64,000 bases of DNA, from contig CAVJPU010000007.1 in the NCBI GenBank assembly GCA_963651445.1, positions 33-64,032 of the forward strand, in the 5' to 3' direction. Both the position numbers and the translations under genes were made by a program. This document shows positions 1-64,000 of this stretch, piece by piece (the first letter of the stretch is position 1; every line of letters starts with the position of its first letter). The stretch is from a bacterium (GTDB taxonomy: Bacteria; Bacillota_I; Bacilli_A; RFN20; CAG-826). The notes below the pieces were generated by a model that saw only the letters and a list, made by a program, of their open reading frames with translations, searched no databases and was not told the origin of the DNA.

Positions 1-1298
1 ATGACATGGTAATTCTCGACCTCGGTGACATAAAGGTCGATTTTTTCATAGGTGAAGTGATCGCCGACTTCTGGGAATCTGCCGAGTTTGTCGGTAATCC
101 AGCCAGAGACAGTCGCATAGTCATCATCTAACTTCTCATCTTCCAAATCGAAGAAGTCGAAGAAGTCATCCACCGACATCTCGGCACGGACGAGATAGAC
201 GTTGCGTTTCTGACCTTTGACGATGTCATCCGAGACTTTGTCTTGCTCGTCCCACATCTCGCCGACCAATTCTTCGAGTATGTCCTCCAAGGTCAATATG
301 CCTTCGGTTCCGCCGAATTCATCACGAATTAAACAGATGTGGTTCTTATTCTTCTTCATGATGGCCAAAGCGGAGCTGATTTCCATGGTTCTTGGAACCG
401 AAACGATAGGGATGATGTAGTCTTTGATATCAAACTTCTTGCCAGAGACAATGGCCCTAAGAACGGTCTTAGCTTGTATATAACCCACTATTTTGTCCAA
501 TCCACCTTTGCAAACAGGTATACGAGAATGGACAAACGCGTTCTTGTCTTTGATGAAATCCTGGAAGGAATTGTTCAGGTCATAGGCAAAGATCTTGACT
601 CTAGGGGTCATGATCTCATAACAGGAAGTATCTTTGAAATCGATGGAGTTCTGGATGATTTCAGACTGATCTTCGTCGATTAAGCCTTCATCTAAAATCT
701 CATCGACCATGACTTCCAATTCCTCATCGGATGCAACATCTTCTTCTTTGTCTTTCTTATCTACCAAAGGCTTAGCCATTTTCTGGGTGAGCCAGTTGAT
801 CGGCCAAACGAATGGGAAGAAGATGACTTTGTTGATATTCATGAACCAAACGAAAGCTTTCGCCGATTTAACCGGGTTCTTTCTGGCTAAGGTCTTTGGC
901 AAGATTTCGCCGAAGATAAGGATGATGGATATGGACACAATCGAGGTAATCAATGACGAAATGTCATCGGAAGAGAAGACGCCGGCGAAGATTTTCACGC
1001 CGATAACAGCCGCCAAAGAGGAAGCCAAGATGTTAACGAAGTCATTACCGAACAAGATAGTGGCAATGGTGAAGTCGAAGTTGTCGACCAATTTTAAAGC
1101 CGCGGCGGCTTTCTTGTTGCCTTCATCGGCTTCGCGTTTCAAACGGAGGCGATTCGCGGATGAATAAGTGGCATCCGAGAAGCTATACATGAAAGAGAAG
1201 GCGACCAAGATGATGAAGATAACAATGTAGATTGCCAACAAGTAAGTTGGCATCTCAAAGGTATTATCCGCGAAGATATTTAGGAGGTTTCTAATCAT
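1..1298 (-). CDS. CNNM/TlyC-family membrane protein (DUF21 - CBS pair - CorC_HlyC); 3' end cut by the window edge
   Basis: Own minus-strand translation from ATG at 1298 (MIRNLLNIFADN...). It has DUF21-type TM helices (GEILPKTLA), CBS-region motifs (EIMTPRV, LTLEDILEELVGE) and a CorC-like tail (VSGWITDKLGRFPEVGD). It is absent from the ORF track because it runs off the window. It forms an ATGA overlap with the upstream gene. Confidence 0.85.
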   Translation of the reverse strand, partial: MIRNLLNIFADNTFEMPTYLLAIYIVIFIILVAFSFMYSFSDATYSSANRLRLKREADEGNKKAAAALKLVDNFDFTIATILFGNDFVNILASSLAAVIGVKIFAGVFSSDDISSLITSIVSISIILIFGEILPKTLARKNPVKSAKAFVWFMNINKVIFFPFVWPINWLTQKMAKPLVDKKDKEEDVASDEELEVMVDEILDEGLIDEDQSEIIQNSIDFKDTSCYEIMTPRVKIFAYDLNNSFQDFIKDKNAFVHSRIPVCKGGLDKIVGYIQAKTVLRAIVSGKKFDIKDYIIPIVSVPRTMEISSALAIMKKNKNHICLIRDEFGGTEGILTLEDILEELVGEMWDEQDKVSDDIVKGQKRNVYLVRAEMSVDDFFDFFDLEDEKLDDDYATVSGWITDKLGRFPEVGDHFTYEKIDLYVTEVENYHV

Positions 1299-2290
1299 TT
1301 GCTAGCCTCCTTTGGAAGGTCGTAGACCTCATCGATGTCGCCGACTAATTCCTCCAATAAATCTTCCATGGTGACCAAACCTAAAAGCTCGTCTTTTTGT
1401 TTGACGATGGCTAGCTGGGTCTTATGGTTTCTAAAACCGTCCGCCAAGTCGTTAAGGCAGGTCTTAGGAGAGATGACATATGGCTTCTCAACAAAGTTGA
1501 GATAGTTAATTTTATTGTTGTTGATATAGGCCGCTAAGAAGGCTTTGACGATAAGGATGCCAATGATGTTATCCTTCTTTCCATAATATAAAGGAATACG
1601 CGAGAAAGAGGTGTCGCAGATTTTCTGGACCAACTTCTCAGTCGTTAATCCTTTGGTATCAATCGCGAACATCTTGTTTCTGGAAGTAAGGACTTCTTTG
1701 ACCTTCATGTCGCCCCAGTCGATGGAATTCTGGATGATTTCCGACTCGTTTTTCTCCAATAAGCCAGCATCTTCGTTCTGTTCGATGACCGAGACCAAGT
1801 CTTCTTCGGTGAAGTTCGGATTCTTCTTGGTTTTGAAGATTTTGGAAAGCAAAACATCCATTCCTTTAAAGACCATCATCAAAGGCCAGAAGAGGAAATA
1901 GAAGAAAACTAAAGGATAGGCCACGAGCGAGGCGATCTTATTCGGGATTTTGGCCGCGACTTGCTTAGGCAAGGTTTCGCCCAAGAAGTAAACGACGATG
2001 GTGACGACGATAGAGGCAATCAAAGAAGCTACGCCTTCTGGAAGGGTGGTTTTTAAAAAGAGATTGGTGAATAAGACAGAAGCGCCGGTGTTGACGATAT
2101 TGTTGCCGATAAGAATGGCGTTTAACGCCTTATCGAAACGATCGTAAATCCAAAGAACCGTCTTGCTGGTCTTATGACCATCGCGGGCTCCGACGGCAAA
2201 GCGAAAATGATTTAGCCTCTGGAAGGCTGTCTCGCTGGCTGAGAAAAATGCGCTAAAGAAGATAAAAACGAGACCTAGAATTGCACATAT
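1295..2290 (-). CDS. CNNM-family DUF21 - CBS pair protein (no CorC_HlyC tail); start codon unclear
   Basis: Track ORF 1295..2023 (TTG start) stays open in frame up to a stop at 2309-2311. The upstream part encodes the canonical DUF21 N-terminus (ICAILGLVFIFFSAFFSASETAF), yet no ATG/GTG/TTG lies in frame between 2023 and 2308. Confidence 0.8.
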   Translation of the reverse strand: MCAILGLVFIFFSAFFSASETAFQRLNHFRFAVGARDGHKTSKTVLWIYDRFDKALNAILIGNNIVNTGASVLFTNLFLKTTLPEGVASLIASIVVTIVVYFLGETLPKQVAAKIPNKIASLVAYPLVFFYFLFWPLMMVFKGMDVLLSKIFKTKKNPNFTEEDLVSVIEQNEDAGLLEKNESEIIQNSIDWGDMKVKEVLTSRNKMFAIDTKGLTTEKLVQKICDTSFSRIPLYYGKKDNIIGILIVKAFLAAYINNNKINYLNFVEKPYVISPKTCLNDLADGFRNHKTQLAIVKQKDELLGLVTMEDLLEELVGDIDEVYDLPKEASK

Positions 2291-2334
2291 TAAGGGGTCC
2301 GTTTTACATCAACTCGCTTTCTTGAAACGTAAAG

Positions 2335-2363
2335 ATATTACCATAGCTCTTGAGGAATATCAA
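2335..2363 (-). promoter_or_regulatory. sigma70-type promoter for the CNNM gene pair
   Basis: Minus strand reads TTGATA - 17 nt - TAATAT, about 45 nt upstream of the DUF21 N-terminus. Confidence 0.55.
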
Positions 2364-2405
2364 AAAATCCAATGGTTTTATAATGTACACGCATAGCGTG
2401 ACTAA

Positions 2406-3167
2406 TCAATCTTCGTCATCTTTCTTGCCAAGCTGTGGCTCAAAATCTTTTAATGGGGCAACCCAATCGCGTTCGTAGATATCGCCGATGGTGATGTTGT
2501 CTTTCCTACAAGCGTCGGATAAAAGCTGTTTGGCACGTCTTACCGATAAAGGAGATCTTACCTTGAAAGCGCAAGGAATTTCCTTATAGATATGCTTCAA
2601 TCCAGCATCGATAACAGGAATGCCCGAATTGGCGTAAGATTCAGGTTTTAAGGCAAAGTAGCATTTCAAAGAATTGCCAGCAATGGAGATTTTCATATAG
2701 GTTTTAGTATGCAGTCTAAAGGTATCACCCGTATTGGAAAGACGAGATTTTAAGCCATAAGCCAAGGCTTCGGCCTTCAATTGGTTATAACATTCCTTAA
2801 GGGTGTCATCGGCTTCCAGCATCCTGGTTGGGAACGGAATTCGTTCAGGATATTGGGTCTTTTCTTCAGATTCGATGGTGGTGATCTTTTTGTTTTGGCT
2901 GATTACCTTCAAAAACGGTTCGGCTGCCGCATTATCGCCAACTTCGGCCAAAAGTTTGGCCAATTCCTCTTTGAAGATTCTTCTGACATCAGCTTCCGTC
3001 ATCATGTTTTTCTTCATGTTGGCGAGAAGTTCTTCTTGTTCGAGTTCGTGCTCGTATAATTCGCGATAAGAGTTATTGAAGTGCCTCTTGCTCACGTTGT
3101 TGATGGGGACGTCGGAATTGTCTTCTTGTTTTTTTCTGATTGGCATTTTCTTTTTAAAAAGAGACAT
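2406..3167 (-). CDS. hypothetical protein (charged N-terminal half, conserved-looking C-terminal domain)
   Basis: Track ORF 2406..3230. The likely start is ATG 3167 (MSLFKKKMPIRKK), preceded by GGAG. No family recognised. Confidence 0.6.
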   Translation of the reverse strand: MSLFKKKMPIRKKQEDNSDVPINNVSKRHFNNSYRELYEHELEQEELLANMKKNMMTEADVRRIFKEELAKLLAEVGDNAAAEPFLKVISQNKKITTIESEEKTQYPERIPFPTRMLEADDTLKECYNQLKAEALAYGLKSRLSNTGDTFRLHTKTYMKISIAGNSLKCYFALKPESYANSGIPVIDAGLKHIYKEIPCAFKVRSPLSVRRAKQLLSDACRKDNITIGDIYERDWVAPLKDFEPQLGKKDDED

Positions 3168-3291
3168 TGCTACTCCTTGAAATGAAAAGTGTCTTAGCTG
3201 ATAAGTGTATTTTATCCAAAAAAGTGGCAAATAATAAAGAACTAATTGTGAAGATTTTTGGATTTTGAGAACAAAATAAGGCTAAACGCTA

Positions 3292-4908
<1,617 letters not shown>

Positions 4909-4978
4909 CTATGTTTTACATGTCCCTAATTCTATCCACAGACCCTTTTAAATCTCAATGATTATTAGTTTAGGCAAG

Positions 4979-5001
4979 AAAAAAGCCCGATTGAATCGGG
5001 C
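4979..5001 (-). terminator. rho-independent terminator after tRNA-Gly(GCC)
   Basis: Hairpin gcccgattgaatcgggc followed by a T-run on the minus strand. Confidence 0.6.
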
Positions 5002-5013
5002 ATTAATTTGCAC

Positions 5014-5089
5014 TGGAGCAGGTGACGGGAATCGGACCCGCGTATCTACCTTGGCAAGGTAGTGTTCTACCATTGAACTACACCTGCGC
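5014..5089 (-). tRNA. tRNA-Gly (anticodon GCC), CCA encoded
   Basis: Hand-folded cloverleaf: acceptor GCGCAGG/CCTGCTC region, anticodon loop TTGCCAA. The T-loop reads TCCGATT, so position 55 is C rather than the usual T. Confidence 0.85.
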
Positions 5090-5105
5090 TTTTTGGCGCT
5101 TGGTT

Positions 5106-5134
5106 ATTATATAAAAACGAAACTTCGATATCAA
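5106..5134 (-). promoter_or_regulatory. promoter for tRNA-Gly(GCC)
   Basis: Minus strand reads TTGATA - 17 nt - TATAAT, about 17 nt upstream of the mature tRNA 5' end. Confidence 0.55.
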
Positions 5135-5190
5135 GTAGAAGAATAATGCTAATGAGCATATAATGCTTAAGTCCATTAAGGAGGGAATTT

Positions 5191-6858
5191 ATGGCCACTT
5201 ATTCAGATTTGGCGGAATTGTTGTTCCCTGATATTACCAAAACCATTGAAGATTTAGAAAAAGAATACCCAGCAAGAGATTTGCCAGAGGGAGCGGAGGT
5301 CACTCGTTTCGCCCCATCCCCGACCGGATTCTTGCACACCGGATCGTTGTTCACATCCATGATCGCTTACACCATCGCTAAGGAAACCCACGGTGTTTAT
5401 ATGTTCCGTTTGGAAGATACTGACACCAAGCGCACCATTCCTGGCTCGGCTAAGGATTTGATCACCCAATTGAAGGTCTTCGGCATCGAAGCCGATGAGG
5501 GATACTTCCCAGAAGGCGATAAAGGCAACTATGGCCCTTATCAGCAGTCTGTCCGTAAGGATATCTACCGCACCGTCATCAAGCACTTGGTGGCCGAAGG
5601 CAAAGCCTATCCAGATTTCTGCACCACCGAGGATTTAGAGAAGATCCGCGCTTTCCAGGAAGCCAATAAGATCCTTCCGGGTTATTATGGCGCCTACGCC
5701 AGAGACCGTAATCTCACCGTCGATGAGCAAATCGCCAACATCAAAGCCGGCAAGCCATGGGTCATCCGTTTCCGTTCTAATGGAGACCATGATTCCAAGA
5801 CTTCTTTCGTCGATGAAATCCGCGGAAAGATCGAACTTCAGGAAAACGATGTCGATATCGTCATTTTGAAATCCGATGGACTTCCTACCTATCATTTCGC
5901 CCACGTGGTCGATGACCATTTCATGCATACCACCATCGTCACTCGTGGCGAGGAATGGATCCCATCCACCCCAATCCATTTGGAATTATTCGCCGCGTTA
6001 GGCTGGAAAACGCCGAAATACGCCCATCTTCCGGTTATCATGAAATTAGACCATGGCAATAAGAGAAAGCTTTCGAAGAGAAAGGACGCCGAAGCGGCCG
6101 TCTCCTTCTTCCTTAAGGAAGGCTTCCCGCCTCAGGGTGTCCTAGTCTACCTCATGTCCATCGCCAACTCCAACTTCGAGGAATGGTCAATCGAGAACAA
6201 TTCCTTAGATATCTCTAAATTTACTTTCTCCTTATCCAAAATGTCCTTGGATGGGGCGTTGTTCGATGAAAACAAGCTCATCTACTTCTGCAAAGAAGTC
6301 TTAGCCAAGATTCCAGCCAAGGACTTGCTAAGCCCTGTCACCGAATGGGCCAAGGAATATCAGCCAGCCTTATATGAGAAAATTGCTGCCAACCCATCTT
6401 ATTTCGAAAAGATCTTAGGCATCGAGAAAGATAGGCCGAACCCACGCAAGGACTATGGCAAGTTCTCCGACATTGAGGCCTTGACTCGTTTCTTCTTCAA
6501 AGATGGATATGAAGAAATCGTTTCCAATGGATATCCATTCAATGAGAAGCATAGCAAAGAGTTCTTAGCTTCCTTCTGTGAGGAATTAGCCTCCAACATG
6601 TTATTCGACGTCGATGAATCCACCTGGTGGAATTCCGTCAAGGAAATTGCCTCTAAAAACAACTTCGCCGTTAATAATAAGGAATATAAGGCCAATCCAG
6701 AGGCCTTCAGAGGCAATGTAGCCGACGCCGCGGAAATCCTCCGTATCGCCTTGACCGGCGGCAAGATGTCCCCAAATATGCACGAGATCATCGAAATCTT
6801 AGGCAAAGAAGAGGTCATTCGCCGTCTTAAGGAAGTCTCTGCCAGCTTATCCAAGTAG
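5191..6858 (+). CDS. gltX: glutamate--tRNA ligase (class I GlxRS)
   Basis: 555 aa. HIGH-type motif PSPTGFLHTGS, KMSKS-type motif KLSKRK, RBS AAGGAGG upstream. Discriminating versus non-discriminating specificity cannot be judged by eye. Confidence 0.92.
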   Translation: MATYSDLAELLFPDITKTIEDLEKEYPARDLPEGAEVTRFAPSPTGFLHTGSLFTSMIAYTIAKETHGVYMFRLEDTDTKRTIPGSAKDLITQLKVFGIEADEGYFPEGDKGNYGPYQQSVRKDIYRTVIKHLVAEGKAYPDFCTTEDLEKIRAFQEANKILPGYYGAYARDRNLTVDEQIANIKAGKPWVIRFRSNGDHDSKTSFVDEIRGKIELQENDVDIVILKSDGLPTYHFAHVVDDHFMHTTIVTRGEEWIPSTPIHLELFAALGWKTPKYAHLPVIMKLDHGNKRKLSKRKDAEAAVSFFLKEGFPPQGVLVYLMSIANSNFEEWSIENNSLDISKFTFSLSKMSLDGALFDENKLIYFCKEVLAKIPAKDLLSPVTEWAKEYQPALYEKIAANPSYFEKILGIEKDRPNPRKDYGKFSDIEALTRFFFKDGYEEIVSNGYPFNEKHSKEFLASFCEELASNMLFDVDESTWWNSVKEIASKNNFAVNNKEYKANPEAFRGNVADAAEILRIALTGGKMSPNMHEIIEILGKEEVIRRLKEVSASLSK

Positions 6859-6902
6859 TTATACTTGATTAACTGGCCGCTTAATGGTTAAATACTTTTC
6901 GC

Positions 6903-6977
6903 GGCCCTGTGGTCAAGCGGCTAAGACGCAACCCTCTCAAGGTTGAATCCCGGGTTCGATTCCCGGCTGGGTCACCA
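6903..6977 (+). tRNA. tRNA-Glu (anticodon CUC), CCA encoded
   Basis: Cloverleaf closely resembles Gram-positive tRNA-Glu (GGCCC.. TGGTCAAGCGG .. GGGTCACCA). Anticodon loop CTCTCAA. One U-U mismatch in the acceptor stem. Confidence 0.88.
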
Positions 6978-6989
6978 ATGAAAAGTATA

Positions 6990-7017
6990 GGCTTGGTATA
7001 AGCGCCAAGCCTTTTTT
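6990..7017 (+). terminator. terminator of the gltX-tRNA-Glu unit
   Basis: ggcttgg-N8-ccaagcc followed by TTTTTT. Confidence 0.7.
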
Positions 7018-7073
7018 CATGCTTAAAGAGATTTTCAAAAAGCGTATTGATAACTTAACAAAGCCGAAATAAA

Positions 7074-7098
7074 AGACCCTCTAGTGAGGGTCTTTTTA
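7074..7098 (-). terminator. terminator after the Cthe_2159-like lipoprotein gene (bidirectional shape)
   Basis: agaccctc-tagt-gagggtct flanked by an A-run and a T-run. Confidence 0.6.
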
Positions 7099-7103
7099 GA
7101 CAT

Positions 7104-9206
7104 TTATTTCTTGATGCTTAAGACTTTCGATCCATCACGGTTCACGTTGTATGAGCTACCGGAAATAAATTGATCAGACCAGAAGATATAGGCTTTATAG
7201 GTGCTTTCTAAGGACCAGGCCACGATCTCCGTATTTGAAGAATCGGTAATGGTGTAGGAACCTGCGCTTAATGAAGTCGAGGTATTATAGATGGAACCCG
7301 ACACGGTTTCGCCGATTTGGCCGCAAGCCACAAGGGTTCCGCCAGTAACGGAAATCGTGGAATCGACATCTAAGGTTCCACCGCTCATGGACTGACCACC
7401 ATTGGAGCCGTTTCTAAGAATGGCTACACCACCAGTCATAACGAAGTTGCCGTTGGAATCGATGGTATCCGTATCGCCGCTAGGAACGGTGACATCGGTT
7501 CTACCGCCGGTGATTTTGACTAATGGGGTAGAAGAACCACTGTCCGAAGCATTGATGCCATCATCCGAAGCATACAAGGTGGATTCCCCACCATCGATGA
7601 TAACTTGGTTACCTTCGAAGGCTTCATAAGATTTGGTGACTTTGATAGTCCCGCCGGTGACATTCAAATCTTGATCGGCTTTGACGCCGTCATCATCGGA
7701 GGCGATGGTGATGGTTCCGCCGGAGATGTTGATGTTGCCCTTCCCATTGGCGTTCGTGGACTCCAAGACATTGTCATTGTTAGAATGGAGGCCATCGTCC
7801 CTGGAAGTGATATTGATGGTTCCGCCGGAGATGTTGATTTCATTGTCGGCTTTGATGCCTTTGCAAGAATAATCCAAGCCATCGGAACCGCTGGAAGTAG
7901 CAAAGGAACTCCAGCCGTTGCAGATCATGCTCGTTCCGTAAATCTGCGAGACCTGATAGGTATCACCGCTTGTTGGAATGGTCGTATTGGATGTGGTTTT
8001 GGCCACATAGTTCTCGGATTGTCCCTGAGTTTGGGTGGAATTATAGGCGTAGAACACGACGTTGGTCATATTGGACGGCTTTTCGACTTTGTAATAGTAG
8101 TAAGTCGAATTCCCACCGCCTTGGCCTCCACGGCCTCCGCCAGGGCCACCGCCTCCTGGACCGCCTTGGTTGGATTCAACCGCCTTATAGAATTCGAGGT
8201 TGGACCAAGCCGAAGCGCCGGAAGTATTGCTGAAATAAGCGGAATACTTGTAGTTTTTCGAATAAAGAGAATACGGCAAGCGGAGATAGAGAAGACTTTG
8301 GCTGGTGGTAGTCGCATCGCCGGTATAAGAAGAATACTTATCGGTGAAGATATTCACTTCGCCACCGGAGATAACTACGTCGGAAGCCGAATCGATTCCG
8401 TCTTGGGCGGCATAGCAATTAAGCACCGAGCCTTCCGTGATGGTGATAACGCCACGTTGCTCATTGTTTTTGTTGGTGTCGGTCGCGTTGCTCTTTAAGG
8501 CATCGCCGCCGGAAGAAACAGCCACGATATTTGCCGATTCGATATCAATTGAGTCATTGCCCTTAATCGCGTTGTTAACGGCTTTGGTTTGCAAGGTGAG
8601 ATTCTTGATTTCCAAATCATCCTTGCCATGAATGCCGTTGTTGTAGTTGGAGATAACGCTTAAGGTGCCTTTGCCTTTGATGGTAAGGTCGCATTCAGAA
8701 TGAATGGCCGCGCCACCTAAAGTCGAATTCTCATCGGTATCGACTTCTCTTAAGTCGTAGACTTTGTTCTCAGTGCCTTTTTTAGCCGAAATATCGACTT
8801 CATCGGCATCGATGATATAGATAGGCGAATTGGCAGAGTTGCTAATGGTGACCCCGTTCAAATCGATTTCCACCGCCGCGTCAGGGGCGTTGACCGCCAG
8901 CTGACCTTCGATCAATTTGCCGGTGCAGGAATAGCTTCCAGCCGCCGTAATTGTGTAGGTGTTTGAGTCTTTATCGTATGTGTAGCCGTCAACGACCTCG
9001 GTTGTGATAGCAAAATCCGAGGTTTCCCCACTTGAAATATCGACATCCGAATCAAAGCCCCAATCAATGGAGGTTGAGGAAGTGTCTGTTGGCGTAGTGG
9101 AAGAACCGTCGTTTCCAGACTCGCTAGAATTATTGCCGAAGCTACAACCCGCTAAGAGAAACGAGGCGCTTAAAGTTAATAAGAGAGATATTTGTTTATT
9201 GTTCAT
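7104..9206 (-). CDS. surface lipoprotein, Cthe_2159-like carbohydrate-binding beta-helix family (PF14262-like)
   Basis: Lipobox LLAGC. Family-typical N-terminus TYTITAAGSYSCTGKL..LNGVTISNSANSPIYI and repeated DG(I/L)xS..D..I.GG..I turns. Start chosen at ATG 9206 after AAGAGGA; the track ORF extends to 9284. A Gly-rich insert (GGPGGGGPGGGRGGQGGG) lies mid-protein. Confidence 0.8.
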   Translation of the reverse strand: MNNKQISLLLTLSASFLLAGCSFGNNSSESGNDGSSTTPTDTSSTSIDWGFDSDVDISSGETSDFAITTEVVDGYTYDKDSNTYTITAAGSYSCTGKLIEGQLAVNAPDAAVEIDLNGVTISNSANSPIYIIDADEVDISAKKGTENKVYDLREVDTDENSTLGGAAIHSECDLTIKGKGTLSVISNYNNGIHGKDDLEIKNLTLQTKAVNNAIKGNDSIDIESANIVAVSSGGDALKSNATDTNKNNEQRGVITITEGSVLNCYAAQDGIDSASDVVISGGEVNIFTDKYSSYTGDATTTSQSLLYLRLPYSLYSKNYKYSAYFSNTSGASAWSNLEFYKAVESNQGGPGGGGPGGGRGGQGGGNSTYYYYKVEKPSNMTNVVFYAYNSTQTQGQSENYVAKTTSNTTIPTSGDTYQVSQIYGTSMICNGWSSFATSSGSDGLDYSCKGIKADNEINISGGTINITSRDDGLHSNNDNVLESTNANGKGNINISGGTITIASDDDGVKADQDLNVTGGTIKVTKSYEAFEGNQVIIDGGESTLYASDDGINASDSGSSTPLVKITGGRTDVTVPSGDTDTIDSNGNFVMTGGVAILRNGSNGGQSMSGGTLDVDSTISVTGGTLVACGQIGETVSGSIYNTSTSLSAGSYTITDSSNTEIVAWSLESTYKAYIFWSDQFISGSSYNVNRDGSKVLSIKK

Positions 9207-10287
9207 GATTGTCATCCTCTTTCTTTTTATCGACGCTATCATCGTTCGATTTAGAGGAATTGCAATCTTTATTTTCATCTTCAATCATTTTTTCGAACTC
9301 TTTGAGCTGTCTAGCCACTTCAACCTGGTCATCTTCGCTTAAAACGTCCTTGCATTCAGGGTCGCTGAAGACTTCCTTGGATTTGTTATAAAGGAACTTG
9401 ATCATCATCATGCCGTAAGGTTCTTGCATCAAATGCAAGGCATGGGCGTAATATCCGTAGCATAACGATAATAAGACAACCGCTAGACCAACGCCGAAGA
9501 TGACTTGCTGGGACATCGTGATATCAGGAATCAAGCCTGATAGGAAATATCCGCCTACCCCACTTAGAATTTCGATGATAAGTAACGGATAAAGCATCCC
9601 GTAATAGACTTTGAAGAACTGTTTCCAATGGGCGCGGATGGAATGGGTATAAAGGCTATTTAATTGTCTTTGGTTCAAGTCATCGGAAGGAGCGGCTGTT
9701 CTAACCAAAGCATTCAATCCATAAACGCCGAAGGAATGGATGAAGATAAGGAAGAAGACGACGAATTCAGTCATTGAGCAGACGCTTAGCATCTTAGTCA
9801 ATGGAGATTCCACCGATAATAATTTGGTCAATCCATCGGTGTTACCATTCGAAATATAGAAATACACCTGGTTCATCAAAGTGGACAATTCGGCGTTATT
9901 GACCGAAACGACATAATAATAGATGAATCCGGTCACCACGCCCGATAACACGCCGACCAACAGGCTGATGAAATAATTCCTAATCAAACGATAGGAACCA
10001 AAGACTACGCCGCGGTAATACATGCCAAATGAAGCAAAGAACAAGGACGGAGCCGATACTTCATTGGCTTTCTTATCGGCAATCATGATCATTGAGGCAT
10101 AGGCCCATGGAATTAAGATGAAGGGGATAAGAAGATATAGGAGGCTACTCATAAAGAGAGCGGCCGCAAAGGTTGCTAAGCTAACCAAGGCCAAGTTCAA
10201 AGAGAAGACGAAGGTGCTCCTTTTATTTTCCTTCATGTCTTCGATGACGGCTTTGGGATTAAATTTTCTCTTCTTTATTTCTGGCAT
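9196..10287 (-). CDS. polytopic membrane protein with acidic/Lys-rich C-terminal tail, function unknown
   Basis: 363-aa ORF with several hydrophobic helices. The tail reads ...EDENKDCNSSKSNDDSVDKKKEDDNHEQ. Start uncertain: no clear SD, and it overlaps the upstream gene by 29 nt. Confidence 0.65.
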   Translation of the reverse strand: MPEIKKRKFNPKAVIEDMKENKRSTFVFSLNLALVSLATFAAALFMSSLLYLLIPFILIPWAYASMIMIADKKANEVSAPSLFFASFGMYYRGVVFGSYRLIRNYFISLLVGVLSGVVTGFIYYYVVSVNNAELSTLMNQVYFYISNGNTDGLTKLLSVESPLTKMLSVCSMTEFVVFFLIFIHSFGVYGLNALVRTAAPSDDLNQRQLNSLYTHSIRAHWKQFFKVYYGMLYPLLIIEILSGVGGYFLSGLIPDITMSQQVIFGVGLAVVLLSLCYGYYAHALHLMQEPYGMMMIKFLYNKSKEVFSDPECKDVLSEDDQVEVARQLKEFEKMIEDENKDCNSSKSNDDSVDKKKEDDNHEQ

Positions 10288-10900
10288 TGTTTTTCTTTTC
10301 GGCGAATAGTTCGATCAATCGATTCATTCCCTTTTCATCGAAGTTTCCGATATCCTGGGATTCATAGGAATTAATGAGCTTTTCCAATTTGGAAAGGGTG
10401 ACTAGGTTTTCTTTTTTGGAGGCGTTCTTTATTGGGGAGATAAAACAATCGTTGTTGATCAAGACGATGGTCACCATATAGGCAGGGTCAATGGAATTGG
10501 CCACCGCGAAATATTCGGTGATCTTCTTGGATTTCTTGATGGGGTTGGTTATTTTGACCTTGGTCTTATCCATTTTGTGATAAATCCAATAGTCATCTTC
10601 CAAAGAAGCGTCCACCGCCCCTTCGAAATAATAATCATAGATTAGGTAGATGTATTTGTTGCCTAATAGCAAGTGGTCGACGGAAGGGGAATATTCATCT
10701 TCCGGATGGACCTTGAATTCATTGATGAGGTAATAATCGCGATAATTGGCGATTTTGATGATTTTCTTATAGAAGGCTTGTTTTGGATGTTTACGCATCC
10801 ACTTTTTAAGAATGATGGGATAAATAATCCAAAAGAGAAACGCCAATACGACGAGGACAAACAAAACAATCCAAATGGCTAAACGAATCTCTTTCGGCAT
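10259..10900 (-). CDS. membrane-anchored NERD (nuclease-related) domain protein
   Basis: N-terminal TM helix, then the NERD-like core ..SVDHLLLGNKYIYLIYDYYFEGAV..DDYWIY. Family assignment is by motif resemblance only. Confidence 0.5.
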   Translation of the reverse strand: MPKEIRLAIWIVLFVLVVLAFLFWIIYPIILKKWMRKHPKQAFYKKIIKIANYRDYYLINEFKVHPEDEYSPSVDHLLLGNKYIYLIYDYYFEGAVDASLEDDYWIYHKMDKTKVKITNPIKKSKKITEYFAVANSIDPAYMVTIVLINNDCFISPIKNASKKENLVTLSKLEKLINSYESQDIGNFDEKGMNRLIELFAEKKNNARNKEEKI

Positions 10901-10906
10901 ATTCTT

Positions 10907-11623
10907 TTAGTCGGCGTATTTTTCGGCTAAGGCGATGGCCAAATTGACCATGTCGGATAAGCCTTCCTGGCGCTGCTCAACGGTCATTCCTTCGCCCTTG
11001 GCGTCAGAAACGGTTAGGATAGCGAGGGCTTGCTTGCCTAAATAAGCGGCGTTGGAGAATAAGGAATAAGCTTCCATCTCAACGGCCAGAACGCCTAATT
11101 TGGCCCATTTATCGCCAGCGTCTGGGGTGACGTCATAGAAGACGTCAGAAGAGAAGACGTTGCCGACATGATAGGTAAGACCTTGCTTTTCGGCGATGTC
11201 GACGGCATCTCTTAAGACTTTGAAGGTCGAGATAGCGGAATATTTGCCACCGTTAAGGCCATATTGGGCCATCCAGTTGGAGTCGGTGCAAGCGCCTTGG
11301 GCGATGATAATATCGCGGAGGTGGATATTTGGCTGATAAGCCCCACAAGTTCCGATGCGAACGATGGTTTCAACCCCATATTGGGTAAATAATTCGTGAG
11401 AGTAGATGCCGATGGATGGGATGCCCATACCAGAGGCCATGACGGAGATGCGCTTGCCGTTTTTGGTATAGCCGGTATATCCGAAAATACCGCGAACATC
11501 GGTCACTAATTTGGCGTCCTTTAAGAAATTCTCGGCGATCCAGCGGGCGCGGTAGCTGTCGCCTGGCATCAAGACGATTTTCGCGAAATCGCCTTCTTTG
11601 GCGTTAATGTGCGGAGTTCCCAT
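10907..11623 (-). CDS. deoD: purine nucleoside phosphorylase, DeoD type
   Basis: 238 aa, collinear with E. coli DeoD (GTPHINA..GDFA..VLMPGD, GMGIPS, VEMEA). Confidence 0.95.
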   Translation of the reverse strand: MGTPHINAKEGDFAKIVLMPGDSYRARWIAENFLKDAKLVTDVRGIFGYTGYTKNGKRISVMASGMGIPSIGIYSHELFTQYGVETIVRIGTCGAYQPNIHLRDIIIAQGACTDSNWMAQYGLNGGKYSAISTFKVLRDAVDIAEKQGLTYHVGNVFSSDVFYDVTPDAGDKWAKLGVLAVEMEAYSLFSNAAYLGKQALAILTVSDAKGEGMTVEQRQEGLSDMVNLAIALAEKYAD

Positions 11624-11642
11624 AAATATACGTTCCTTTCGT

Positions 11643-12506
11643 TTATTCTTCGCTTTCTTCGATTTGGGTTTCCATATCTTCCTTCAAGATACGGAGGATA
11701 TTATCTGGGGTGACTGGGGTAAGCTCGCCCTGGAAGGCAATGGAAATACGACCGGTTTCTTCGGAGACCAAGATGGTGACCGAATCAGTGGATTCAGAGA
11801 TACCGAAGGCGGCTCTATGCCTAGAACCAAACTTGCCAGTCAATGGACGGGTGGTTGGACGGAAATAGACGGATGCGGCGGCAATCTTGTCTTTTCTGAT
11901 GATAACAGCGCCGTCATGCAAACGGGTGCCTGGATAGAAGATGGTCTGCAACAATTCGGCTGAGACCGGGGCATCCAATAAGGTGCCAGTCTTCATCTGA
12001 TCGCTCAAATCATCGTTTCTTTCGAAGGTGATGAGGGCGCCGATTCTATTTCTGGAGAGATTGACCACGGCGGCGACCACTTTCTGATAGACCTTTTCTC
12101 TATCGAAGAGTTCTTCGCCTTTGGTGCCGTTTTCTTTGCTTCTCTTGAAGAGTCTGTTGATTGCTTTGTTCTTTCCGGATTTAATAGCGGCTCTGACTTC
12201 GCCAAAGTTGACGAAGATGGAGAAGACCAAGGAACCAATCCAGCATAATCCCGAAAGGATCATCAAGAGATAGATATTAAATATCCATCCTAAGATGACA
12301 GCGGCTTCGGTCACCAAGACCAAACTTCTCATCGACCATTTTCTGATGAACAAGAAGAAAATAACGTCGATGGAGACGAAAATAAGGACCGCCCAAACCA
12401 AATTCAAGATGGTTGTCGTGGTTTCAGCTGGGGTTGAGAAATGCAGATTACCAATATCCGTTAAAAGCATAGCAAAGCCCTCCATAAGTGGCTTAAAGAA
12501 AATCAT
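11643..12506 (-). CDS. cdaA: diadenylate cyclase (c-di-AMP synthase), membrane-bound CdaA type
   Basis: Three N-terminal TM helices plus a DAC domain with DGAVII, GSRHRAA and ILVSEETG motifs. Confidence 0.92.
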   Translation of the reverse strand: MIFFKPLMEGFAMLLTDIGNLHFSTPAETTTTILNLVWAVLIFVSIDVIFFLFIRKWSMRSLVLVTEAAVILGWIFNIYLLMILSGLCWIGSLVFSIFVNFGEVRAAIKSGKNKAINRLFKRSKENGTKGEELFDREKVYQKVVAAVVNLSRNRIGALITFERNDDLSDQMKTGTLLDAPVSAELLQTIFYPGTRLHDGAVIIRKDKIAAASVYFRPTTRPLTGKFGSRHRAAFGISESTDSVTILVSEETGRISIAFQGELTPVTPDNILRILKEDMETQIEESEE

Positions 12507-12537
12507 AACAAATATAGTCCATTCTTTGAATGATTAA

Positions 12538-12570
12538 AGAAAAAAAGAGACCGGGATTTCTCCCGATCTC
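12538..12570 (-). terminator. terminator after the Liv-type substrate-binding protein gene
   Basis: gagaccggga-tttc-tcccgatctc, followed on the minus strand by a T-run. Confidence 0.6.
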
Positions 12571-12593
12571 TCTTGGATCAATAAGTTATTTGC

Positions 12594-13982
12594 TTATTTT
12601 TCGAGTTGAGAAGTGGTCTTGAAGGTGCGGAACGGTTCGCCTAAGGTGTGGTTGTTGGCGGTGCATTCAACGAGAGTGAAGGCTTCGGCACCAGTACGGC
12701 GGCCATTCTGCAAGGAGACTTCAATGGTGGACATTGGAATCTTCATGCCATATTTTTCCATGATGGCGGTGTAGTCTTCGGTAGAGGCATTCTCTAAAAG
12801 TTTGTCGTTGTAAAGGTGAGTGATACCTTCGGCAAAGACATACATACCGATGTAGCCGGCCATGGCATAGGAATCATAGAAGTAAGCAGAGACGCCATCT
12901 TTGGCCCAGTCATATTTGCTGACTAATTCTTGGACGACAGCTGGGTTGCCGGCATCGCCCTTAGCAGTTTCGGTCGCGACGGTGGCAAGGGTGTCACCAG
13001 CGGACTTGGCATATAAGGTTAAGGCCTTGACGTATTCAGCCCATTCATCATAGGTTTCGGCATTCTGGACACCAGCGGCGATCCAGCCCGGAGTGTAGAG
13101 CTTACGTCCATCATTGCAAGCACCGTAGTTGTAAGCGCCGGTGAAGTAGGCGGAGTTAGAAAGCTTATAGGAAGCTAAGACCTTGACATTGGACCAGTTG
13201 AGGGTGGCCATCTGAGCGATGGAGGCCAAGAAGAAGTAAGTAGCATCGGTGATGATGACGACATCGACGCCATTGGCTTTCAAAGCCTGGACGGCAGCCG
13301 ATGGGTCAGAACCGGTGACGTTATCCAAACGCTGGACAAAGAGGTTGGCGGATTGGCCCAATTTGGCAGCTTCGGCCTGCATGGCTTCGACTTCGTCGTT
13401 ACCAGTGGAGCCCTTACCGGCGATGACGCCGACTTTGGTGGCGCCCAAACCACCCTTATCGGTGGCAGCGAATGCAGTGGCGACTAAGTGTTCGCCTTCG
13501 ACATAGTCGATTGGCTGAACTGGGAAGGAAGCGATAGAATCGCCAGATTCCTGATAATAGGACTTGGTTAACGGAGTATAGACTTCGACTTTGTTGTGGG
13601 TTTCAAGAGCGGTGCCCTGATCTTCATAGGAATAAACGATGCCGAAGCACTTGTTAGCTCCTAAGAGAGTTTCGGTGTGGGCCTGACGGGTGGCAGCAAC
13701 ATAGCCATCATCAAGATGCTGATAGTCGATTTTGACTTTGCCATCGTTGACGTGTTCGCCATAGTACCAGGCATAGGCTTTCAAACCGTATTCCATTGGT
13801 CCGAAAACGGTTGGAAGTAAGGCGGCGGCATTGGTGTTGCCAACGCGGACGGTGTAGGTGCCGTCTTCGTTCTTGGTGATGCCATCGTTCGGCTCGCCTT
13901 GGTGGGTGACACCGCAGCTACCTAACGAGATTGCGGCGATTGCGCCGAGAGTAGGAACCAAAAACTTTTTGATTTCTTTCAT
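12594..13982 (-). CDS. ABC substrate-binding lipoprotein (Liv/type-I periplasmic binding fold by context)
   Basis: Lipobox SLGSC. 462 aa, last gene of the LivHMGF-type operon. Ligand unknown. Confidence 0.8.
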   Translation of the reverse strand: MKEIKKFLVPTLGAIAAISLGSCGVTHQGEPNDGITKNEDGTYTVRVGNTNAAALLPTVFGPMEYGLKAYAWYYGEHVNDGKVKIDYQHLDDGYVAATRQAHTETLLGANKCFGIVYSYEDQGTALETHNKVEVYTPLTKSYYQESGDSIASFPVQPIDYVEGEHLVATAFAATDKGGLGATKVGVIAGKGSTGNDEVEAMQAEAAKLGQSANLFVQRLDNVTGSDPSAAVQALKANGVDVVIITDATYFFLASIAQMATLNWSNVKVLASYKLSNSAYFTGAYNYGACNDGRKLYTPGWIAAGVQNAETYDEWAEYVKALTLYAKSAGDTLATVATETAKGDAGNPAVVQELVSKYDWAKDGVSAYFYDSYAMAGYIGMYVFAEGITHLYNDKLLENASTEDYTAIMEKYGMKIPMSTIEVSLQNGRRTGAEAFTLVECTANNHTLGEPFRTFKTTSQLEK

Positions 13983-14028
13983 TATTTTCTCCTTGTGTGA
14001 TTCAGAAGGTGAACCACTATTTAGTTAA

Positions 14029-14057
14029 ATTATCTTATGTCTTGCGGGTAAACGCAA
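14029..14057 (-). promoter_or_regulatory. candidate internal promoter in front of the binding-protein gene
   Basis: Minus strand reads TTGCGT - 17 nt - GATAAT. It is embedded in an 11-nt inverted repeat (TGCGGGTAAAC / GTTTGCCCGCA) spanning 14042-14100. Confidence 0.4.
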
Positions 14058-14112
14058 ATTAATTCGCTTAATTTATTAAACATATTGATGGTTTGCCCGC
14101 AAAACATTAATT

Positions 14113-14871
14113 TTAGTTGCCGCCCAAATAGGCGTCTACGAGGCCCTTATCATTGAGCAATTCTTCGCCGGTTCCCTCTTTGGTGATTTTGCCTAATTCT
14201 AATAAATAAGCATAGTCAGCGATCTTAAGGGTCTGCTTGGCGTTTTGTTCGACGATAAGAATGGTGGTGCCTTCGTTTTTGATCTTGACCAAGGTTTCGA
14301 AGATGGTCTTGATGACGAGTGGGGCTAAGCCTAGAGATGGTTCATCCAAGACCAATAATCTTGGGGAGCCCATCAAGGCACGGCCCACCGCCAACATCTG
14401 CAATTCGCCACCGGAAAGGGTGCCGGCTTGCTGTTTGCGGCGTTCCTTAAGAATCGGGAACAAGTCATAGACACGTTCAAAATTGGCTTTGACTTCTTTT
14501 TTGTTTTTGATTTTGTAAGCCCCGGCGACGAGGTTATCCTCGACGCTTAATTCAGAGAAGATCTTACGACCTTCTGGGGACTGCATGATACCGAGTCTGG
14601 AGACTTTATCCGGTCTCATATTGGTGATGTTGATGGACTCATCGAGTTCTTCGTCAAAGCCCTTAACTTTTTTGGTGGTGTTATAGATAATCTCGCCGGA
14701 TTTGGCTTTGACAACGCCAGAGACGCAGGAAAGAGTCGTGGTCTTGCCAGCGCCGTTAGCGCCAAGCAAAGCGACGATTTGTCCTTCGCCGACTCGTAAG
14801 CTAATGCCTTTGATGGCTTCGATTGGACCATAGGCAACGTGCAAGTCTTTGATTTCTAAGATATCAGCCAT
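14113..14871 (-). CDS. livF: Liv-type ABC transporter ATP-binding protein (LivF-like)
   Basis: Walker A GANGAGKTT, signature LSGGELQML, Walker B LLVLDEPSLGL. Roughly 20-aa insertion after Walker A. Confidence 0.9.
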   Translation of the reverse strand: MADILEIKDLHVAYGPIEAIKGISLRVGEGQIVALLGANGAGKTTTLSCVSGVVKAKSGEIIYNTTKKVKGFDEELDESINITNMRPDKVSRLGIMQSPEGRKIFSELSVEDNLVAGAYKIKNKKEVKANFERVYDLFPILKERRKQQAGTLSGGELQMLAVGRALMGSPRLLVLDEPSLGLAPLVIKTIFETLVKIKNEGTTILIVEQNAKQTLKIADYAYLLELGKITKEGTGEELLNDKGLVDAYLGGN

Positions 14872-14886
14872 TGTTCATAATCCTTT

Positions 14887-16323
14887 CTATTCTTCATCAG
14901 AGGCGCCTAAGTAGGCTTCCTGGACGGCTTTATTAGCCTGGATTTCGGCTGGGGTGCCGATGGCAAGGAGCTTGCCGAAAGCAATCGCGCAGATGCGATC
15001 GCAGATGCTCATGACCAAGCCCATATCGTGCTCAACGAGCAAGATGGTGCAATGGTATTCTTCACGGATGCGGCGGATGAGCTTGGCTAAATCCTTGGTT
15101 TCCGAATCATTAAGACCAGCGGCTGGTTCATCGAGAATGATTAGCTGTGGGTTGGTCATTAAGGTGCGGGCGATCTCAATCTTCTTAAGAATGCCGTATG
15201 GGAGGCCCATGGCCAAATGGTTGGCGTAGGCGGTGAGTCCCATAAAGTCTAGGACTTTCATCGCACGCTGAGTGATGACGGCTTCCTCGAGTTTGAGCAT
15301 GTTATCATGGATGATGTGGTCGAAGAGGTTAGATTGATACTGTCTGTTGGCAGCGATCAACATGTTCTCTAAGACGGTGCATTCCCTGATGACTTCGACG
15401 TTCTGGAAGGTACGAGCGATACCTAAGGTAACGACGTTATGGACCTTCTCTTTGGTGAGGTCGATGATATCGCCTTCCTTGGAACGGAAAGCCAAATCAC
15501 CGGCGGTTGGCTTATAGAACTGAGTGATGCAGTTGAAGACCGTGGTCTTGCCGGCGCCGTTAGGACCGATCAAACCATAGATTTCGCCTTCTCTGACATC
15601 GAAGGAAAGCATATCGACGGCGTGCAAGCCACCGAAATACATGCAGAGATCCTGAACGCGGAGGACTTCGCCATCCTGAAGGATGGTGTTTTGTTTTTCA
15701 ATCTCGTTGATTTCGGCAAGCTGGGCTTCCAAGGTTTCGAGATTGGCTTTGAGTTTCTCGATGCGCTTATTCTGCTTGGCTTCGTTTCTGGCATATTTAG
15801 CTTCGTTGGAAGCTTTCTGCTTCTCATCGAAAGCGAACAATTCGGCTTCATGCTTACTAACAACGGCCTCGCGTTTGGCAGCGATTTCCTCAATGTTCGC
15901 GTCCGCACGAGCGTTCTCGATGTCTGCGCGAACACCTTCTTTATAAGCAATGAGTTCGGCGAAGCATTCTTCTTTGACGGCGGCGGTAGCAGCGGTCAAA
16001 TCGGCTTCGGCCTCTGGATTTTTAGCGGCTAAGCGCTTATTCTCTTCGCGGTTTTTGCGATATAAGAGATTGAGTTCTTTCTCTTTGTCTTTGATATCGG
16101 TTTTCTCGAAAGTGGCATAGACTTCCTCGACTGGCTTCAAATAGAAATCATATTCCGCCAATTCGGCTTCGTGTTTCTGAATGATGGCTTGTCTCTTGTC
16201 GGCGGTCTTCTTGTTAAGAAGCTCGCCGTAGTAGCCGATGTATTCGGAGAAAAGGTTGATTTTGCCCTTATTAGAAAGAATTTTCTGATAGAGCTTGCGG
16301 GAATCGATTTTATTCTGCGCCAT
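14887..16323 (-). CDS. livG: Liv-type ABC ATP-binding protein (LivG-like) with ~215-aa N-terminal coiled-coil extension
   Basis: The C-terminal ~260 aa carry GPNGAGKTT, LPYGILKKIEIAR and LIILDEPAAGL. The N-terminal part is K/E/A-rich and heptad-like (..KHEAELAEYD.., ..KHEAELFAFD..). Confidence 0.88.
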   Translation of the reverse strand: MAQNKIDSRKLYQKILSNKGKINLFSEYIGYYGELLNKKTADKRQAIIQKHEAELAEYDFYLKPVEEVYATFEKTDIKDKEKELNLLYRKNREENKRLAAKNPEAEADLTAATAAVKEECFAELIAYKEGVRADIENARADANIEEIAAKREAVVSKHEAELFAFDEKQKASNEAKYARNEAKQNKRIEKLKANLETLEAQLAEINEIEKQNTILQDGEVLRVQDLCMYFGGLHAVDMLSFDVREGEIYGLIGPNGAGKTTVFNCITQFYKPTAGDLAFRSKEGDIIDLTKEKVHNVVTLGIARTFQNVEVIRECTVLENMLIAANRQYQSNLFDHIIHDNMLKLEEAVITQRAMKVLDFMGLTAYANHLAMGLPYGILKKIEIARTLMTNPQLIILDEPAAGLNDSETKDLAKLIRRIREEYHCTILLVEHDMGLVMSICDRICAIAFGKLLAIGTPAEIQANKAVQEAYLGASDEE

Positions 16324-17416
16324 ATAAACGGACCTCCCTCTTAGCCTTCGCGGCTTTGATTTTCATCTTAGCAGTCCAATATAGCTGCCAGAATCCGCCT
16401 GGGTAGAACATGACAATCAAGATGGTGAAGACACCGATGATGAGGTTCATGTATGGAGCGATGACGCTCGAAGCGGTTGGGAACAAGGCACCGAACAAGG
16501 AACTTAAGCCGAAGACGAAGACGACGCCTCCGAAGGTTCCCCACAAGGACTTATAGCCACCGATGATGACGGCAGCCAATACGTTGAGGGACAAAGACAA
16601 GCTCAATGCCGGGTCTGATGCGTTGGTTGGGGTAATCGATAGACCAATCGATAAGTAGCAGACACCAGTCAAAGCGGCGGTGACGCAAGCGATGATGAAG
16701 GCCAAAACTCTGTAGTAGAGGAGGTTAACGCCGAAGGCTTGGGCTACTGGGACGGAGTTCTTCATGGCAAGCATGCTACGTCCGGTTGGTGAACGCATGA
16801 TGTTGTAGATGATGAAGACCGTGATAAGCATCAAAACCAAGACAACGAAGAACAACTGAGCGTTGGTGACTTTCTGACCAAACAAAGTAAACTTGCTGAA
16901 ACGGGTAACGCTGATGGTGGAAGAGTGCATGTTCTGAAGGACGATACGGATGATTTCGGAAAGGCCTAAGGTAACGATGGCTAAGAACAAGCCTTCAATA
17001 CGTAAGGAAATGAAGCCGATGATCAAGCCGATGATGACCGACACAACAACAGCCATAATAATGGCTACGATATAAGGTAACTTCCAAGTCAAGCAGGCAT
17101 AGAAAGCGCAATAAGCGCCGATGCCTAAGAAGCAGGAAGAACCCAAGGACGCTAAGCCGGCATAACCCAATAACAAACAGTAGCCAAACGAAACGATGGT
17201 GTACATCATGATATTGGCGATGACGGTCGCATATTTTTGGGAGATGACTCCGACAGATGGCAGGGCCAATAAGCCCAAAACCAAGAAGACAATGCCAAGA
17301 ATCAAGAATTGGTTGATGGTGTTGCCGAAGATGGATTTGGATTTTTCTTTGGCGAAGTTGCGATGATTGTTAGCGGTACAAGTGGCCGCGACATAAGATT
17401 TGACGACGTTGCTCAT
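16310..17416 (-). CDS. livM: Liv-type ABC permease (LivM-like)
   Basis: 368-aa polytopic protein in LivM position and size. Overlaps livG by 14 nt. Confidence 0.88.
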   Translation of the reverse strand: MSNVVKSYVAATCTANNHRNFAKEKSKSIFGNTINQFLILGIVFLVLGLLALPSVGVISQKYATVIANIMMYTIVSFGYCLLLGYAGLASLGSSCFLGIGAYCAFYACLTWKLPYIVAIIMAVVVSVIIGLIIGFISLRIEGLFLAIVTLGLSEIIRIVLQNMHSSTISVTRFSKFTLFGQKVTNAQLFFVVLVLMLITVFIIYNIMRSPTGRSMLAMKNSVPVAQAFGVNLLYYRVLAFIIACVTAALTGVCYLSIGLSITPTNASDPALSLSLSLNVLAAVIIGGYKSLWGTFGGVVFVFGLSSLFGALFPTASSVIAPYMNLIIGVFTILIVMFYPGGFWQLYWTAKMKIKAAKAKREVRLYGAE

Positions 17417-17418
17417 GC

Positions 17419-18366
17419 TTATACCTTCTTTCTAACGGCTTTGCCAAATAAGCCGTTTGGTTTGATTAAGACCAAAATCATGGCGACGCCATAGACAATA
17501 ACGTCTTTCCACATGGTGATGTTGGCGATGGCATCGACGGTGCCAAGCAAATTGACCAAGGCACCCAATAGCCAGATGATGACGGTCGCAACGGCGGAAC
17601 CCCAGAAAGTGGTGAAACCACCGACGACGCAGGCCAAGAAGGCCATCAACTGGACGGAAGTCATGATGGAGGTGTTCAAGGAACCGGTAGTGGTATTCAA
17701 GAACACGCAGGCGAAGCAACCTAGCATGGTTGCGAAGGACCAAGAGAAGGCGGTGATCAAATGGGTATTGACGCCCATCATCTGAGCCGTGGTCTCATTG
17801 GAGGCAGTCATACGGACGCCAAGACCAAATTTAGTCTTATAGACTAAGACGAAGTAGATGACAATCAAAACGACGGACATAGCAACACAGATTACGGTGT
17901 TCCAGTAATAAGTGATGGTGCCAATGGTGAAGCCGTTGGAAACGATTTTGCCATCGATGTTGCTGGTCAAAGCCAAGAAAACGGTCGCCGGGTTCTGCTG
18001 GATGAGGGAACCGTCAGCTTCGTGGATCTGCATGACGACGGAGATAAGGGAAAGCAAAACATAGGTGAAACCCATGGTGATGATTTGCTTAGAGACGGCG
18101 TTGGCCGCTTTGGCGCGCCTAATAATGCATGTATCGATGAATAAGCCCATCAACAAGCAGACGACCAAGCCGATTACCAACGAGAGCCAAATGTTCAATT
18201 TGTCCTCGTAGCAGAGCTTGGCGACCAAATAGCCGCCGAAGGTAGCAATGGTTGTCTGAGCGAAGTTCGTCGTGGTCGAAGTCTTGAAGACAAGAGTAAT
18301 GGCTAAGACGGTAATCAACGATACAAAGAGGTTCAATATGGATGCATTAGAGAAGATAACGCTCAT
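17419..18366 (-). CDS. livH: Liv-type ABC permease (LivH-like)
   Basis: 315-aa polytopic protein. RBS AAAGGA. Confidence 0.88.
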   Translation of the reverse strand: MSVIFSNASILNLFVSLITVLAITLVFKTSTTTNFAQTTIATFGGYLVAKLCYEDKLNIWLSLVIGLVVCLLMGLFIDTCIIRRAKAANAVSKQIITMGFTYVLLSLISVVMQIHEADGSLIQQNPATVFLALTSNIDGKIVSNGFTIGTITYYWNTVICVAMSVVLIVIYFVLVYKTKFGLGVRMTASNETTAQMMGVNTHLITAFSWSFATMLGCFACVFLNTTTGSLNTSIMTSVQLMAFLACVVGGFTTFWGSAVATVIIWLLGALVNLLGTVDAIANITMWKDVIVYGVAMILVLIKPNGLFGKAVRKKV

Positions 18367-18389
18367 ATTATTTTTCCTTTCGTGTCGAT

Positions 18390-18416
18390 GTGGGGAGGCG
18401 AGTGGTCGCCTCCCAC
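18390..18416. other. GC-rich stem-loop between the KAS III-like gene and livH
   Basis: gtggggaggcga-gtgg-tcgcctcccac, about 11 bp. The T-run lies on the plus-strand side only, so it is not a classical terminator for the minus-strand operon. Confidence 0.4.
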
Positions 18417-18442
18417 GTTTTTATAAAGTAGTTGAGTGAAGC

Positions 18443-19474
18443 TTATTCAGCTGGGCCCCATTTGATAACGTTGGCGGACCAGACATAGCCGATGCCGGCA
18501 GCGATCATCGAGACGACGTCGCCATCCTTGACTTTGCCTTGCTGTAAAGCGAGATGCAAAGACAAGATCTGGTCGCACTGGCCGATGTGGCCATAGTCTT
18601 CGAGATAGATGGAGTTCTCATCGGTCAATCCCCAGTGGGCGAGCAAGCCATAATGGCCGGATCTCTTCATATGAAGGACGGATAGGTAGTCGATCTTTTC
18701 TGGGAGGCCAGCCTTCTTAAAGGCCTGGGTAACGCAGTTGTACCAGTTTGGCATGGATACTTCGTTAAGACGGTCCTTCATCTTGACGGCATCCATCAAA
18801 CGTAAGGACTTCTTGGCTTCTTCCCAGTTCTCGCCATTGATTGGGTTAGCCTGGCCACCGATTTCAACACCGGCGGTACGAGCCAAGGAACCATCGGACA
18901 TGAGGTGGGAACCTAAGAGCAAGTTCTTGTTGTAGTTCTTCTTTAAGATGATGGCGGCGCCACCAGCGGCTAAGTTATACATCATGGACATGTTCTTGTC
19001 GGTGTAGTCGACAAAGTCGCCATTGCGGTAGCCACCGCAGACGAGGATGGTGTCGATGGTGTCATCGGCGATCAACATGCAGCGGGCGATTTCCATAGCG
19101 GCAACGCAGGTGCAGCAACGGTTCTGGACATCGATGCCCCAAGCATTCCAAGCGCCGATTCTATCTTGGATGTAGCAGGCGGAAGTGGTGAGTGGATATT
19201 CTTTCCATTCTTCGCCGAAGCAGAGGATGACGTCGATATCCATTGGATCAACGCCGGTGTTCTTCAAGCAGTCAAGAGCGGCTTTGGCGCCCATTTCCTG
19301 AGTGCCATCGACAGTCCAATCGGAAGATGGGATTGGTTTCTGTTTGATGCCGAGTTTGCTAATGACGGCTTCCTCAGACCAGACACCTTTGGTGGCTTCT
19401 GAGATTTCTTTGGCGGTCATGCGGCCTTCTGGGATGTAGATACCAGTACCGACAATACCAACATTTGGTTTCAT
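18443..19474 (-). CDS. thiolase-fold condensing enzyme, KAS III (FabH)-like
   Basis: 343 aa. VGIVGTGIYIPE start, active-site-like Cys in QNRCCTCVAAMEIA, later HMKRSGH and YGHIGQCD segments. No other fab genes nearby. Confidence 0.8.
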   Translation of the reverse strand: MKPNVGIVGTGIYIPEGRMTAKEISEATKGVWSEEAVISKLGIKQKPIPSSDWTVDGTQEMGAKAALDCLKNTGVDPMDIDVILCFGEEWKEYPLTTSACYIQDRIGAWNAWGIDVQNRCCTCVAAMEIARCMLIADDTIDTILVCGGYRNGDFVDYTDKNMSMMYNLAAGGAAIILKKNYNKNLLLGSHLMSDGSLARTAGVEIGGQANPINGENWEEAKKSLRLMDAVKMKDRLNEVSMPNWYNCVTQAFKKAGLPEKIDYLSVLHMKRSGHYGLLAHWGLTDENSIYLEDYGHIGQCDQILSLHLALQQGKVKDGDVVSMIAAGIGYVWSANVIKWGPAE

Positions 19475-19506
19475 AATTTTTTATATCTCCTTAATAGATA
19501 ACTTTG

Positions 19507-20445
19507 TTATTCGGCGATTTCGCCAGTGAGAAGATAGGAATTAAGATCCTTGAAGAACTTGGTCTTCTGTCCGCCTTCGGATTCCGGGGCGTAGATGTTG
19601 TGGATGCAGTTTGGATAGGTGATGTGTTTGAAGTTGATGCCTTTCCATTTGAGGGCATTCACATTGGCTTCGGTCATGAACGGAAGGACGAAGGTGTCGT
19701 TTTCCGCGGTGAAGAGAAGCGTTGGGGCGAGAATCTTTTTGTATTCCCCCGTCCCTTTGGAATAAAGGCTTGGAATATCGGTGATGTTCCAGGTCATGAG
19801 CGCCCAGTCAGCGGCTAGCAAATCTCTTTGGAGCATGCTTTCCTTGATGGCTTCGATGAAGCGCTCGCTTGGCTCTTCCGTATGTCCGCCAAGGGAACTC
19901 ATAAGCTTGATGCAAGCCTCTAAGTTGCCAGACTTGAAGGTATTGACGGTGAGCTGGATGGCTTTGCCAACCGGATCATCCGAGGTCATGCAGTCTTCCA
20001 TCGACTCGAATGGTTTGAATCCGACTTGCTGATTGCCCTTGAATAATGGGTAACCATAAACCGATGTCGGAGCGACCAAGATGAGCCTATCGGTGATTTC
20101 TGGAGCGTCGATTGCGAATTGCATAGCAACCCCGCCGCCCAAGGAATGACCAAGCACGATAGCTTTCTTAATGTTGAGGACGTGGCATAGCTCGATGAGG
20201 TCATCGCTCATTTCCTTGATGGTGGAATATGGGTGATTGTAGGTGCTTCTTCCGAAACCCCTAAGGTCTGGGATGACGACATGATAGCTTTTCGGCGTCT
20301 CAGTCAAGAAATCTCTCATGCTGAAGTAAGAACTGTAGTTGCCATGGATACAGAGAAGGACTTCTCCGTTTGGGTCGCCGGCTTCCGCATAGCACAGACG
20401 TTCGTCACGCGTAGGAAGGTCGGCATACTTTAGTTCAAAGGCCAT
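19507..20445 (-). CDS. alpha/beta hydrolase
   Basis: HG oxyanion region LLCIHGN, nucleophile elbow LGHSLGG, C-terminal His region CIHNIY. Confidence 0.85.
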   Translation of the reverse strand: MAFELKYADLPTRDERLCYAEAGDPNGEVLLCIHGNYSSYFSMRDFLTETPKSYHVVIPDLRGFGRSTYNHPYSTIKEMSDDLIELCHVLNIKKAIVLGHSLGGGVAMQFAIDAPEITDRLILVAPTSVYGYPLFKGNQQVGFKPFESMEDCMTSDDPVGKAIQLTVNTFKSGNLEACIKLMSSLGGHTEEPSERFIEAIKESMLQRDLLAADWALMTWNITDIPSLYSKGTGEYKKILAPTLLFTAENDTFVLPFMTEANVNALKWKGINFKHITYPNCIHNIYAPESEGGQKTKFFKDLNSYLLTGEIAE

Positions 20446-20568
20446 GATGTTTTCCTTTCTTTATGCAAGTAGGGCAAAGTGAGCGAAAGAATTTAACTCA
20501 ATTGCGCCCTACGTTATTCATCTAGGCACTAGTTTAGACTTTCACGCACACACAAAACAAGCAAAATC

Positions 20569-20594
20569 TCACTAAAAGTGAACACTTATTCACT
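20569..20594. promoter_or_regulatory. overlapping palindromes, candidate operator upstream of the hydrolase-KAS III-Liv operon
   Basis: TCACT-AAA-AGTGA overlaps AGTGAA-N6-TTCACT. Confidence 0.3.
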
Positions 20595-20611
20595 GCAAAC
20601 ATTAAAAATTA

Positions 20612-20640
20612 ATGAAAAAGCCCTTACAATTTTTGCAAGG
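20612..20640 (-). terminator. terminator after the metal ABC operon
   Basis: ccttacaa-ttt-ttgcaagg hairpin, followed on the minus strand by CTTTTTC. Confidence 0.55.
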
Positions 20641-20663
20641 ACTTTGACTTTTTGACTGACAAA

Positions 20664-21482
20664 TTATGAGTGTTTGGCTTTAAGGAGTTGAATCCCTTTG
20701 ATGATGCCTTTGACGATTAGGACGATGGCAAGGACAGCCACCGCCAATAAGACGATGGTGGCTCCTGGAGCCCAGTCCAAATAATAGGAAATCGTAAGTC
20801 CGGTAAGCATGGTCGCAACCGAGACCAAGACCCCTAAAATAAGGGTGAATTTATAGCCTTTCTTGAAGACTAAGGCAATCGCACAAGGAAGAATGATCAT
20901 CGAAGCAATTACCAATGAGCCAACGATTTTTTCGCCAATCGCCACCGTTAATCCTAATAAAACGGAGTGGGCGAGATTAAGAAGACCGGTCTTGATGCCA
21001 CGGACTTTAGCCTCGTCTTTCGAATACCATAAGGCGAATAGCTGCGGTCCGAAAAGAAGAGTAAAGATGACGATTACGCCAGTTAAAACAGCAGTGATAA
21101 TTAATTGTTCTTTATCAATAAGAATAATTGATCCGAAAAGATAGGTACTGAGGTTGGAAACACCTGCTTTGTTTGACAATATTCCGACTAATCCTATCGC
21201 TGCGCTTAATACGACCACCAAACCTATTTCGACATATTTAGAAAAATAATTTCTGAGCAACTCGACAATGATTAAAGCCACGATGGTGGTGACAATGGAA
21301 ACCCAAGTGGTGTTCAATCCAGCCGCCAAGCCGATGGCGACACCAGCTAAGGCTGAGTGGGCTAAAGCGTCGCCCGAATCGGCGATGCCTTTGAAGATGG
21401 CCCCGCTTCCGATAAGAGGAAGGGCCATGCCTAATAAAAGAGCCGCGATGAAGGCGATCTGCATGAAATCATAACTCAACAT
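20664..21482 (-). CDS. metal (Zn/Mn-type) ABC transporter permease (ZnuB/TroC family)
   Basis: Polytopic protein. Start taken at MLSYDFMQIAF (ATG 21482), which overlaps the ATPase gene end. The track ORF extends to 21530. Confidence 0.88.
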   Translation of the reverse strand: MLSYDFMQIAFIAALLLGMALPLIGSGAIFKGIADSGDALAHSALAGVAIGLAAGLNTTWVSIVTTIVALIIVELLRNYFSKYVEIGLVVVLSAAIGLVGILSNKAGVSNLSTYLFGSIILIDKEQLIITAVLTGVIVIFTLLFGPQLFALWYSKDEAKVRGIKTGLLNLAHSVLLGLTVAIGEKIVGSLVIASMIILPCAIALVFKKGYKFTLILGVLVSVATMLTGLTISYYLDWAPGATIVLLAVAVLAIVLIVKGIIKGIQLLKAKHS

Positions 21483-22131
21483 GGTGATGCCCCCTTTCCA
21501 GCTCTTCTTGATAAGAAAGGATCTCTCCATCTTCGATGAAGTAGATACGATCAGCGTTTTCTAAGTCATGTGGATGATGGGAAACGAACAATAAGCCAAT
21601 GCCTTTTTTATGGAGGTATTCCACCGTTTCCATCAAACGTTCATGGGAACGTTCATCCATACCGGCATCTGGTTCATCAAGAACCACCAAGGATGGGTCG
21701 GAAACTAAGGCACGAGCCACCTTAACCCTTTGGGCTTGCCCACCGGACAAATCGGTGACCAAACGACGTTTAAGGTCGGTTAGTTCCATCTCGGCCATTA
21801 TGTCTTTGATCTTTTGTTTGTCCTTTTTGGTCAAGAACGGATGGATTTTGCCAGAGGTTAACCCTGAAGCGATGACTTCCTCCACCGTAGCAGGGAAGGA
21901 TTCATCATTCGCCCCTGTGGTTTGGGGGATATAGCTGATTCTTTTCTCGTTGATGGTGACTTTGCCAGTTTGAGGCTTAAGCAAGCCGATGGCCAAGCGA
22001 AGGAAGGTGGATTTGCCGCCGCCATTCGGGCCAAGAATGCCGATGAATTCGCCATCGTTTAAAAGGAAGTCGACGTTGTTCAAGACTTCGAGCTTATCGA
22101 ATGAGAATGATACGTTTTCGAATTTGATCAT
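21469..22131 (-). CDS. metal ABC transporter ATP-binding protein (ZnuC family)
   Basis: GPNGGGKST, LSGGQAQR, LVVLDEPDAGMD. His-rich C-terminal end (ERGHHHVEL). Confidence 0.9.
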   Translation of the reverse strand: MIKFENVSFSFDKLEVLNNVDFLLNDGEFIGILGPNGGGKSTFLRLAIGLLKPQTGKVTINEKRISYIPQTTGANDESFPATVEEVIASGLTSGKIHPFLTKKDKQKIKDIMAEMELTDLKRRLVTDLSGGQAQRVKVARALVSDPSLVVLDEPDAGMDERSHERLMETVEYLHKKGIGLLFVSHHPHDLENADRIYFIEDGEILSYQEELERGHHHVEL

Positions 22132-22997
22132 TGTCCTGCCTCCTTTATCTTTTCAAAGTTCTCTTTGTATATCGAGCAATAGGTATCCCCTTCATTGACG
22201 GATTCCATAGTCGATAGGGTCTCTAGTTTGCAGCCAGTTTCTTTAGCTATCTTCTCGGCGATGGCTTTGCTTCCTATCTCTTCGGCGAAGATGGTACTTA
22301 TCTTATATTCTTTGACCACCGAGATTATCTCTTCTAAGGTCTTGGTGGTTGGCTCCTGGCTAGGGTCTAGCCCATTGACCGCGATTTGAGTCAATTCGTA
22401 GCGGTCCGCCATATAGCCGAAGGCCGCATGGCTCACGCATAAATATTTATTATTAAGGTTATTGGCGATCGCTTCGCACTCCGTATCGAGAGCGGTTATT
22501 TTGTTTACGGCCTCATTGTAATTTGATAGGTAGCTGGCTGAATTCGAAGAATCCAAGGAAATCATCGTATCCTTGATGGTTTCTAATTCTTTTATAGCGT
22601 TTTTGGGGTTTAACCAGATATGAGGATCTACGTTACCATTGATGGTTAATGTATCAATGCCATCAGATAGATTGTAGGTTTTATCTTTGGCGGTTTTTGG
22701 GAGATTATCCGCCCAGCTTTCCATCTTCAAGCCATTGACGAAGAGACATAATCCGTCATAGATTCTTGCGATCTTTCTGGCGGATATCTCATAGTCGTGG
22801 GCTTCTACCCCACCAGGAGTGACCAACTCGATAGGCTTGATATCTCCGACTATCTCTTTGACCAAGATATAAACAGGCGAAGAAGAAACGAAAACGGTGT
22901 CAGGATTGGCCTTTTCGTTGCACGAAGTCAATGACAACAAAGCCATTGCGACTGACGGATATATGAATGAATATTTGCTTAATTTGGATTTATTCAT
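22128..22997 (-). CDS. metal ABC substrate-binding lipoprotein (ZnuA/TroA cluster-9 family)
   Basis: Lipobox LTSC. Family-typical HDYE, DPHIWL and SHAAFGY motifs. Confidence 0.85.
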   Translation of the reverse strand: MNKSKLSKYSFIYPSVAMALLSLTSCNEKANPDTVFVSSSPVYILVKEIVGDIKPIELVTPGGVEAHDYEISARKIARIYDGLCLFVNGLKMESWADNLPKTAKDKTYNLSDGIDTLTINGNVDPHIWLNPKNAIKELETIKDTMISLDSSNSASYLSNYNEAVNKITALDTECEAIANNLNNKYLCVSHAAFGYMADRYELTQIAVNGLDPSQEPTTKTLEEIISVVKEYKISTIFAEEIGSKAIAEKIAKETGCKLETLSTMESVNEGDTYCSIYKENFEKIKEAGQ

Positions 22998-23004
22998 CTA
23001 TTGA

Positions 23005-23033
23005 AATATACCTATTTAGGTTGTGATATTCAA
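23005..23033 (-). promoter_or_regulatory. promoter of the metal ABC operon with embedded 12-bp palindrome; apparently leaderless
   Basis: Minus strand reads TTGAAT - 17 nt - TATATT - 7 nt - ATG. The palindrome ACCTAtttAGGT (23010-23021) sits in the spacer/-10. No SD present. Confidence 0.45.
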
Positions 23034-23079
23034 ACAAAGTGAGCGTATTATATGGACATTCTTAAGAAAGGCAACCCCT

Positions 23080-23583
23080 ATGGCAAAGAAGGAAAAACCC
23101 AAGAAGGAATACACCAAAGCCCAGCAAGTCTGGATCCAAATCGGCAAGTTCGTCCTCTTTGAGGCCAGCGCTGGCATCATCCAATTCGGTTCCTTCACCT
23201 TGATGCACGAGGTCATCTGCCCTAAGTGGTCTTATTGGCCGGTATATCTGATATCCGTTGTCTTATCGGTCATTTGGAGTTTCACCTTCAATAGGAAATA
23301 CACCTTCAAATCCGCGGCCAATGTGCCTATCGCCATGTTGGAAGTATTGGCTTTCTACGCCGTATTCATTCCAGCGTCTACTTACTTGGGTTCATTAGCC
23401 ATCGGCGAAAGCCTTCAATCCTTCACCGTTGATGGTTGGAAATATTACGTATGCCTAGCCGTGACGATGATTATCAACTTCGTTCTCGAATTCGTTTGGG
23501 AAAAATTTTTTGTCTTCAGAAAAAAGAAAGAGAAGAAGCCTCGAGTAGAAAGCGGCAATCCAAACGAAGATCATAAAGAGTAA
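23080..23583 (+). CDS. GtrA-family membrane protein
   Basis: Four TM helices and the family motif WSFTFNRKYTFKS. Start chosen at MAKKEKPKK; the track ORF begins at 23023. Confidence 0.78.
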   Translation: MAKKEKPKKEYTKAQQVWIQIGKFVLFEASAGIIQFGSFTLMHEVICPKWSYWPVYLISVVLSVIWSFTFNRKYTFKSAANVPIAMLEVLAFYAVFIPASTYLGSLAIGESLQSFTVDGWKYYVCLAVTMIINFVLEFVWEKFFVFRKKKEKKPRVESGNPNEDHKE

Positions 23584-23768
23584 ATAAAACAGGGGTTTGA
23601 ATTCCCTGCTTTTTTGTTACTTGTAAGTTTTGATTGGGGTTCTCGCATCGCGTGCCGCACGCATATCTCCGAGGCGTTCGCCTGATCGATGGACTCCAGG
23701 GCTTGGTTCGCCGCCGGCCCGTTGATGGACGAGGCGGCCAGGAATGCTGCTGCCAGGTTCAATATCAT
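23571..23768 (-). CDS. questionable small ORF (65 aa) in a G+C-rich patch, preceded by a strong SD
   Basis: AAAGGAGAAAACAC-ATG lies directly after the stop of the lipoprotein gene. The ORF reads through the convergent terminator into the gtrA 3' end, so its true extent and reality are unclear. Confidence 0.3.
   Translation of the reverse strand: MILNLAAAFLAASSINGPAANQALESIDQANASEICVRHAMREPQSKLTSNKKAGNSNPCFIYSL
23590..23616 (+). terminator. terminator after the gtrA-like gene
   Basis: caggg-N9-ccctg followed by CTTTTTTG. Confidence 0.65.
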
Positions 23769-23780
23769 GTGTTTTCTCCT

Positions 23781-24227
23781 TTATTCTATGAACTCATCAA
23801 ATAGGAAGCCTACGAAATCTCCCGGAAGGAAGTGCCATTCGTCATTTTTAAAGCATACAGCCCCTACTGTAATTCCGTATCCTATGTATTTGATGATTCG
23901 AGCTTCGCTTTTCGTGGTTATTGTAATTTCTAGGAAATCCCCCCATTTTCTGTCTTCATCGAAATCCATCAATTCTTCTTTGTATGGCATGTTTTGAACA
24001 CCGATTAAATTTTCTTTTATGGCTTCGGTGTTGTTGGTTGTTTTTGTCTCGTCCGTGTGCTCGCGATAATCGTTTGCGTTGCCGATATAATGTGCAGAAT
24101 ACAGCAGCACGTCTTCTGGCTCTATGTTCAAATTGATCCTCGGCCAATCCCTGGTATCATGACCGCAAGAAATCAGAGACAACCCCAAGATAGGTGTTGC
24201 GATCAATCCTAAGAACTTGTTTTTCAT
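23781..24227 (-). CDS. small lipoprotein, unknown function
   Basis: Signal peptide plus lipobox LSLISC. 148 aa. Confidence 0.7.
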   Translation of the reverse strand: MKNKFLGLIATPILGLSLISCGHDTRDWPRINLNIEPEDVLLYSAHYIGNANDYREHTDETKTTNNTEAIKENLIGVQNMPYKEELMDFDEDRKWGDFLEITITTKSEARIIKYIGYGITVGAVCFKNDEWHFLPGDFVGFLFDEFIE

Positions 24228-24337
24228 GTGCCGCTCCTTTCACCAACAAAAGGCGTGGTTTCCCAAACACATTATAGCATGAGAAAAACTATTGTTGTAA
24301 ATCGCCAAAAAGGTAACCGTTTGTTCAATTCAAACAA

Positions 24338-24379
24338 CAAAAATAGCCCCATTCCAGAGAATCGGTTTGGGGCTTTTTA
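24338..24379 (-). terminator. terminator after the GLUG surface protein gene
   Basis: agcccca-N16-tggggct with flanking A-run and T-run. Confidence 0.6.
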
Positions 24380-24396
24380 ATATTGATCAGAACCAA

Positions 24397-27300
24397 TTAG
24401 GCCTGTTTGGTGATGGTTTGGAAGTCATATGGTCCATCGCCGTCATCGAAGGAACCACTCATAGTCCCAGTGCTGGTCTTATAAGTGAGTTCGTAGTCAT
24501 AGTCACCGACCGTGAATTTAATGGTATAGCCAGTGCTGGTTTCGGTCACGGTGTAGGTAAAGGCCGTTCCGCCATAAGTGCCGGTCTTATCGGCATTAAG
24601 AACTAAAGTAACAGTCGCATAAGCGCTCTTGCAGCTCCAAGTGCCAACATAAGCAGGGGTTTCCTCTTCGGCCTGTTTAGTCATCTTTGGATTGTAAACA
24701 TTATCGCCATAATCACCAGAGAGGTGGAGGGAAAGGGTCCCATCGTCATTGAAAGTGAAAGTATTTTCGTCTCCGCTGTCATCGAAATTGCCAAAATCGC
24801 TTATGGTGCCCTTCTTGGTGGACTCATCATAAGTCCAGGTAAAGTTGTAAGTGTTGGTGCCGTCATTCCAAGTGCCAGTGCCATTGTCGCTTAAGACCAT
24901 GACGTTGTTGTTGGAATCTTTCCAAGTGCCGATTAAGGCCGCTTGGCCTGTAGGGGTGGTATCTCCGCCTTCGTCTCCGCCGCTGGATTCCTTGGTGACG
25001 GAATCGAAGACGGTTTCTTCGTAATCATACTCATAAGAGCCAGACATGGTACCATCGGCAGTTTTGTACTTAAGGGTGACTTCAGTATCGCCGACGGTGA
25101 AAGTTATGGTGTAGCCAGTGGTGGTCGCTTCGACAGAATAAGTAGAGGCGGTACCGTTGTATTCGCAGCTGCCATCGGCGTTCAAGACGATGGTGAAAGA
25201 ACTGGTTCCGCGCTTGGCAATCCAAGTACCTAACGCTTCAGCCGGAAGAGTGACTGGGGTTGGGGCGACCTTCTCGGTGAGAGTGGTGCCGGAAACGGTA
25301 TAGACAGTTCCGCCGATGGTGACTTCGCTGCCTTCGCTCATATCACCGGTAATGGTGACAAGCTTGCCATCTTTGATGGCGTAGTTCTTCGAAGCAGTGG
25401 AATAGACCTTAACTTTGCTATCAGAAGAAGAATAGGTCTTATCGATGGCTTCTCTGGCACCGAAATAATCGGAGTTATAGAAGACATCGTTAGTGGCATC
25501 ATAATTCAAACCATCAGCCATCAATCTGGCCGGGACTCTGATGTTGAAGGTGCCGTCAGCCAATTTGGTGAAACCACCGGTCCATTCAGTGGTGGAGGTA
25601 GTGCTGTATCCAGAAGCCGTTCCGTCTTCTTTCAAGATAACATAGTTGCCATTGCTGAAGTAATAGGTTCCTAAGAAGGATTCATTGGAATAATCAGGGA
25701 CAACGAAGGTGGTAGAACTCTTGGTTCCGGTGTAGGCATAATCGTAGTCATTGATATCATAGCCAGTGATCTTGCCGTTTTCTAACTTGAAGATTTCGCC
25801 TTCGAAATCACCGCCCTCGCCAATGAAGATATAGGTTCCATCGAAGGTATAGCTGTATTTGTAAATCTCATAGTACCTATTCTGCCAATAGAAGGTATCT
25901 TCGGTGAAGTGCCAAGTTCCAGTGATCGATGAACCGATAGTATAGTTCCAAGTTCCGAGCAAAACGCTCAAATCACCATAAGAGGCATAGAGGGTGGTAT
26001 CAGCGACGAATGGGGTGTACCAGGTATAAGCCTGTTTGCCTTCTTTGTCGTAGAACATACCGACATAAGAATAGCCGGATCTCTTGAATTCTTTGCTAGT
26101 GATGGCCGAGACGGCGGAGTGGTCATAAACGCCGTTGGAGGCGGTGATACTTTCTCCGGCACCGCCTTCGTAGTTAGCGTCCATCTTGACGTTGACTTTC
26201 TTATCGGAGCCAGCGTATTCGCCTAAGACGACCTTGCCATCTTTATAGGACCAGCTGGAGGATAATCCAGCGGCGGAAATGGCGGCTTCGCCCTTCTCGG
26301 CGGCTTCGCCATCAACGCCAGAGACATCGCTGCCCTTGGTGTCGTTCTTGGCATAGTTGGCATAATTGACGGTGCCTAAAGTATCGTCATCGTCATCATA
26401 ACCATTCTTATAGGAATAGCCGATAACCGAGCCGGCATAGGACTTGTAGACGGTGCTAGAAGAGCCAGCGGCGGAAATCTCGCTGAAGCCAGCGAAGTTA
26501 TGCAAGACCGCGGACTCATAATAGCCCTGACCGACGATACCACCAGCATAAGCGCCATCGGTATCGGTAGCCTTAAGGTATTCGCCTTCGGCGTAGCAGT
26601 CGATAACTGAGGTGTAATAGGATAACGAAGCGGTGATGCCACCGACAGCGGTACCACCGGTGATGTTTCCGGAATAGTAGCAAGAAGCGATATATTCGAT
26701 GCCGATGGATTGGCTGCTTCTCATGGTACCAAGACCACCGGAGATGCCACCGACGGCGTTGCTGGTGTCAGCCGCATCGGACATATCGGAATTGATATTA
26801 ACAATGGCTGAAGAATTCCTGACTCCGACCGAATAGTTGCCACCGGCATATAAGATGCCAGCGATGCCACCGACGAACAAATAAGAAGTGGAATTCTGGG
26901 CGGAAGTTAAATCGATGGAACCTTCCACCGAGACGTTCTCGATGCTGGTGTTATAACCATAACCGACAAGACCGCCTACGAAGATTTGGGATTTGGCACC
27001 CATTGGGGCTAAGTCATAATCAATGGTGATGCTTAAGTCGCTGACATAAGCGCCTTGGGCATAGCCGAATAAGCCATAAGCGGTGATGCCTTTATCGAAC
27101 TTGTCAAAGATAACGCCGCTAATCTTGTGGCCGTTGCCATCAAACGATCCATTGAATGGAACGCTGGATGAGCCGACCGGGGAGATTTCCGTACCGCTTA
27201 AATCGATATCGGCTCCCAATTTGTAATAGACGGTTTCGCTTGGGGCGGCAGTCAAAGCGTTGTAGGCTGCCACGAAATCGCCATATTGCTTAGCGCTGGA

Positions 27301-27435
27301 AATGACATATGGATCGGCTTTGGTGCCAGAACCGGTCATCTCATCGACGCTAGATGAACCTCCATCAATAGAATCTGAGGAGTCTGAATTATCGGAAGAC
27401 CCCCCCCCGAAATTGAGGAGTTGTCCTCTCCGCAA
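24397..27435 (-). CDS. large surface protein with GLUG-motif repeats and C-terminal lipocalin-like repeats; main reading frame, disconnected from its signal peptide
   Basis: 1012-aa ORF. It has repeated GG(L/I)(V/A)G..... modules (GGLVGYGYNTSIENV, VGGIAGILYAG, VGGITASL, AGGIVGQGY). Three GTW-initiated ~85-aa modules lie at the C-terminus. The track start (TTG 27435) has no SD or signal peptide. Confidence 0.85.
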   Translation of the reverse strand: MRRGQLLNFGGGSSDNSDSSDSIDGGSSSVDEMTGSGTKADPYVISSAKQYGDFVAAYNALTAAPSETVYYKLGADIDLSGTEISPVGSSSVPFNGSFDGNGHKISGVIFDKFDKGITAYGLFGYAQGAYVSDLSITIDYDLAPMGAKSQIFVGGLVGYGYNTSIENVSVEGSIDLTSAQNSTSYLFVGGIAGILYAGGNYSVGVRNSSAIVNINSDMSDAADTSNAVGGISGGLGTMRSSQSIGIEYIASCYYSGNITGGTAVGGITASLSYYTSVIDCYAEGEYLKATDTDGAYAGGIVGQGYYESAVLHNFAGFSEISAAGSSSTVYKSYAGSVIGYSYKNGYDDDDDTLGTVNYANYAKNDTKGSDVSGVDGEAAEKGEAAISAAGLSSSWSYKDGKVVLGEYAGSDKKVNVKMDANYEGGAGESITASNGVYDHSAVSAITSKEFKRSGYSYVGMFYDKEGKQAYTWYTPFVADTTLYASYGDLSVLLGTWNYTIGSSITGTWHFTEDTFYWQNRYYEIYKYSYTFDGTYIFIGEGGDFEGEIFKLENGKITGYDINDYDYAYTGTKSSTTFVVPDYSNESFLGTYYFSNGNYVILKEDGTASGYSTTSTTEWTGGFTKLADGTFNIRVPARLMADGLNYDATNDVFYNSDYFGAREAIDKTYSSSDSKVKVYSTASKNYAIKDGKLVTITGDMSEGSEVTIGGTVYTVSGTTLTEKVAPTPVTLPAEALGTWIAKRGTSSFTIVLNADGSCEYNGTASTYSVEATTTGYTITFTVGDTEVTLKYKTADGTMSGSYEYDYEETVFDSVTKESSGGDEGGDTTPTGQAALIGTWKDSNNNVMVLSDNGTGTWNDGTNTYNFTWTYDESTKKGTISDFGNFDDSGDENTFTFNDDGTLSLHLSGDYGDNVYNPKMTKQAEEETPAYVGTWSCKSAYATVTLVLNADKTGTYGGTAFTYTVTETSTGYTIKFTVGDYDYELTYKTSTGTMSGSFDDGDGPYDFQTITKQA

Positions 27436-27500
27436 GCACTTAAAAAACCTACGAGTGCCAAAGCGGCGAGAGGGAATAAGACCTTTTTAGTTTTAAACAT
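27336..27500 (-). CDS. 54-codon ORF encoding the lipoprotein signal peptide of the GLUG protein, out of frame with the main ORF
   Basis: GGAGGAAAACT-ATG(27500) then MFKTKKVLFPLAALALVGFLSAC GEDNSSIS-GGG. After the G-run the frame gives nonsense and stops at 27336. G10 or G7 would fuse it in frame to ...GGGSSDNSDSS of the 1012-aa ORF. Confidence 0.8.
   Translation of the reverse strand: MFKTKKVLFPLAALALVGFLSACGEDNSSISGGGLPIIQTPQILLMEVHLASMR
27400..27408 (-). repeat. G9 homopolymer (C9 on plus strand) inside the 5' end of the GLUG lipoprotein gene
   Basis: Counted directly: C at 27400 plus eight C at 27401-27408. It lies exactly at the junction between the signal-peptide frame and the main ORF frame. 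Confidence 0.95.
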
Positions 27501-27502
27501 AG

Positions 27503-27545
27503 TTTTCCTCCGTCTTAACGAGCCGCATTATAGCGAGGAGGAAAA
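27503..27545 (-). promoter_or_regulatory. 9-bp perfect inverted repeat able to sequester the SD of the GLUG lipoprotein gene; TATAAT in the loop
   Basis: On the mRNA strand, TTTTCCTCC (27545-27537) is followed by 25 nt and then GGAGGAAAA (27511-27503, the SD). The loop contains TATAAT (27532-27527). Confidence 0.4.
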
Positions 27546-27773
27546 TTATTTAAACAATTAATTAATTAAATTACTTTTTTGTTTTGCTTTATAACTTTTC
27601 GAAAGCCTTTTTTGGCTGTTTTGGATGCTTTTAATAGAAACGTGTGCCAAAGAAATTGGATTATCTGGAGCATTTAAGCAAATACGAAAAAAAACGAAAA
27701 ATGCAATGTTTTACTGTATTTGTAATAAATAATTGATCTTTCTTTGACGGAGAATCTCCAAGCTACTTTATTT

Positions 27774-27804
27774 ATCTCCAAAAATGTGTTATCTTTTTGG
27801 TGAT
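27774..27804 (+). repeat. 31-bp palindromic element, copy 1 (immediately upstream of the fic RBS)
   Basis: ATCTCCAAAAA-TGTGTTATC-TTTTTGGTGAT. It has the same architecture and length as copy 2. Confidence 0.7.
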
Positions 27805-27824
27805 ACTTAAAAGGAGGCAATATT

Positions 27825-28871
27825 ATGACAAGAAAATTTGACTATTCAAAACTCTTAGATAGAAAGTTCGATGCAGAGACGATCAATTACATCGGTCTTA
27901 TTCACGAGTGCAAAGGCAGACAACAGCTCTATCTCGAACAAAGAAAAGAAGATTTGGACAAGCTCGTTGAGATATCTAAAGTTCAAAGCACCGAAGCCTC
28001 CAACGAAATCGAAGGTATTGTAACAACCAATCAGAGATTGGCGATGCTGATGAAAGATAAAACAACCCCAAGGAATAGAGATGAAAAGGAAATTAACGGT
28101 TATCGCTACGCCTTGAATTTGATACACGAGAATTTCAACTATATCCCAATTAGGCCCAATTTTCTTCTCCAACTTCACAAAGAAATGTATCAATTTCTCG
28201 ACGTGAGGTTCGGTGGCAAATTCAAAGATACACCAAACGAAATAGATGCAACGTACCCCAACGGAGAGAAGGTAGTTTTGTTCAAACCCCTCGAGCCGTA
28301 TGAAACTCCGGAAGCTATCGAAAAAATATGCGAAGAATATAATAAAGCTATCAAAAAATACAATATCGATCCTTTGATTGTTATTCCCGTCTTCATTCAT
28401 GACTTTCTTTGCATCCACCCCTTCAACGATGGTAATGGGAGAATGTCCAGATTGCTTACCACACTTCTTCTTTATCAAAACGGTTATGTTGTTGGTAGAT
28501 ACATTTCTTTAGAAAAGAAGATCCAAATTTCTAAGAATGATTACTATGCCGCGTTGCAAGAAAGTTCTTCCGGCTGGATGGAGTCTAATAACGACGATTC
28601 TCCTTTTATAAAATACCTGCTCGGAACAATTCTTTCCGCCTATAGAGATTTTGAAAACAGAGTAAATATGGTCGGCGTTAAACAAAGTGCTAGAGAAATG
28701 GTTGAAAAAGCGGTTAGATCCAAAATCGGCAAATTCACCAAAAACGACATTATGGAAATGTGCCCTGAAATCGGAAGAGGTTCGGTTGAACAATCTTTAA
28801 AAGCCTTGTGTGATGAAGGCATAATCAAAAAGGAAGGTAGTGCCAGAGCCACTTTCTATCACTTGGTATAA
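27825..28871 (+). CDS. fic: Fic family protein (AMPylase-type) with N-terminal inhibitory-helix motif and C-terminal winged-helix region
   Basis: Fic motif HPFNDGNGRMSR. N-terminal SNEIEG fits the [ST]xxxE[GN] auto-inhibition motif. RBS AAAGGAGG. The gene and its flanks are visibly more AT-rich than neighbouring genes. Confidence 0.9.
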   Translation: MTRKFDYSKLLDRKFDAETINYIGLIHECKGRQQLYLEQRKEDLDKLVEISKVQSTEASNEIEGIVTTNQRLAMLMKDKTTPRNRDEKEINGYRYALNLIHENFNYIPIRPNFLLQLHKEMYQFLDVRFGGKFKDTPNEIDATYPNGEKVVLFKPLEPYETPEAIEKICEEYNKAIKKYNIDPLIVIPVFIHDFLCIHPFNDGNGRMSRLLTTLLLYQNGYVVGRYISLEKKIQISKNDYYAALQESSSGWMESNNDDSPFIKYLLGTILSAYRDFENRVNMVGVKQSAREMVEKAVRSKIGKFTKNDIMEMCPEIGRGSVEQSLKALCDEGIIKKEGSARATFYHLV

Positions 28872-28901
28872 TTAGTCGGGTATTTCCAAAACAATATGCA
28901 T

Positions 28902-28932
28902 ATCTCCAAAATATAACTAGTTTTTTGGTGAT
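28902..28932 (+). repeat. 31-bp palindromic element, copy 2 (downstream of fic)
   Basis: ATCTCCAAAA-TATAACTAG-TTTTTTGGTGAT. Confidence 0.7.
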
Positions 28933-28950
28933 TTATACGCGCTAATAAAA

Positions 28951-28979
28951 ACGCCGACCTAATAACCGGCGTTTTTTTT
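28951..28979 (+). terminator. terminator after fic
   Basis: acgccg-N10-cggcgt followed by T8. Confidence 0.65.
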
Positions 28980-28987
28980 GAAAGCAA

Positions 28988-29061
28988 TGGAGCGCGTGGC
29001 GGGAATCGAACCCGTGTGGCCAGCTTGGGAAGCTAGAGTTCTACCATTGAACTACACGCGC
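28988..29061 (-). tRNA. tRNA-Gly (anticodon CCC)
   Basis: Acceptor GCGCGTG/CACGCGC, anticodon loop TTCCCAA, T-loop TTCGATT, CCA encoded. Confidence 0.88.
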
Positions 29062-29094
29062 AGCAAAAAGATTATATACAAATCCGTCCATAAA

Positions 29095-29121
29095 AACAAA
29101 AAAACCGAGTGCTGACCTCGG
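29095..29121 (-). terminator. terminator after tRNA-Val
   Basis: ccgag-N7-ctcgg, followed by a T-run on the minus strand. Confidence 0.5.
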
Positions 29122-29139
29122 CCTTCTGTTGTAATAGAG

Positions 29140-29215
29140 TGGTGGGTGCTGCGAGGATCGAACTCACGACCTCCTGTACGTCAAACAGGTGCTCTCCCAG
29201 CTGAGCTAAACACCC
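29140..29215 (-). tRNA. tRNA-Val (anticodon GAC)
   Basis: GGGTGTTTAGCTCAGCTGGGAGAGC..., anticodon loop TTGACGT, CCA encoded. Confidence 0.9.
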
Positions 29216-29248
29216 ACTTAGCTGGACACGCTTTTCAGCGCGTTCATT

Positions 29249-29277
29249 ATTATATGAGCGAGCCTATCGGCACGCAA
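29249..29277 (-). promoter_or_regulatory. promoter for tRNA-Val
   Basis: Minus strand reads TTGCGT - 17 nt - TATAAT. Confidence 0.55.
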
Positions 29278-29300
29278 GCAGAAATTAACCGAATAAAGAG

Positions 29301-29326
29301 AAAAGAAAAAGCCCATTGTCTTGGGC
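29301..29326 (-). terminator. terminator after tRNA-Thr
   Basis: gccca-ttgtct-tgggc, followed by a T-run on the minus strand. Confidence 0.55.
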
Positions 29327-29344
29327 TTCATCACTTTTTATTAA

Positions 29345-29420
29345 TGGTGCCGACTAGCGGAATCGAACCACCAACCTACTGATTACGATTCAGTTGCTCT
29401 GCCAATTGAGCTAAGTCGGC
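29345..29420 (-). tRNA. tRNA-Thr (anticodon CGU)
   Basis: Acceptor GCCGACT/AGTCGGC, anticodon loop ATCGTAA, CCA encoded. Confidence 0.88.
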
Positions 29421-29450
29421 ACGGCAAATAATATAACCCAATTCTATTTC

Positions 29451-30080
29451 CTATTCAATTCTTGAAAGGGTGATCCAAGAGGCGATGGCGGCGAAGAATT
29501 CTCCTAATGGAGACAATAGAAGCAAGAAGATGCTGATTAAGGACGAGGTTGATACCGCGCCTAAGGCAAACCACATGCCAATATATAGGCCTTTGCCGAC
29601 AATCAATAAGGCAAAGAAGATACCGGCGAGGATCTTAACTTGCTTAAGGTTAGTTCTCCCAAAACCATAAAGAAGACGACGGAGTTTGATAGAGGTTACG
29701 ATACCAAGAGCAGCTTCGCCAGCGATGACCACAAAGAGAGCGATTTGGATAAGCAACTGGGTGGTGTCGGAAGACATGCCAATGTAGATGGCGGAGTAAA
29801 TGCTATCGAAGACAAGGGTGATGGTCGATAAGACTATGAAGGTCAAAACGCCGGTTCCCGCCTTGGCGTTGTTCTCAACGTTTCCTTGTAACAAACGAAC
29901 ATAACAAACCATCATGATGATAAAGTTCCAAATGAAACTAAAGGATGACGTCCTGGTGGTGACATATTCATAAATTCCGAGGATGAAATTGGCCGTTTCC
30001 AAGGCAATGGCCAAGACAATGAAAATAAGGGCGAAAGTACGCTTGCCGTGATATTTGAATTGGTTGATGAATCTGCTCAT
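29451..30080 (-). CDS. polytopic membrane protein, unknown function; apparently leaderless
   Basis: Start chosen at MSRFINQFKY (ATG 30080). TATAAT (30093-30088) lies exactly 7 nt upstream and there is no SD. Confidence 0.6.
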   Translation of the reverse strand: MSRFINQFKYHGKRTFALIFIVLAIALETANFILGIYEYVTTRTSSFSFIWNFIIMMVCYVRLLQGNVENNAKAGTGVLTFIVLSTITLVFDSIYSAIYIGMSSDTTQLLIQIALFVVIAGEAALGIVTSIKLRRLLYGFGRTNLKQVKILAGIFFALLIVGKGLYIGMWFALGAVSTSSLISIFLLLLSPLGEFFAAIASWITLSRIE

Positions 30081-30207
30081 AGCAAAGATTATATACCATA
30101 TCTCTAATTTGAAGAAATTGTTCTTCAAAATATGTAGGAAGTGCGTTATTTTAAAAGTTAGCCGATTTCTGTCTTTTCATAAAATGAATTCGGTCTATTA
30201 TTTGCCC

Positions 30208-31149
30208 ATGCCGAATTTCGAGAAGACTCCATTAATCAATGTCAATCACATTACCAAGGACTACGGTTCTGGGCGTGGTATCTTTGATGTTGACTTCAAA
30301 TTATATAAAGGCGAGTGTTTGGGATTCTTAGGTCCTAACGGAGCTGGAAAATCCACCACCATCCGTCATATCATCGGCTTCTCCACCCCAGATAAAGGCA
30401 CGATTACCATCGAAGGCTTAGATGCTAGAAAACAATACGACAAGACCTTGCGTTATATCGGCTATGTCCCTGGCGAAATCGCTTTGCCATCAGGGGTTAA
30501 TGGAAATGAGTTCCTAACTTTGGAACAATCTTTGTCCGGCGTTCATAACGATGAATTAAAAAACAAGTTGATTGAATACTTCGAAATCAGCAAATCCGAA
30601 TTGAAAGTCGATACCAAGCGCATGTCCTTAGGCAATAAGCGCAAATTGGCCATCATCTCAGCATTCATGAACGATCCAGATATCCTCATCTTGGATGAAC
30701 CAACCTCTGGTTTGGACCACAGGATGCAAGAGAAGTTCATTGATTTGGTCAAAGAGGAACAAGCCAAAGGCAAAACCATCTTGCTTTCCTCCCACATCTT
30801 CTCGGAAGTTGATGCTTGCTGCACCAGGGTCTTGATTATCAAAGATGGCAAATTGGTCTCTGAAATCACCACCGATTCCTTGAAGAACGCTTCGAATCAG
30901 TCCTATACGGTTGTCTTCAAAAACAAGGAAGACCTTAATTCCTTTAAGGAAAGCCATCCAAATTTGACTTATTTCCTTATCGAGAAGGAGAACGCTTTGT
31001 TCTTCGGTATGGACGATAAGGATATCAATGATTTATTAAAAGACCTATCAAAATACGAAATCGTTTCGTTTAGCAATAAGAAGGAGTCTCTGGAAGACTT
31101 CTTCATGAAGTTCTATCAATCAAATAAGAAATTCGAGGTCATCAAATGA
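30208..31149 (+). CDS. ABC transporter ATP-binding protein (ABC-2/DrrA-like), first of two
   Basis: GPNGAGKST, LSLGNKRKL, ILILDEPTSGLD. Start uncertain: ATG 30184 or 30208, neither with an SD. Confidence 0.85.
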   Translation: MPNFEKTPLINVNHITKDYGSGRGIFDVDFKLYKGECLGFLGPNGAGKSTTIRHIIGFSTPDKGTITIEGLDARKQYDKTLRYIGYVPGEIALPSGVNGNEFLTLEQSLSGVHNDELKNKLIEYFEISKSELKVDTKRMSLGNKRKLAIISAFMNDPDILILDEPTSGLDHRMQEKFIDLVKEEQAKGKTILLSSHIFSEVDACCTRVLIIKDGKLVSEITTDSLKNASNQSYTVVFKNKEDLNSFKESHPNLTYFLIEKENALFFGMDDKDINDLLKDLSKYEIVSFSNKKESLEDFFMKFYQSNKKFEVIK

Positions 31150-32057
31150 GCGATGTTGTCATCAAAGCCACAAATCTAACCAAAGACTACGGGCTAGGCC
31201 GTGGCATTTTCGATATGAGCTTCGAAATCAAAAAAGGCGAGATGATTGGTTTTGTCGGTTCTAACGGAGCCGGCAAAACCACCACCATTCGACATATTAT
31301 GGGCTTCTTAAAGCCAACATCCGGTTCCGTTACCGTCAATGGCTTGGAATGCCACGAACATGAAGCGGAAATCGCCAAATTGATTGGCTATGTCCCGGGC
31401 GAAATCGCCTTCCCAGATTTAAAAACTGGTATCTCATTCTTAAAGATGCAGGCCGAATTGTATGGATTGAAGGATTTCGCCCGTGCCAATGAATTGATTC
31501 AAAAACTGGCGTTGGATCCAAACGCTTCATTGAAGCGTATGTCCAAGGGCATGAAACAAAAGACCGCCTTGGTGGCAGCCTTGATGAATGATCCAGAAAT
31601 CATCATCCTAGATGAGCCTACCACCGGTTTGGACCCTTTGATGCGTGATGAATTCCTTTCCATCATCGAGGAAGAACATAAGAAGGGCAAAACCATCTTT
31701 ATGTCCACTCACTTATACGAAGAAGTCGAGGCTACCTGCGATAAGGTTGCCTTAATCGATAAAGGGAGAATCATCGATATGGTTGAACTATCCAAAGTCT
31801 CCGACCCTGATATTCAAACGTTCTTCGTCGATATGACATCCGAAAAAGATGTAAGTGACCTCATTAAGAAATCTCCATTCGAGGTCAACAAAACCGAAGA
31901 TAAATTAAGGCTCGAATTCAAAATTCAGAAAGAGAGAGCTTCGGAGTTCCTAAAGTTACTATCTAATTATCCAATCAAGGCAATCGTCGAAAAACACGAC
32001 ACGTTGCAAAATTACTTCAACCGTAAATTCAAGGAGGGCGAACATGAAACTAAGTAA
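31146..32057 (+). CDS. ABC transporter ATP-binding protein, second of two
   Basis: GSNGAGKTT, MSKGMKQK, IIILDEPTTGLD. ATGA overlap with the previous gene. Confidence 0.9.
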   Translation: MSDVVIKATNLTKDYGLGRGIFDMSFEIKKGEMIGFVGSNGAGKTTTIRHIMGFLKPTSGSVTVNGLECHEHEAEIAKLIGYVPGEIAFPDLKTGISFLKMQAELYGLKDFARANELIQKLALDPNASLKRMSKGMKQKTALVAALMNDPEIIILDEPTTGLDPLMRDEFLSIIEEEHKKGKTIFMSTHLYEEVEATCDKVALIDKGRIIDMVELSKVSDPDIQTFFVDMTSEKDVSDLIKKSPFEVNKTEDKLRLEFKIQKERASEFLKLLSNYPIKAIVEKHDTLQNYFNRKFKEGEHETK

Positions 32058-33849
32058 GGCATTATTCAAGCAATGTTTGAAAACCAATGGCTTAAGCTGG
32101 CTTATCATCACCGTTTTGGAATGCGTCATGGTTGCTTCGATCATGATCATCACCGGTGGCGATTCCATCGGGGTTTTGATTTCCTCCATCCGTAATAGCG
32201 TCGTTCAATCCGAACTAGAAGGTTATGTCGGCAAGATGTCTCTTAACTTCTATTCGGTCGGCAAAGTCGCCGAAGTCAAATATGATTCCTACTTCGCCGA
32301 TGATTTCTCCACGAATTACAACGACGTCAACGACTACACCCTTCAGATTGATTCTTGGTATTCGACGATGCCAAATGAAAGTAGCTATGCTGATGTGGAA
32401 GCCTACCAAGCCGCTTATAACACTTGGATAGGAAATATGCCAGCTTCCGATAAAGCGTTATGCCAAAAATATGCGAACAACTTCGTTTCTTGGGTTGAAT
32501 CCAAGCCAAGCGAAGGTTCCACCGACGAATGGAACGCTTCTAAGCCAAGTGCTACCTCATTCTCAAAAGAAGAAGCCATCACTTCCTCTGATCAGAAACT
32601 TACTGATTTCTATGATACCTACGCCCAAAGCTTAGGCTATAAGCGTTATTCCGATAACTGGATTATGGTCGTTCAGGCCGGAACCGGTCCTGTTTGCCCC
32701 ATGGATAACGTCAAAGAGATGTATAAGAACAATGGGATTGACCCATTGCCAGATTATGATGTTGATTCCTTGATTCCGCATATCTTGGATGGTTCCATCT
32801 CCACTTATCTAGCATCTGATGAACGCCAAGATTATGAAAACGGTCGTTCCAGAGTAGCGGCTTGTAAGATGGCGGCCTGCACCTTAACTGCCGAAGAATC
32901 CAAGAGCGTGCTCCTTAATATGATCGCCGATTACGGCATCGATGAGGAAACCTTCAATAGCTTCGATTACACCTTCGAGAACGTTTATAACACCTGCTAT
33001 GAAAGAATCCTTTCCTATGAAGTTGATTACAACTATCGTTTGGAATTGTTAAACGCTGAGGCTTCCAAAGAAGGCTGGGATAACGAAACCTATTCGGCCA
33101 AAGTGCAGGAAATGATGAACTCCTTGGTCGAAAAACTTGCCGGTTCCTTCTTATCTTCGCTTCCTGATGATGTTTCGGGGGCTATCGAAGAAGTCGGTCA
33201 GATGGATATCTATGGCTTAATCGTCGGCTATATCTTCTATAAGATTGCCGGCTTGTTGTTGCCGATGATCTATATGATTCTTGGCATCAACAACATGGTT
33301 GCTGGCTCGGTAGATTCAGGCTCTATGGCTTATATCCTTTCCACCGGCACCCGCAGAGAGTCTGTGACCATCACCCAAGGCTTATTCATGACTTTAAGCT
33401 TGTTCGCGATGTTCTTATTTACCACCGTGACTTCCGTTATTTGCTTCTTAACTATGCACGGCTTAGCCACATCCGTTACCTTAGGTGGCGTCTTATTAAT
33501 GAACCTTGGTGCTTTCTTGGTTCTGTTCGCTTTAAGCGGCTTCTGCTTTGCGGTCAGCTGCTTCTTCAATAGATCAAGAATCTCTTTGGCTATCGGAGGC
33601 GGACTTACCATCTTCGCCTTGGTTGCCACCATCGTTGGCATGTTCGGTTCGGAAATTGTTCCGTCCATCATCCGATTCGACGCCTTAAACGTCTTTAACT
33701 ACTTCTCAATCATCACCTTGTTCGATGTCATGGACATCACCAGGAATTCGGTGAATATCTATTGGAAACTGGCTATCCTGCTGGTCATAGGCGTGGTTGG
33801 CTATGTAGTAGGCACCGTCAAATTTAGAAAGAAAGACCTACCTCTATAA
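32044..33849 (+). CDS. ABC transporter permease with large extracytoplasmic domain
   Basis: N-terminal TM helix, a ~340-aa hydrophilic domain, then ~5 C-terminal TM helices. 14-nt overlap with the ATPase gene. Confidence 0.72.
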   Translation: MKLSKALFKQCLKTNGLSWLIITVLECVMVASIMIITGGDSIGVLISSIRNSVVQSELEGYVGKMSLNFYSVGKVAEVKYDSYFADDFSTNYNDVNDYTLQIDSWYSTMPNESSYADVEAYQAAYNTWIGNMPASDKALCQKYANNFVSWVESKPSEGSTDEWNASKPSATSFSKEEAITSSDQKLTDFYDTYAQSLGYKRYSDNWIMVVQAGTGPVCPMDNVKEMYKNNGIDPLPDYDVDSLIPHILDGSISTYLASDERQDYENGRSRVAACKMAACTLTAEESKSVLLNMIADYGIDEETFNSFDYTFENVYNTCYERILSYEVDYNYRLELLNAEASKEGWDNETYSAKVQEMMNSLVEKLAGSFLSSLPDDVSGAIEEVGQMDIYGLIVGYIFYKIAGLLLPMIYMILGINNMVAGSVDSGSMAYILSTGTRRESVTITQGLFMTLSLFAMFLFTTVTSVICFLTMHGLATSVTLGGVLLMNLGAFLVLFALSGFCFAVSCFFNRSRISLAIGGGLTIFALVATIVGMFGSEIVPSIIRFDALNVFNYFSIITLFDVMDITRNSVNIYWKLAILLVIGVVGYVVGTVKFRKKDLPL

Positions 33850-33854
33850 TCCTC

Positions 33855-33876
33855 GGCCCCATTTGGGGCCTTTTTA
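33855..33876 (+). terminator. terminator after the ABC operon
   Basis: ggcccc-attt-ggggcc followed by TTTTT. Confidence 0.7.
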
Positions 33877-33921
33877 TTTCTATCGTTGAGTTAATTCTCT
33901 TTTTGGATTACCTTAATGCAT

Positions 33922-34686
33922 ATGAAAATAATCTCTTTCAACGTCAATGGCATCAGGGCTATCTTGGGCAAGGATTTCGCTAAGGATTTCGCTTTATTGG
34001 ATGCCGATATATTCGCCATTCAGGAATCCAAATACAGCGAGGACCTCCACCTTTCTTTCCCTTTCGAACCAGAGGGATATGACACCTATTGGACCGTCTC
34101 AAAGGTCCGCAAAGGATATTCAGGAGTTACCGTCTTTACCAAGAAAAAGCCTTTAAGCGTCCATTACGGCCTTAAGGATGGCAAATATGACGAAGAAGGA
34201 AGGGTTATCACTTTGGAATACGAAGACTTCTATTTCGTCGCCGCTTATGTCCCAAACGCCGGAGATGGCTTAAAACGTTTGGACTTCAGAATGGACTACG
34301 AGAAAGATTTAGTGGACTACCTGACTGATTTAGACAAAAAGAAGCCAATTATCTATACAGGTGATTTAAATGTCGCCCATAAACCGATTGATTTAAAAAA
34401 CCCGGCCTCCAATGAAGGAAATCCAGGTTATACGAAGGAAGAAAGGGACGCTTTTACCAATTTGTTGTCCAAAGGCTTTATCGACACCTACAGGGCTCTT
34501 TATCCTGAGAAAGTTGAATATAGTTGGTGGTCCTACCGCTTCCAATCGAGAATGAAAGGGATAGGCTGGAGAATCGACTATTTCTTAGTCTCGGAAAGAT
34601 TGATGGATAAGGTTATCGATTCCAAAATCCATAACGAGATATTTGGATCCGATCACTGCCCGATCGAATTGGACATCAACGTATAA
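33922..34686 (+). CDS. xth: exodeoxyribonuclease III
   Basis: MKIISFNVNGIRA, QESK, GDLNVAH, SDHCPI. Classical ExoIII/APE motifs. Confidence 0.93.
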   Translation: MKIISFNVNGIRAILGKDFAKDFALLDADIFAIQESKYSEDLHLSFPFEPEGYDTYWTVSKVRKGYSGVTVFTKKKPLSVHYGLKDGKYDEEGRVITLEYEDFYFVAAYVPNAGDGLKRLDFRMDYEKDLVDYLTDLDKKKPIIYTGDLNVAHKPIDLKNPASNEGNPGYTKEERDAFTNLLSKGFIDTYRALYPEKVEYSWWSYRFQSRMKGIGWRIDYFLVSERLMDKVIDSKIHNEIFGSDHCPIELDINV

Positions 34687-35773
34687 ACATCGCTAAGGAA
34701 TTGGCCGTCGCTTCTATCGGTGTATTAACGAGGTCAATCTTTAAGATAAGCGAGCATACATAGCCACCGAGGGCCACGACCGCTAACAAAATCGCGGCGA
34801 TGAGTCCTCTTTTTTTGCCTTCGAAGAACTTGGTGTAGCACTTCAAGCAGGTGACGATAAGAACGGCGAAAATAACGACAAAGCCAAAGATGGTCATCCA
34901 TTGGGCGCTGGCATCGTTCCAGAAGATGCCACGCTCGGAGATTCTCGCATCCCCACAAGTGGCTTCCCAAGAGATGAAGTCCGCAATGGCTAAGATAGAG
35001 AAGTTGAAGGCACAAGAACCAATCATGTTGCCATAACCGGCATCGAAATTCTTCAAACGGAACAAATGGAAGGTAGAGATGACTTCCGGCAAGGAAGTGC
35101 AAATGCCGAGAAGGACGGCGCCGCCGACCGAGCCTGCCAAAGCAGGAATCTGTTCGATGATCTTTTCGGTGACCAAGGAGATGCCGATGGAAACGCCGAT
35201 CAAGACGATGGATAAGACGATAAATAAGATGATGATGACTTTCAAAGAAAGCTTCGATTCCTTCTCAGGAACGGCGCTGACTTCGGCTTCGTCTTTGTTT
35301 TCTTCTTTCGGCTGTTTGATGACGGTAATGACATAAATGATGAAGATAACGATGCTCAACGCATTGATATCGCCCAACATCGGCTGCCAGGAAACTGGTG
35401 CAAAGACAGCGTAAGCCGTGCACAGATAGAAGAAGATAAGAACGATTAAGGAGAAGATGTGGAACTTATTAATTTTGCAGTGTCTGAAGTTCTTGAAGAA
35501 CATCAAGGTATAAACGCCCAAAATCATAAGGTTGAAGATATCAGAGCCAAGGATGTCGCCGATAGCTAAGCTAGCGTCCTTAACGATAAGAACGGAACTG
35601 ATAGCGGTGAACAATTCCGGCAAGGAAGTAACGGCCGCCAAAAGCACGCCGCCGATGAAAGCGCCGCTGATCTTGGTCTTTTTATCTAATAAGTCGACCA
35701 TGTCCCCCAATTTGATAGAAACGTAGACCACCGCCGCCACTAAGACGACATATACCGGATATATCCACCACAT
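34676..35773 (-). CDS. CaCA-family cation/Ca2+ exchanger (YrbG-like)
   Basis: Two alpha-repeat motifs, GDILGSDIFNLM and GNMIGSCAFNFS. Ten or more TM helices. Confidence 0.85.
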   Translation of the reverse strand: MWWIYPVYVVLVAAVVYVSIKLGDMVDLLDKKTKISGAFIGGVLLAAVTSLPELFTAISSVLIVKDASLAIGDILGSDIFNLMILGVYTLMFFKNFRHCKINKFHIFSLIVLIFFYLCTAYAVFAPVSWQPMLGDINALSIVIFIIYVITVIKQPKEENKDEAEVSAVPEKESKLSLKVIIILFIVLSIVLIGVSIGISLVTEKIIEQIPALAGSVGGAVLLGICTSLPEVISTFHLFRLKNFDAGYGNMIGSCAFNFSILAIADFISWEATCGDARISERGIFWNDASAQWMTIFGFVVIFAVLIVTCLKCYTKFFEGKKRGLIAAILLAVVALGGYVCSLILKIDLVNTPIEATANSLAMFIR

Positions 35774-35822
35774 AAGACTACCTCCTTAGGCAAGTCGAGA
35801 CATTATAAGACCGCTATATGGG

Positions 35823-35838
35823 GTTAGCGAACGCTAAC
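35823..35838. promoter_or_regulatory. perfect 16-bp palindrome GTTAGCGAACGCTAAC upstream of the CaCA gene
   Basis: Read directly. It lies about 20 nt upstream of a TATAAT and ~50 nt from the ATG. It has the same GTTAG-N6-CTAAC architecture as the two feo sites. Confidence 0.5.
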
Positions 35839-35861
35839 TTAATATTCATATTAAAGACATA

Positions 35862-35890
35862 GAAAAAGCCCAGAGCCGAAGCCCTGAGCC
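35862..35890 (-). terminator. terminator after the hydrolase-membrane fusion gene
   Basis: ~10-bp stem (with G-U pairs) around a UUCG loop, followed by TTTTT on the minus strand. Confidence 0.6.
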
Positions 35891-35907
35891 TTTTAGATTT
35901 AGCTTAA

Positions 35908-37980
35908 TTAAGCAGCAAAGACGTATCCCCAGCTAGCAGCAGTGTTGGAAACTGTGATGATGGTGAATAAGAGAGCGTTGATCAAGGAGCCGAGCCAGAT
36001 ATTTCCGGTCTTCTTGTAGAGAAGGCGAGAGATGATGGTGGCGAAGATAAGGACACCGATGGTCGGGAAGAGGACGATGTAGCCTAAGGCCATATTGCCC
36101 TGCCATAAGACACCAGTGGACTTGAAGGTGCCATACTGGATGGCGATGACTAAGACCAAGCCAGCAACGTTGAAGAAGGAGTTGATGGCGATGGTGGCCC
36201 AATCCGGGATGTTCTTGGCTCTGAAGGTCTGGTTGGCAATGCCGGAAAGGATGTAGTAAACGGCGAACCATGGCAAGTAGCGGAGAATGGTTGGCATCAT
36301 GCTAGAGACATTGAAGACCTTGATGACAAGCGTCCAAAGACGGAAGTCAACAACCCAGGCTTTCCAGTTGATGAAGACGACTAAGTAGAGCAAGAAGACG
36401 ACAATGGTGGCCAATAAGATGGTCTTAAGGGCGTTGCCGATAGAGGAGGCTTTGGCAGCCTCGAATGGATTGGCGGCATCAATTGGCTCTTTGCCATGGG
36501 CGACTCTGCCCTTATTGATGCAGTACTTAACGATGTAGGCGAGCAAGGTCACGATGCAGACGAAGATACCGCAAGCGGCAGTCCAGACGGCGACCCAGTT
36601 GGTTGTATCCTGTGGGAACAACTGAGAGTTCGGGAAGATCTTATCAGCCCATTCGGTGCAGAACTTCTGGATGGAGAATCCGGCGAAGATAGCGCAGACA
36701 ACGGCTGGGATCCAATAGAAGAGGTGAGAGTACCACTTCTTGAGAGGTTTCTTTTCTTCTTCGATGACTTCTTTGGTGACTTCGATTTCTCTGGTCGCGA
36801 TAGTGCCATCGGCGCCGGCGACGGCAACTCGTCTCTTCTTCAAAGACTTGAAGAATGGGATGGTGAGCATCAAGCTGACGCATGGGACGATTAAGGACAA
36901 CAAAGTGAGCATGCCGACGAAGGAGAATAATTCCTTGACGACCCAGGTCTGACGACCTTCAGCGATGTATTTGTGTCCGTTTGGGGTACCGAAAGCGCCA
37001 TAGAAGAAGTCTAAGACGTTTCTGGTGCTGGTCACTGACCAGTGGTTGAGTGGGTGGATTTCATCGGCTTCGTAGATAGCGCGGAACGGTTGGCCAACGG
37101 CTTCGCCCGGTTTCTTGTCGACGACAACGCCATTGACGTAACGAGCGCAATTCTGGACGTTGATTTCGGTTAATCCAGTGGTATCCATTCCAACGAAGCT
37201 GGCAGCGCCAGTGCTGTGAAGGAATTCTCTGGAGATGGTCTTTTCACCATTCAAATCCTTAGAGGTGAAGAAGAATTCGTCATCAGTGGCTTTTAATAAA
37301 CCAACGCTGACGTCAGAGGCAGCCCCCATGAAGGAGCTCCAACCTTGCATAAGGCCGGCCTTGATGATGTGATAACCATCGGCCGTGACGCTCTTACGGT
37401 TGAGAGTAAGAGTTTGCTGACTCATATCAGTGCGTAACGCCATAGCGGTGGTAAAACCACCCATGGAGTGACCGGAGATACCGATCTTGCTCTGATCGAC
37501 ATAGTCAAGGTTATATAAATACTTAGCGGATTCATATAAACCCTTGGTGGCCATCATGGCACCGGCGTCATCGTCGTTGTTGTAGTTACCATGACCTTCA
37601 CGATCGACGGTCAAGACGACGAAGCCTCTTCTCGCTAATTCGATAGCGTTAGGAAGCTGAAGTTCGCGATTGTTCAAATAGCCGTGAGTAAGGACGATGC
37701 CAGGCTTTTTGTTGTCGGCGGAAGCATCCTTAGGAACGAATAAGATACCAGACTTGACTTCGCCTTTGATTTCGAAGTCACCAGTGCCGGTGGCACCGGC
37801 GTCGTCTTTGTAGTTCAAGCTGATAGTGCCAGTATTGGTCTCATCTCTTAAATCGGAGACTTTGACACTGCAGCCGTCTGTTTGCACCAAAAATTGAGCG
37901 AAGCTGGTGACAAAGATCATGACGATTCCAATGATCAACCATAGCAAGCTCTTTTTGTGCTCTTGCCAATATTTTTTCAT
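35908..37980 (-). CDS. alpha/beta hydrolase domain fused to a large C-terminal polytopic membrane domain
   Basis: Start ATG 37980 (MKKYWQEHKK) after AAAGGAA. One N-terminal TM helix. Hydrolase motifs VLTHGY and nucleophile elbow GISGHSMGG. The last ~330 aa are strongly hydrophobic (8 or more helices). Confidence 0.75.
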   Translation of the reverse strand: MKKYWQEHKKSLLWLIIGIVMIFVTSFAQFLVQTDGCSVKVSDLRDETNTGTISLNYKDDAGATGTGDFEIKGEVKSGILFVPKDASADNKKPGIVLTHGYLNNRELQLPNAIELARRGFVVLTVDREGHGNYNNDDDAGAMMATKGLYESAKYLYNLDYVDQSKIGISGHSMGGFTTAMALRTDMSQQTLTLNRKSVTADGYHIIKAGLMQGWSSFMGAASDVSVGLLKATDDEFFFTSKDLNGEKTISREFLHSTGAASFVGMDTTGLTEINVQNCARYVNGVVVDKKPGEAVGQPFRAIYEADEIHPLNHWSVTSTRNVLDFFYGAFGTPNGHKYIAEGRQTWVVKELFSFVGMLTLLSLIVPCVSLMLTIPFFKSLKKRRVAVAGADGTIATREIEVTKEVIEEEKKPLKKWYSHLFYWIPAVVCAIFAGFSIQKFCTEWADKIFPNSQLFPQDTTNWVAVWTAACGIFVCIVTLLAYIVKYCINKGRVAHGKEPIDAANPFEAAKASSIGNALKTILLATIVVFLLYLVVFINWKAWVVDFRLWTLVIKVFNVSSMMPTILRYLPWFAVYYILSGIANQTFRAKNIPDWATIAINSFFNVAGLVLVIAIQYGTFKSTGVLWQGNMALGYIVLFPTIGVLIFATIISRLLYKKTGNIWLGSLINALLFTIITVSNTAASWGYVFAA

Positions 37981-38161
37981 GTGTTTCCTTTCTATTTGCA
38001 AGTTTTAAGAAATAGGTAGTCGGGCTAAAAATCCTCCCTAGAAAAGCCTTACGACCTATTTCAATGTTGAATTGATTTTAAACCCTTTCGATGAAAGGGG
38101 ATACATATTTTTTAATTGGATTAATAATGTCAATTTATTGAACGAGCGTTCACCTAAAAAA

Positions 38162-38201
38162 TAAAAAAAAAGCGATTACGTAGGGAAAGTTTCGTAACCG
38201 C
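38162..38201 (-). terminator. terminator after the coiled-coil membrane protein gene
   Basis: gcgattacg-N12-cgtaaccgc, followed by T9 on the minus strand. Confidence 0.6.
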
Positions 38202-38211
38202 CTATTGTTTT

Positions 38212-38850
38212 TTATTGCTCGTTATAGTCAGGCAATGAATATTCCTTCTCTTTTGTTTTCTTTAAAATTTTTGCGACTGGCTTGGTGTGTCTGGAAACGG
38301 CAAGCACCCTCTGGTAGGTGACAAGAGATGGTTTGTATTGGTTCTCAAGTTCCTTAAGCCTAGCGTTTTTTTCGTTGACCAATGGATCGACTTCGGCGCG
38401 TTTAGCGGCGTTGCTATTGCGGACATCGATATCGATTTTTTCTCTGATTTGGGTGGCGCCAGCGGTGTCCTCATCTTGTCTAGCGACTTTGAGGGCAGCA
38501 TTGGCCTGCTTCTTATAATCCTTAATCTCTTTAGAATACTTAGTATTTATATCTTTGATCTTCTTATCATATTCCGCGGAGATTTCTTTTCTCTGCTTGT
38601 TGTAATCGGCGACGGTGCCTTTTTTCATATCCCTTTTGGCGTTTTCGTTCTTCTCGATGGCGGAGTCAATGACCGTATCGGCGTCGCTTCCGACGATGGT
38701 GTATAAGAAAGAGACGCCCTTTTTGAGATTGATGGTGTAAATGATAAAGACCACCAAGGTAACGATGAGAGCGACGCCTAAGACGACGGCGATGATGGCG
38801 CCGACATCGACTTTGGATGAAGATTCAGAACTGGATAACAAATTGAACAT
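38212..38850 (-). CDS. membrane-anchored Lys-rich coiled-coil protein, unknown function
   Basis: One TM helix (IIAVVLGVALIVTLVVFIIY) followed by a K/E/D-rich helical region. Confidence 0.6.
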   Translation of the reverse strand: MFNLLSSSESSSKVDVGAIIAVVLGVALIVTLVVFIIYTINLKKGVSFLYTIVGSDADTVIDSAIEKNENAKRDMKKGTVADYNKQRKEISAEYDKKIKDINTKYSKEIKDYKKQANAALKVARQDEDTAGATQIREKIDIDVRNSNAAKRAEVDPLVNEKNARLKELENQYKPSLVTYQRVLAVSRHTKPVAKILKKTKEKEYSLPDYNEQ

Positions 38851-38884
38851 ACTTATGCCTCCGCGGCTTGATTATAGCCCCTAA

Positions 38885-38931
38885 AGAAAGAAAAGCCACC
38901 TAGAAGAAATTATATTTCTTACCAAGTGGCT
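38885..38931 (-). terminator. terminator closing the partner-switching cluster
   Basis: Long hairpin agccacctagaagaaat-tat-atttcttaccaagtggct, followed by a T-rich tract on the minus strand. Confidence 0.6.
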
Positions 38932-38940
38932 GCTTTTGGA

Positions 38941-39240
38941 TTAATTTATGGAAATAAGCTCGCTTAAGCCCGTCATTTTTAAGACTTCCATGACGACTCC
39001 ACCGACATTTGTCAAAGAGAAGCTTCCACCGTTCTTGGACATAGTCTTATAGCCAATCAAGAACAAGCGTAATCCCGAGGAGGAAACATATTCCAAGTCC
39101 TTCAAATCAAGCTCAAGGTCGCTTGTTTCTAAAAAGGCTTCTTGCATCGCCTTATCCAATTCAGGCGAAGTGACGGTGTCTAGTCTTCCTTTCAAAGAAA
39201 GGGTCAACTTGCCGTTATCGATATTCTTAACGATTTCCAT
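38941..39240 (-). CDS. STAS-domain anti-sigma-factor-antagonist-like protein (SpoIIAA/RsbV type)
   Basis: 99 aa. Conserved phospho-site region DLEYVSSSGLRLFL. Confidence 0.85.
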   Translation of the reverse strand: MEIVKNIDNGKLTLSLKGRLDTVTSPELDKAMQEAFLETSDLELDLKDLEYVSSSGLRLFLIGYKTMSKNGGSFSLTNVGGVVMEVLKMTGLSELISIN

Positions 39241-39249
39241 TATGTCTCC

Positions 39250-40431
39250 TTAGAGAATGAGATCATCCACTTCATCGATAGCCTTGTTGAGGTTACGGAA
39301 GTAGCCCTCTTCTTGCTTCTTAAATTTCTCTTCGACATCCAAGCCATGAGTAATCATATGCTGGAACAAACGGAGGTTGCTTAAGACCTGGACTTTCTTG
39401 GTAATCTCCTCGATGCGTTTCTCATCGTGGGTATCGAAATAATATTCGAGGGTTTTAAACCAAACGTGCTGTCCTTGTTCGTAGGTAAGACCGAGGAAAT
39501 CATGGATGTTCTCGCGATCGAATTCAGAAAAACCTAGATAGGCATCATATATGCTGGCGAACTCAAAGATTGGATCTCCGTGACAAAGGGTATCCATATC
39601 AATCAAAAGGACTTCCCCATTTTGCATCATGATGTTCTTGAAGTGGAGGTCGCCATGAAGCATATGATCGCTTTCGGGAATGGCTTCATACATCTTGGCT
39701 AACTTGTTATATCTATCTTCGGTCAGAAACTTTTTAATGAAATCAATCTTCTTTCTAAATACGGACTTTTGGTTAGCCATCTCTTCCGGTTTGACTTGGG
39801 CGTGATGGATTTTCTTCATTAAATCAACGCTTAGCTTGATGTATTTATCGATGTTGTCCGGATCGCGGATAACGAGTTTGGCAAAGGAATCGGCGTTGAG
39901 CATCTCAAAAACGGAGCCAAAGCTATCGCCGACTTTGACGATATCGAACGGGATGGCGGTCGGAATGCCTAAAACGAAGGCTCTTCTGGCCATTTTGATT
40001 TCTCTTTCGATATCCGATAGGGAATTGGAGTCGAAATAGACTTTGACGATGGTGTCAGGCGCGGTTCTATAGACTTTGCCGGTCGCACCTTGTCCGATTA
40101 ATTCAGCACCTTCCACCGAAATCTGACGATAAGCCTTTTGGACATTCATCAATTCGGTGAAGCCAGTCATCTCGAAGATGTCATAAACTTCGCTGGAGGC
40201 ATTGATGATTTTCATGCCAGGCTCAAGCTTTAAAACACGAAGGATGGCGCGTAAACCGGCGCTGGAAGTGTAAAGCAGCTTTTCGGCATCAATCACCAAA
40301 TCATTATGAGGATTGCTGGTGCGGATTTTCTCTAATTCAGCATCAAATTCAGCCGCGTTGCTGGAATCGATTCTCCCATCGACTGAAATGGTGAGGACGC
40401 CGTTTTCCAATTTGTAACTTAGATTTTCCAT
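39250..40431 (-). CDS. fusion protein: N-terminal STAS domain + C-terminal protein-kinase-like/aminoglycoside-phosphotransferase-fold (APH) domain
   Basis: Residues 1-~100 are STAS (LLYTSSAGLRAIL). The rest shows Gly-rich loop GQGATGKVYR, a VKV lysine region, catalytic loop HGDLHFKNIMM and metal-binding LIDMDTL. Confidence 0.78.
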   Translation of the reverse strand: MENLSYKLENGVLTISVDGRIDSSNAAEFDAELEKIRTSNPHNDLVIDAEKLLYTSSAGLRAILRVLKLEPGMKIINASSEVYDIFEMTGFTELMNVQKAYRQISVEGAELIGQGATGKVYRTAPDTIVKVYFDSNSLSDIEREIKMARRAFVLGIPTAIPFDIVKVGDSFGSVFEMLNADSFAKLVIRDPDNIDKYIKLSVDLMKKIHHAQVKPEEMANQKSVFRKKIDFIKKFLTEDRYNKLAKMYEAIPESDHMLHGDLHFKNIMMQNGEVLLIDMDTLCHGDPIFEFASIYDAYLGFSEFDRENIHDFLGLTYEQGQHVWFKTLEYYFDTHDEKRIEEITKKVQVLSNLRLFQHMITHGLDVEEKFKKQEEGYFRNLNKAIDEVDDLIL

Positions 40432-40433
40432 CG

Positions 40434-43253
40434 CTATTCTCCTTCCTTTTTAAGGAACTTGGTCAAAGTCAGAATATTCTCTGAGTTCTCGTATTTGTAT
40501 TTCATATCGTCCATCGTGTTCTTGACGATATAGATGCCAACCCCGCCGACTTTCCTATCTTCTAAGGAAACATCGAGGTTTGGATCGGCGTTGTGCAATG
40601 GGTTATAAGGAATGCCTTTATCGATGAATTTGAGATAGATGGCATTCTTTTCTTCGCGGTATTCCACCGACATCGTAAGTGGCCCGCCTTTGCCTTCATA
40701 GCCATGGTTGATGATATTGGAGACGATTTCGTCCAGAGCGACATCCAACTGATAAGTCGTCTTCTTCGGACAAGACACATTCGATAGCTCGTTGTTAAGG
40801 AATTCGGTCATTTGTTCGATATCCTCTAGCTTAGCTTCATCGAAATGGATGTTTGGGATTGGGATGACTCCCTTATATTGGAAGGCTAACATTGTGATGT
40901 CGTCGGCTTGTTTGGCGCCCGATGCGAATTCATCAATGTCTTTTTGGACCTTTAAGCAGAGATCTTTCATATCTAGGACCTCCATGTTGTTCAGCAAATT
41001 GAGCAAACGTTCTTCTCCGTATAAGGCGAGTTCATTGTTCACAGCCTCGGTTATACCGTCGGTATAAAGGAAGATGATGTCGCCTGGTTCTAACTGCAAT
41101 TGGTTTGAATGATACTTGAATCCATCCATTCCGCCTAAAATGAAGCCGGCTTTGGACTTAAGGTATTCGAATTTGCCAGTGGAGGCTTTTTTGATAAGGG
41201 GAGGATTATGACCACCGTTAACGAAGGTCAATACACCGGTTTCTAAATCGATATTGCCTTGCCAGGCCGTGACGAACATTCCGGCGTCGTTTCTATCACA
41301 TAAAGCCTTATTCGCCGAAGTGAATACTTCATCTAACGGATAATCGGCTTCGGTCATGGTTCTTAAATCCGCTTTGGCGCGCATCATGAACATAGCGGCT
41401 GGGATACCCTTGCCCGAAACATCGGCAATCATGATGTTAAATTTCTCCTCATTTCCGTAAAAATCATAGAAATCCCCACCAACTTCTTTGGCGGTTTTCA
41501 TGCTCGCATAAATATCGAATTCTTGTCGCTTGCTCACTTTTTCGGTGATAACCGGCAAGGAAGAGAATTGGATTTGTTTGGCGAATTCCAATTCGTCGTC
41601 AATTCTTTGATTGGCTTCAGCAATTAACTTCTTCATCGAATCGACGGTCCTGTTGATATCGTTGGAAAGGTAAGACATTTCCTGGGAACCTCTGACATCC
41701 ACCGCTAAAGAAAGATCTCCATTGGAGATAGCGTACAAGGTCTTATTGACATATTTGAGTTGCTTAACGACCGTTCTTTCGATTAAGGCATAGACCAAAG
41801 CAAAGATAACGGCGAAGACAATGACTTCCATGAAGGTGCTTAAATACAAAGACACATTGCGGTCCGCCAAAGCTTCTTCAACCGGAAGCAAGGAAACGAT
41901 GTAATATCCTTCGGATATAGCATAACTACAATAATATTTAGTCCCTTTGACACTGACTTCGAAAGCCTCGGAAATCGTAAAGGAATCTTTGCTACTTTGA
42001 AGCGGCCCGTCTTTCGTGAAGGAATCCGGCCCGGAAACTATTTGCTTATTCTGATCAAGGACAAGGACGCAGCCTTCTTTGCCGACATGGCGGTTCTTGG
42101 TTACGTCAGTGACTTGCTCGGCGATATCTTTTTGAAGACGTTCTCCGTCATATCCAACCTGAACGAATCCATCATCATAGGTAACGCCGGCGAACTTACG
42201 ATAAATCTCCTCATTGGAGCCAATCGGGCCGTAAGCCTGGACATAGGTTGTGGTTTTGCCGTCCAAAAGGCAAAGGAATTCTTCCGATTGATCGGAATTA
42301 TGCATATCCCAACCGATTAAGGACAAATCAGTGCTCTTAATAATGATGCCTTTGCTATTGACGACATGGATATCGGTGACATCACGTCTATCGGCAATAA
42401 GGTCGATGTCGTAGCCTGCGGTTAAATCGGAAGCAACGTCTTGGCAGATGGATAAGATATTCGCGTCGGACTTATCTTTGATGTCCGCTTCGGTATCGGA
42501 AATGGCTAAACTCAACGATTCTTTGGCCTCGCTTTTGGCTAATGAGGTTTGGAAGCTATAAACGAAGACGCCAGAGGCGATAAAACCGACAACGACCGTC
42601 AAAAGAAGCCATTGCTGAACGATTTTCGAGGTCTTGGTGTCCCTTACCTTGGTGAAAATCTTCTCCTTGTTAAGCAAGGTCATGACCAAGGTCGTAACCG
42701 CAAGAGACAAGCCGTTGCTTAAAATCATCGGGAGCGTAGCGGCCCTAACCACTTCCATGGCCTGAGCTTGAGCGCTGAAGTTGGTGAAGAAGATCATCGC
42801 CATATGGAAGACTTCCATAACCACCGCGGCGCAGAAAGCAAAGAAGATGCCAGGACGGCGTTCTTCGAGCATGAATCTACGGATTAACCAGGCGTAGGCA
42901 CCGGCTAAGACGGTAGAGACGCTGCAAGCGATTCGAGTAAAGGAAGAAACGCCCCAATAGACGCTGAAGAAACGTTCGACCCCACCGATAACACCGGCGA
43001 TCATGCCAGCCGGACCGCCAAACATAAGGCCAGCGGTCAAAACAGCCGCGTCACGGCAATTTATCTGGGCCCCAGAGATTGGGATGCCACATTCGGTGCC
43101 AAGAATAGCCAATCCGCCAAAGGCGAGGCCATAGATAATCTGTTTGATGAAGTATTTGAAATTTTTGAATTTGGTGTATTTATCAAGCAAAAAGAAAACG
43201 ACGCTGAGGACAACCGGAGATAGAGCTACTAAGGATAAATAGAAATACTGCAT
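40434..43253 (-). CDS. multidomain sensor: LytS-type 5TM receptor - Cache-like extracytoplasmic domain - HAMP - PP2C (SpoIIE/RsbU) phosphatase - HATPase_c (RsbW/SpoIIAB-like) serine kinase
   Basis: 5TMR_LYT-like INCRDAAVLTAGLMFGGPAGMIAGVIGG. ~270-aa loop between TM helices. PP2C motifs GGDFYDF, ADVSGKG, LYTDGITEA, DDITML. C-terminal kinase motifs LDEIVSNIINHGY, IDKGIPYNP, GGVGIYIV. Start taken at ATG 43253; the track TTG is at 43280. Confidence 0.85.
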   Translation of the reverse strand: MQYFYLSLVALSPVVLSVVFFLLDKYTKFKNFKYFIKQIIYGLAFGGLAILGTECGIPISGAQINCRDAAVLTAGLMFGGPAGMIAGVIGGVERFFSVYWGVSSFTRIACSVSTVLAGAYAWLIRRFMLEERRPGIFFAFCAAVVMEVFHMAMIFFTNFSAQAQAMEVVRAATLPMILSNGLSLAVTTLVMTLLNKEKIFTKVRDTKTSKIVQQWLLLTVVVGFIASGVFVYSFQTSLAKSEAKESLSLAISDTEADIKDKSDANILSICQDVASDLTAGYDIDLIADRRDVTDIHVVNSKGIIIKSTDLSLIGWDMHNSDQSEEFLCLLDGKTTTYVQAYGPIGSNEEIYRKFAGVTYDDGFVQVGYDGERLQKDIAEQVTDVTKNRHVGKEGCVLVLDQNKQIVSGPDSFTKDGPLQSSKDSFTISEAFEVSVKGTKYYCSYAISEGYYIVSLLPVEEALADRNVSLYLSTFMEVIVFAVIFALVYALIERTVVKQLKYVNKTLYAISNGDLSLAVDVRGSQEMSYLSNDINRTVDSMKKLIAEANQRIDDELEFAKQIQFSSLPVITEKVSKRQEFDIYASMKTAKEVGGDFYDFYGNEEKFNIMIADVSGKGIPAAMFMMRAKADLRTMTEADYPLDEVFTSANKALCDRNDAGMFVTAWQGNIDLETGVLTFVNGGHNPPLIKKASTGKFEYLKSKAGFILGGMDGFKYHSNQLQLEPGDIIFLYTDGITEAVNNELALYGEERLLNLLNNMEVLDMKDLCLKVQKDIDEFASGAKQADDITMLAFQYKGVIPIPNIHFDEAKLEDIEQMTEFLNNELSNVSCPKKTTYQLDVALDEIVSNIINHGYEGKGGPLTMSVEYREEKNAIYLKFIDKGIPYNPLHNADPNLDVSLEDRKVGGVGIYIVKNTMDDMKYKYENSENILTLTKFLKKEGE

Positions 43254-43330
43254 CGTTTGTATCGATATTTTGCAACGCAAAAATATCCGTCAAGATTTTA
43301 GCATTGAAGATAATTGATTAAAAGAATGGG

Positions 43331-43846
43331 CTAAATACTGGCTTGGGTGGAAGGAGTGCCGTAGACCTTGTCATAGACAATGACAATCTTCAAGGTGTCG
43401 CCTTTGCCGCTTCCGCCATCCTGCGGGGAAACGGAAATGGAAACGACCATCGGATCTTCGCGATCGGTGATCTTTTTGATAAGGAACGCACCTTGTCTGG
43501 CAGCCTGTTCGCCAGAAGAGAAAGTGATATAGTTTTCGTATTCCTTAGCAAGGGTGTAAACGAAACTTCTATTGGTGGCATTCTCTGGAAGAATGTCGGT
43601 GACGAAAATATAAGGCATATAGCAATCTTCGCCATCGGTGACTTCCTTATCCGGATCGTATTCGATGACGCATTGATGGATGCCACTATCCGTAGTCCAA
43701 TAACGGCTGTTATCGCTCGGCTTGATGGTAAGGCTGGTGATATAAACGACTGGGACGATGCCTTGTGGGCGGGTGCCGAAGACCGTGACGAAAACGATGG
43801 CCAAAAGACATATCGCGCTAACTAAGACGGCTACACCTTTTTTCAT
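43331..43846 (-). CDS. small membrane-anchored extracytoplasmic protein, unknown function
   Basis: Start ATG 43846 after GGAGG (MKKGVAVLVSAICLLAIVFV). ATGA overlap with the upstream permease gene. The track ORF is over-extended to 43972. Confidence 0.6.
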   Translation of the reverse strand: MKKGVAVLVSAICLLAIVFVTVFGTRPQGIVPVVYITSLTIKPSDNSRYWTTDSGIHQCVIEYDPDKEVTDGEDCYMPYIFVTDILPENATNRSFVYTLAKEYENYITFSSGEQAARQGAFLIKKITDREDPMVVSISVSPQDGGSGKGDTLKIVIVYDKVYGTPSTQASI

Positions 43847-45582
43847 AAGACCTCCCCCGTTTTGTAAATATATCTGACTTTGCGAACATAAAGAACGATG
43901 TTGAGAGCTAAATAGATAATTCCTAAGATGAGTACCTTGAATCCGGCGGTTGCTTGCAAGGATGAGAACCATACGATATGGTCCTGGAAGTAGTAATAAT
44001 ACAAGACCGCGAACAGGGCCGAAGTGATAAAAGCCATGATTACCGAGCGGTTTTCGTTCCTAGCTAAGAAGGAACCTCCGCCAAACGTGGAACTTGGATT
44101 GGTGAAGTCAAGACCGGCGCTGTATAGCAAATGACCAACATAGACAAAGACCATAGCCACGCCCATGAAGATCGTTCCTTCAAGCATTTCCGGGCGGATA
44201 TAGCCCAAGGCGATGGTGCAGGCCACTAAGCTCAAGCATCCAAAGATGCCAGGGATGATAAGTTTGCTTCCAACCGCGTAATGTTCTTTCAACGGATATG
44301 TTCTCGCCAATTTGAAGGCGCCGCCCTCTTCAGAATAGATGCGAGCGATGACCGAATTGGTGCTTAAGCCGATAAGCAAGGCGATCAATAAGCTGACGAC
44401 CTGAACCAAGGCATCACCGCGGCTATTCAAGTCCATCGCGGTGAAGATTTTGGCCAATAAGCCAATCAACAGCGGCAAAGCCAAGAAAGTTCCGATGTAT
44501 GAGGAAGAAATGCTGGAATCTTTGAAGAACAAGATGGCATCTTTCTTAATCTGCGAAATGAACGGAGGCAAAGGTTTATTTTCTTTCTCTTTGGCGTTCT
44601 TTCTGCCTTTGGCCTGGAGCTCTCCCGTTCCGCTGGCTAGCTTCAAATACAACGGGCTGGCCAAAGCCAAGGAAGCCACGAACAAGACGACGATAAGCCC
44701 GATTACGGCTAATAAAGTCCATAAGCCAGCGATAGCCGAACGAGACATGTAATAGAAACTGAATCCGGTGAAATTCCCCAAGTAAACCATGGAGACCTGA
44801 TAGAAGAAGCCGAGGTTGTTCTTGTAGTAATTCAAACCATTCTGGATCTTGGCGAAGTACGTGCCCCAGTTCGAGAAAATATCGATGTTATCCGGGACAA
44901 GGGCGATGACAGTGATGCATAAAGCCAAGATGATGGCCACCATGATGGACTTAACGATGATGCTGGCCCAAGTGTGGGTACGGATGCCTTTTTTAAGGTA
45001 ATAAACAGGGATACTTATGACCGAGGCCAATAACAACATTACCAAGTCGACCAAGGCCCAGATGACGAACAAGATGAAATACATATAGATTGGGTATTTG
45101 CTAACGGCGAAATAGCCAATCAAGAATGGGATTTCCAATAACAATGAGCGGCGATATGAGCTGATATAACGAACAGCCAATCTAGATAAGAACAAGGTGT
45201 TCCCATTGGTTGGTAAGGTAAGCAAGACTTTGTTGTCTTCGCCGAAATACAATTCCTCGGTTACCTTCGATAGAGAAGCAATGAACGAGATGATCAAAAG
45301 GATGGTCACCACGATGGATGGAACGCTCATTGGGACGAAGGCTAACAAGGAGAAGATACTGAAACGGATGCAAAAATAGAAGAAGACGTAAGATAAGGCG
45401 GCGACCACCGCGAAAGCCACCAAGCTCAGAACGATCTTGATGATGGCTTTTTTCTTATCTTTCTTCCAGTTGATGGACATGGAGTTGGAGAAAAGCATTT
45501 TCACCAACACCCAAAAGGCACGCCAATCAACCGCGAAAAAGCGTCGGAAAGCAGATGCTTTTTTATTTTCTAGCCTCTTCAC
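43843..45582 (-). CDS. polytopic membrane protein, putative ABC exporter permease (ABC_export-like)
   Basis: 579 aa with about 12 hydrophobic helices. Translationally coupled (4-nt overlap) to the preceding ABC ATPase-containing ORF. Confidence 0.7.
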   Translation of the reverse strand: MKRLENKKASAFRRFFAVDWRAFWVLVKMLFSNSMSINWKKDKKKAIIKIVLSLVAFAVVAALSYVFFYFCIRFSIFSLLAFVPMSVPSIVVTILLIISFIASLSKVTEELYFGEDNKVLLTLPTNGNTLFLSRLAVRYISSYRRSLLLEIPFLIGYFAVSKYPIYMYFILFVIWALVDLVMLLLASVISIPVYYLKKGIRTHTWASIIVKSIMVAIILALCITVIALVPDNIDIFSNWGTYFAKIQNGLNYYKNNLGFFYQVSMVYLGNFTGFSFYYMSRSAIAGLWTLLAVIGLIVVLFVASLALASPLYLKLASGTGELQAKGRKNAKEKENKPLPPFISQIKKDAILFFKDSSISSSYIGTFLALPLLIGLLAKIFTAMDLNSRGDALVQVVSLLIALLIGLSTNSVIARIYSEEGGAFKLARTYPLKEHYAVGSKLIIPGIFGCLSLVACTIALGYIRPEMLEGTIFMGVAMVFVYVGHLLYSAGLDFTNPSSTFGGGSFLARNENRSVIMAFITSALFAVLYYYYFQDHIVWFSSLQATAGFKVLILGIIYLALNIVLYVRKVRYIYKTGEVL

Positions 45583-48044
45583 GCGATTCCTTTCTCCTTC
45601 TTTTCTTCTTCGATCAAGGTGTTGGATTCTTCCTCGCTATCGCTGGTCAAACGGAGGAAGGTCTCTTCGAGATTCTCTCTTTCTTCTGGCTCAGCGTCCA
45701 AATCGATGCGTCTGATGAGGTCGCCTTTCTTGATGATGACGACTTCATCGCAGAGGTTTTTGACGACGTCAATGATGTGAGAGGAGAAGAAGACGATGTT
45801 GCCTTCTTTGGCATGCTCTCTCATGCATTCCTTGATTTGGTAGATGGAATTTGGGTCCAAACCGGTCATAGGTTCGTCCAAAATCCAAATCTTTGGCTTA
45901 TGGATAAGAGCGGCGATGATGGTAATTTTTTGCTTCATGCCATGACTATAAGACTTCATTGGCTTATCGTAACGATCACTCAATTCCAAACGAGTGACGA
46001 GGTTTTTCTCGATTTCTTCTTTCTGTTCCTTGGAGACATGATAAAGGTCGGCAATGTAGCTGATGTATTGTCTGCCGGTAAGATTTTCGTATAAGGCGTA
46101 GTTATCAGGGACGAAGCCGATTTCTTTTTTGGCTTCCAATGGTTCTTCGATGACGTTATGTCCGCAGACATCGATTTCACCACCTTCGAAACCATGGATA
46201 CCGACAATGGACTTGATGATGGTGGACTTACCCGCACCGTTCTTGCCAAGGAAGCCGTAGATCTTCCCGCCCTCTAAATCCAGAGAGAAATCTTTGACGG
46301 TAAAGAAATCGTTCCCGTGGTAACGCTTGGAAAGATGAGAGATGGTTAATTCGATCTTATCGCTCATGATTTTTCCTCCTTGGTGAATGGCTAAGTAAGC
46401 CTGATGACGGCTGATGGATTTTTCTTTGGCTAGACGGATGGCCGCTAATTCGTCGACCACTCTAAATAACAATTCGTATAAGAACCACATTCCGAAGGCC
46501 AAGACGACGTAAACGAGGTAATAAGATATGTCATAGGCCAAATGCAATACGTAGGTATATCCGTTGCTTTCCCAAGTAATCGTGGTCTTGAACAAGTTCT
46601 TGGCCCATTCGCCTAACTTATCGGCGACGAACGAGGAATTGATGAAGAAGAAGTCGCTGGAAATGCCATGGGCGGTAAGAATGGTGTTGACCGCCATAAC
46701 GAAGGCGAAATACACGAAGAACCCTATTTGGGAATAGAGGAAGTAACGCATCTTCGGTCGCTTATAAACGCCGCACATGACGATCAGAACCGGCATGAAG
46801 AAAGCATTTAAATGGTTGATGAAGAAAGCCACGATCTTCGGATCGAAAACATATAAAGATTCCGAGAAATTCGGCATCAATAAGGCTAAGAAAGCGCCTA
46901 ATACATTAACGAAGAAGGTGAAGTAATAAAGACCATAGCTAGCGAATAACAGAGTTATTGGCATGGTATACATGGCGGTGTTGCAAAGGTGCAACGGCCA
47001 AGATGATAAGTCCGTCCAGATATCATAACGGTGTATGGAGGCATAACCAATCAAAGTGCCTAAAGATATCTGAAGTAAGACGCCTCTTCTTTCCTCTTTG
47101 CTCATCGGATATAGCAAAGCGAAATACAAAATCGGCAAGATAAAGGCCAAATAGAGATAGATACGATGGGATAAGTTCTTCGGTCCCTTCGGATTGGTTA
47201 AGGTGTAGCCACCTAAATCAAGAGTCCTTCCAAAAAGAAGGGATGGGGAATAAGCGGTCGCCATCGTAAGCAACATCGGAATCAAAACGGCGATGATCTT
47301 CCTAATTTCTTTCTTGTTCAGTTTGAACTTTCCTTCCTCGAAAAGGCTATGGAAGTAATAGAAATCGATGATAGCCAATTCCAAGCCCATAAGGATGGAA
47401 CGATAGGAAACCGCATCGGTTCCTACTATTCCTTTAAGGACGATTGGAAAGGCTAGGGTAATTAAGATAGAGCCTGGCACGCCGATATAACGACGGACGC
47501 TTAAAGAGGATTCTTCCAAGTAGAAGGCGCTGACCAAAGTCAATACGACCAACGCAGTCCATAAATCAGAAGCCAAGGTGCCGATAACCGACTCGTATTT
47601 GGCTAGCATCAATGGGTCCAAACGAAGCATCAATAACTGGCTTTCGAGATGGAAGATGTCGTAATAAGTGAAAGAACCCGTTCCGCCATAGGCATCGACA
47701 TAGTCATAAGTGCCTCGGAAGAAATAGAAACGGGCGAAGAATAAGATTCCAACGATAATGGAAAGAGAGCAAAGAAGGTATTTGTAACGACCTTCCTTGG
47801 TCGCCAATCTGGCGCTCATTTTGGTAAGCCATTTGGATTTCTTAAAGGACTTCGCTTTATGGTCTTTGAGGTAGCGTTTAAGCAAGATAAAGCCACCAAT
47901 CAAGACCAATAAGAGCAAAATGAACGGCAGGAAATTAAGAGCGTAGTTGCTCTTGTTAATGAAAGATAAGCCAAATGAGAGGCCTATAACGACGAAAAGG
48001 CCCACAAAAAGGCAAATGTTCTTTTTTAGGGCCTTACTCGTCAT
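45579..48044 (-). CDS. fusion ORF: ~559-aa polytopic membrane domain (TIGR02206/YwaF/TMEM164-like segment with WPLHLC motif) + C-terminal ABC ATPase
   Basis: One continuous 821-aa ORF. ATPase part: GKNGAGKST, YSHGMKQK, IWILDEP. An internal AAGGAGG-N7-ATG (ATG 46367) sits exactly at the domain border. Confidence 0.78.
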   Translation of the reverse strand: MTSKALKKNICLFVGLFVVIGLSFGLSFINKSNYALNFLPFILLLLVLIGGFILLKRYLKDHKAKSFKKSKWLTKMSARLATKEGRYKYLLCSLSIIVGILFFARFYFFRGTYDYVDAYGGTGSFTYYDIFHLESQLLMLRLDPLMLAKYESVIGTLASDLWTALVVLTLVSAFYLEESSLSVRRYIGVPGSILITLAFPIVLKGIVGTDAVSYRSILMGLELAIIDFYYFHSLFEEGKFKLNKKEIRKIIAVLIPMLLTMATAYSPSLLFGRTLDLGGYTLTNPKGPKNLSHRIYLYLAFILPILYFALLYPMSKEERRGVLLQISLGTLIGYASIHRYDIWTDLSSWPLHLCNTAMYTMPITLLFASYGLYYFTFFVNVLGAFLALLMPNFSESLYVFDPKIVAFFINHLNAFFMPVLIVMCGVYKRPKMRYFLYSQIGFFVYFAFVMAVNTILTAHGISSDFFFINSSFVADKLGEWAKNLFKTTITWESNGYTYVLHLAYDISYYLVYVVLAFGMWFLYELLFRVVDELAAIRLAKEKSISRHQAYLAIHQGGKIMSDKIELTISHLSKRYHGNDFFTVKDFSLDLEGGKIYGFLGKNGAGKSTIIKSIVGIHGFEGGEIDVCGHNVIEEPLEAKKEIGFVPDNYALYENLTGRQYISYIADLYHVSKEQKEEIEKNLVTRLELSDRYDKPMKSYSHGMKQKITIIAALIHKPKIWILDEPMTGLDPNSIYQIKECMREHAKEGNIVFFSSHIIDVVKNLCDEVVIIKKGDLIRRIDLDAEPEERENLEETFLRLTSDSEEESNTLIEEEKKEKGIA

Positions 48045-48050
48045 AAATTA

Positions 48051-50480
48051 TTAAATAGCGTGATAGTCGCCTAAGATAACGCCGTAGTTGCTAGGACCGT
48101 TATAGGCGGTTGGGGTGGTTAACTGAGAAGCGGAGTAAACGTTGGTTCCGTTGATGGTAGCGGCCAAGAATCCGGCGCTCTTCATGATTTCACCTGGCTG
48201 ATAGCTGCTTGGAACGGTGACAGGAATGCTTAAGGCAGCCATGCCAGCTTTGATGGCGTAGTCGCTAGAGCAAAGGTAGTATTGCTGGGTGCTCTGATCG
48301 ACATTAACGATGCCAAATTCGTGTTTGCCTTCGCTATTGGTAGCGGCAAAGACCAGTTCGTTTTCGATGTTGGCATAGGCTAAGTTGTTGCCATAGAAGC
48401 TGCCGGATACGGCTTCGGCATAGGCATTGTAGGCGGTAGACAATTCTGCAGCCGAGGCAGCAGCCTGAGTGGCAGTCGCGAGAGCGGCGTAAGCGGTCAT
48501 AACCTCTTGGTAGCCATCGAGGTTGCTATAGATGATGTTGTTGCCTTTCTTGACGGTGACGTTGGTGCAACCTTCATCCAAAGACGGGAGCTGCAAGGCC
48601 TCATCTCCAGAAACAGGAAGGTTGACCAAGATAAGATTGAATTTCTTAACATCGTTCTTGGTTCTTAAAAAGGACATGCCGTAAGGGGTGAAAAGCCCGT
48701 CCATGGATTGCAAATTGCTGGCCATGGCGCTGGCGCTATAAGCGTCGAACCAACCACCCTTACCAGCGGTGAAGTTGGAAAGGAAGGTGTTTTCATCGAT
48801 ATTGACTTCAGTGGAGAAGGTCGGGGTGAAGCTTAAAGCGGAAACAACATCATCCGGCAACGGTTCAACCAGAGGATTGGTGAAAATCAATGGTCCACCG
48901 GCCTTGGTAATGTCGGAGTTCTTGATATCGCCTCTGGACTGGCCGAAGAAATAGAGGGCGGCGTTAGCAGAGTCGTTGAAACGGCAAGAGTCGATGTCAA
49001 GCTTCGGGCTGGTGTATTTGCCATCGATATACCTGCCGATTTTCTTAACGCCTCCTTCGGTGTAGGAAAAAGGGCCATCGGCCATGGCGGCCATATAGAA
49101 GCTGTTGACCAAGACGTTGTCGAGTTTGGCGTCGACGGCGGTTTTTAAGAACATCGGTCCCGCTCTTCTGGTGGTGGTAGAAGTGTCATCGACACCATTG
49201 TTTCCGGAAGCCTGGAGATCTTTAAAGATAATCTGGCAATCGAACGGATTCTGGTTGGCGCCGTAATAGCCATAAAACAAGGAAGCGTGGCAAGAGATTG
49301 GCTCGGATTCGCTCTGAGCGTGGCCTTGATCGTTCTCAGTCAAGACGTACGGGAACATATTCTCGTCATCTTCGTTGGTGTTGAAGGAAATCGTATGGAG
49401 GTTGCCATAAACAGTGGCGGTTTCGGCAGCGTCATCGAATTGATGGATGAAAATACGGACGGAATCCTTAAGGCTGCCTACGACACTTGCGTCACAGCCT
49501 TCGCTTTCCTGCCAGATGAAGACGGATGGGATATCGTTCTTGCCGATGGAGATATCGTTCTGAATAACGATGTTATCGGCATCTGGCAAGTTAAGTTCTT
49601 GTTTGAATTCATATACCGGGGTGAAGAAAGAGGCATCATCGGTATTGTTGTTGTAGAAAGCGAACAAATCGGTCGCTTTGCTGACGTTATACGCGTCGAC
49701 GACTTCGACGTTATAAACGATGTCTTTCTGGCCCGAATAGCTGAGGGTGATGGTGAAGGAACCAGTGACGTCGTCCTTGAACTTCAATTGGCCATCTTTA
49801 AGGAAAGAAGAGGCATTTTCGATATAGGAATCAACGACGAGGTCCATGCCTTCGGAGGCTAATTTCATCGTGGCGCCAGTTGGAATGGTGGTAAGCTCGG
49901 TAACCTCATAGGTTTCTTTGTTGAGACCATTCAATTCCGGAAGCAAATTGATGACGTTCATATTGCCGACATAGAAGGTAGCGGACTTCATGAAACCTTT
50001 TTCCAAGTTATCTTCATCAGAAGAAATCTTGTTGTTGACCTGATATCCGGTCGTGTAGGTGTAATTCGGGTTAGCGGCCCAAGAGGAAAGGGTATAGGCA
50101 TCGACGACGTTGTAATTCAAGGTGTCGGTGAATTCCTTGTTGCCATCGTTATAGGTGACGGTAAAGACTTTTCCGGTCGCTAACTCGGAAGTATCAATCT
50201 CGGTGTAGGTGATGCTGTCCTTGTTCTCAATCCATTTGAGGGTCTTCATCTTGTTGTTGTTCTCATCGAAAAGATCAATCGCCAAATTGTTGTAGTTTGG
50301 GGTGGATTTCTGAGAGAAGCTGGTCTTGATGGAACCAGAAACGATTTTAATCGAAGTCAATGTTGGCTGGACGCTGGAAGAATCATCGCTGCTAGAGCTA
50401 TTGTCTGGTCCGCAAGAGGCCAAGCAGGTAGAGGCGATGGCGCCTAGTGCCAATATGGTAATTTTGGTCAGTTTTTTCAT
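48051..50480 (-). CDS. large surface lipoprotein, unknown function
   Basis: Start ATG 50480 after GAGGAG (MKKLTKITILALGAIASTCLASCGP), lipobox LASC, Ser-rich linker, then ~780 aa that look beta-rich. Confidence 0.75.
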   Translation of the reverse strand: MKKLTKITILALGAIASTCLASCGPDNSSSSDDSSSVQPTLTSIKIVSGSIKTSFSQKSTPNYNNLAIDLFDENNNKMKTLKWIENKDSITYTEIDTSELATGKVFTVTYNDGNKEFTDTLNYNVVDAYTLSSWAANPNYTYTTGYQVNNKISSDEDNLEKGFMKSATFYVGNMNVINLLPELNGLNKETYEVTELTTIPTGATMKLASEGMDLVVDSYIENASSFLKDGQLKFKDDVTGSFTITLSYSGQKDIVYNVEVVDAYNVSKATDLFAFYNNNTDDASFFTPVYEFKQELNLPDADNIVIQNDISIGKNDIPSVFIWQESEGCDASVVGSLKDSVRIFIHQFDDAAETATVYGNLHTISFNTNEDDENMFPYVLTENDQGHAQSESEPISCHASLFYGYYGANQNPFDCQIIFKDLQASGNNGVDDTSTTTRRAGPMFLKTAVDAKLDNVLVNSFYMAAMADGPFSYTEGGVKKIGRYIDGKYTSPKLDIDSCRFNDSANAALYFFGQSRGDIKNSDITKAGGPLIFTNPLVEPLPDDVVSALSFTPTFSTEVNIDENTFLSNFTAGKGGWFDAYSASAMASNLQSMDGLFTPYGMSFLRTKNDVKKFNLILVNLPVSGDEALQLPSLDEGCTNVTVKKGNNIIYSNLDGYQEVMTAYAALATATQAAASAAELSTAYNAYAEAVSGSFYGNNLAYANIENELVFAATNSEGKHEFGIVNVDQSTQQYYLCSSDYAIKAGMAALSIPVTVPSSYQPGEIMKSAGFLAATINGTNVYSASQLTTPTAYNGPSNYGVILGDYHAI

Positions 50481-50644
50481 AAAAGTACTCCTCGTCTCCA
50501 AAAATTGGAGGATACCCAATCAAATATGTTACCACATTAAGCGTTTAATAAACCCTATATTTTCTCTTTAGGAGAAATAGTGAATGACAATTCTCTTAAA
50601 AAGCGTCGACAAACACATTGTTTAGGCTTTTCTCTATGAAAAGG

Positions 50645-50676
50645 CGAAAAGAAAAGAGGAGTTCCAGTTCTCCTCT
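50645..50676 (-). terminator. terminator after the feo operon
   Basis: agaggag-N8-ctcctct, followed by a T-rich run on the minus strand. Confidence 0.6.
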
Positions 50677-50684
50677 AATCTTAA

Positions 50685-51089
50685 CTATTTAAGCCTAACC
50701 GATAGGACGGTGTAGCCCAGAGACGTTATCGCTGATCTTATTTTGGAGGGGTTTAGTAACGTCTTGGAGACAATCGTCGTGGTCTGGCTCTTTCTCGAAG
50801 ATTTGACTTTGACGCCTTCGAATTCCTTCCTGATGATGTCATTGATATGGCTCTCGCACATACCGCACTTCATCCCTTGGACGGAGACGATGTAAGTCAA
50901 AGTGCCTTTTTTGCCTTTGCTATCTTTTTTAGGTAGAGAACAAGAGGCACAGTTGCCAGTGCATTCGCTTTGAAGGTGACCGCACTCGCATTTCAAGGTG
51001 CCTTTTCTCTTTTTGACGAAGTAACCGACTATCGGCACCACCACCAAGAAGATAGCGACGACGATAATCAGATATTCATACCATTCCAT
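50685..51089 (-). CDS. FeoB-associated Cys-rich membrane protein fused to a heavy-metal-associated (HMA) domain
   Basis: N-terminal TM helix plus Cys cluster (CECGHLQSECTGNCASC). The C-terminal ~70 aa carry GMKCGMCESHI (MxCxxC) and a ferredoxin-like pattern. Confidence 0.72.
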   Translation of the reverse strand: MEWYEYLIIVVAIFLVVVPIVGYFVKKRKGTLKCECGHLQSECTGNCASCSLPKKDSKGKKGTLTYIVSVQGMKCGMCESHINDIIRKEFEGVKVKSSRKSQTTTIVSKTLLNPSKIRSAITSLGYTVLSVRLK

Positions 51090-51091
51090 TA

Positions 51092-53413
51092 TTAAGCAGC
51101 GGTTTTCTGAGCGGCTTTCTTATTGCCTTTGACCACCAAGATAGCCGCGGTGACAACACCACCGATTAAAGCCAAAGTGACGAGCAATCCGCCCCACCAA
51201 GCAATCTCGTATAAGGTTCCAACCCAATAGACCAAGGCGGAAGCGATGTAAGAGACGCTGAACCAGAAGAGCAAGGTCTTGAAGAATTCTTTCCTGGTCT
51301 GCTCTGCACGAGCGGTCGAGATGGCTGCCATGCAAGGGAAGGTAAGAAGGTTGAAGATAGCGAAGGAGTAAACGCCCGAAGCGGATAAGCTGGTCAAGGC
51401 TCCAGCGAGGGAATCTTCATTGCCACCGTTGAATAAGACCGCCATGGTGCCAACAACGTCTTCCTTGGCAACAAGGCCGGTGACCGAAGCGGCGGCGTAT
51501 TTCCAACCATCGGCGTTGATGGCCCAGCCACATGGATAGAAGATGTACTTTAAGCCCATACCGATATAGCCAATCAAGGAGTGGTCGATATCCTCGACCA
51601 TACAGAACTTGTTGTTTTCGACGCCGAAGGTCTTAAGGAACCAAATGACAATCAAAGAAGCGGTTAAGATGGTCGCAGCTTTGATGACATAGTGTTTTAG
51701 TTTCTCCCAAAGGTGAGCGGCAACGTTTCTCGCTTGCGGCAAATGGTATTGCGGCAATTCCATGATGAATGGGGAAACGTACTTTTCTTTGGAGAAGACA
51801 CGCATGAAGATGGCAAGGATAATCGCTAAAGCGATACCGCCGATATAAATGGTGAATACAAAGACATCGCCATAGCCATATCCGCAGGCATTGGCAACGC
51901 CGGCCAATAAGGCCCAGATAGGAGCTTTCGCGCCGCAAGAGAAACAGGTCATCAAACGGATGGTTCTGTTCTTTTCGACGTCGTTTTCAATCGTGCGGGT
52001 GGCCATGATGCCCGGAACCGAGCAGCCAAAGCCAGTAAGCATTGGGATGAAGGCCTTGCCGGAAAGGCCGAACTTTCTGAAGGCTCTATCCAAAATGAAG
52101 GCGATACGAGCCATATAGCCAGTATCTTCCATGATGGCGATGAAGAAGAATAAGAGCATAATCTGCGGGATAAAGGAGCAAACCGCATCCAAGCCATTCA
52201 AGATACCATCGCAGATAAGGGAACCATACCAAGTGGAGCTGGCAGCGGCCGCGGCGACATCGCCGAAGTCCTTGCAGCCATTGCATAACCACTGGAATCC
52301 AGCGGTAATCTGACCGGTAACGTATCCCATCCAGCTTTGCAGCCAGACGCCTAACGAAGGAATGCCTTCCATCGCTTCGCCTTCATAGCCCATGCCGGTG
52401 AAGAAGTTGATGGCAGTCTCGTTGGTGATGGTAAGTCCCATCTTGCCCATAAAGAATAAGTCTTCAGAGAAGGTGAAGTGGAACAAGAAAAACATGATGA
52501 CGATGAAGATTGGGAGACCCCAGATCCTATGGGTCAAAACCTTATCGATGCGGTCGGACTTGGTGCCGACTTTGACTTTTTTCTTTCTCTTTTTGCCGTT
52601 TTCGTCTTCGATGACTTCTGGCTCTGGCTCAGCTTCTTTCTTAACGACGACTTTGCCGAATTCTTTGGCAATGAACTTATAACGAGCATCGGCGATCAGG
52701 GCTTCGAAGTCATCTCCGAAGGTATCGTCGTTGAAAGTCTCTTTGAATTTTTCGACCATCGGCATGAGATCGCCGTGGTTTTGGGTTTCGATTTCATCGG
52801 CTTCGACTAACTTAACGGCGTGGAATAATGGATTCTCTACGCCTTTCCCTTCGAAAGCGATGGTTACGTCTCTGACCAAATGCATGAGGTCTTGGTTCTC
52901 AAGCATGGTCTTTCCTTCTCTCTTGGCCTTGCTGGCTTCGAGAGTGGCTTTCATAAGTTCTTCAAGACCTTCGCCTCTTAAAGCGGATATCTCAACTACT
53001 GGGACGCCTAATTTCCTGGATAAGACTTCAGGATTGATCTTGCTACCGTCTTTCCTAAGAAGGTCACACATATTAAGGGCAATGATGATAGGGACATCGA
53101 TTTCCATCAACTGCGTGGTCAAATAAAGGTTTCTTTCGATGTTGGTGGCGTCAACAACGTTGATGACCGCATCCGGTTTCTCATCGAGGATATAGTTTCT
53201 GGAAACGATTTCCTCTGGGGTATATGGCGAAAGGGAATAAATACCCGGAAGGTCCACGATTTCGAGTGGTTCTTCTAATTTTTTGTAAGATCCGGTTTTC
53301 TTATCGACCGTGACGCCCGGCCAGTTACCTACGTGTGCCGTGGATCCGGTCAAGATATTGAATAAGGTCGTCTTACCACAGTTTGGGTTGCCTGCCAAAG
53401 CGATGTGTTTCAT
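51092..53413 (-). CDS. feoB: ferrous iron transporter FeoB
   Basis: N-terminal G-domain GNPNCGKTT...DLPG...NMCD, followed by a polytopic permease domain. 773 aa. Confidence 0.95.
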   Translation of the reverse strand: MKHIALAGNPNCGKTTLFNILTGSTAHVGNWPGVTVDKKTGSYKKLEEPLEIVDLPGIYSLSPYTPEEIVSRNYILDEKPDAVINVVDATNIERNLYLTTQLMEIDVPIIIALNMCDLLRKDGSKINPEVLSRKLGVPVVEISALRGEGLEELMKATLEASKAKREGKTMLENQDLMHLVRDVTIAFEGKGVENPLFHAVKLVEADEIETQNHGDLMPMVEKFKETFNDDTFGDDFEALIADARYKFIAKEFGKVVVKKEAEPEPEVIEDENGKKRKKKVKVGTKSDRIDKVLTHRIWGLPIFIVIMFFLFHFTFSEDLFFMGKMGLTITNETAINFFTGMGYEGEAMEGIPSLGVWLQSWMGYVTGQITAGFQWLCNGCKDFGDVAAAAASSTWYGSLICDGILNGLDAVCSFIPQIMLLFFFIAIMEDTGYMARIAFILDRAFRKFGLSGKAFIPMLTGFGCSVPGIMATRTIENDVEKNRTIRLMTCFSCGAKAPIWALLAGVANACGYGYGDVFVFTIYIGGIALAIILAIFMRVFSKEKYVSPFIMELPQYHLPQARNVAAHLWEKLKHYVIKAATILTASLIVIWFLKTFGVENNKFCMVEDIDHSLIGYIGMGLKYIFYPCGWAINADGWKYAAASVTGLVAKEDVVGTMAVLFNGGNEDSLAGALTSLSASGVYSFAIFNLLTFPCMAAISTARAEQTRKEFFKTLLFWFSVSYIASALVYWVGTLYEIAWWGGLLVTLALIGGVVTAAILVVKGNKKAAQKTAA

Positions 53414-53643
53414 TCTTTGACCTCCATGACGACCAAGCTGGCTTCGTCTTTTCTCAAGGACAATTCATATCCTCTGATGGTGATCTCAATTGGATCGCCT
53501 AGAGGGGCTTTTTTCTTCATCGAGACCTCGGCTCCTGGGGTGACGCCCATGTCGAAGAGTCTGCGGCGGAGGCGTCCTTCGCCTTCCACCTTAATGATTA
53601 GGCCAGTCTCGCCTATTTCGAATTCGTTTAGTTTTTTCTGCAT
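53410..53643 (-). CDS. feoA: FeoA family protein
   Basis: 77-aa SH3-like FeoA pattern (..RLFDMGVTPGAEV..GDPIEI..). Confidence 0.85.
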   Translation of the reverse strand: MQKKLNEFEIGETGLIIKVEGEGRLRRRLFDMGVTPGAEVSMKKKAPLGDPIEITIRGYELSLRKDEASLVVMEVKE

Positions 53644-53655
53644 AATTCCTACCTC

Positions 53656-53868
53656 CTATGCAACGAGGATTTTTCCGGCGATGCCTTTATCCAATGCCAA
53701 TCTCACACCTTTGACGACGATGATGAGATTGCCATTAACGTTATCGATGACTTTGATTTCCGAATCGATGGTGATGCCCAAAGATTGGAGATGCTTCTTT
53801 AATTTGTCATCAACAATGACTTTCTTGATTTTCAAATCAACGTTCATGGGGGCGATTATAAGTGGCAT
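53656..53868 (-). CDS. feoA: FeoA family protein (second copy)
   Basis: 70 aa (..HLQSLGITIDSEI..GNLIIVVKG..). RBS AAGGAGG. Confidence 0.78.
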   Translation of the reverse strand: MPLIIAPMNVDLKIKKVIVDDKLKKHLQSLGITIDSEIKVIDNVNGNLIIVVKGVRLALDKGIAGKILVA

Positions 53869-53883
53869 GCCGGTCCTCCTTGA

Positions 53884-53899
53884 GTTAGTGTCGGCTAAC
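53884..53899. promoter_or_regulatory. GTTAG-N6-CTAAC palindrome, feo site 1 (between promoter region and RBS)
   Basis: GTTAGTGTCGGCTAAC, read directly, 4 nt from the SD of feoA. Confidence 0.5.
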
Positions 53900-53986
53900 T
53901 CTCTTTCGAAAAAAATGCGTTAACTATGGCTTTGACGATGATCTTTGCCATCCTCATATTTTATATGGGATAGGTAACAATCATTA

Positions 53987-54002
53987 GTTAGTCATGGCTA
54001 AC
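53987..54002. promoter_or_regulatory. GTTAG-N6-CTAAC palindrome, feo site 2
   Basis: GTTAGTCATGGCTAAC, identical to site 1 at 13 of 16 positions. It lies downstream of a TTGTCA-16-TATAAA promoter-like sequence on the minus strand. Confidence 0.5.
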
Positions 54003-54131
54003 TGTGGATACTCTACGCTTATTTATATAAATTGCAACCTATTTGACAAAGAAAAGGCGCTCTGGACCAAATCTAAAGGTCTTAAGTGCCCTTTTATTTA
54101 CTCTTTGATTCTCAATCTACAACATGCGCTT

Positions 54132-54611
54132 TTATATAAAGGCCCACACCGAAATAAATGACGGATATATCCTAATCTCGATATCATCTTTGCCATAAGC
54201 GGGATAAAGGCCACAGTAATTGAGAAATTTATATCCTCTCGCTTTTAGCGCCGAATCGATCTTGCGATCGCTAGATTTCATACTTAAACCATATATTTTG
54301 ATGTTGGGATCCGTTATATAAATTGAGGTAACTATCCAATTATTGTTAACGTTTCTTAAGACATAATTCGCCCTTGTATTTGGTAATATCGGCTCATTGT
54401 CTTGGTTTTTTTCTAAGGTATATTTTGAATCTAAATATCTTATTTTTTCTTCCTGTTTTTCAACAATATTAGACGTTTTTAATGTCTCAATATCAATCGA
54501 CTCACAAATCCAGAAATCTAATTTATAGCTGGTTGGCCTGTCGGTTGCTTTTCCACAGCTTATCAGCAGTGACGCCCCCGCCAAGATTAAGATGGCTTTT
54601 CTTATTTTCAT
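54132..54611 (-). CDS. small lipoprotein, unknown function
   Basis: Lipobox LLISC, RBS GGAGG. It starts 15 nt after the stop of the upstream peptidase-like gene. Confidence 0.65.
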   Translation of the reverse strand: MKIRKAILILAGASLLISCGKATDRPTSYKLDFWICESIDIETLKTSNIVEKQEEKIRYLDSKYTLEKNQDNEPILPNTRANYVLRNVNNNWIVTSIYITDPNIKIYGLSMKSSDRKIDSALKARGYKFLNYCGLYPAYGKDDIEIRIYPSFISVWAFI

Positions 54612-54626
54612 TTCGGCATCCTCCTG

Positions 54627-57062
54627 TTAATTCTGGCCCTGGTAATAGATATTTAGCGGGCGAACGGCGTAAAAGCCAACAAACAAGTTATAGTTCAAGC
54701 CACCACCGGAATCTCTGTTGCAAACCCTCGGATCCATGATTATTTCGCCACGCGCATCCGCATTTGTGACAGGGTATCCTCCAGGTTTGTGCGACCACGA
54801 GCCATCGCTATTTTGACGATAGAAATGATAATCATAATGATAATCATCGCCGGCTTGTTTTTGATTATCTATCACAAACGCAACTTTATATGTGCCGGCA
54901 GGACAACTTTCTTCAGGAAGAATATCATTAAATTCAAAGCCTAATGCTTGCGCATCGCTTTTTATCGTAGAAACCATCAAGTCGGTATTCAAGAAAACTG
55001 GCGACTCATCGCTATCGATTACGGATCCGCCACTCGCTTGCCCTGGCTGCATTGCTTCTAAGGCATTAGTTGTTGGATTAACTTGAGCGTTCACAGCATA
55101 TGAATAACAATTGGTAAAGTATTCAAGGTAATAGACATTAAATAATACAGAGCCAATATAAACATTGTTCCACTTGCTCGGATCGTAATCCAATTCAGAC
55201 CCAGACAATGGCAAATTGTATTGAGACTCATAAAAAGCCATGTTGCCGATGCAAATTCGACCCCTATTGTTATCGTCTCCATCAGCTAAGGAATAGCTGG
55301 AATAGAATCTGATTCGGTAAGCGGGCTGGGAGAATTCTATCTTATAGACGTTCTTATGGTTCCTGTTTCTCGGAAGATTGGCCTCGGTTGACAACAAATC
55401 GAATACGTTGGTCCAACCATTTCCGATATATTGTTGGATAACAGCCGTCCCGTTGCTTCTCGATAACCATTCATGAGAGCTTTCTCTCCAATGGGATAGT
55501 TCGACGTCGATTATATTTAGCGCGGTTTCGAAACGATATTCAATGAAAGCCTCGCTGATGCCCGAACGAATGGGCGACATGACTATGTCTTCGTTATGAA
55601 TATAGCCAGTTCTGTATCTTCTCGTTTCGAACTTGAAACCTCGGACATTGTGGCTGATAAAATCATTTTTCGTCGCAGAATCGGTTGGATAAGCATCCGC
55701 GAATCCGTATTCATTCGGACAAATGTATGGCTTGTTTTGATATGTTCTAGGCTTTGTGAATGTGGCTTTACACCAGAAATCGTCCCAATACGGGTAAGTA
55801 TCAGAATGCAAAGTCAAAATAATTGTGTAATTTTGACCATCGGTTCCGAAACGAACCGCTTCCCATTGAGCCACAGTCAACGTTATCGACACGCCCATAT
55901 ATCCGGTTACGTCTAAGACGCTGACGGAACTAGAATTTAAAAATGAAATGTTTATGTGGGGCCTATTAGCCGTTTCCCATCTTTCGGAATATAAGGATTT
56001 CCAAGAGAAAGTTGGCTTCGTATCCGCATAATTGCCAGACGTTATTTCGATTTCATTCGGCATCATAAGCCAGGATGCGTTGTTCCCGACCCCGGTTTCC
56101 GAATAATATTTGAGGCCAAGGTTTTTGGAGATGTTTATATCTAGGCTGATGATACTTGTTATTTCGGTATATCCAAGATCTTGCAACGCCACATGAGTCA
56201 ATGTCGTTGACGTGGTTTCGTTTCTCCAACCAGTATGCACGTAAATCTCATCACCTTGAGGATCGTAATCATAAGCGATAACTGAATGGACCATATTTGA
56301 GTTTGGTTTCTTAACCGTTAAGATGACCGGATACCCATTAGTTATCTTATTTATCGTTTGCGTCCTGGCACCGGTTTGGCTGCCTGGAGTATATACGGTT
56401 GCCGACGCATCGGATTCCGAATAATTTTTATAATCATGCAAGTAATAATTCAGAAGATCGCATGTGCCTTGTCCGGTAAGGCCTAGAGCACCATCGGCTG
56501 AATCCAATGACATTGAGTGAAAACATTCTTTTGCCAATTCAAACAATTTGAACTGGAAATAGGTATTCTGGTTTTGCTGAGCGAATGTCAGATATTGGCT
56601 GGTTTCGAGGTTTCCAACCAAACTCGCTGGTTCGAATGCAATTCCTGGAGATTCCGCATCAGACGGAATCAAGAAGAAGTCCGCACCGCTTTGCTGGCCA
56701 CCGGAATAGGTGGAGTCAACATCGTAATTATCGGGAATTATCGAATCATTCCAATAAGCATCATAAAATGACAATAACATACCAATTGAAACATATCCGC
56801 ACGAGCCGTAGGCGTTGTTGCCAAAATTGGTTCTCAAGTTGTTGAAATATCTCGTGGCATAAGTTCCATAGAGATATGCGTTATCGCTGACTGAAGTCGC
56901 CAGCGTACTAAATAAGGTGTCGGTTGACCCATCGCCGAGATGGGCGTGGGCCACAACTTCATCGTCGGTTTCGATCGTGGATGAAGACTGTGTCGGGGAT
57001 TCTCCATATGCACAAAATGAGAATCCCGTCACTAAGGCAAGGATAGACAGTTTGAGTTTCAT
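54627..57062 (-). CDS. secreted multidomain protein with an N-terminal C39-like cysteine-peptidase module and a C-terminal second Cys/His (papain-like?) module
   Basis: Signal peptide MKLKLSILALVTGFSFCAYG. GSCGYVSIGMLLSFYD ... GYPVILTV..MVHSVIAYDYD resembles peptidase_C39_2. The C-terminal NCYSYAV ... DYHFYRQNSDGSWSHKPG gives a second Cys...His pair. Assignment by motif only. Confidence 0.6.
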   Translation of the reverse strand: MKLKLSILALVTGFSFCAYGESPTQSSSTIETDDEVVAHAHLGDGSTDTLFSTLATSVSDNAYLYGTYATRYFNNLRTNFGNNAYGSCGYVSIGMLLSFYDAYWNDSIIPDNYDVDSTYSGGQQSGADFFLIPSDAESPGIAFEPASLVGNLETSQYLTFAQQNQNTYFQFKLFELAKECFHSMSLDSADGALGLTGQGTCDLLNYYLHDYKNYSESDASATVYTPGSQTGARTQTINKITNGYPVILTVKKPNSNMVHSVIAYDYDPQGDEIYVHTGWRNETTSTTLTHVALQDLGYTEITSIISLDINISKNLGLKYYSETGVGNNASWLMMPNEIEITSGNYADTKPTFSWKSLYSERWETANRPHINISFLNSSSVSVLDVTGYMGVSITLTVAQWEAVRFGTDGQNYTIILTLHSDTYPYWDDFWCKATFTKPRTYQNKPYICPNEYGFADAYPTDSATKNDFISHNVRGFKFETRRYRTGYIHNEDIVMSPIRSGISEAFIEYRFETALNIIDVELSHWRESSHEWLSRSNGTAVIQQYIGNGWTNVFDLLSTEANLPRNRNHKNVYKIEFSQPAYRIRFYSSYSLADGDDNNRGRICIGNMAFYESQYNLPLSGSELDYDPSKWNNVYIGSVLFNVYYLEYFTNCYSYAVNAQVNPTTNALEAMQPGQASGGSVIDSDESPVFLNTDLMVSTIKSDAQALGFEFNDILPEESCPAGTYKVAFVIDNQKQAGDDYHYDYHFYRQNSDGSWSHKPGGYPVTNADARGEIIMDPRVCNRDSGGGLNYNLFVGFYAVRPLNIYYQGQN

Positions 57063-57192
57063 TATGTTTTTTTTCCTAAACAAATAATAAGGGATATATA
57101 GAATTTTTATCAAGAGAATAGATATTCACTTTTTGGCATACATAAAATAAGTCCGACAAAGTCGGGCTCATTTTCGTTTTATTTTGTTGTGT

Positions 57193-58053
57193 TTATCTGA
57201 TCTTAAGGGCAACGGCCACTCCACCGAATAAGCCGGCATCCTGATCCATCTCAGCAAGGACGATATTCACCTTTTTGAATGGGTATGGGGCCAATATCTT
57301 ATTCGCTTTGTATTCAATGTCTTTTATGAAGCAAACGCTGGACTTCATTACGCCGCCGGATAAGCAGAACTTATCGACGTTGAATTCCATCTGAGTGTTA
57401 GCGATAAAAACCGCGACCATGTCGGTCCAGATATCGAGCACTTTGAGGGCCAATTCATCTTTGTTTTCCGCTTTGGCAAAGAAGTCGCCGGCACTTTCGA
57501 CATTCAATGAATTTGAAGCGCATAGTTTGACGATTCCGGTGCCAGAACAAAGTTGTTCAAATTCCTGATATCCATCCTTGGTATTGATTAAGGTGTGACC
57601 GATCTCAAATGGGAGGTCAATCATCTCAGAATTATGGATAAGACAACCACCGATTCCGGTCGATATAGTGATGAAATATGAGTCTTTGACATCCTTGGTC
57701 GAACCAAAGGTGGCTTCGGCTAAGGCGGTACAATTCGCATCATTGACAACATCAACCTTGAAACCATATTTCTTCTCTAATCTATCTTTTAAATCGAAGT
57801 CTCTGATTTTTAAGTTTGGCATCAATTTAATGATGTTGTTTTCAATCATCCCGCAGGCAGAGATACCGACTTTCTTGATGTCGTATTTCTTATAAGAAAG
57901 CGATTCGATCATACGGCAGATTTGCTCAAAGAGCTGCTCTTTATCAACTTTGAGAGTACGTTCTCTAAGGAATTCGACGATCTTCAAATCAGTCGAGACA
58001 ATCGCTGCCCTTAAGTGCGTTCCGCCTAAATCTAATGAGATAACGTATTCCAT
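57193..58053 (-). CDS. ROK family sugar kinase
   Basis: LDLGGTHLRAAIV ATP-binding start plus ROK-type Gly-rich segments. No N-terminal HTH. Confidence 0.85.
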   Translation of the reverse strand: MEYVISLDLGGTHLRAAIVSTDLKIVEFLRERTLKVDKEQLFEQICRMIESLSYKKYDIKKVGISACGMIENNIIKLMPNLKIRDFDLKDRLEKKYGFKVDVVNDANCTALAEATFGSTKDVKDSYFITISTGIGGCLIHNSEMIDLPFEIGHTLINTKDGYQEFEQLCSGTGIVKLCASNSLNVESAGDFFAKAENKDELALKVLDIWTDMVAVFIANTQMEFNVDKFCLSGGVMKSSVCFIKDIEYKANKILAPYPFKKVNIVLAEMDQDAGLFGGVAVALKIR

Positions 58054-58165
58054 AACCGATTTCCAATCCGTTTCTGATTTCCAAACATAAATTTTACCAT
58101 CTCTAAAGATGATTGTGAGCGGGGATCATCGTTTCGCCTTATTGTGATACCGCTTTATTTAATAT

Positions 58166-59146
58166 CTATTTCCTCTTAAACACGTAGTTGATGTGATGCT
58201 CGTATGTATCTTTTGGATCTAGATAGTGGAGTTCCAAAAGCGATTCCTGCGGTTCAAGAGCAGGGCCGCGACGGTATTCGCTTTTCGTGCCGAAGTAACC
58301 GATACCATCTTTCACATTATCGCTATATAGCTGAGCGCCTGAATAATCGGTGATGATGTCTAGTTCGTATTTGCTACCGCTTAAAACAATCTGCGGCTCA
58401 TCAATTCGCACTTTATCGAAGAAAAAATGATGGTCATATCCGCGGGTGGCAACATTGATCAGCGCAGGCGAATTGACGTCTTTTCCAATGATTTTGCCTT
58501 CAGAGAAATCCAAGTATTCTGGGGCGGTAGCGATTCCTTTCCCCAACAAGGTTTTGTCATCAGGGACGATGTATTTGTTTCCTCTGATTAGCAAGGTCAA
58601 GGAATCTATATTCTCCTCTCCCAAAAGAAAATAAGAATGGTTCGTTAATGAACACAAAGTCTTCTTATTTGACTTAGCGAGCAAGGTCAAATCGATTTGG
58701 TTTTTGGCTTCGTAAATCTTATAGATGGCCTTGACATCTAATTCACCAGGGAAGCCACTTTCGCCATCTTTGCTTAAATGATGGAATGTCACCAACGCGA
58801 AATCGTCATGATTTTCTATTTCATAATCGAAGGTCTGGGTAGATAGGCCATGAACTCCACCGTGCAAGGTGTTCTCACCTTCATTGTTTTCGAGCTTGTA
58901 TTTCTTCCCTTTGCATTCAATGATGTTGCCTTTGATTCGATTGCCGACTCTACCGATGGTTTTGCCATGATAAATGCCACTCTTTAGCCAATCGGATATC
59001 TCACTTGGGGTCAAAGTCATGTATTTCCCATCAATGACTATCGAATGAATGCTTCCTCCGAACGGAGATAAAGTTACTTCCATCCCATCTTTGTTAGCAA
59101 TTTTGATGAATTCTATGTCGTTTTTGAGATTCTTGGTGATTTCCAT
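58166..59146 (-). CDS. galM: aldose 1-epimerase (galactose mutarotase family)
   Basis: 326 aa. NTLHGG..G motif region and typical beta-sandwich pattern. Confidence 0.85.
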   Translation of the reverse strand: MEITKNLKNDIEFIKIANKDGMEVTLSPFGGSIHSIVIDGKYMTLTPSEISDWLKSGIYHGKTIGRVGNRIKGNIIECKGKKYKLENNEGENTLHGGVHGLSTQTFDYEIENHDDFALVTFHHLSKDGESGFPGELDVKAIYKIYEAKNQIDLTLLAKSNKKTLCSLTNHSYFLLGEENIDSLTLLIRGNKYIVPDDKTLLGKGIATAPEYLDFSEGKIIGKDVNSPALINVATRGYDHHFFFDKVRIDEPQIVLSGSKYELDIITDYSGAQLYSDNVKDGIGYFGTKSEYRRGPALEPQESLLELHYLDPKDTYEHHINYVFKRK

Positions 59147-59242
59147 AAATGGCCTCTGGGGTTTCTTGATTATAGCAAGTTAATAAAGGACCGCTAGCAA
59201 GTATCTTAAAACTATGTTTTGTCGAACAATCTAAACATAAAC

Positions 59243-59265
59243 AAAAAAGCCGGCATATTGCCGAC
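59243..59265 (-). terminator. terminator after tRNA-Leu
   Basis: gccggca-tat-tgccgac, followed by T6 on the minus strand. Confidence 0.55.
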
Positions 59266-59278
59266 TAATTGTTTCCTT

Positions 59279-59365
59279 TGGTGCCCAAGGCGGGACTTGA
59301 ACCCGCACGGATTATGCATCCAGCGGATTTTGAGTCCGCCGCGTCTACCATTCCACCACTCGGGC
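59279..59365 (-). tRNA. tRNA-Leu (anticodon CAA), class II with long variable arm
   Basis: GCCCGAGTGGTGGAATGGTAGACGCGGCGGACTCAAAATCCGC..., CCA encoded. Confidence 0.88.
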
Positions 59366-59428
59366 ACTGAATGTGCGAAAAGTATTATAGGGATTAAGGC
59401 TTCCTTATTCAAGAGAATGAATAAAGGA

Positions 59429-59506
59429 TGGCGTGCCTGGGTAGATTCGAACTGCCGGCCTCAAGCTTCGGGGGCTTGCGCTCTGATCCAACTGAGCTAC
59501 AGGCAC
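59429..59506 (-). tRNA. tRNA-Arg (anticodon CCG) with unusual C33 and a C-A mismatch in the T-stem
   Basis: Acceptor GTGCCTG/CAGGCAC. The anticodon stem CAAGC/GCTTG encloses loop CCCCGAA. T-arm GGCAG-TTCGAAT-CTACC. Confidence 0.7.
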
Positions 59507-59544
59507 ACGCTTTATTATTAAATCACAATATGAGTTGGAATTGG

Positions 59545-60096
59545 CTAATGGTTATCCGATAGTTGTCGACGCCGCTCTAACAATTTGACTATTCTTTGAC
59601 GGTTATATCTTTGGACGACGACGAATATCGAATCAAATAAGGCCGCCACAGCAGAAGTAACCAAGAACACCCACCAAGGATTGAACCAAATCCCACAGAT
59701 AACTGGTAGGAAACTCAATGGAATGATAGTTTCATGCACCAATTCAGCTTGGCACATGGCACCGACAATCTCTTCCAAAGAATGCGTTTTTATATCAAAC
59801 GAAACTTTATCGTAGGTCGGAACATTGCCTTTCCATTTCTTGACCTTCAACTTTTCATAGAAGGCAAGTTCGTGTTTGCCAACTCGATACCACCGCTTGC
59901 GGTAATCGGCTTTATTTTTCATCGTATCGCTATAGATGAGGCCAACGAGCAAACGCATGATAAAATGATAGGCGATCACGCCAAAGGTTATGGCTAAAGT
60001 AAGCAATGCTTCAATGTCTGTATAAGCGTAGGAAAAGCCTAAAGCAACGCTGGCCAAAAGGGGCAATATAGCTATTATCTTCATCAAAATGCCCAT
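59545..60096 (-). CDS. membrane protein, possibly CrtO-like (glycosyl-diaponeurosporenoate acyltransferase family) fold
   Basis: 183 aa, 4 TM helices. The central KKWKGNVPTYD ... CQAELVHE segment resembles that family. Low certainty. Confidence 0.45.
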   Translation of the reverse strand: MGILMKIIAILPLLASVALGFSYAYTDIEALLTLAITFGVIAYHFIMRLLVGLIYSDTMKNKADYRKRWYRVGKHELAFYEKLKVKKWKGNVPTYDKVSFDIKTHSLEEIVGAMCQAELVHETIIPLSFLPVICGIWFNPWWVFLVTSAVAALFDSIFVVVQRYNRQRIVKLLERRRQLSDNH

Positions 60097-60291
60097 AACG
60101 AGAGCATTATTATATTACTCGCCAGCGAATAAGAAATCTTAGTTTTGCGGTCTTTTCGCATATTTTCCAAAGCATTTCATGAAAGCGTAATAGCAAAATA
60201 ACAAATAGGCCAAAAACAAAGGCCAAAAGATTGCAAAGCAGAATATCGGGTTAAAATCTACCGAAAAGCTCGCATCAGGATAGGAAACGAA

Positions 60292-60651
60292 TTAAGTGGT
60301 GAAGCTAGCTACCACCGCAAAAACTATGCTTAGCACAATATATAAGAAAGAAAATAGGGTCGCGTAATATCTTTTCTTAAATACTTTGTATTTATTGTCT
60401 AACAATATGAATCTAATGGAAAAATATGTAAGAAGTGAAAGGATCGATAATTCCCAAGCAAACATGCATATGGCAAATACATTTTCAAAATTATAGCCAA
60501 CAAATGTGGGAACAGTGCCACCGATAAGGCAAAGCAAGGCAATAGAAAAAGAGTAGGTCCAAAGTCTTCTTTGGATAGATGTATCACCAATAGTAGCCAA
60601 GCTACTTTCATTTACAAGCCTGTTGTAAAAATAGATTTTTTCATTTTGCAT
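60292..60651 (-). CDS. small membrane protein; the frame continues open for 49 sense codons past its TAA stop
   Basis: 119-aa ORF. After the TAA at 60292-60294 the same frame reads FVSYPDASFSVDFNPIFCFAIFWPLFLAYLLFCYYAF..., then stops at 60139-60141. Confidence 0.55.
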   Translation of the reverse strand: MQNEKIYFYNRLVNESSLATIGDTSIQRRLWTYSFSIALLCLIGGTVPTFVGYNFENVFAICMFAWELSILSLLTYFSIRFILLDNKYKVFKKRYYATLFSFLYIVLSIVFAVVASFTT

Positions 60652-61012
60652 TTTAATTTAAATCCCCACAGAACCACTCCCATAGTCTTCTTGCGTATCG
60701 CAAATTATATAAATATATCCTTGCTTAATCAGCCATTTCTTTCGATAAATGCTCAAATAATCATTGTTAACAGTTAGCTTAAACTATGTACAAATGCTCC
60801 GCGTTGAAATCAAACTTTTTTTGAAAAGGAAGAATTCTCTCGATATATAACGGGATCGCCGATATTGAAACGCATATTTAATCTTTCGGATTGGCCGGTT
60901 CATTGTTCCATTAAACCACCCAAAATACATTAAACCAAAAGATAATGAGTTCTACTAATAGAGTTATATTCAAAAGCTGCGTCCTGAGTCCTTTTATAGA
61001 ACATCGTGGTTT

Positions 61013-61059
61013 CAAATAAAAAGAGCGGCTCCCTCACCAAATGGTGAAGTGACCGCTCT
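61013..61059 (-). terminator. terminator after the TasA-signal/DUF6273 protein gene
   Basis: agagcgg...ccgctct with an inner tcacc-aaa-tggtga stem, followed by TTTTTATTT on the minus strand. Confidence 0.6.
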
Positions 61060-61067
61060 TAGATTCA

Positions 61068-62759
61068 TTAGCTGAGTTTGATAGTCATCGCAGGACGAAC
61101 GCTTTTCGTGGTGTCGTCAACATATCCATTGTCGCACATCTCACCATAGCAATCGATATACCAAGCGAATTTATGGGCTTCCGGTGATCGAGTCCAATAT
61201 TCTCCACATCCTCCATCGTTGCACGCAAAATAAGCACCATTAGCGAGAGCGTAATCAGTAGGTTTGCATTTTCTCTTATAGTTCTGCCCCGTATAGTCTG
61301 CTTTTGTCGGAAATCCGTAATCAGCATTCAAGTAGTCTTTGTAGCTTAACAAATAAATCTTATCTTGTGTATTTTCCGAAGGGTTGATGTCATCAGAAGA
61401 TTTTGTCGTTGATAATGAATTATCTACAGTCGTGGTCTGAATCAGTGATGAATCTAGTTTAAAAGCCGAATTGAAGAAGTCATCATTCAGCCATTTTCTG
61501 ATGCTGGAATTCTCGTAGCTGTTGGTTGTCCTATCGGCGTTATATGTGTGCGCATCTAACAGAATGGTTGATAGGACGGAGTAAACGCCATCTTTCTGTT
61601 CGAGAATCTTCCAAGTGATAGGCTCACACTTATACCAGTATTCCTGTCCGGACACAATCGATGTTTCTTCATCGGTGAAATAAGGGCTATAACCATAGGT
61701 ATTGCTATATGGATTAGCAGCCTCTTTGACATAGTATTCGTTTTGATATAAATACCAGCTATTCCCTTCTTGAGATGGCAGCGCATTCAAAGCGGAAAGA
61801 GTATTGGAGTCACTGATGCGCGATTGAGGATACAATCCATAAGTTATGGTTAGATTGGCTTCGTCGATAACCGGCGTAATTCCCAGCTTTTTGTTTAGTT
61901 GTTCTTCCGCTTCAGAAACAAATTTAGCTACATAGGAAAAGTTGTTCGAAGGGACGGTGAACGTATAAGGGTTTGCCGTGCTGATAAGGGACTTTCCTTG
62001 ATACCAACCTTTGAAGGTATAACCGCTGGCAGGGGTTGCAGTTATCGTTACCTGGTCACCGACTTCCACCGTGCCTCCACCAGTAACGGTGCCTTTGGTC
62101 TCGTCTTCGCTAGATAAAGACAACGTCACATACATGTCGTCTTCAGTGTAGGCATTGCCTTGGACGGCTTCGACAGAGTAGTTGATCTTGCAGGTTTTAC
62201 CCTGATATTCGTTTCCGGCATCGCTGGGAAGGAGCGCAACGCAGTCAAGAGACGCGATATTAACGTCTTCGCTCGGTTCTAAAATCGTCCAGCTTGATTT
62301 ATAAGTAGTTCCGTCGAACTGATAGTCTCCGACGGTGAGATCAAGTCCTGAGAATAAGCCATCATCGTTGCTATAAGAGATAATGGTCCTATATTTGATC
62401 GTGACGTTGCTCTTGTTGGACACTCCGATTTTGAAGGTAGCTTTGTCTCCTGGGGTGACATTTGCCAATTCAAGCGTGCCATCAGAGGAGATTTTGGCTG
62501 TTCCTCCGTTGGTGAAGACGCCTTTAACCGCGGTCTTTTCTATAACATCAGTATCTGGGTCGCCAGTTAAATCAACGCCCGAGTAAGTTTCTAAGTCACC
62601 GATAGTGGCGCTGACATCGACCTTGCCGGCGGTGATGGCGATGTTCGTTTTCGATTCGCTGGTGAACAAAGCGTAAGTGGAACCAGCGATGACCGAACTT
62701 GCCAAGGCGATGGCACCTAACGATACGAGGATGGCATTCGTCTTTTTGTTTAGTTTCAT
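61068..62759 (-). CDS. secreted protein: SipW/TasA-type signal peptide and camelysin-like domain + InlB-B-repeat-like module + C-terminal DUF6273-like domain
   Basis: N-terminus ..GAIALASSVIAGSTYALFTSES (TasA-class signal). GTVTGGGTVEVGDQVTITATPASGYTFKGWY repeat. C-terminal IRKWLNDDFFNSAF ... YWTRSP ... SVRPAMTI motifs. Confidence 0.78.
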   Translation of the reverse strand: MKLNKKTNAILVSLGAIALASSVIAGSTYALFTSESKTNIAITAGKVDVSATIGDLETYSGVDLTGDPDTDVIEKTAVKGVFTNGGTAKISSDGTLELANVTPGDKATFKIGVSNKSNVTIKYRTIISYSNDDGLFSGLDLTVGDYQFDGTTYKSSWTILEPSEDVNIASLDCVALLPSDAGNEYQGKTCKINYSVEAVQGNAYTEDDMYVTLSLSSEDETKGTVTGGGTVEVGDQVTITATPASGYTFKGWYQGKSLISTANPYTFTVPSNNFSYVAKFVSEAEEQLNKKLGITPVIDEANLTITYGLYPQSRISDSNTLSALNALPSQEGNSWYLYQNEYYVKEAANPYSNTYGYSPYFTDEETSIVSGQEYWYKCEPITWKILEQKDGVYSVLSTILLDAHTYNADRTTNSYENSSIRKWLNDDFFNSAFKLDSSLIQTTTVDNSLSTTKSSDDINPSENTQDKIYLLSYKDYLNADYGFPTKADYTGQNYKRKCKPTDYALANGAYFACNDGGCGEYWTRSPEAHKFAWYIDCYGEMCDNGYVDDTTKSVRPAMTIKLS

Positions 62760-62969
62760 ATCTTTTCCTTTCTAGTCCTTTCTAGAGTGTGGTGGGCGGA
62801 AAAGATAGAGACGGCAAAGAAACCAATCGCATCGAAACCCTATAGGGGTTTGACTATTTTTCCCGTCTCGATGTTAAAAGATAGACTTAAAAAAATGAAT
62901 TGCAAGCGTCTTTTAGTTGCTCAAAAATCGCCTCTTTTCGGGTCGGTCTTCGTTTGGCAGCGAAAATCA

Positions 62970-63290
62970 TTATACGTTTAAGAAAACTATGACTCTTTTG
63001 GCTTCCAGAATAGCTTTTGCAGAAATGGAAACAATCGAATAAAAAATGCCTTGATGTAGACATATCAAAGCACGTATTTCGTTTTGTCTAAGACTCTTTA
63101 TTTTCTCCCAATACTTAACGTCTACAAAAGTTCCCCATTCCTCTGGGTGATTTGTAAATCTTTTCATTAATGAAGCACGGCAATACTTGCAAGAATGTGA
63201 GCAACCAACATAAGGATTGACTGAATAATCTGATACTGGCAAATTGGATTTTGTTAGCACATTTTTTACTTTTATTTCTTTTACAACCAT
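62970..63290 (-). pseudogene. truncated radical SAM (SplB/DNA-photolyase-like) gene: only the N-terminal ~65 aa look native
   Basis: NPYVGCSHSCKYC (CxxxCxxC cluster) and MKRFTNHPEEWGTFVDVK match the family N-terminus. The ORF ends after 106 aa, whereas family members are roughly three times longer. Confidence 0.55.
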
Positions 63291-63292
63291 AT

Positions 63293-63547
63293 CTATTTTT
63301 GGCAGTTAGAACAATATTCTGTACCCCTAGATGCAATTTTTATTCTAGTTAGCTCATTCCCACAAGCTGGACAGACATTACTATCGTAAAGCCTTAAAGT
63401 GTGCATATTTTCAAAATCTTTGCCTTCTTCTTTCAAATATTCATCACATCCAACGGATTCGTTTATTTCTGTATAGTTTAGTAAAGTGTCATGAATAAAA
63501 ATAAGTAAAAAAGTAAACTGAAATAGATTGAATCTTGATCCAATAGT
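63293..63547 (-). pseudogene. remnant of an Fpg/Nei-family DNA glycosylase (C-terminal zinc finger only)
   Basis: Own translation: ...LRLYDSNVCPACGNELTRIKIASRGTEYCSNCQK*. This is the CxxCG-N..-R.T.YC..CQK finger that ends Fpg/Nei proteins. The frame is open for 84 codons, with no usable start before the last 47. Confidence 0.5.
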
Positions 63548-63567
63548 TCAATATCATTTATCACTAT

Positions 63568-63602
63568 ATAAAAAGACTAGGGATTTTTGACAATCCTTAG
63601 TC
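63568..63602 (-). terminator. terminator after the second DUF6273-like gene
   Basis: gactagggat-N8-atccttagtc, followed by TTTTTAT on the minus strand. Confidence 0.5.
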
Positions 63603-63733
63603 TAATTTGTTGATTAATTACTCCCCACTAGAATGAAGAGCTTTTAATACGTCATTTCCCTTCAAAACCCTAAAATACCTCAGAGGAATGAAGAGAGCCC
63701 ATTTTATTTTTAATTATTTAATGTATTTACTTA

Positions 63734-64000
63734 TTAATTTTCAGTTGGAACATTTATTGTAATGCCAGGTCTAACGCCTTCATATTTATCAACATAATAA
63801 TCTTTATAAATACCATATGTGTTGTCACCTTCTCTTCCAGAGAATAAACTACCCCAATATTCAACTAAAGAAGCTTGAGTAGATACTTTATCAATTGGTG
63901 AGCGAGTATAATAACTTCCACATCTAGAATAGTCAGTACCAGAATACATTTGAATACTTTTTGCTAAAGAATAATCTGTTACTTGACATCTTAAAGATGC
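63734..64000 (-). CDS. C-terminal part of a second DUF6273-like secreted protein (5' end outside the window)
   Basis: The frame is open to the window edge (ASLRCQVTDYSLAKS...). YYTRSP and GVRPGITINV parallel the YWTRSP and SVRPAMTI of the gene at 61068-62759. Very AT-rich. Confidence 0.7.
   Translation of the reverse strand, partial: ASLRCQVTDYSLAKSIQMYSGTDYSRCGSYYTRSPIDKVSTQASLVEYWGSLFSGREGDNTYGIYKDYYVDKYEGVRPGITINVPTEN

Follow-up and report, generated by a model that had tools for sequence, protein, structure and literature searches.

Four tightly coupled genes, here called A to D, precede a sensor gene and its STAS-kinase cassette, a putative partner switch, in the window (the whole stretch of 64,000 nucleotides of contig CAVJPU010000007.1 that was analysed). 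Do these four genes encode an exporter, a lipid-modifying enzyme or a machine that combines the two, and do the signalling genes next to them belong to the same system? The preliminary description of the locus had raised the possibility of a single envelope-related block of 38.9–50.5 kb, in which export or lipid modification would be served by its own signalling module. We examined the gene anatomy, family membership and conservation of the four genes, and weighed several readings of their joint function.

Layout of the locus and the products of genes A, C and D

All four genes lie on the minus strand and are as closely packed as first described. A 6-nt gap separates A from B, and overlaps of 4 nt join B to C (GTGA) and C to D (ATGA). 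Read along this strand, the order is a terminator (50676–50655), genes A-B-C-D and then the sensor gene (Table 1). The terminator marks the 5′ boundary of the A–D unit, and an equivalent hairpin with a T run is found at the matching place in two related loci, L042 and L043. Between the terminator and gene A lies an extended −10 element, a putative promoter, that occurs a single time in the window; the sequence aligned with it is TGTGATACAAT in L042 and TCGTTACAAT in L043. Genes A and D each start behind a Shine–Dalgarno (SD) sequence (GAGGAG-N8-ATG and GGAGG-N5-ATG, respectively).

The 809-aa product of gene A has the hallmarks of the lipoprotein that had been proposed, with a basic and then hydrophobic N-terminus before the LASC lipobox, and its Cys23 is invariant among 34 aligned homologues. 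Both Lgt (151 bits) and Lsp (123 bits) are encoded in the window's own genome. An AF2 model of A (pLDDT 90.4), a structure prediction that the preliminary description had suggested, consists of two N-terminal Ig-like domains, a body of the β-helix type and a mixed C-terminal domain. A Foldseek search of this model against the PDB matched only the Ig-like part, to the S-layer protein Sap and to LigA, and weak matches to tailspike and pectate-lyase proteins were found in BFVD. A itself has no Pfam or NCBIfam match, and its profile has no sequence match among PDB chains, NosD included. Among the 34 homologues, PF13229 (Beta_helix) was found in 10 and Big_3 in three.

Gene D encodes the small membrane-anchored protein that had been expected, with one N-terminal helix. 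Its Ig-like domain is indicated by its homologues, four of 13 of which match Big_2, and by its profile, which matches Ig/cadherin-like chains in the PDB (E-value of 1 × 10−4). The alignment of D is marked by the pattern LPENAT...DGS.

For gene C, a 12-helix permease of the exporter type had been predicted. The hydropathy scan agrees, with about 12 hydrophobic helices (10 at a strict threshold and two weaker ones) and a long outer loop before helix 6 in the first half of the protein. The two halves of C align weakly with each other (hhalign E-value of 0.007). The suggested membership of PF16962 (ABC_export) did not hold, as C did not match this family at E ≤ 10 and none of 20 orthologues matched it. 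Apart from noise, C itself gave no direct Pfam match at E ≤ 10, and its profile has no sequence match in the PDB, NosY included. Its orthologues gave weak matches to PF16949 (8 of 20, best E-value of 1.4 × 10−8), to PF01061 (two) and to other ABC-2 families singly. Through these weak orthologue matches, the predicted fold of C is that of an ABC-2-like permease.

Table 1. Positions and defining evidence of the features of the A–D locus (window coordinates).
Feature	Position	Strand	Evidence or content
Intrinsic terminator after the upstream HMA-domain gene	50655..50676	-	7-bp GC-rich hairpin, then T run
Extended −10, promoter-like (TGTGgTAACAT)	50526..50536	-	about 45 nt upstream of A start
Gene A, 809-aa surface lipoprotein	48051..50480	-	lipobox LASC, Cys23
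Gene B, 821-aa fusion of a 14-helix membrane domain and an ABC ATPase	45579..48044	-	PF14808, PF00005 and PF13304 matches
B residues 1–271, family-specific N-terminal extension, about 7 helices	47232..48044	-	AF2 model and hydropathy scan
B residues 291–528, TMEM164/YwaF-type 7-helix acyltransferase-like domain	46461..47174	-	Pfam match, residues 292–478
Cys354 codon, in WPLHLC, candidate acyl-enzyme nucleophile	46983..46985	-	invariant in 52/52 sequences
His411 codon, aligned to catalytic His181 of TMEM164	46812..46814	-	invariant in 52/52 sequences
Internal RBS and in-frame ATG (AAGGAGG-N7-ATG, Met560), start of ATPase domain	46365..46381	-	once in window
Predicted second B product, free 262-aa ABC ATPase (Met560 to end)	45579..46367	-	Walker A, signature, Walker B and H-loop intact
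Gene C, 579-aa permease, 6+6 helices	43843..45582	-	hydropathy scan; basic cytoplasmic N-terminus and central loop
Gene D, 171-aa protein, one N-terminal helix and extracellular Ig-like (Big_2-like) domain	43331..43846	-	homologue and profile matches
D-to-sensor intergenic gap	43254..43330	-	promoter-like AATGCTAAAATC at 43305–43294; second conserved box GCAAAATATC near sensor ATG

The acyltransferase-like domain and predicted internal start of gene B

The fusion of a membrane domain to an ABC ATPase in the 821-aa product of gene B was recovered as described (48044–45579, matching PF14808 and PF00005), and its AF2 model has a pLDDT of 88.5. The last seven of the 14 membrane helices match Pfam TMEM164. 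The N-terminal extension before them is variable or shorter in distant relatives, and distant orthologues align only from residue 150–200 onwards. A likeness of the WPLHLC segment (47000–46983) to the TIGR02206/YwaF/TMEM164 family had been noted earlier, and the segment indeed lies in a region that matches PF14808 (61.6 bits against a cut-off of 25, E-value of 1 × 10−16; the genome-wide search gave B 69.8 bits). TIGR02206 matched significantly (52.4 bits, E-value of 4.4 × 10−14) but below the NCBI curated cut-off of 75, which suggests that the B domain is a divergent subfamily. When the domain profile was compared with PDB sequences, human TMEM164 (9lw1) was the sole match. PF14808, TIGR02206 and this match to the TMEM164 structure together support the assignment of the ATPase-fused membrane domain to the YwaF/TMEM164 family.

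TMEM164 requires H181, G155 and C123 for its function, and the acyl intermediate sits on C123 (PMC12830759; bioRxiv 10.1101/2022.07.06.498872). The metal-centre residues E106 and Y177 are required in the human protein as well (PMC12830759). In the profile alignment to 9lw1, H411, G383 and H352 of B are equivalent to H181, G155 and H124. The HMM alignment places Leu351 in the column of C123, and the invariant Cys354 follows three residues later on the same helix. Y177 aligns with Phe407 of B, so that this metal-centre residue is not kept, and there is no acidic B residue at the position of E106, where the alignment is of low confidence. Within the domain, P350, H352, C354, Y374, F375, N380, G383, A387, H411, P418, R429 and P430 are invariant in all 52 sequences, and the Cys, His and Gly of the enzyme domain persist down to 30% identity. 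This invariance argues for catalysis by the B domain, which is predicted here. Because the ATPase is cytoplasmic, the C-terminus of B is fixed inside the cell. The depth and mutual proximity of C354 and H411 were estimated from the sequence and the AF2 helix order, counting helices back from the ATPase with basic loops on the inside. By this count, the outer end of its helix would carry C354, and H411 would lie about nine residues below the outer face.

The ATPase domain of B (PF00005, E-value of 2 × 10−25) carries the Walker A, signature, Walker B with catalytic Glu and H-loop of a DrrA/ABC-2-type ATPase, and these motifs are invariant (G600–T608, S700–Q705, D723–E724 and H756). Its best NCBIfam matches are DrrA (190 bits) and GldA (182 bits), both below their equivalog cut-offs. 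Fold matches include EcsA, an ABCA-type protein (ABCA7) and LptB.

Full-length B starts at an ATG located 6 nt past the stop of A without an SD sequence, and none of the 32 genus-level orthologues checked has one at this start. Inside the gene, a ribosome-binding site (RBS) precedes an in-frame ATG at the beginning of the ATPase domain. Among 1658 internal in-frame ATGs in 80 orthologues, 36 had a GGAGG 5–10 nt ahead of them, and all 36 lay at approximately the expected junction position. The conserved internal signal and the missing RBS at the full-length start make it probable that gene B yields two products, the fusion and a free ATPase. The GGAGG at the junction also codes for a Gly-Gly linker. 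Two features, the strictly kept GGA-GGN codons and the specificity of position, nevertheless point to a signal at the nucleotide level. In one locus (L018), an extra, separate gene for a free ATPase follows D. The internal start of B offers a testable example of how one gene could set the stoichiometry of a membrane complex.

Distribution, proposed mechanism and alternatives

B and C are adjacent in 75 of 80 species loci, with A present in 62 and D in 52, and the gene order is A-B-C-D or B-C-D-A in all informative loci (19 relatives). The two-domain architecture of B, PF14808 with PF00005, recurs in more than 510 protein clusters, and the association of B, C and a large partner is kept across orders. 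The recurrence of A–D in dozens of species indicates that the arrangement is not due to chance. In every case examined, the large partner is a lipoprotein with a lipobox Cys, while its body varies between a β-helix and Flg_new repeats with a pectate-lyase-like adhesive domain. B was present in 20 of 61 genomes, and the A–D module in nine of the 36 other genomes sampled from the same genus. Its patchy spread within the genus suggests that A–D is accessory and not part of core lipid metabolism. Carriers of A–D are small-genome gut Bacilli and Clostridia. The genome examined here has DegV-type fatty-acid-binding proteins, and no elongating condensing enzyme of the FabF/FabB type, as used in fatty-acid synthesis, was found in it. 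The remodelling of surface lipids or lipoproteins could therefore matter for life in the host. The synteny of A–D is directly supported, as are the gene anatomy, the family matches, the conserved residues and the start signal conserved inside gene B.

A–D is most reasonably read as having a role in the envelope or in lipid modification. The whole mechanism that we propose for it, to which we assign a probability of roughly 45%, is ABC-2 transport coupled to acyl transfer at the outer leaflet, with A and D as extracellular partners; its topology, stoichiometry, substrate and coupling are what we infer. C would form the membrane core, with 12 helices, of a transporter of the ABC-2 type (type V-like) powered by the ATPase domain of B, and would move or extract a membrane lipid or a lipid-anchored substrate in an ATP-driven manner. 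This transport would be coupled to acyl transfer by the tethered TMEM164/YwaF-type domain of B, whose Cys354/His411 pair is predicted to sit in the membrane's outer half. D, the Ig-like anchor, and A, the β-helix lipoprotein, could then act as a docking platform, acceptor or downstream user. Gene B would probably supply two proteins: a full-length fusion, scarce and made from the RBS-less start that is coupled to where A ends, and a free ATPase, abundant and made from the internal start. A complex of one fusion, one free ATPase and one C is possible.

A more specific version, which we consider rather unlikely, makes A–D an ATP-driven extracytoplasmic acylation machine. Its ABC-2 core would flip or extract a lipid acyl donor or the lipid anchor of the β-helix lipoprotein A, the tethered Cys-His transacylase would modify it in the outer leaflet, and the complex would be deliberately asymmetric, combining the scarce fusion with the abundant free ATPase.

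The same parts could also form a mechanotransducer and not a transporter. ATP hydrolysis would then shift the docked β-helix lipoprotein A with D as an adaptor, as in the NosDFY complex, and the YwaF domain would add or remove an acyl group on A's ligand or only act as a scaffold. The types of parts are indeed those of NosDFY(L), β-helix signals occur among the A homologues, and such a partner stays with B and C across orders. Conversely, the profiles of A and C retrieved no PDB chain, NosD and NosY among them, the A homologues have no match to a NosD family in Pfam, and the 50 best Foldseek matches for the model of A do not include NosD. As NosDFY also has no fused enzyme domain, we think this explanation unlikely.

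A further possibility is that A is itself the substrate. The YwaF domain would acylate or re-acylate the N-terminal lipid anchor of A, and the role of the ABC part would be to flip the acyl donor or to present the lipoprotein. A precedent, also for the mechanism proposed above, is LhaT (YpjA, DUF1405) of Bacillus, a member of the ATGY superfamily that transfers acetyl groups from a lipid-carried donor to the N-termini of lipoproteins on the outside of the cell (PMC12345273). B is placed in this same superfamily, and its active site is predicted on the outer side. The lipobox Cys of the large partner is always kept despite its variable body, in this lineage the translation of gene B is tied to the place where A ends, and Lgt and Lsp are encoded in the genome. 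Since LhaT belongs to a different branch (YpjA/DUF1405), it provides no direct evidence on YwaF proteins. An ATP-driven machine dedicated to a single lipoprotein would moreover be without precedent, and the lipid anchor may merely hold A near the complex. We consider it doubtful that A–D works in this way.

The answer for the signalling genes depends on their linkage to A–D. The distance from D to the sensor is as previously given, 77 nt to the ATG at 43253 and 50 nt to the TTG at 43280. If A–D and the sensor/STAS-kinase cassette were one co-transcribed envelope system, with the partner switch sensing or controlling the exporter, their shared strand and the 77-nt gap, which holds no stable hairpin (z-score 0.61) and no terminator, would fit. 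So would the absence of an RBS at both candidate sensor starts, and the membrane 5TM-LYT domain of the sensor would suit envelope sensing. In this particular strain, A–D and the sensor may be co-transcribed. Still, the proposed linkage is not conserved. The sensor and STAS-kinase genes lie downstream in two of 80 B-carrying loci, the other 78 having no sensor downstream of D, and the order C-D-sensor was found in one further, fragmented genome. Adjacency is thereby kept in the three closest species, all of them nearest relatives with a B at least 77% identical.

Five genomes of the same genus that carry A-B-C-D (92–98% complete) contain no sensor homologue anywhere, in a search whose query recovered itself and four other genomes. 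Homologues of the sensor are convincing in four of 61 genomes (G000, G031, G048 and G024), with weak or partial ones in three more. Only G000 and G031 combine such a sensor with B, while G048 and G024 have the sensor cassette without B. Four species retain the motifs of the D-to-sensor gap, including those in which it has grown to about 150 nt (G031) or about 350 nt (L043), and the promoter-like TGnTAAAAT motif stays with the sensor at the larger distance. The single-system explanation is accordingly very unlikely, and A–D is in all probability a conserved module independent of the partner switch. Judged by these sequence comparisons, the sensor and signalling genes are a recent neighbour of A–D, confined to the closest relatives, and the partner switch is best analysed on its own.

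Least probable is an ordinary ABC-2 efflux or immunity pump (for a drug, bacteriocin or lantibiotic, similar to LanFEG with LanI) with the YwaF domain as a catalytically irrelevant anchor: the good ATPase scores against DrrA and lantibiotic-protection models, the patchy, accessory distribution in the genus and the lipoprotein encoded alongside, as beside the transporter in LanFEG/LanI systems, are offset by the invariant Cys, His and Gly that argue for catalysis, by the 809-aa Ig and β-helix architecture of A in place of a small LanI protein, and by the neighbourhoods of A–D loci, in which no conserved bacteriocin or regulator genes were found.

Comparison with known systems

Human TMEM164 remodels ether phospholipids. 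TMEM164 (PF14808; cryo-EM structures 9LW1 and 9LW3) and YwaF have a seven-helix layout in common with residues 291–528 of B. B keeps the catalytic His, the substrate-access Gly (G155 = G383) and the adjacent His of TMEM164, and has its invariant Cys on the helix of the nucleophile. This Cys is three residues after C123, however, and neither E106 nor Y177 is kept. B further differs from TMEM164 and YwaF by the seven-helix N-terminal extension, the ABC ATPase fusion and the setting in a four-gene transporter operon. With LhaT, B has in common a polytopic enzyme of the ATGY superfamily, an outward active site (predicted in B) and a lipoprotein, which in the case of B is encoded alongside. In contrast to B, LhaT is from another branch of the superfamily and is a six-helix enzyme that stands on its own and lacks an ABC partner.

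NosDFY(L) (PDB 7OSF) is an ABC-2 complex that matures nitrous oxide reductase and works through a docked surface protein. Its likeness to A–D is one of architecture only, comprising an ABC-2-type ATPase and permease, an extracytoplasmic β-helix protein and a lipoprotein. A and NosD, and likewise C and NosY, have no detectable sequence similarity, and there is no copper-handling context at A–D. NosY, moreover, has six helices and forms dimers, whereas C holds 12 helices in one chain, and NosF has no fused enzyme.

TarGH, Wzm-Wzt, ABCA and ABCG proteins are ABC-2 or type V exporters of lipid-linked polymers and lipids. The ATPase of B is of the DrrA/ABCA type and C has an ABC-2-like long outer loop, and by analogy with these exporters lipids or lipid-anchored molecules are the likely substrates of A–D. 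Unlike them, C is a fused 6+6 chain, and no glycosyltransferase or polymer-synthesis genes are linked to A–D. The literature that was searched contained no description of an acyltransferase domain fused to an ABC ATPase, nor of the function of a bacterial YwaF protein. To our knowledge, A–D would be the first instance in which a lipid acyl-enzyme is physically joined to an ABC transporter. With its permease, Ig-like anchor and large lipoprotein, this fusion family of several hundred members provides a genetic handle on the bacterial YwaF/TMEM164 enzymes.

Organisation of A–D and its relation to the partner switch

Genes A–D encode a lipoprotein, a fusion of a TMEM164/YwaF-type membrane domain to an ABC ATPase, a permease and an Ig-like anchor protein. 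We re-read the ORFs and their junctions, and the coordinates, sizes and spacings that the preliminary description gave for the four genes were all correct.

Coordinates of genes A–D and of the features that flank them
Feature	Position	Strand	Details
Terminator after the HMA-domain gene	50676-50655	minus	hairpin + T run
HMA-domain gene upstream of A (FeoB-associated)	end at 50685	minus	
Gene A	50480-48051	minus	809 aa; SD GAGGAG-N8-ATG; lipobox LASC
Gene B	48044-45579	minus	821 aa; start 6 nt past A stop
Gene C	45582-43843	minus	579 aa; GTGA overlap at start
Gene D	43846-43331	minus	171 aa; ATGA overlap at start
D-to-sensor gap	up to sensor ATG at 43253	minus	77 nt

A simple promoter scan returned nothing useful near either junction of the unit, and promoter-like motifs were detected solely through cross-species comparison. 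The two closest species (loci L042 and L043) keep the terminator at the same place and in the same form.

A–D and the partner switch, a cassette of the sensor gene and a STAS-kinase downstream of D, had been proposed to form one envelope system. Among the best 80 of 216 related loci, the sensor and STAS-kinase follow D in L042 and L043 only, where B is 96% and 81% identical, respectively. The order feoB-HMA-A-B-C-D-sensor is syntenic in these two loci and restricted to this small clade. C, D and the sensor occur in this order on a single contig in G031, a fragmented genome whose B is 77% identical. In the next relatives (B 75–78% identical), both the sensor and feoB are missing next to A–D. 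Co-occurrence in relatives, suggested in the preliminary description as a check, also spoke against a single system: no sensor homologue was found genome-wide in five A–D carriers of the same genus that are 92–98% complete, using a query that recovers itself plus the cassettes in G031, G048 and G024, and in the latter two genomes the cassette is present and B is absent. With linkage limited to the nearest relatives (L042, L043 and G031), the partner switch is very probably a neighbour of the A–D module and not a component of it.

The gap between D and the sensor contains no terminator-like fold, and read-through into the sensor is possible in the window strain. A TGnTAAAAT motif (43305-43294) and a box, GCAAAATATC, which is close to the sensor ATG and ends about 11 nt before it, are kept in all four species, though the gap grows to about 150 nt in G031 and about 350 nt in L043. 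Because these motifs persist despite the longer gaps, we conclude that the cassette carries its own upstream signals. Neither of the two candidate sensor starts, ATG 43253 and TTG 43280, has a ribosome-binding site, and the box could be the -10 element of a near-leaderless mRNA, or an operator.

The two domains of B and a putative internal start

The WPLHLC region of B had been likened to the TIGR02206/TMEM164 family. This held for the Pfam family TMEM164 (PF14808), which matches residues 292-478 with 61.6 bits against a cut-off of 25. TIGR02206, currently named 'TMEM164-related integral membrane acyltransferase' by NCBI, gives a significant match (E-value of 4e-14), yet its score falls below the curated cut-off. 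B also matches Pfam ABC_tran. The nearest sequence families of its ATPase domain are DrrA, GldA and lantibiotic-protection ATPases, and the nearest folds (Foldseek) are the ATPase domains of EcsA, ABCA-type proteins and LptB. In a confident AlphaFold2 model built from 52 homologues (pLDDT 88.5), a long helix (502-553) links about 14 membrane helices to the ATPase. The ATPase dominates the Foldseek result; TMEM164 (9lw1) was absent among the 50 matches listed.

When a profile of eight enzyme-domain sequences was compared with solved structures, the sole match was human TMEM164 (9lw1, E-value of 0.11). TMEM164 function requires C123, H181 and G155, and H124 is dispensable (PMC12830759); a Cys/His dyad was proposed by Reed et al. 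(bioRxiv 10.1101/2022.07.06.498872). In the alignment, His411 of B corresponds to the catalytic His181, Gly383 to Gly155 and His352 to His124. The acyl-carrying Cys123 stands opposite Leu351, not an invariant cysteine; the invariant Cys354 of WPLHLC lies three residues later on the same helix. P350, H352, C354, G383, H411 and P418 are invariant in 52 sequences with identity down to 30%. Since the ATPase must be cytoplasmic, counting helices back from it with the basic loops 311-317 and 429-434 inside would place C354 at the outward-facing end of its helix and H411 about nine residues inward from the outer face.

Where the ATPase domain begins, gene B reads AAGGAGG-N7-ATG (46381-46365), the ATG being the codon of Met560. 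In 80 orthologues, GGAGG lies 5–10 nt upstream of 36 of the 1658 internal in-frame ATG codons, and all 36 are near the expected position of the membrane-domain/ATPase junction in their own ORFs. The junction sequences were also read directly. The motif encodes Gly-Gly, and its first codon is GGA almost without exception, in lineages where saturation of synonymous sites is to be expected. An SD-like motif precedes the full-length start of B, a few nucleotides past the A stop, in none of 32 genus-level orthologues; in the Clostridia-type order, with B as the first gene, the full-length start usually has one. From these sequence patterns, we infer that gene B gives rise to two predicted products. 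The full-length fusion would be made at a low level, coupled to the translation of A, and the ATPase (262 aa) would also be made as a free protein. Free ATPases are also encoded separately in two relatives. Locus L018 (genome G029) has an extra 272-aa ABC ATPase gene directly after D (5972-6790), 60% identical to the ATPase domain of B, and L028 (genome G052) has a free ATPase and a C-like permease with no YwaF domain (17162-19484). These arrangements look like an ancestral transporter core and fit one to which the enzyme was added later.

Distribution and lipid context

The membrane domain of B occurs in 20 of 61 genomes of the same order, always in an open frame of about 730–850 aa. In every one of the 19 loci retrieved, C comes after B and a D-like gene comes after C, with a large lipoprotein encoded either before B (A-B-C-D, Bacilli-type) or after D (B-C-D-A). 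In one family, A is replaced by lipoproteins of 1500–1900 aa with Flg_new repeats, one of which has a pectate-lyase-like adhesive domain. Scanning species-representative genomes with a domain alignment of four closer sequences identified 216 confirmed relatives; the best 80 loci contain C in 75 cases, A in 62 and D in 52 (tblastn E-value ≤1e-4). The PF14808 + PF00005 architecture is found in >510 protein-database clusters, of which the source-named ones are titled 'YwaF family protein' or ABC ATPase. Judged by the more credible record titles (Candidatus Enteromonas, Bacilli, 'Mollicutes', Christensenellales and Clostridia MAGs), the family belongs to gut Bacillota with small genomes. Many MAG titles among L042-L121 name unrelated organisms (Alistipes, Escherichia coli, Parasutterella, Bacteroides and others), and these labels, which are unreliable for taxonomy, were disregarded. 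Within the genus the module is patchy (9 of 36 other genomes sampled) and therefore accessory.

Profile searches of the window's own genome (96% complete) found no FabF/FabB-type condensing enzyme, with zero matches to PF02801 and only a marginal 41-position match to PF00109. A FabH-like match (ACP_syn_III_C, 55 bits) and two DegV fatty-acid-binding (FakB-like) proteins are present. The lack of a detected FabF/FabB alongside two DegV genes suggests dependence on exogenous fatty acids. Outside the window, two stand-alone TMEM164/YwaF paralogues (241 and 248 aa) form a tandem pair (contig C30:170-1601), so that the genome has three members including B. Together, these observations make lipid scavenging and remodelling plausible.

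Permease, surface partners and proposed mechanism

C has no direct match to any Pfam family, and NCBIfam searches of C and its orthologues gave none. PF16962, which the preliminary description suggested checking, was rejected as its family, as neither C nor 20 orthologues matched; PF16949 matches 8 of these 20 orthologues and ABC-2 permease families match a few. The hydropathy of C indicates a 6+6 helix layout with a basic N-terminus and central loop, and its halves align weakly when tested for internal duplication (hhalign E-value of 0.007, probability 6%).

A is a lipoprotein whose Cys23 is invariant among homologues, and its genome encodes both Lgt and Lsp. The Lgt match (contig C1:187461-188228) is part of an open frame of 595 aa, about twice the usual Lgt length, which may be a fusion. 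D combines a single helix with an Ig-like domain; among 13 D homologues, 4 match Big_2, and the D profile matches Ig/cadherin-like chains.

Our best-supported reading, with a probability of roughly 0.45, is that A–D couple ATP-driven movement of a lipid or lipid-anchored substrate to acyl transfer. C and two ATPase domains, at least one bearing the YwaF enzyme, would form an ABC-2-type complex that moves a lipid of the membrane or a molecule with a lipid anchor; this movement would be coupled to acyl transfer in the outer leaflet, and D and A would be the extracellular partners.

The model of A (pLDDT 90.4) has two N-terminal Ig-like domains resembling those of S-layer Sap and LigA (Foldseek against PDB), and a large body of short-strand repeats for which the same search found nothing convincing. 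PF13229 (Beta_helix) matches 10 of 34 A homologues, and BFVD gave weak matches to phage tailspike and pectate-lyase folds with low TM-scores. By analogy with NosDFY, the complex might instead be a mechanotransducer acting upon a beta-helix protein; we consider this unlikely, as PDB sequence searches with the A and C profiles both returned zero matches. Slightly less likely still is a dedicated machine that would acylate lipoproteins, by analogy with LhaT (PMC12345273), and a plain efflux or immunity pump is highly improbable. Our literature search found no paper on the function of bacterial YwaF or on a YwaF-ABC ATPase fusion. The parts of A–D are of known kinds, and their combination is undescribed.
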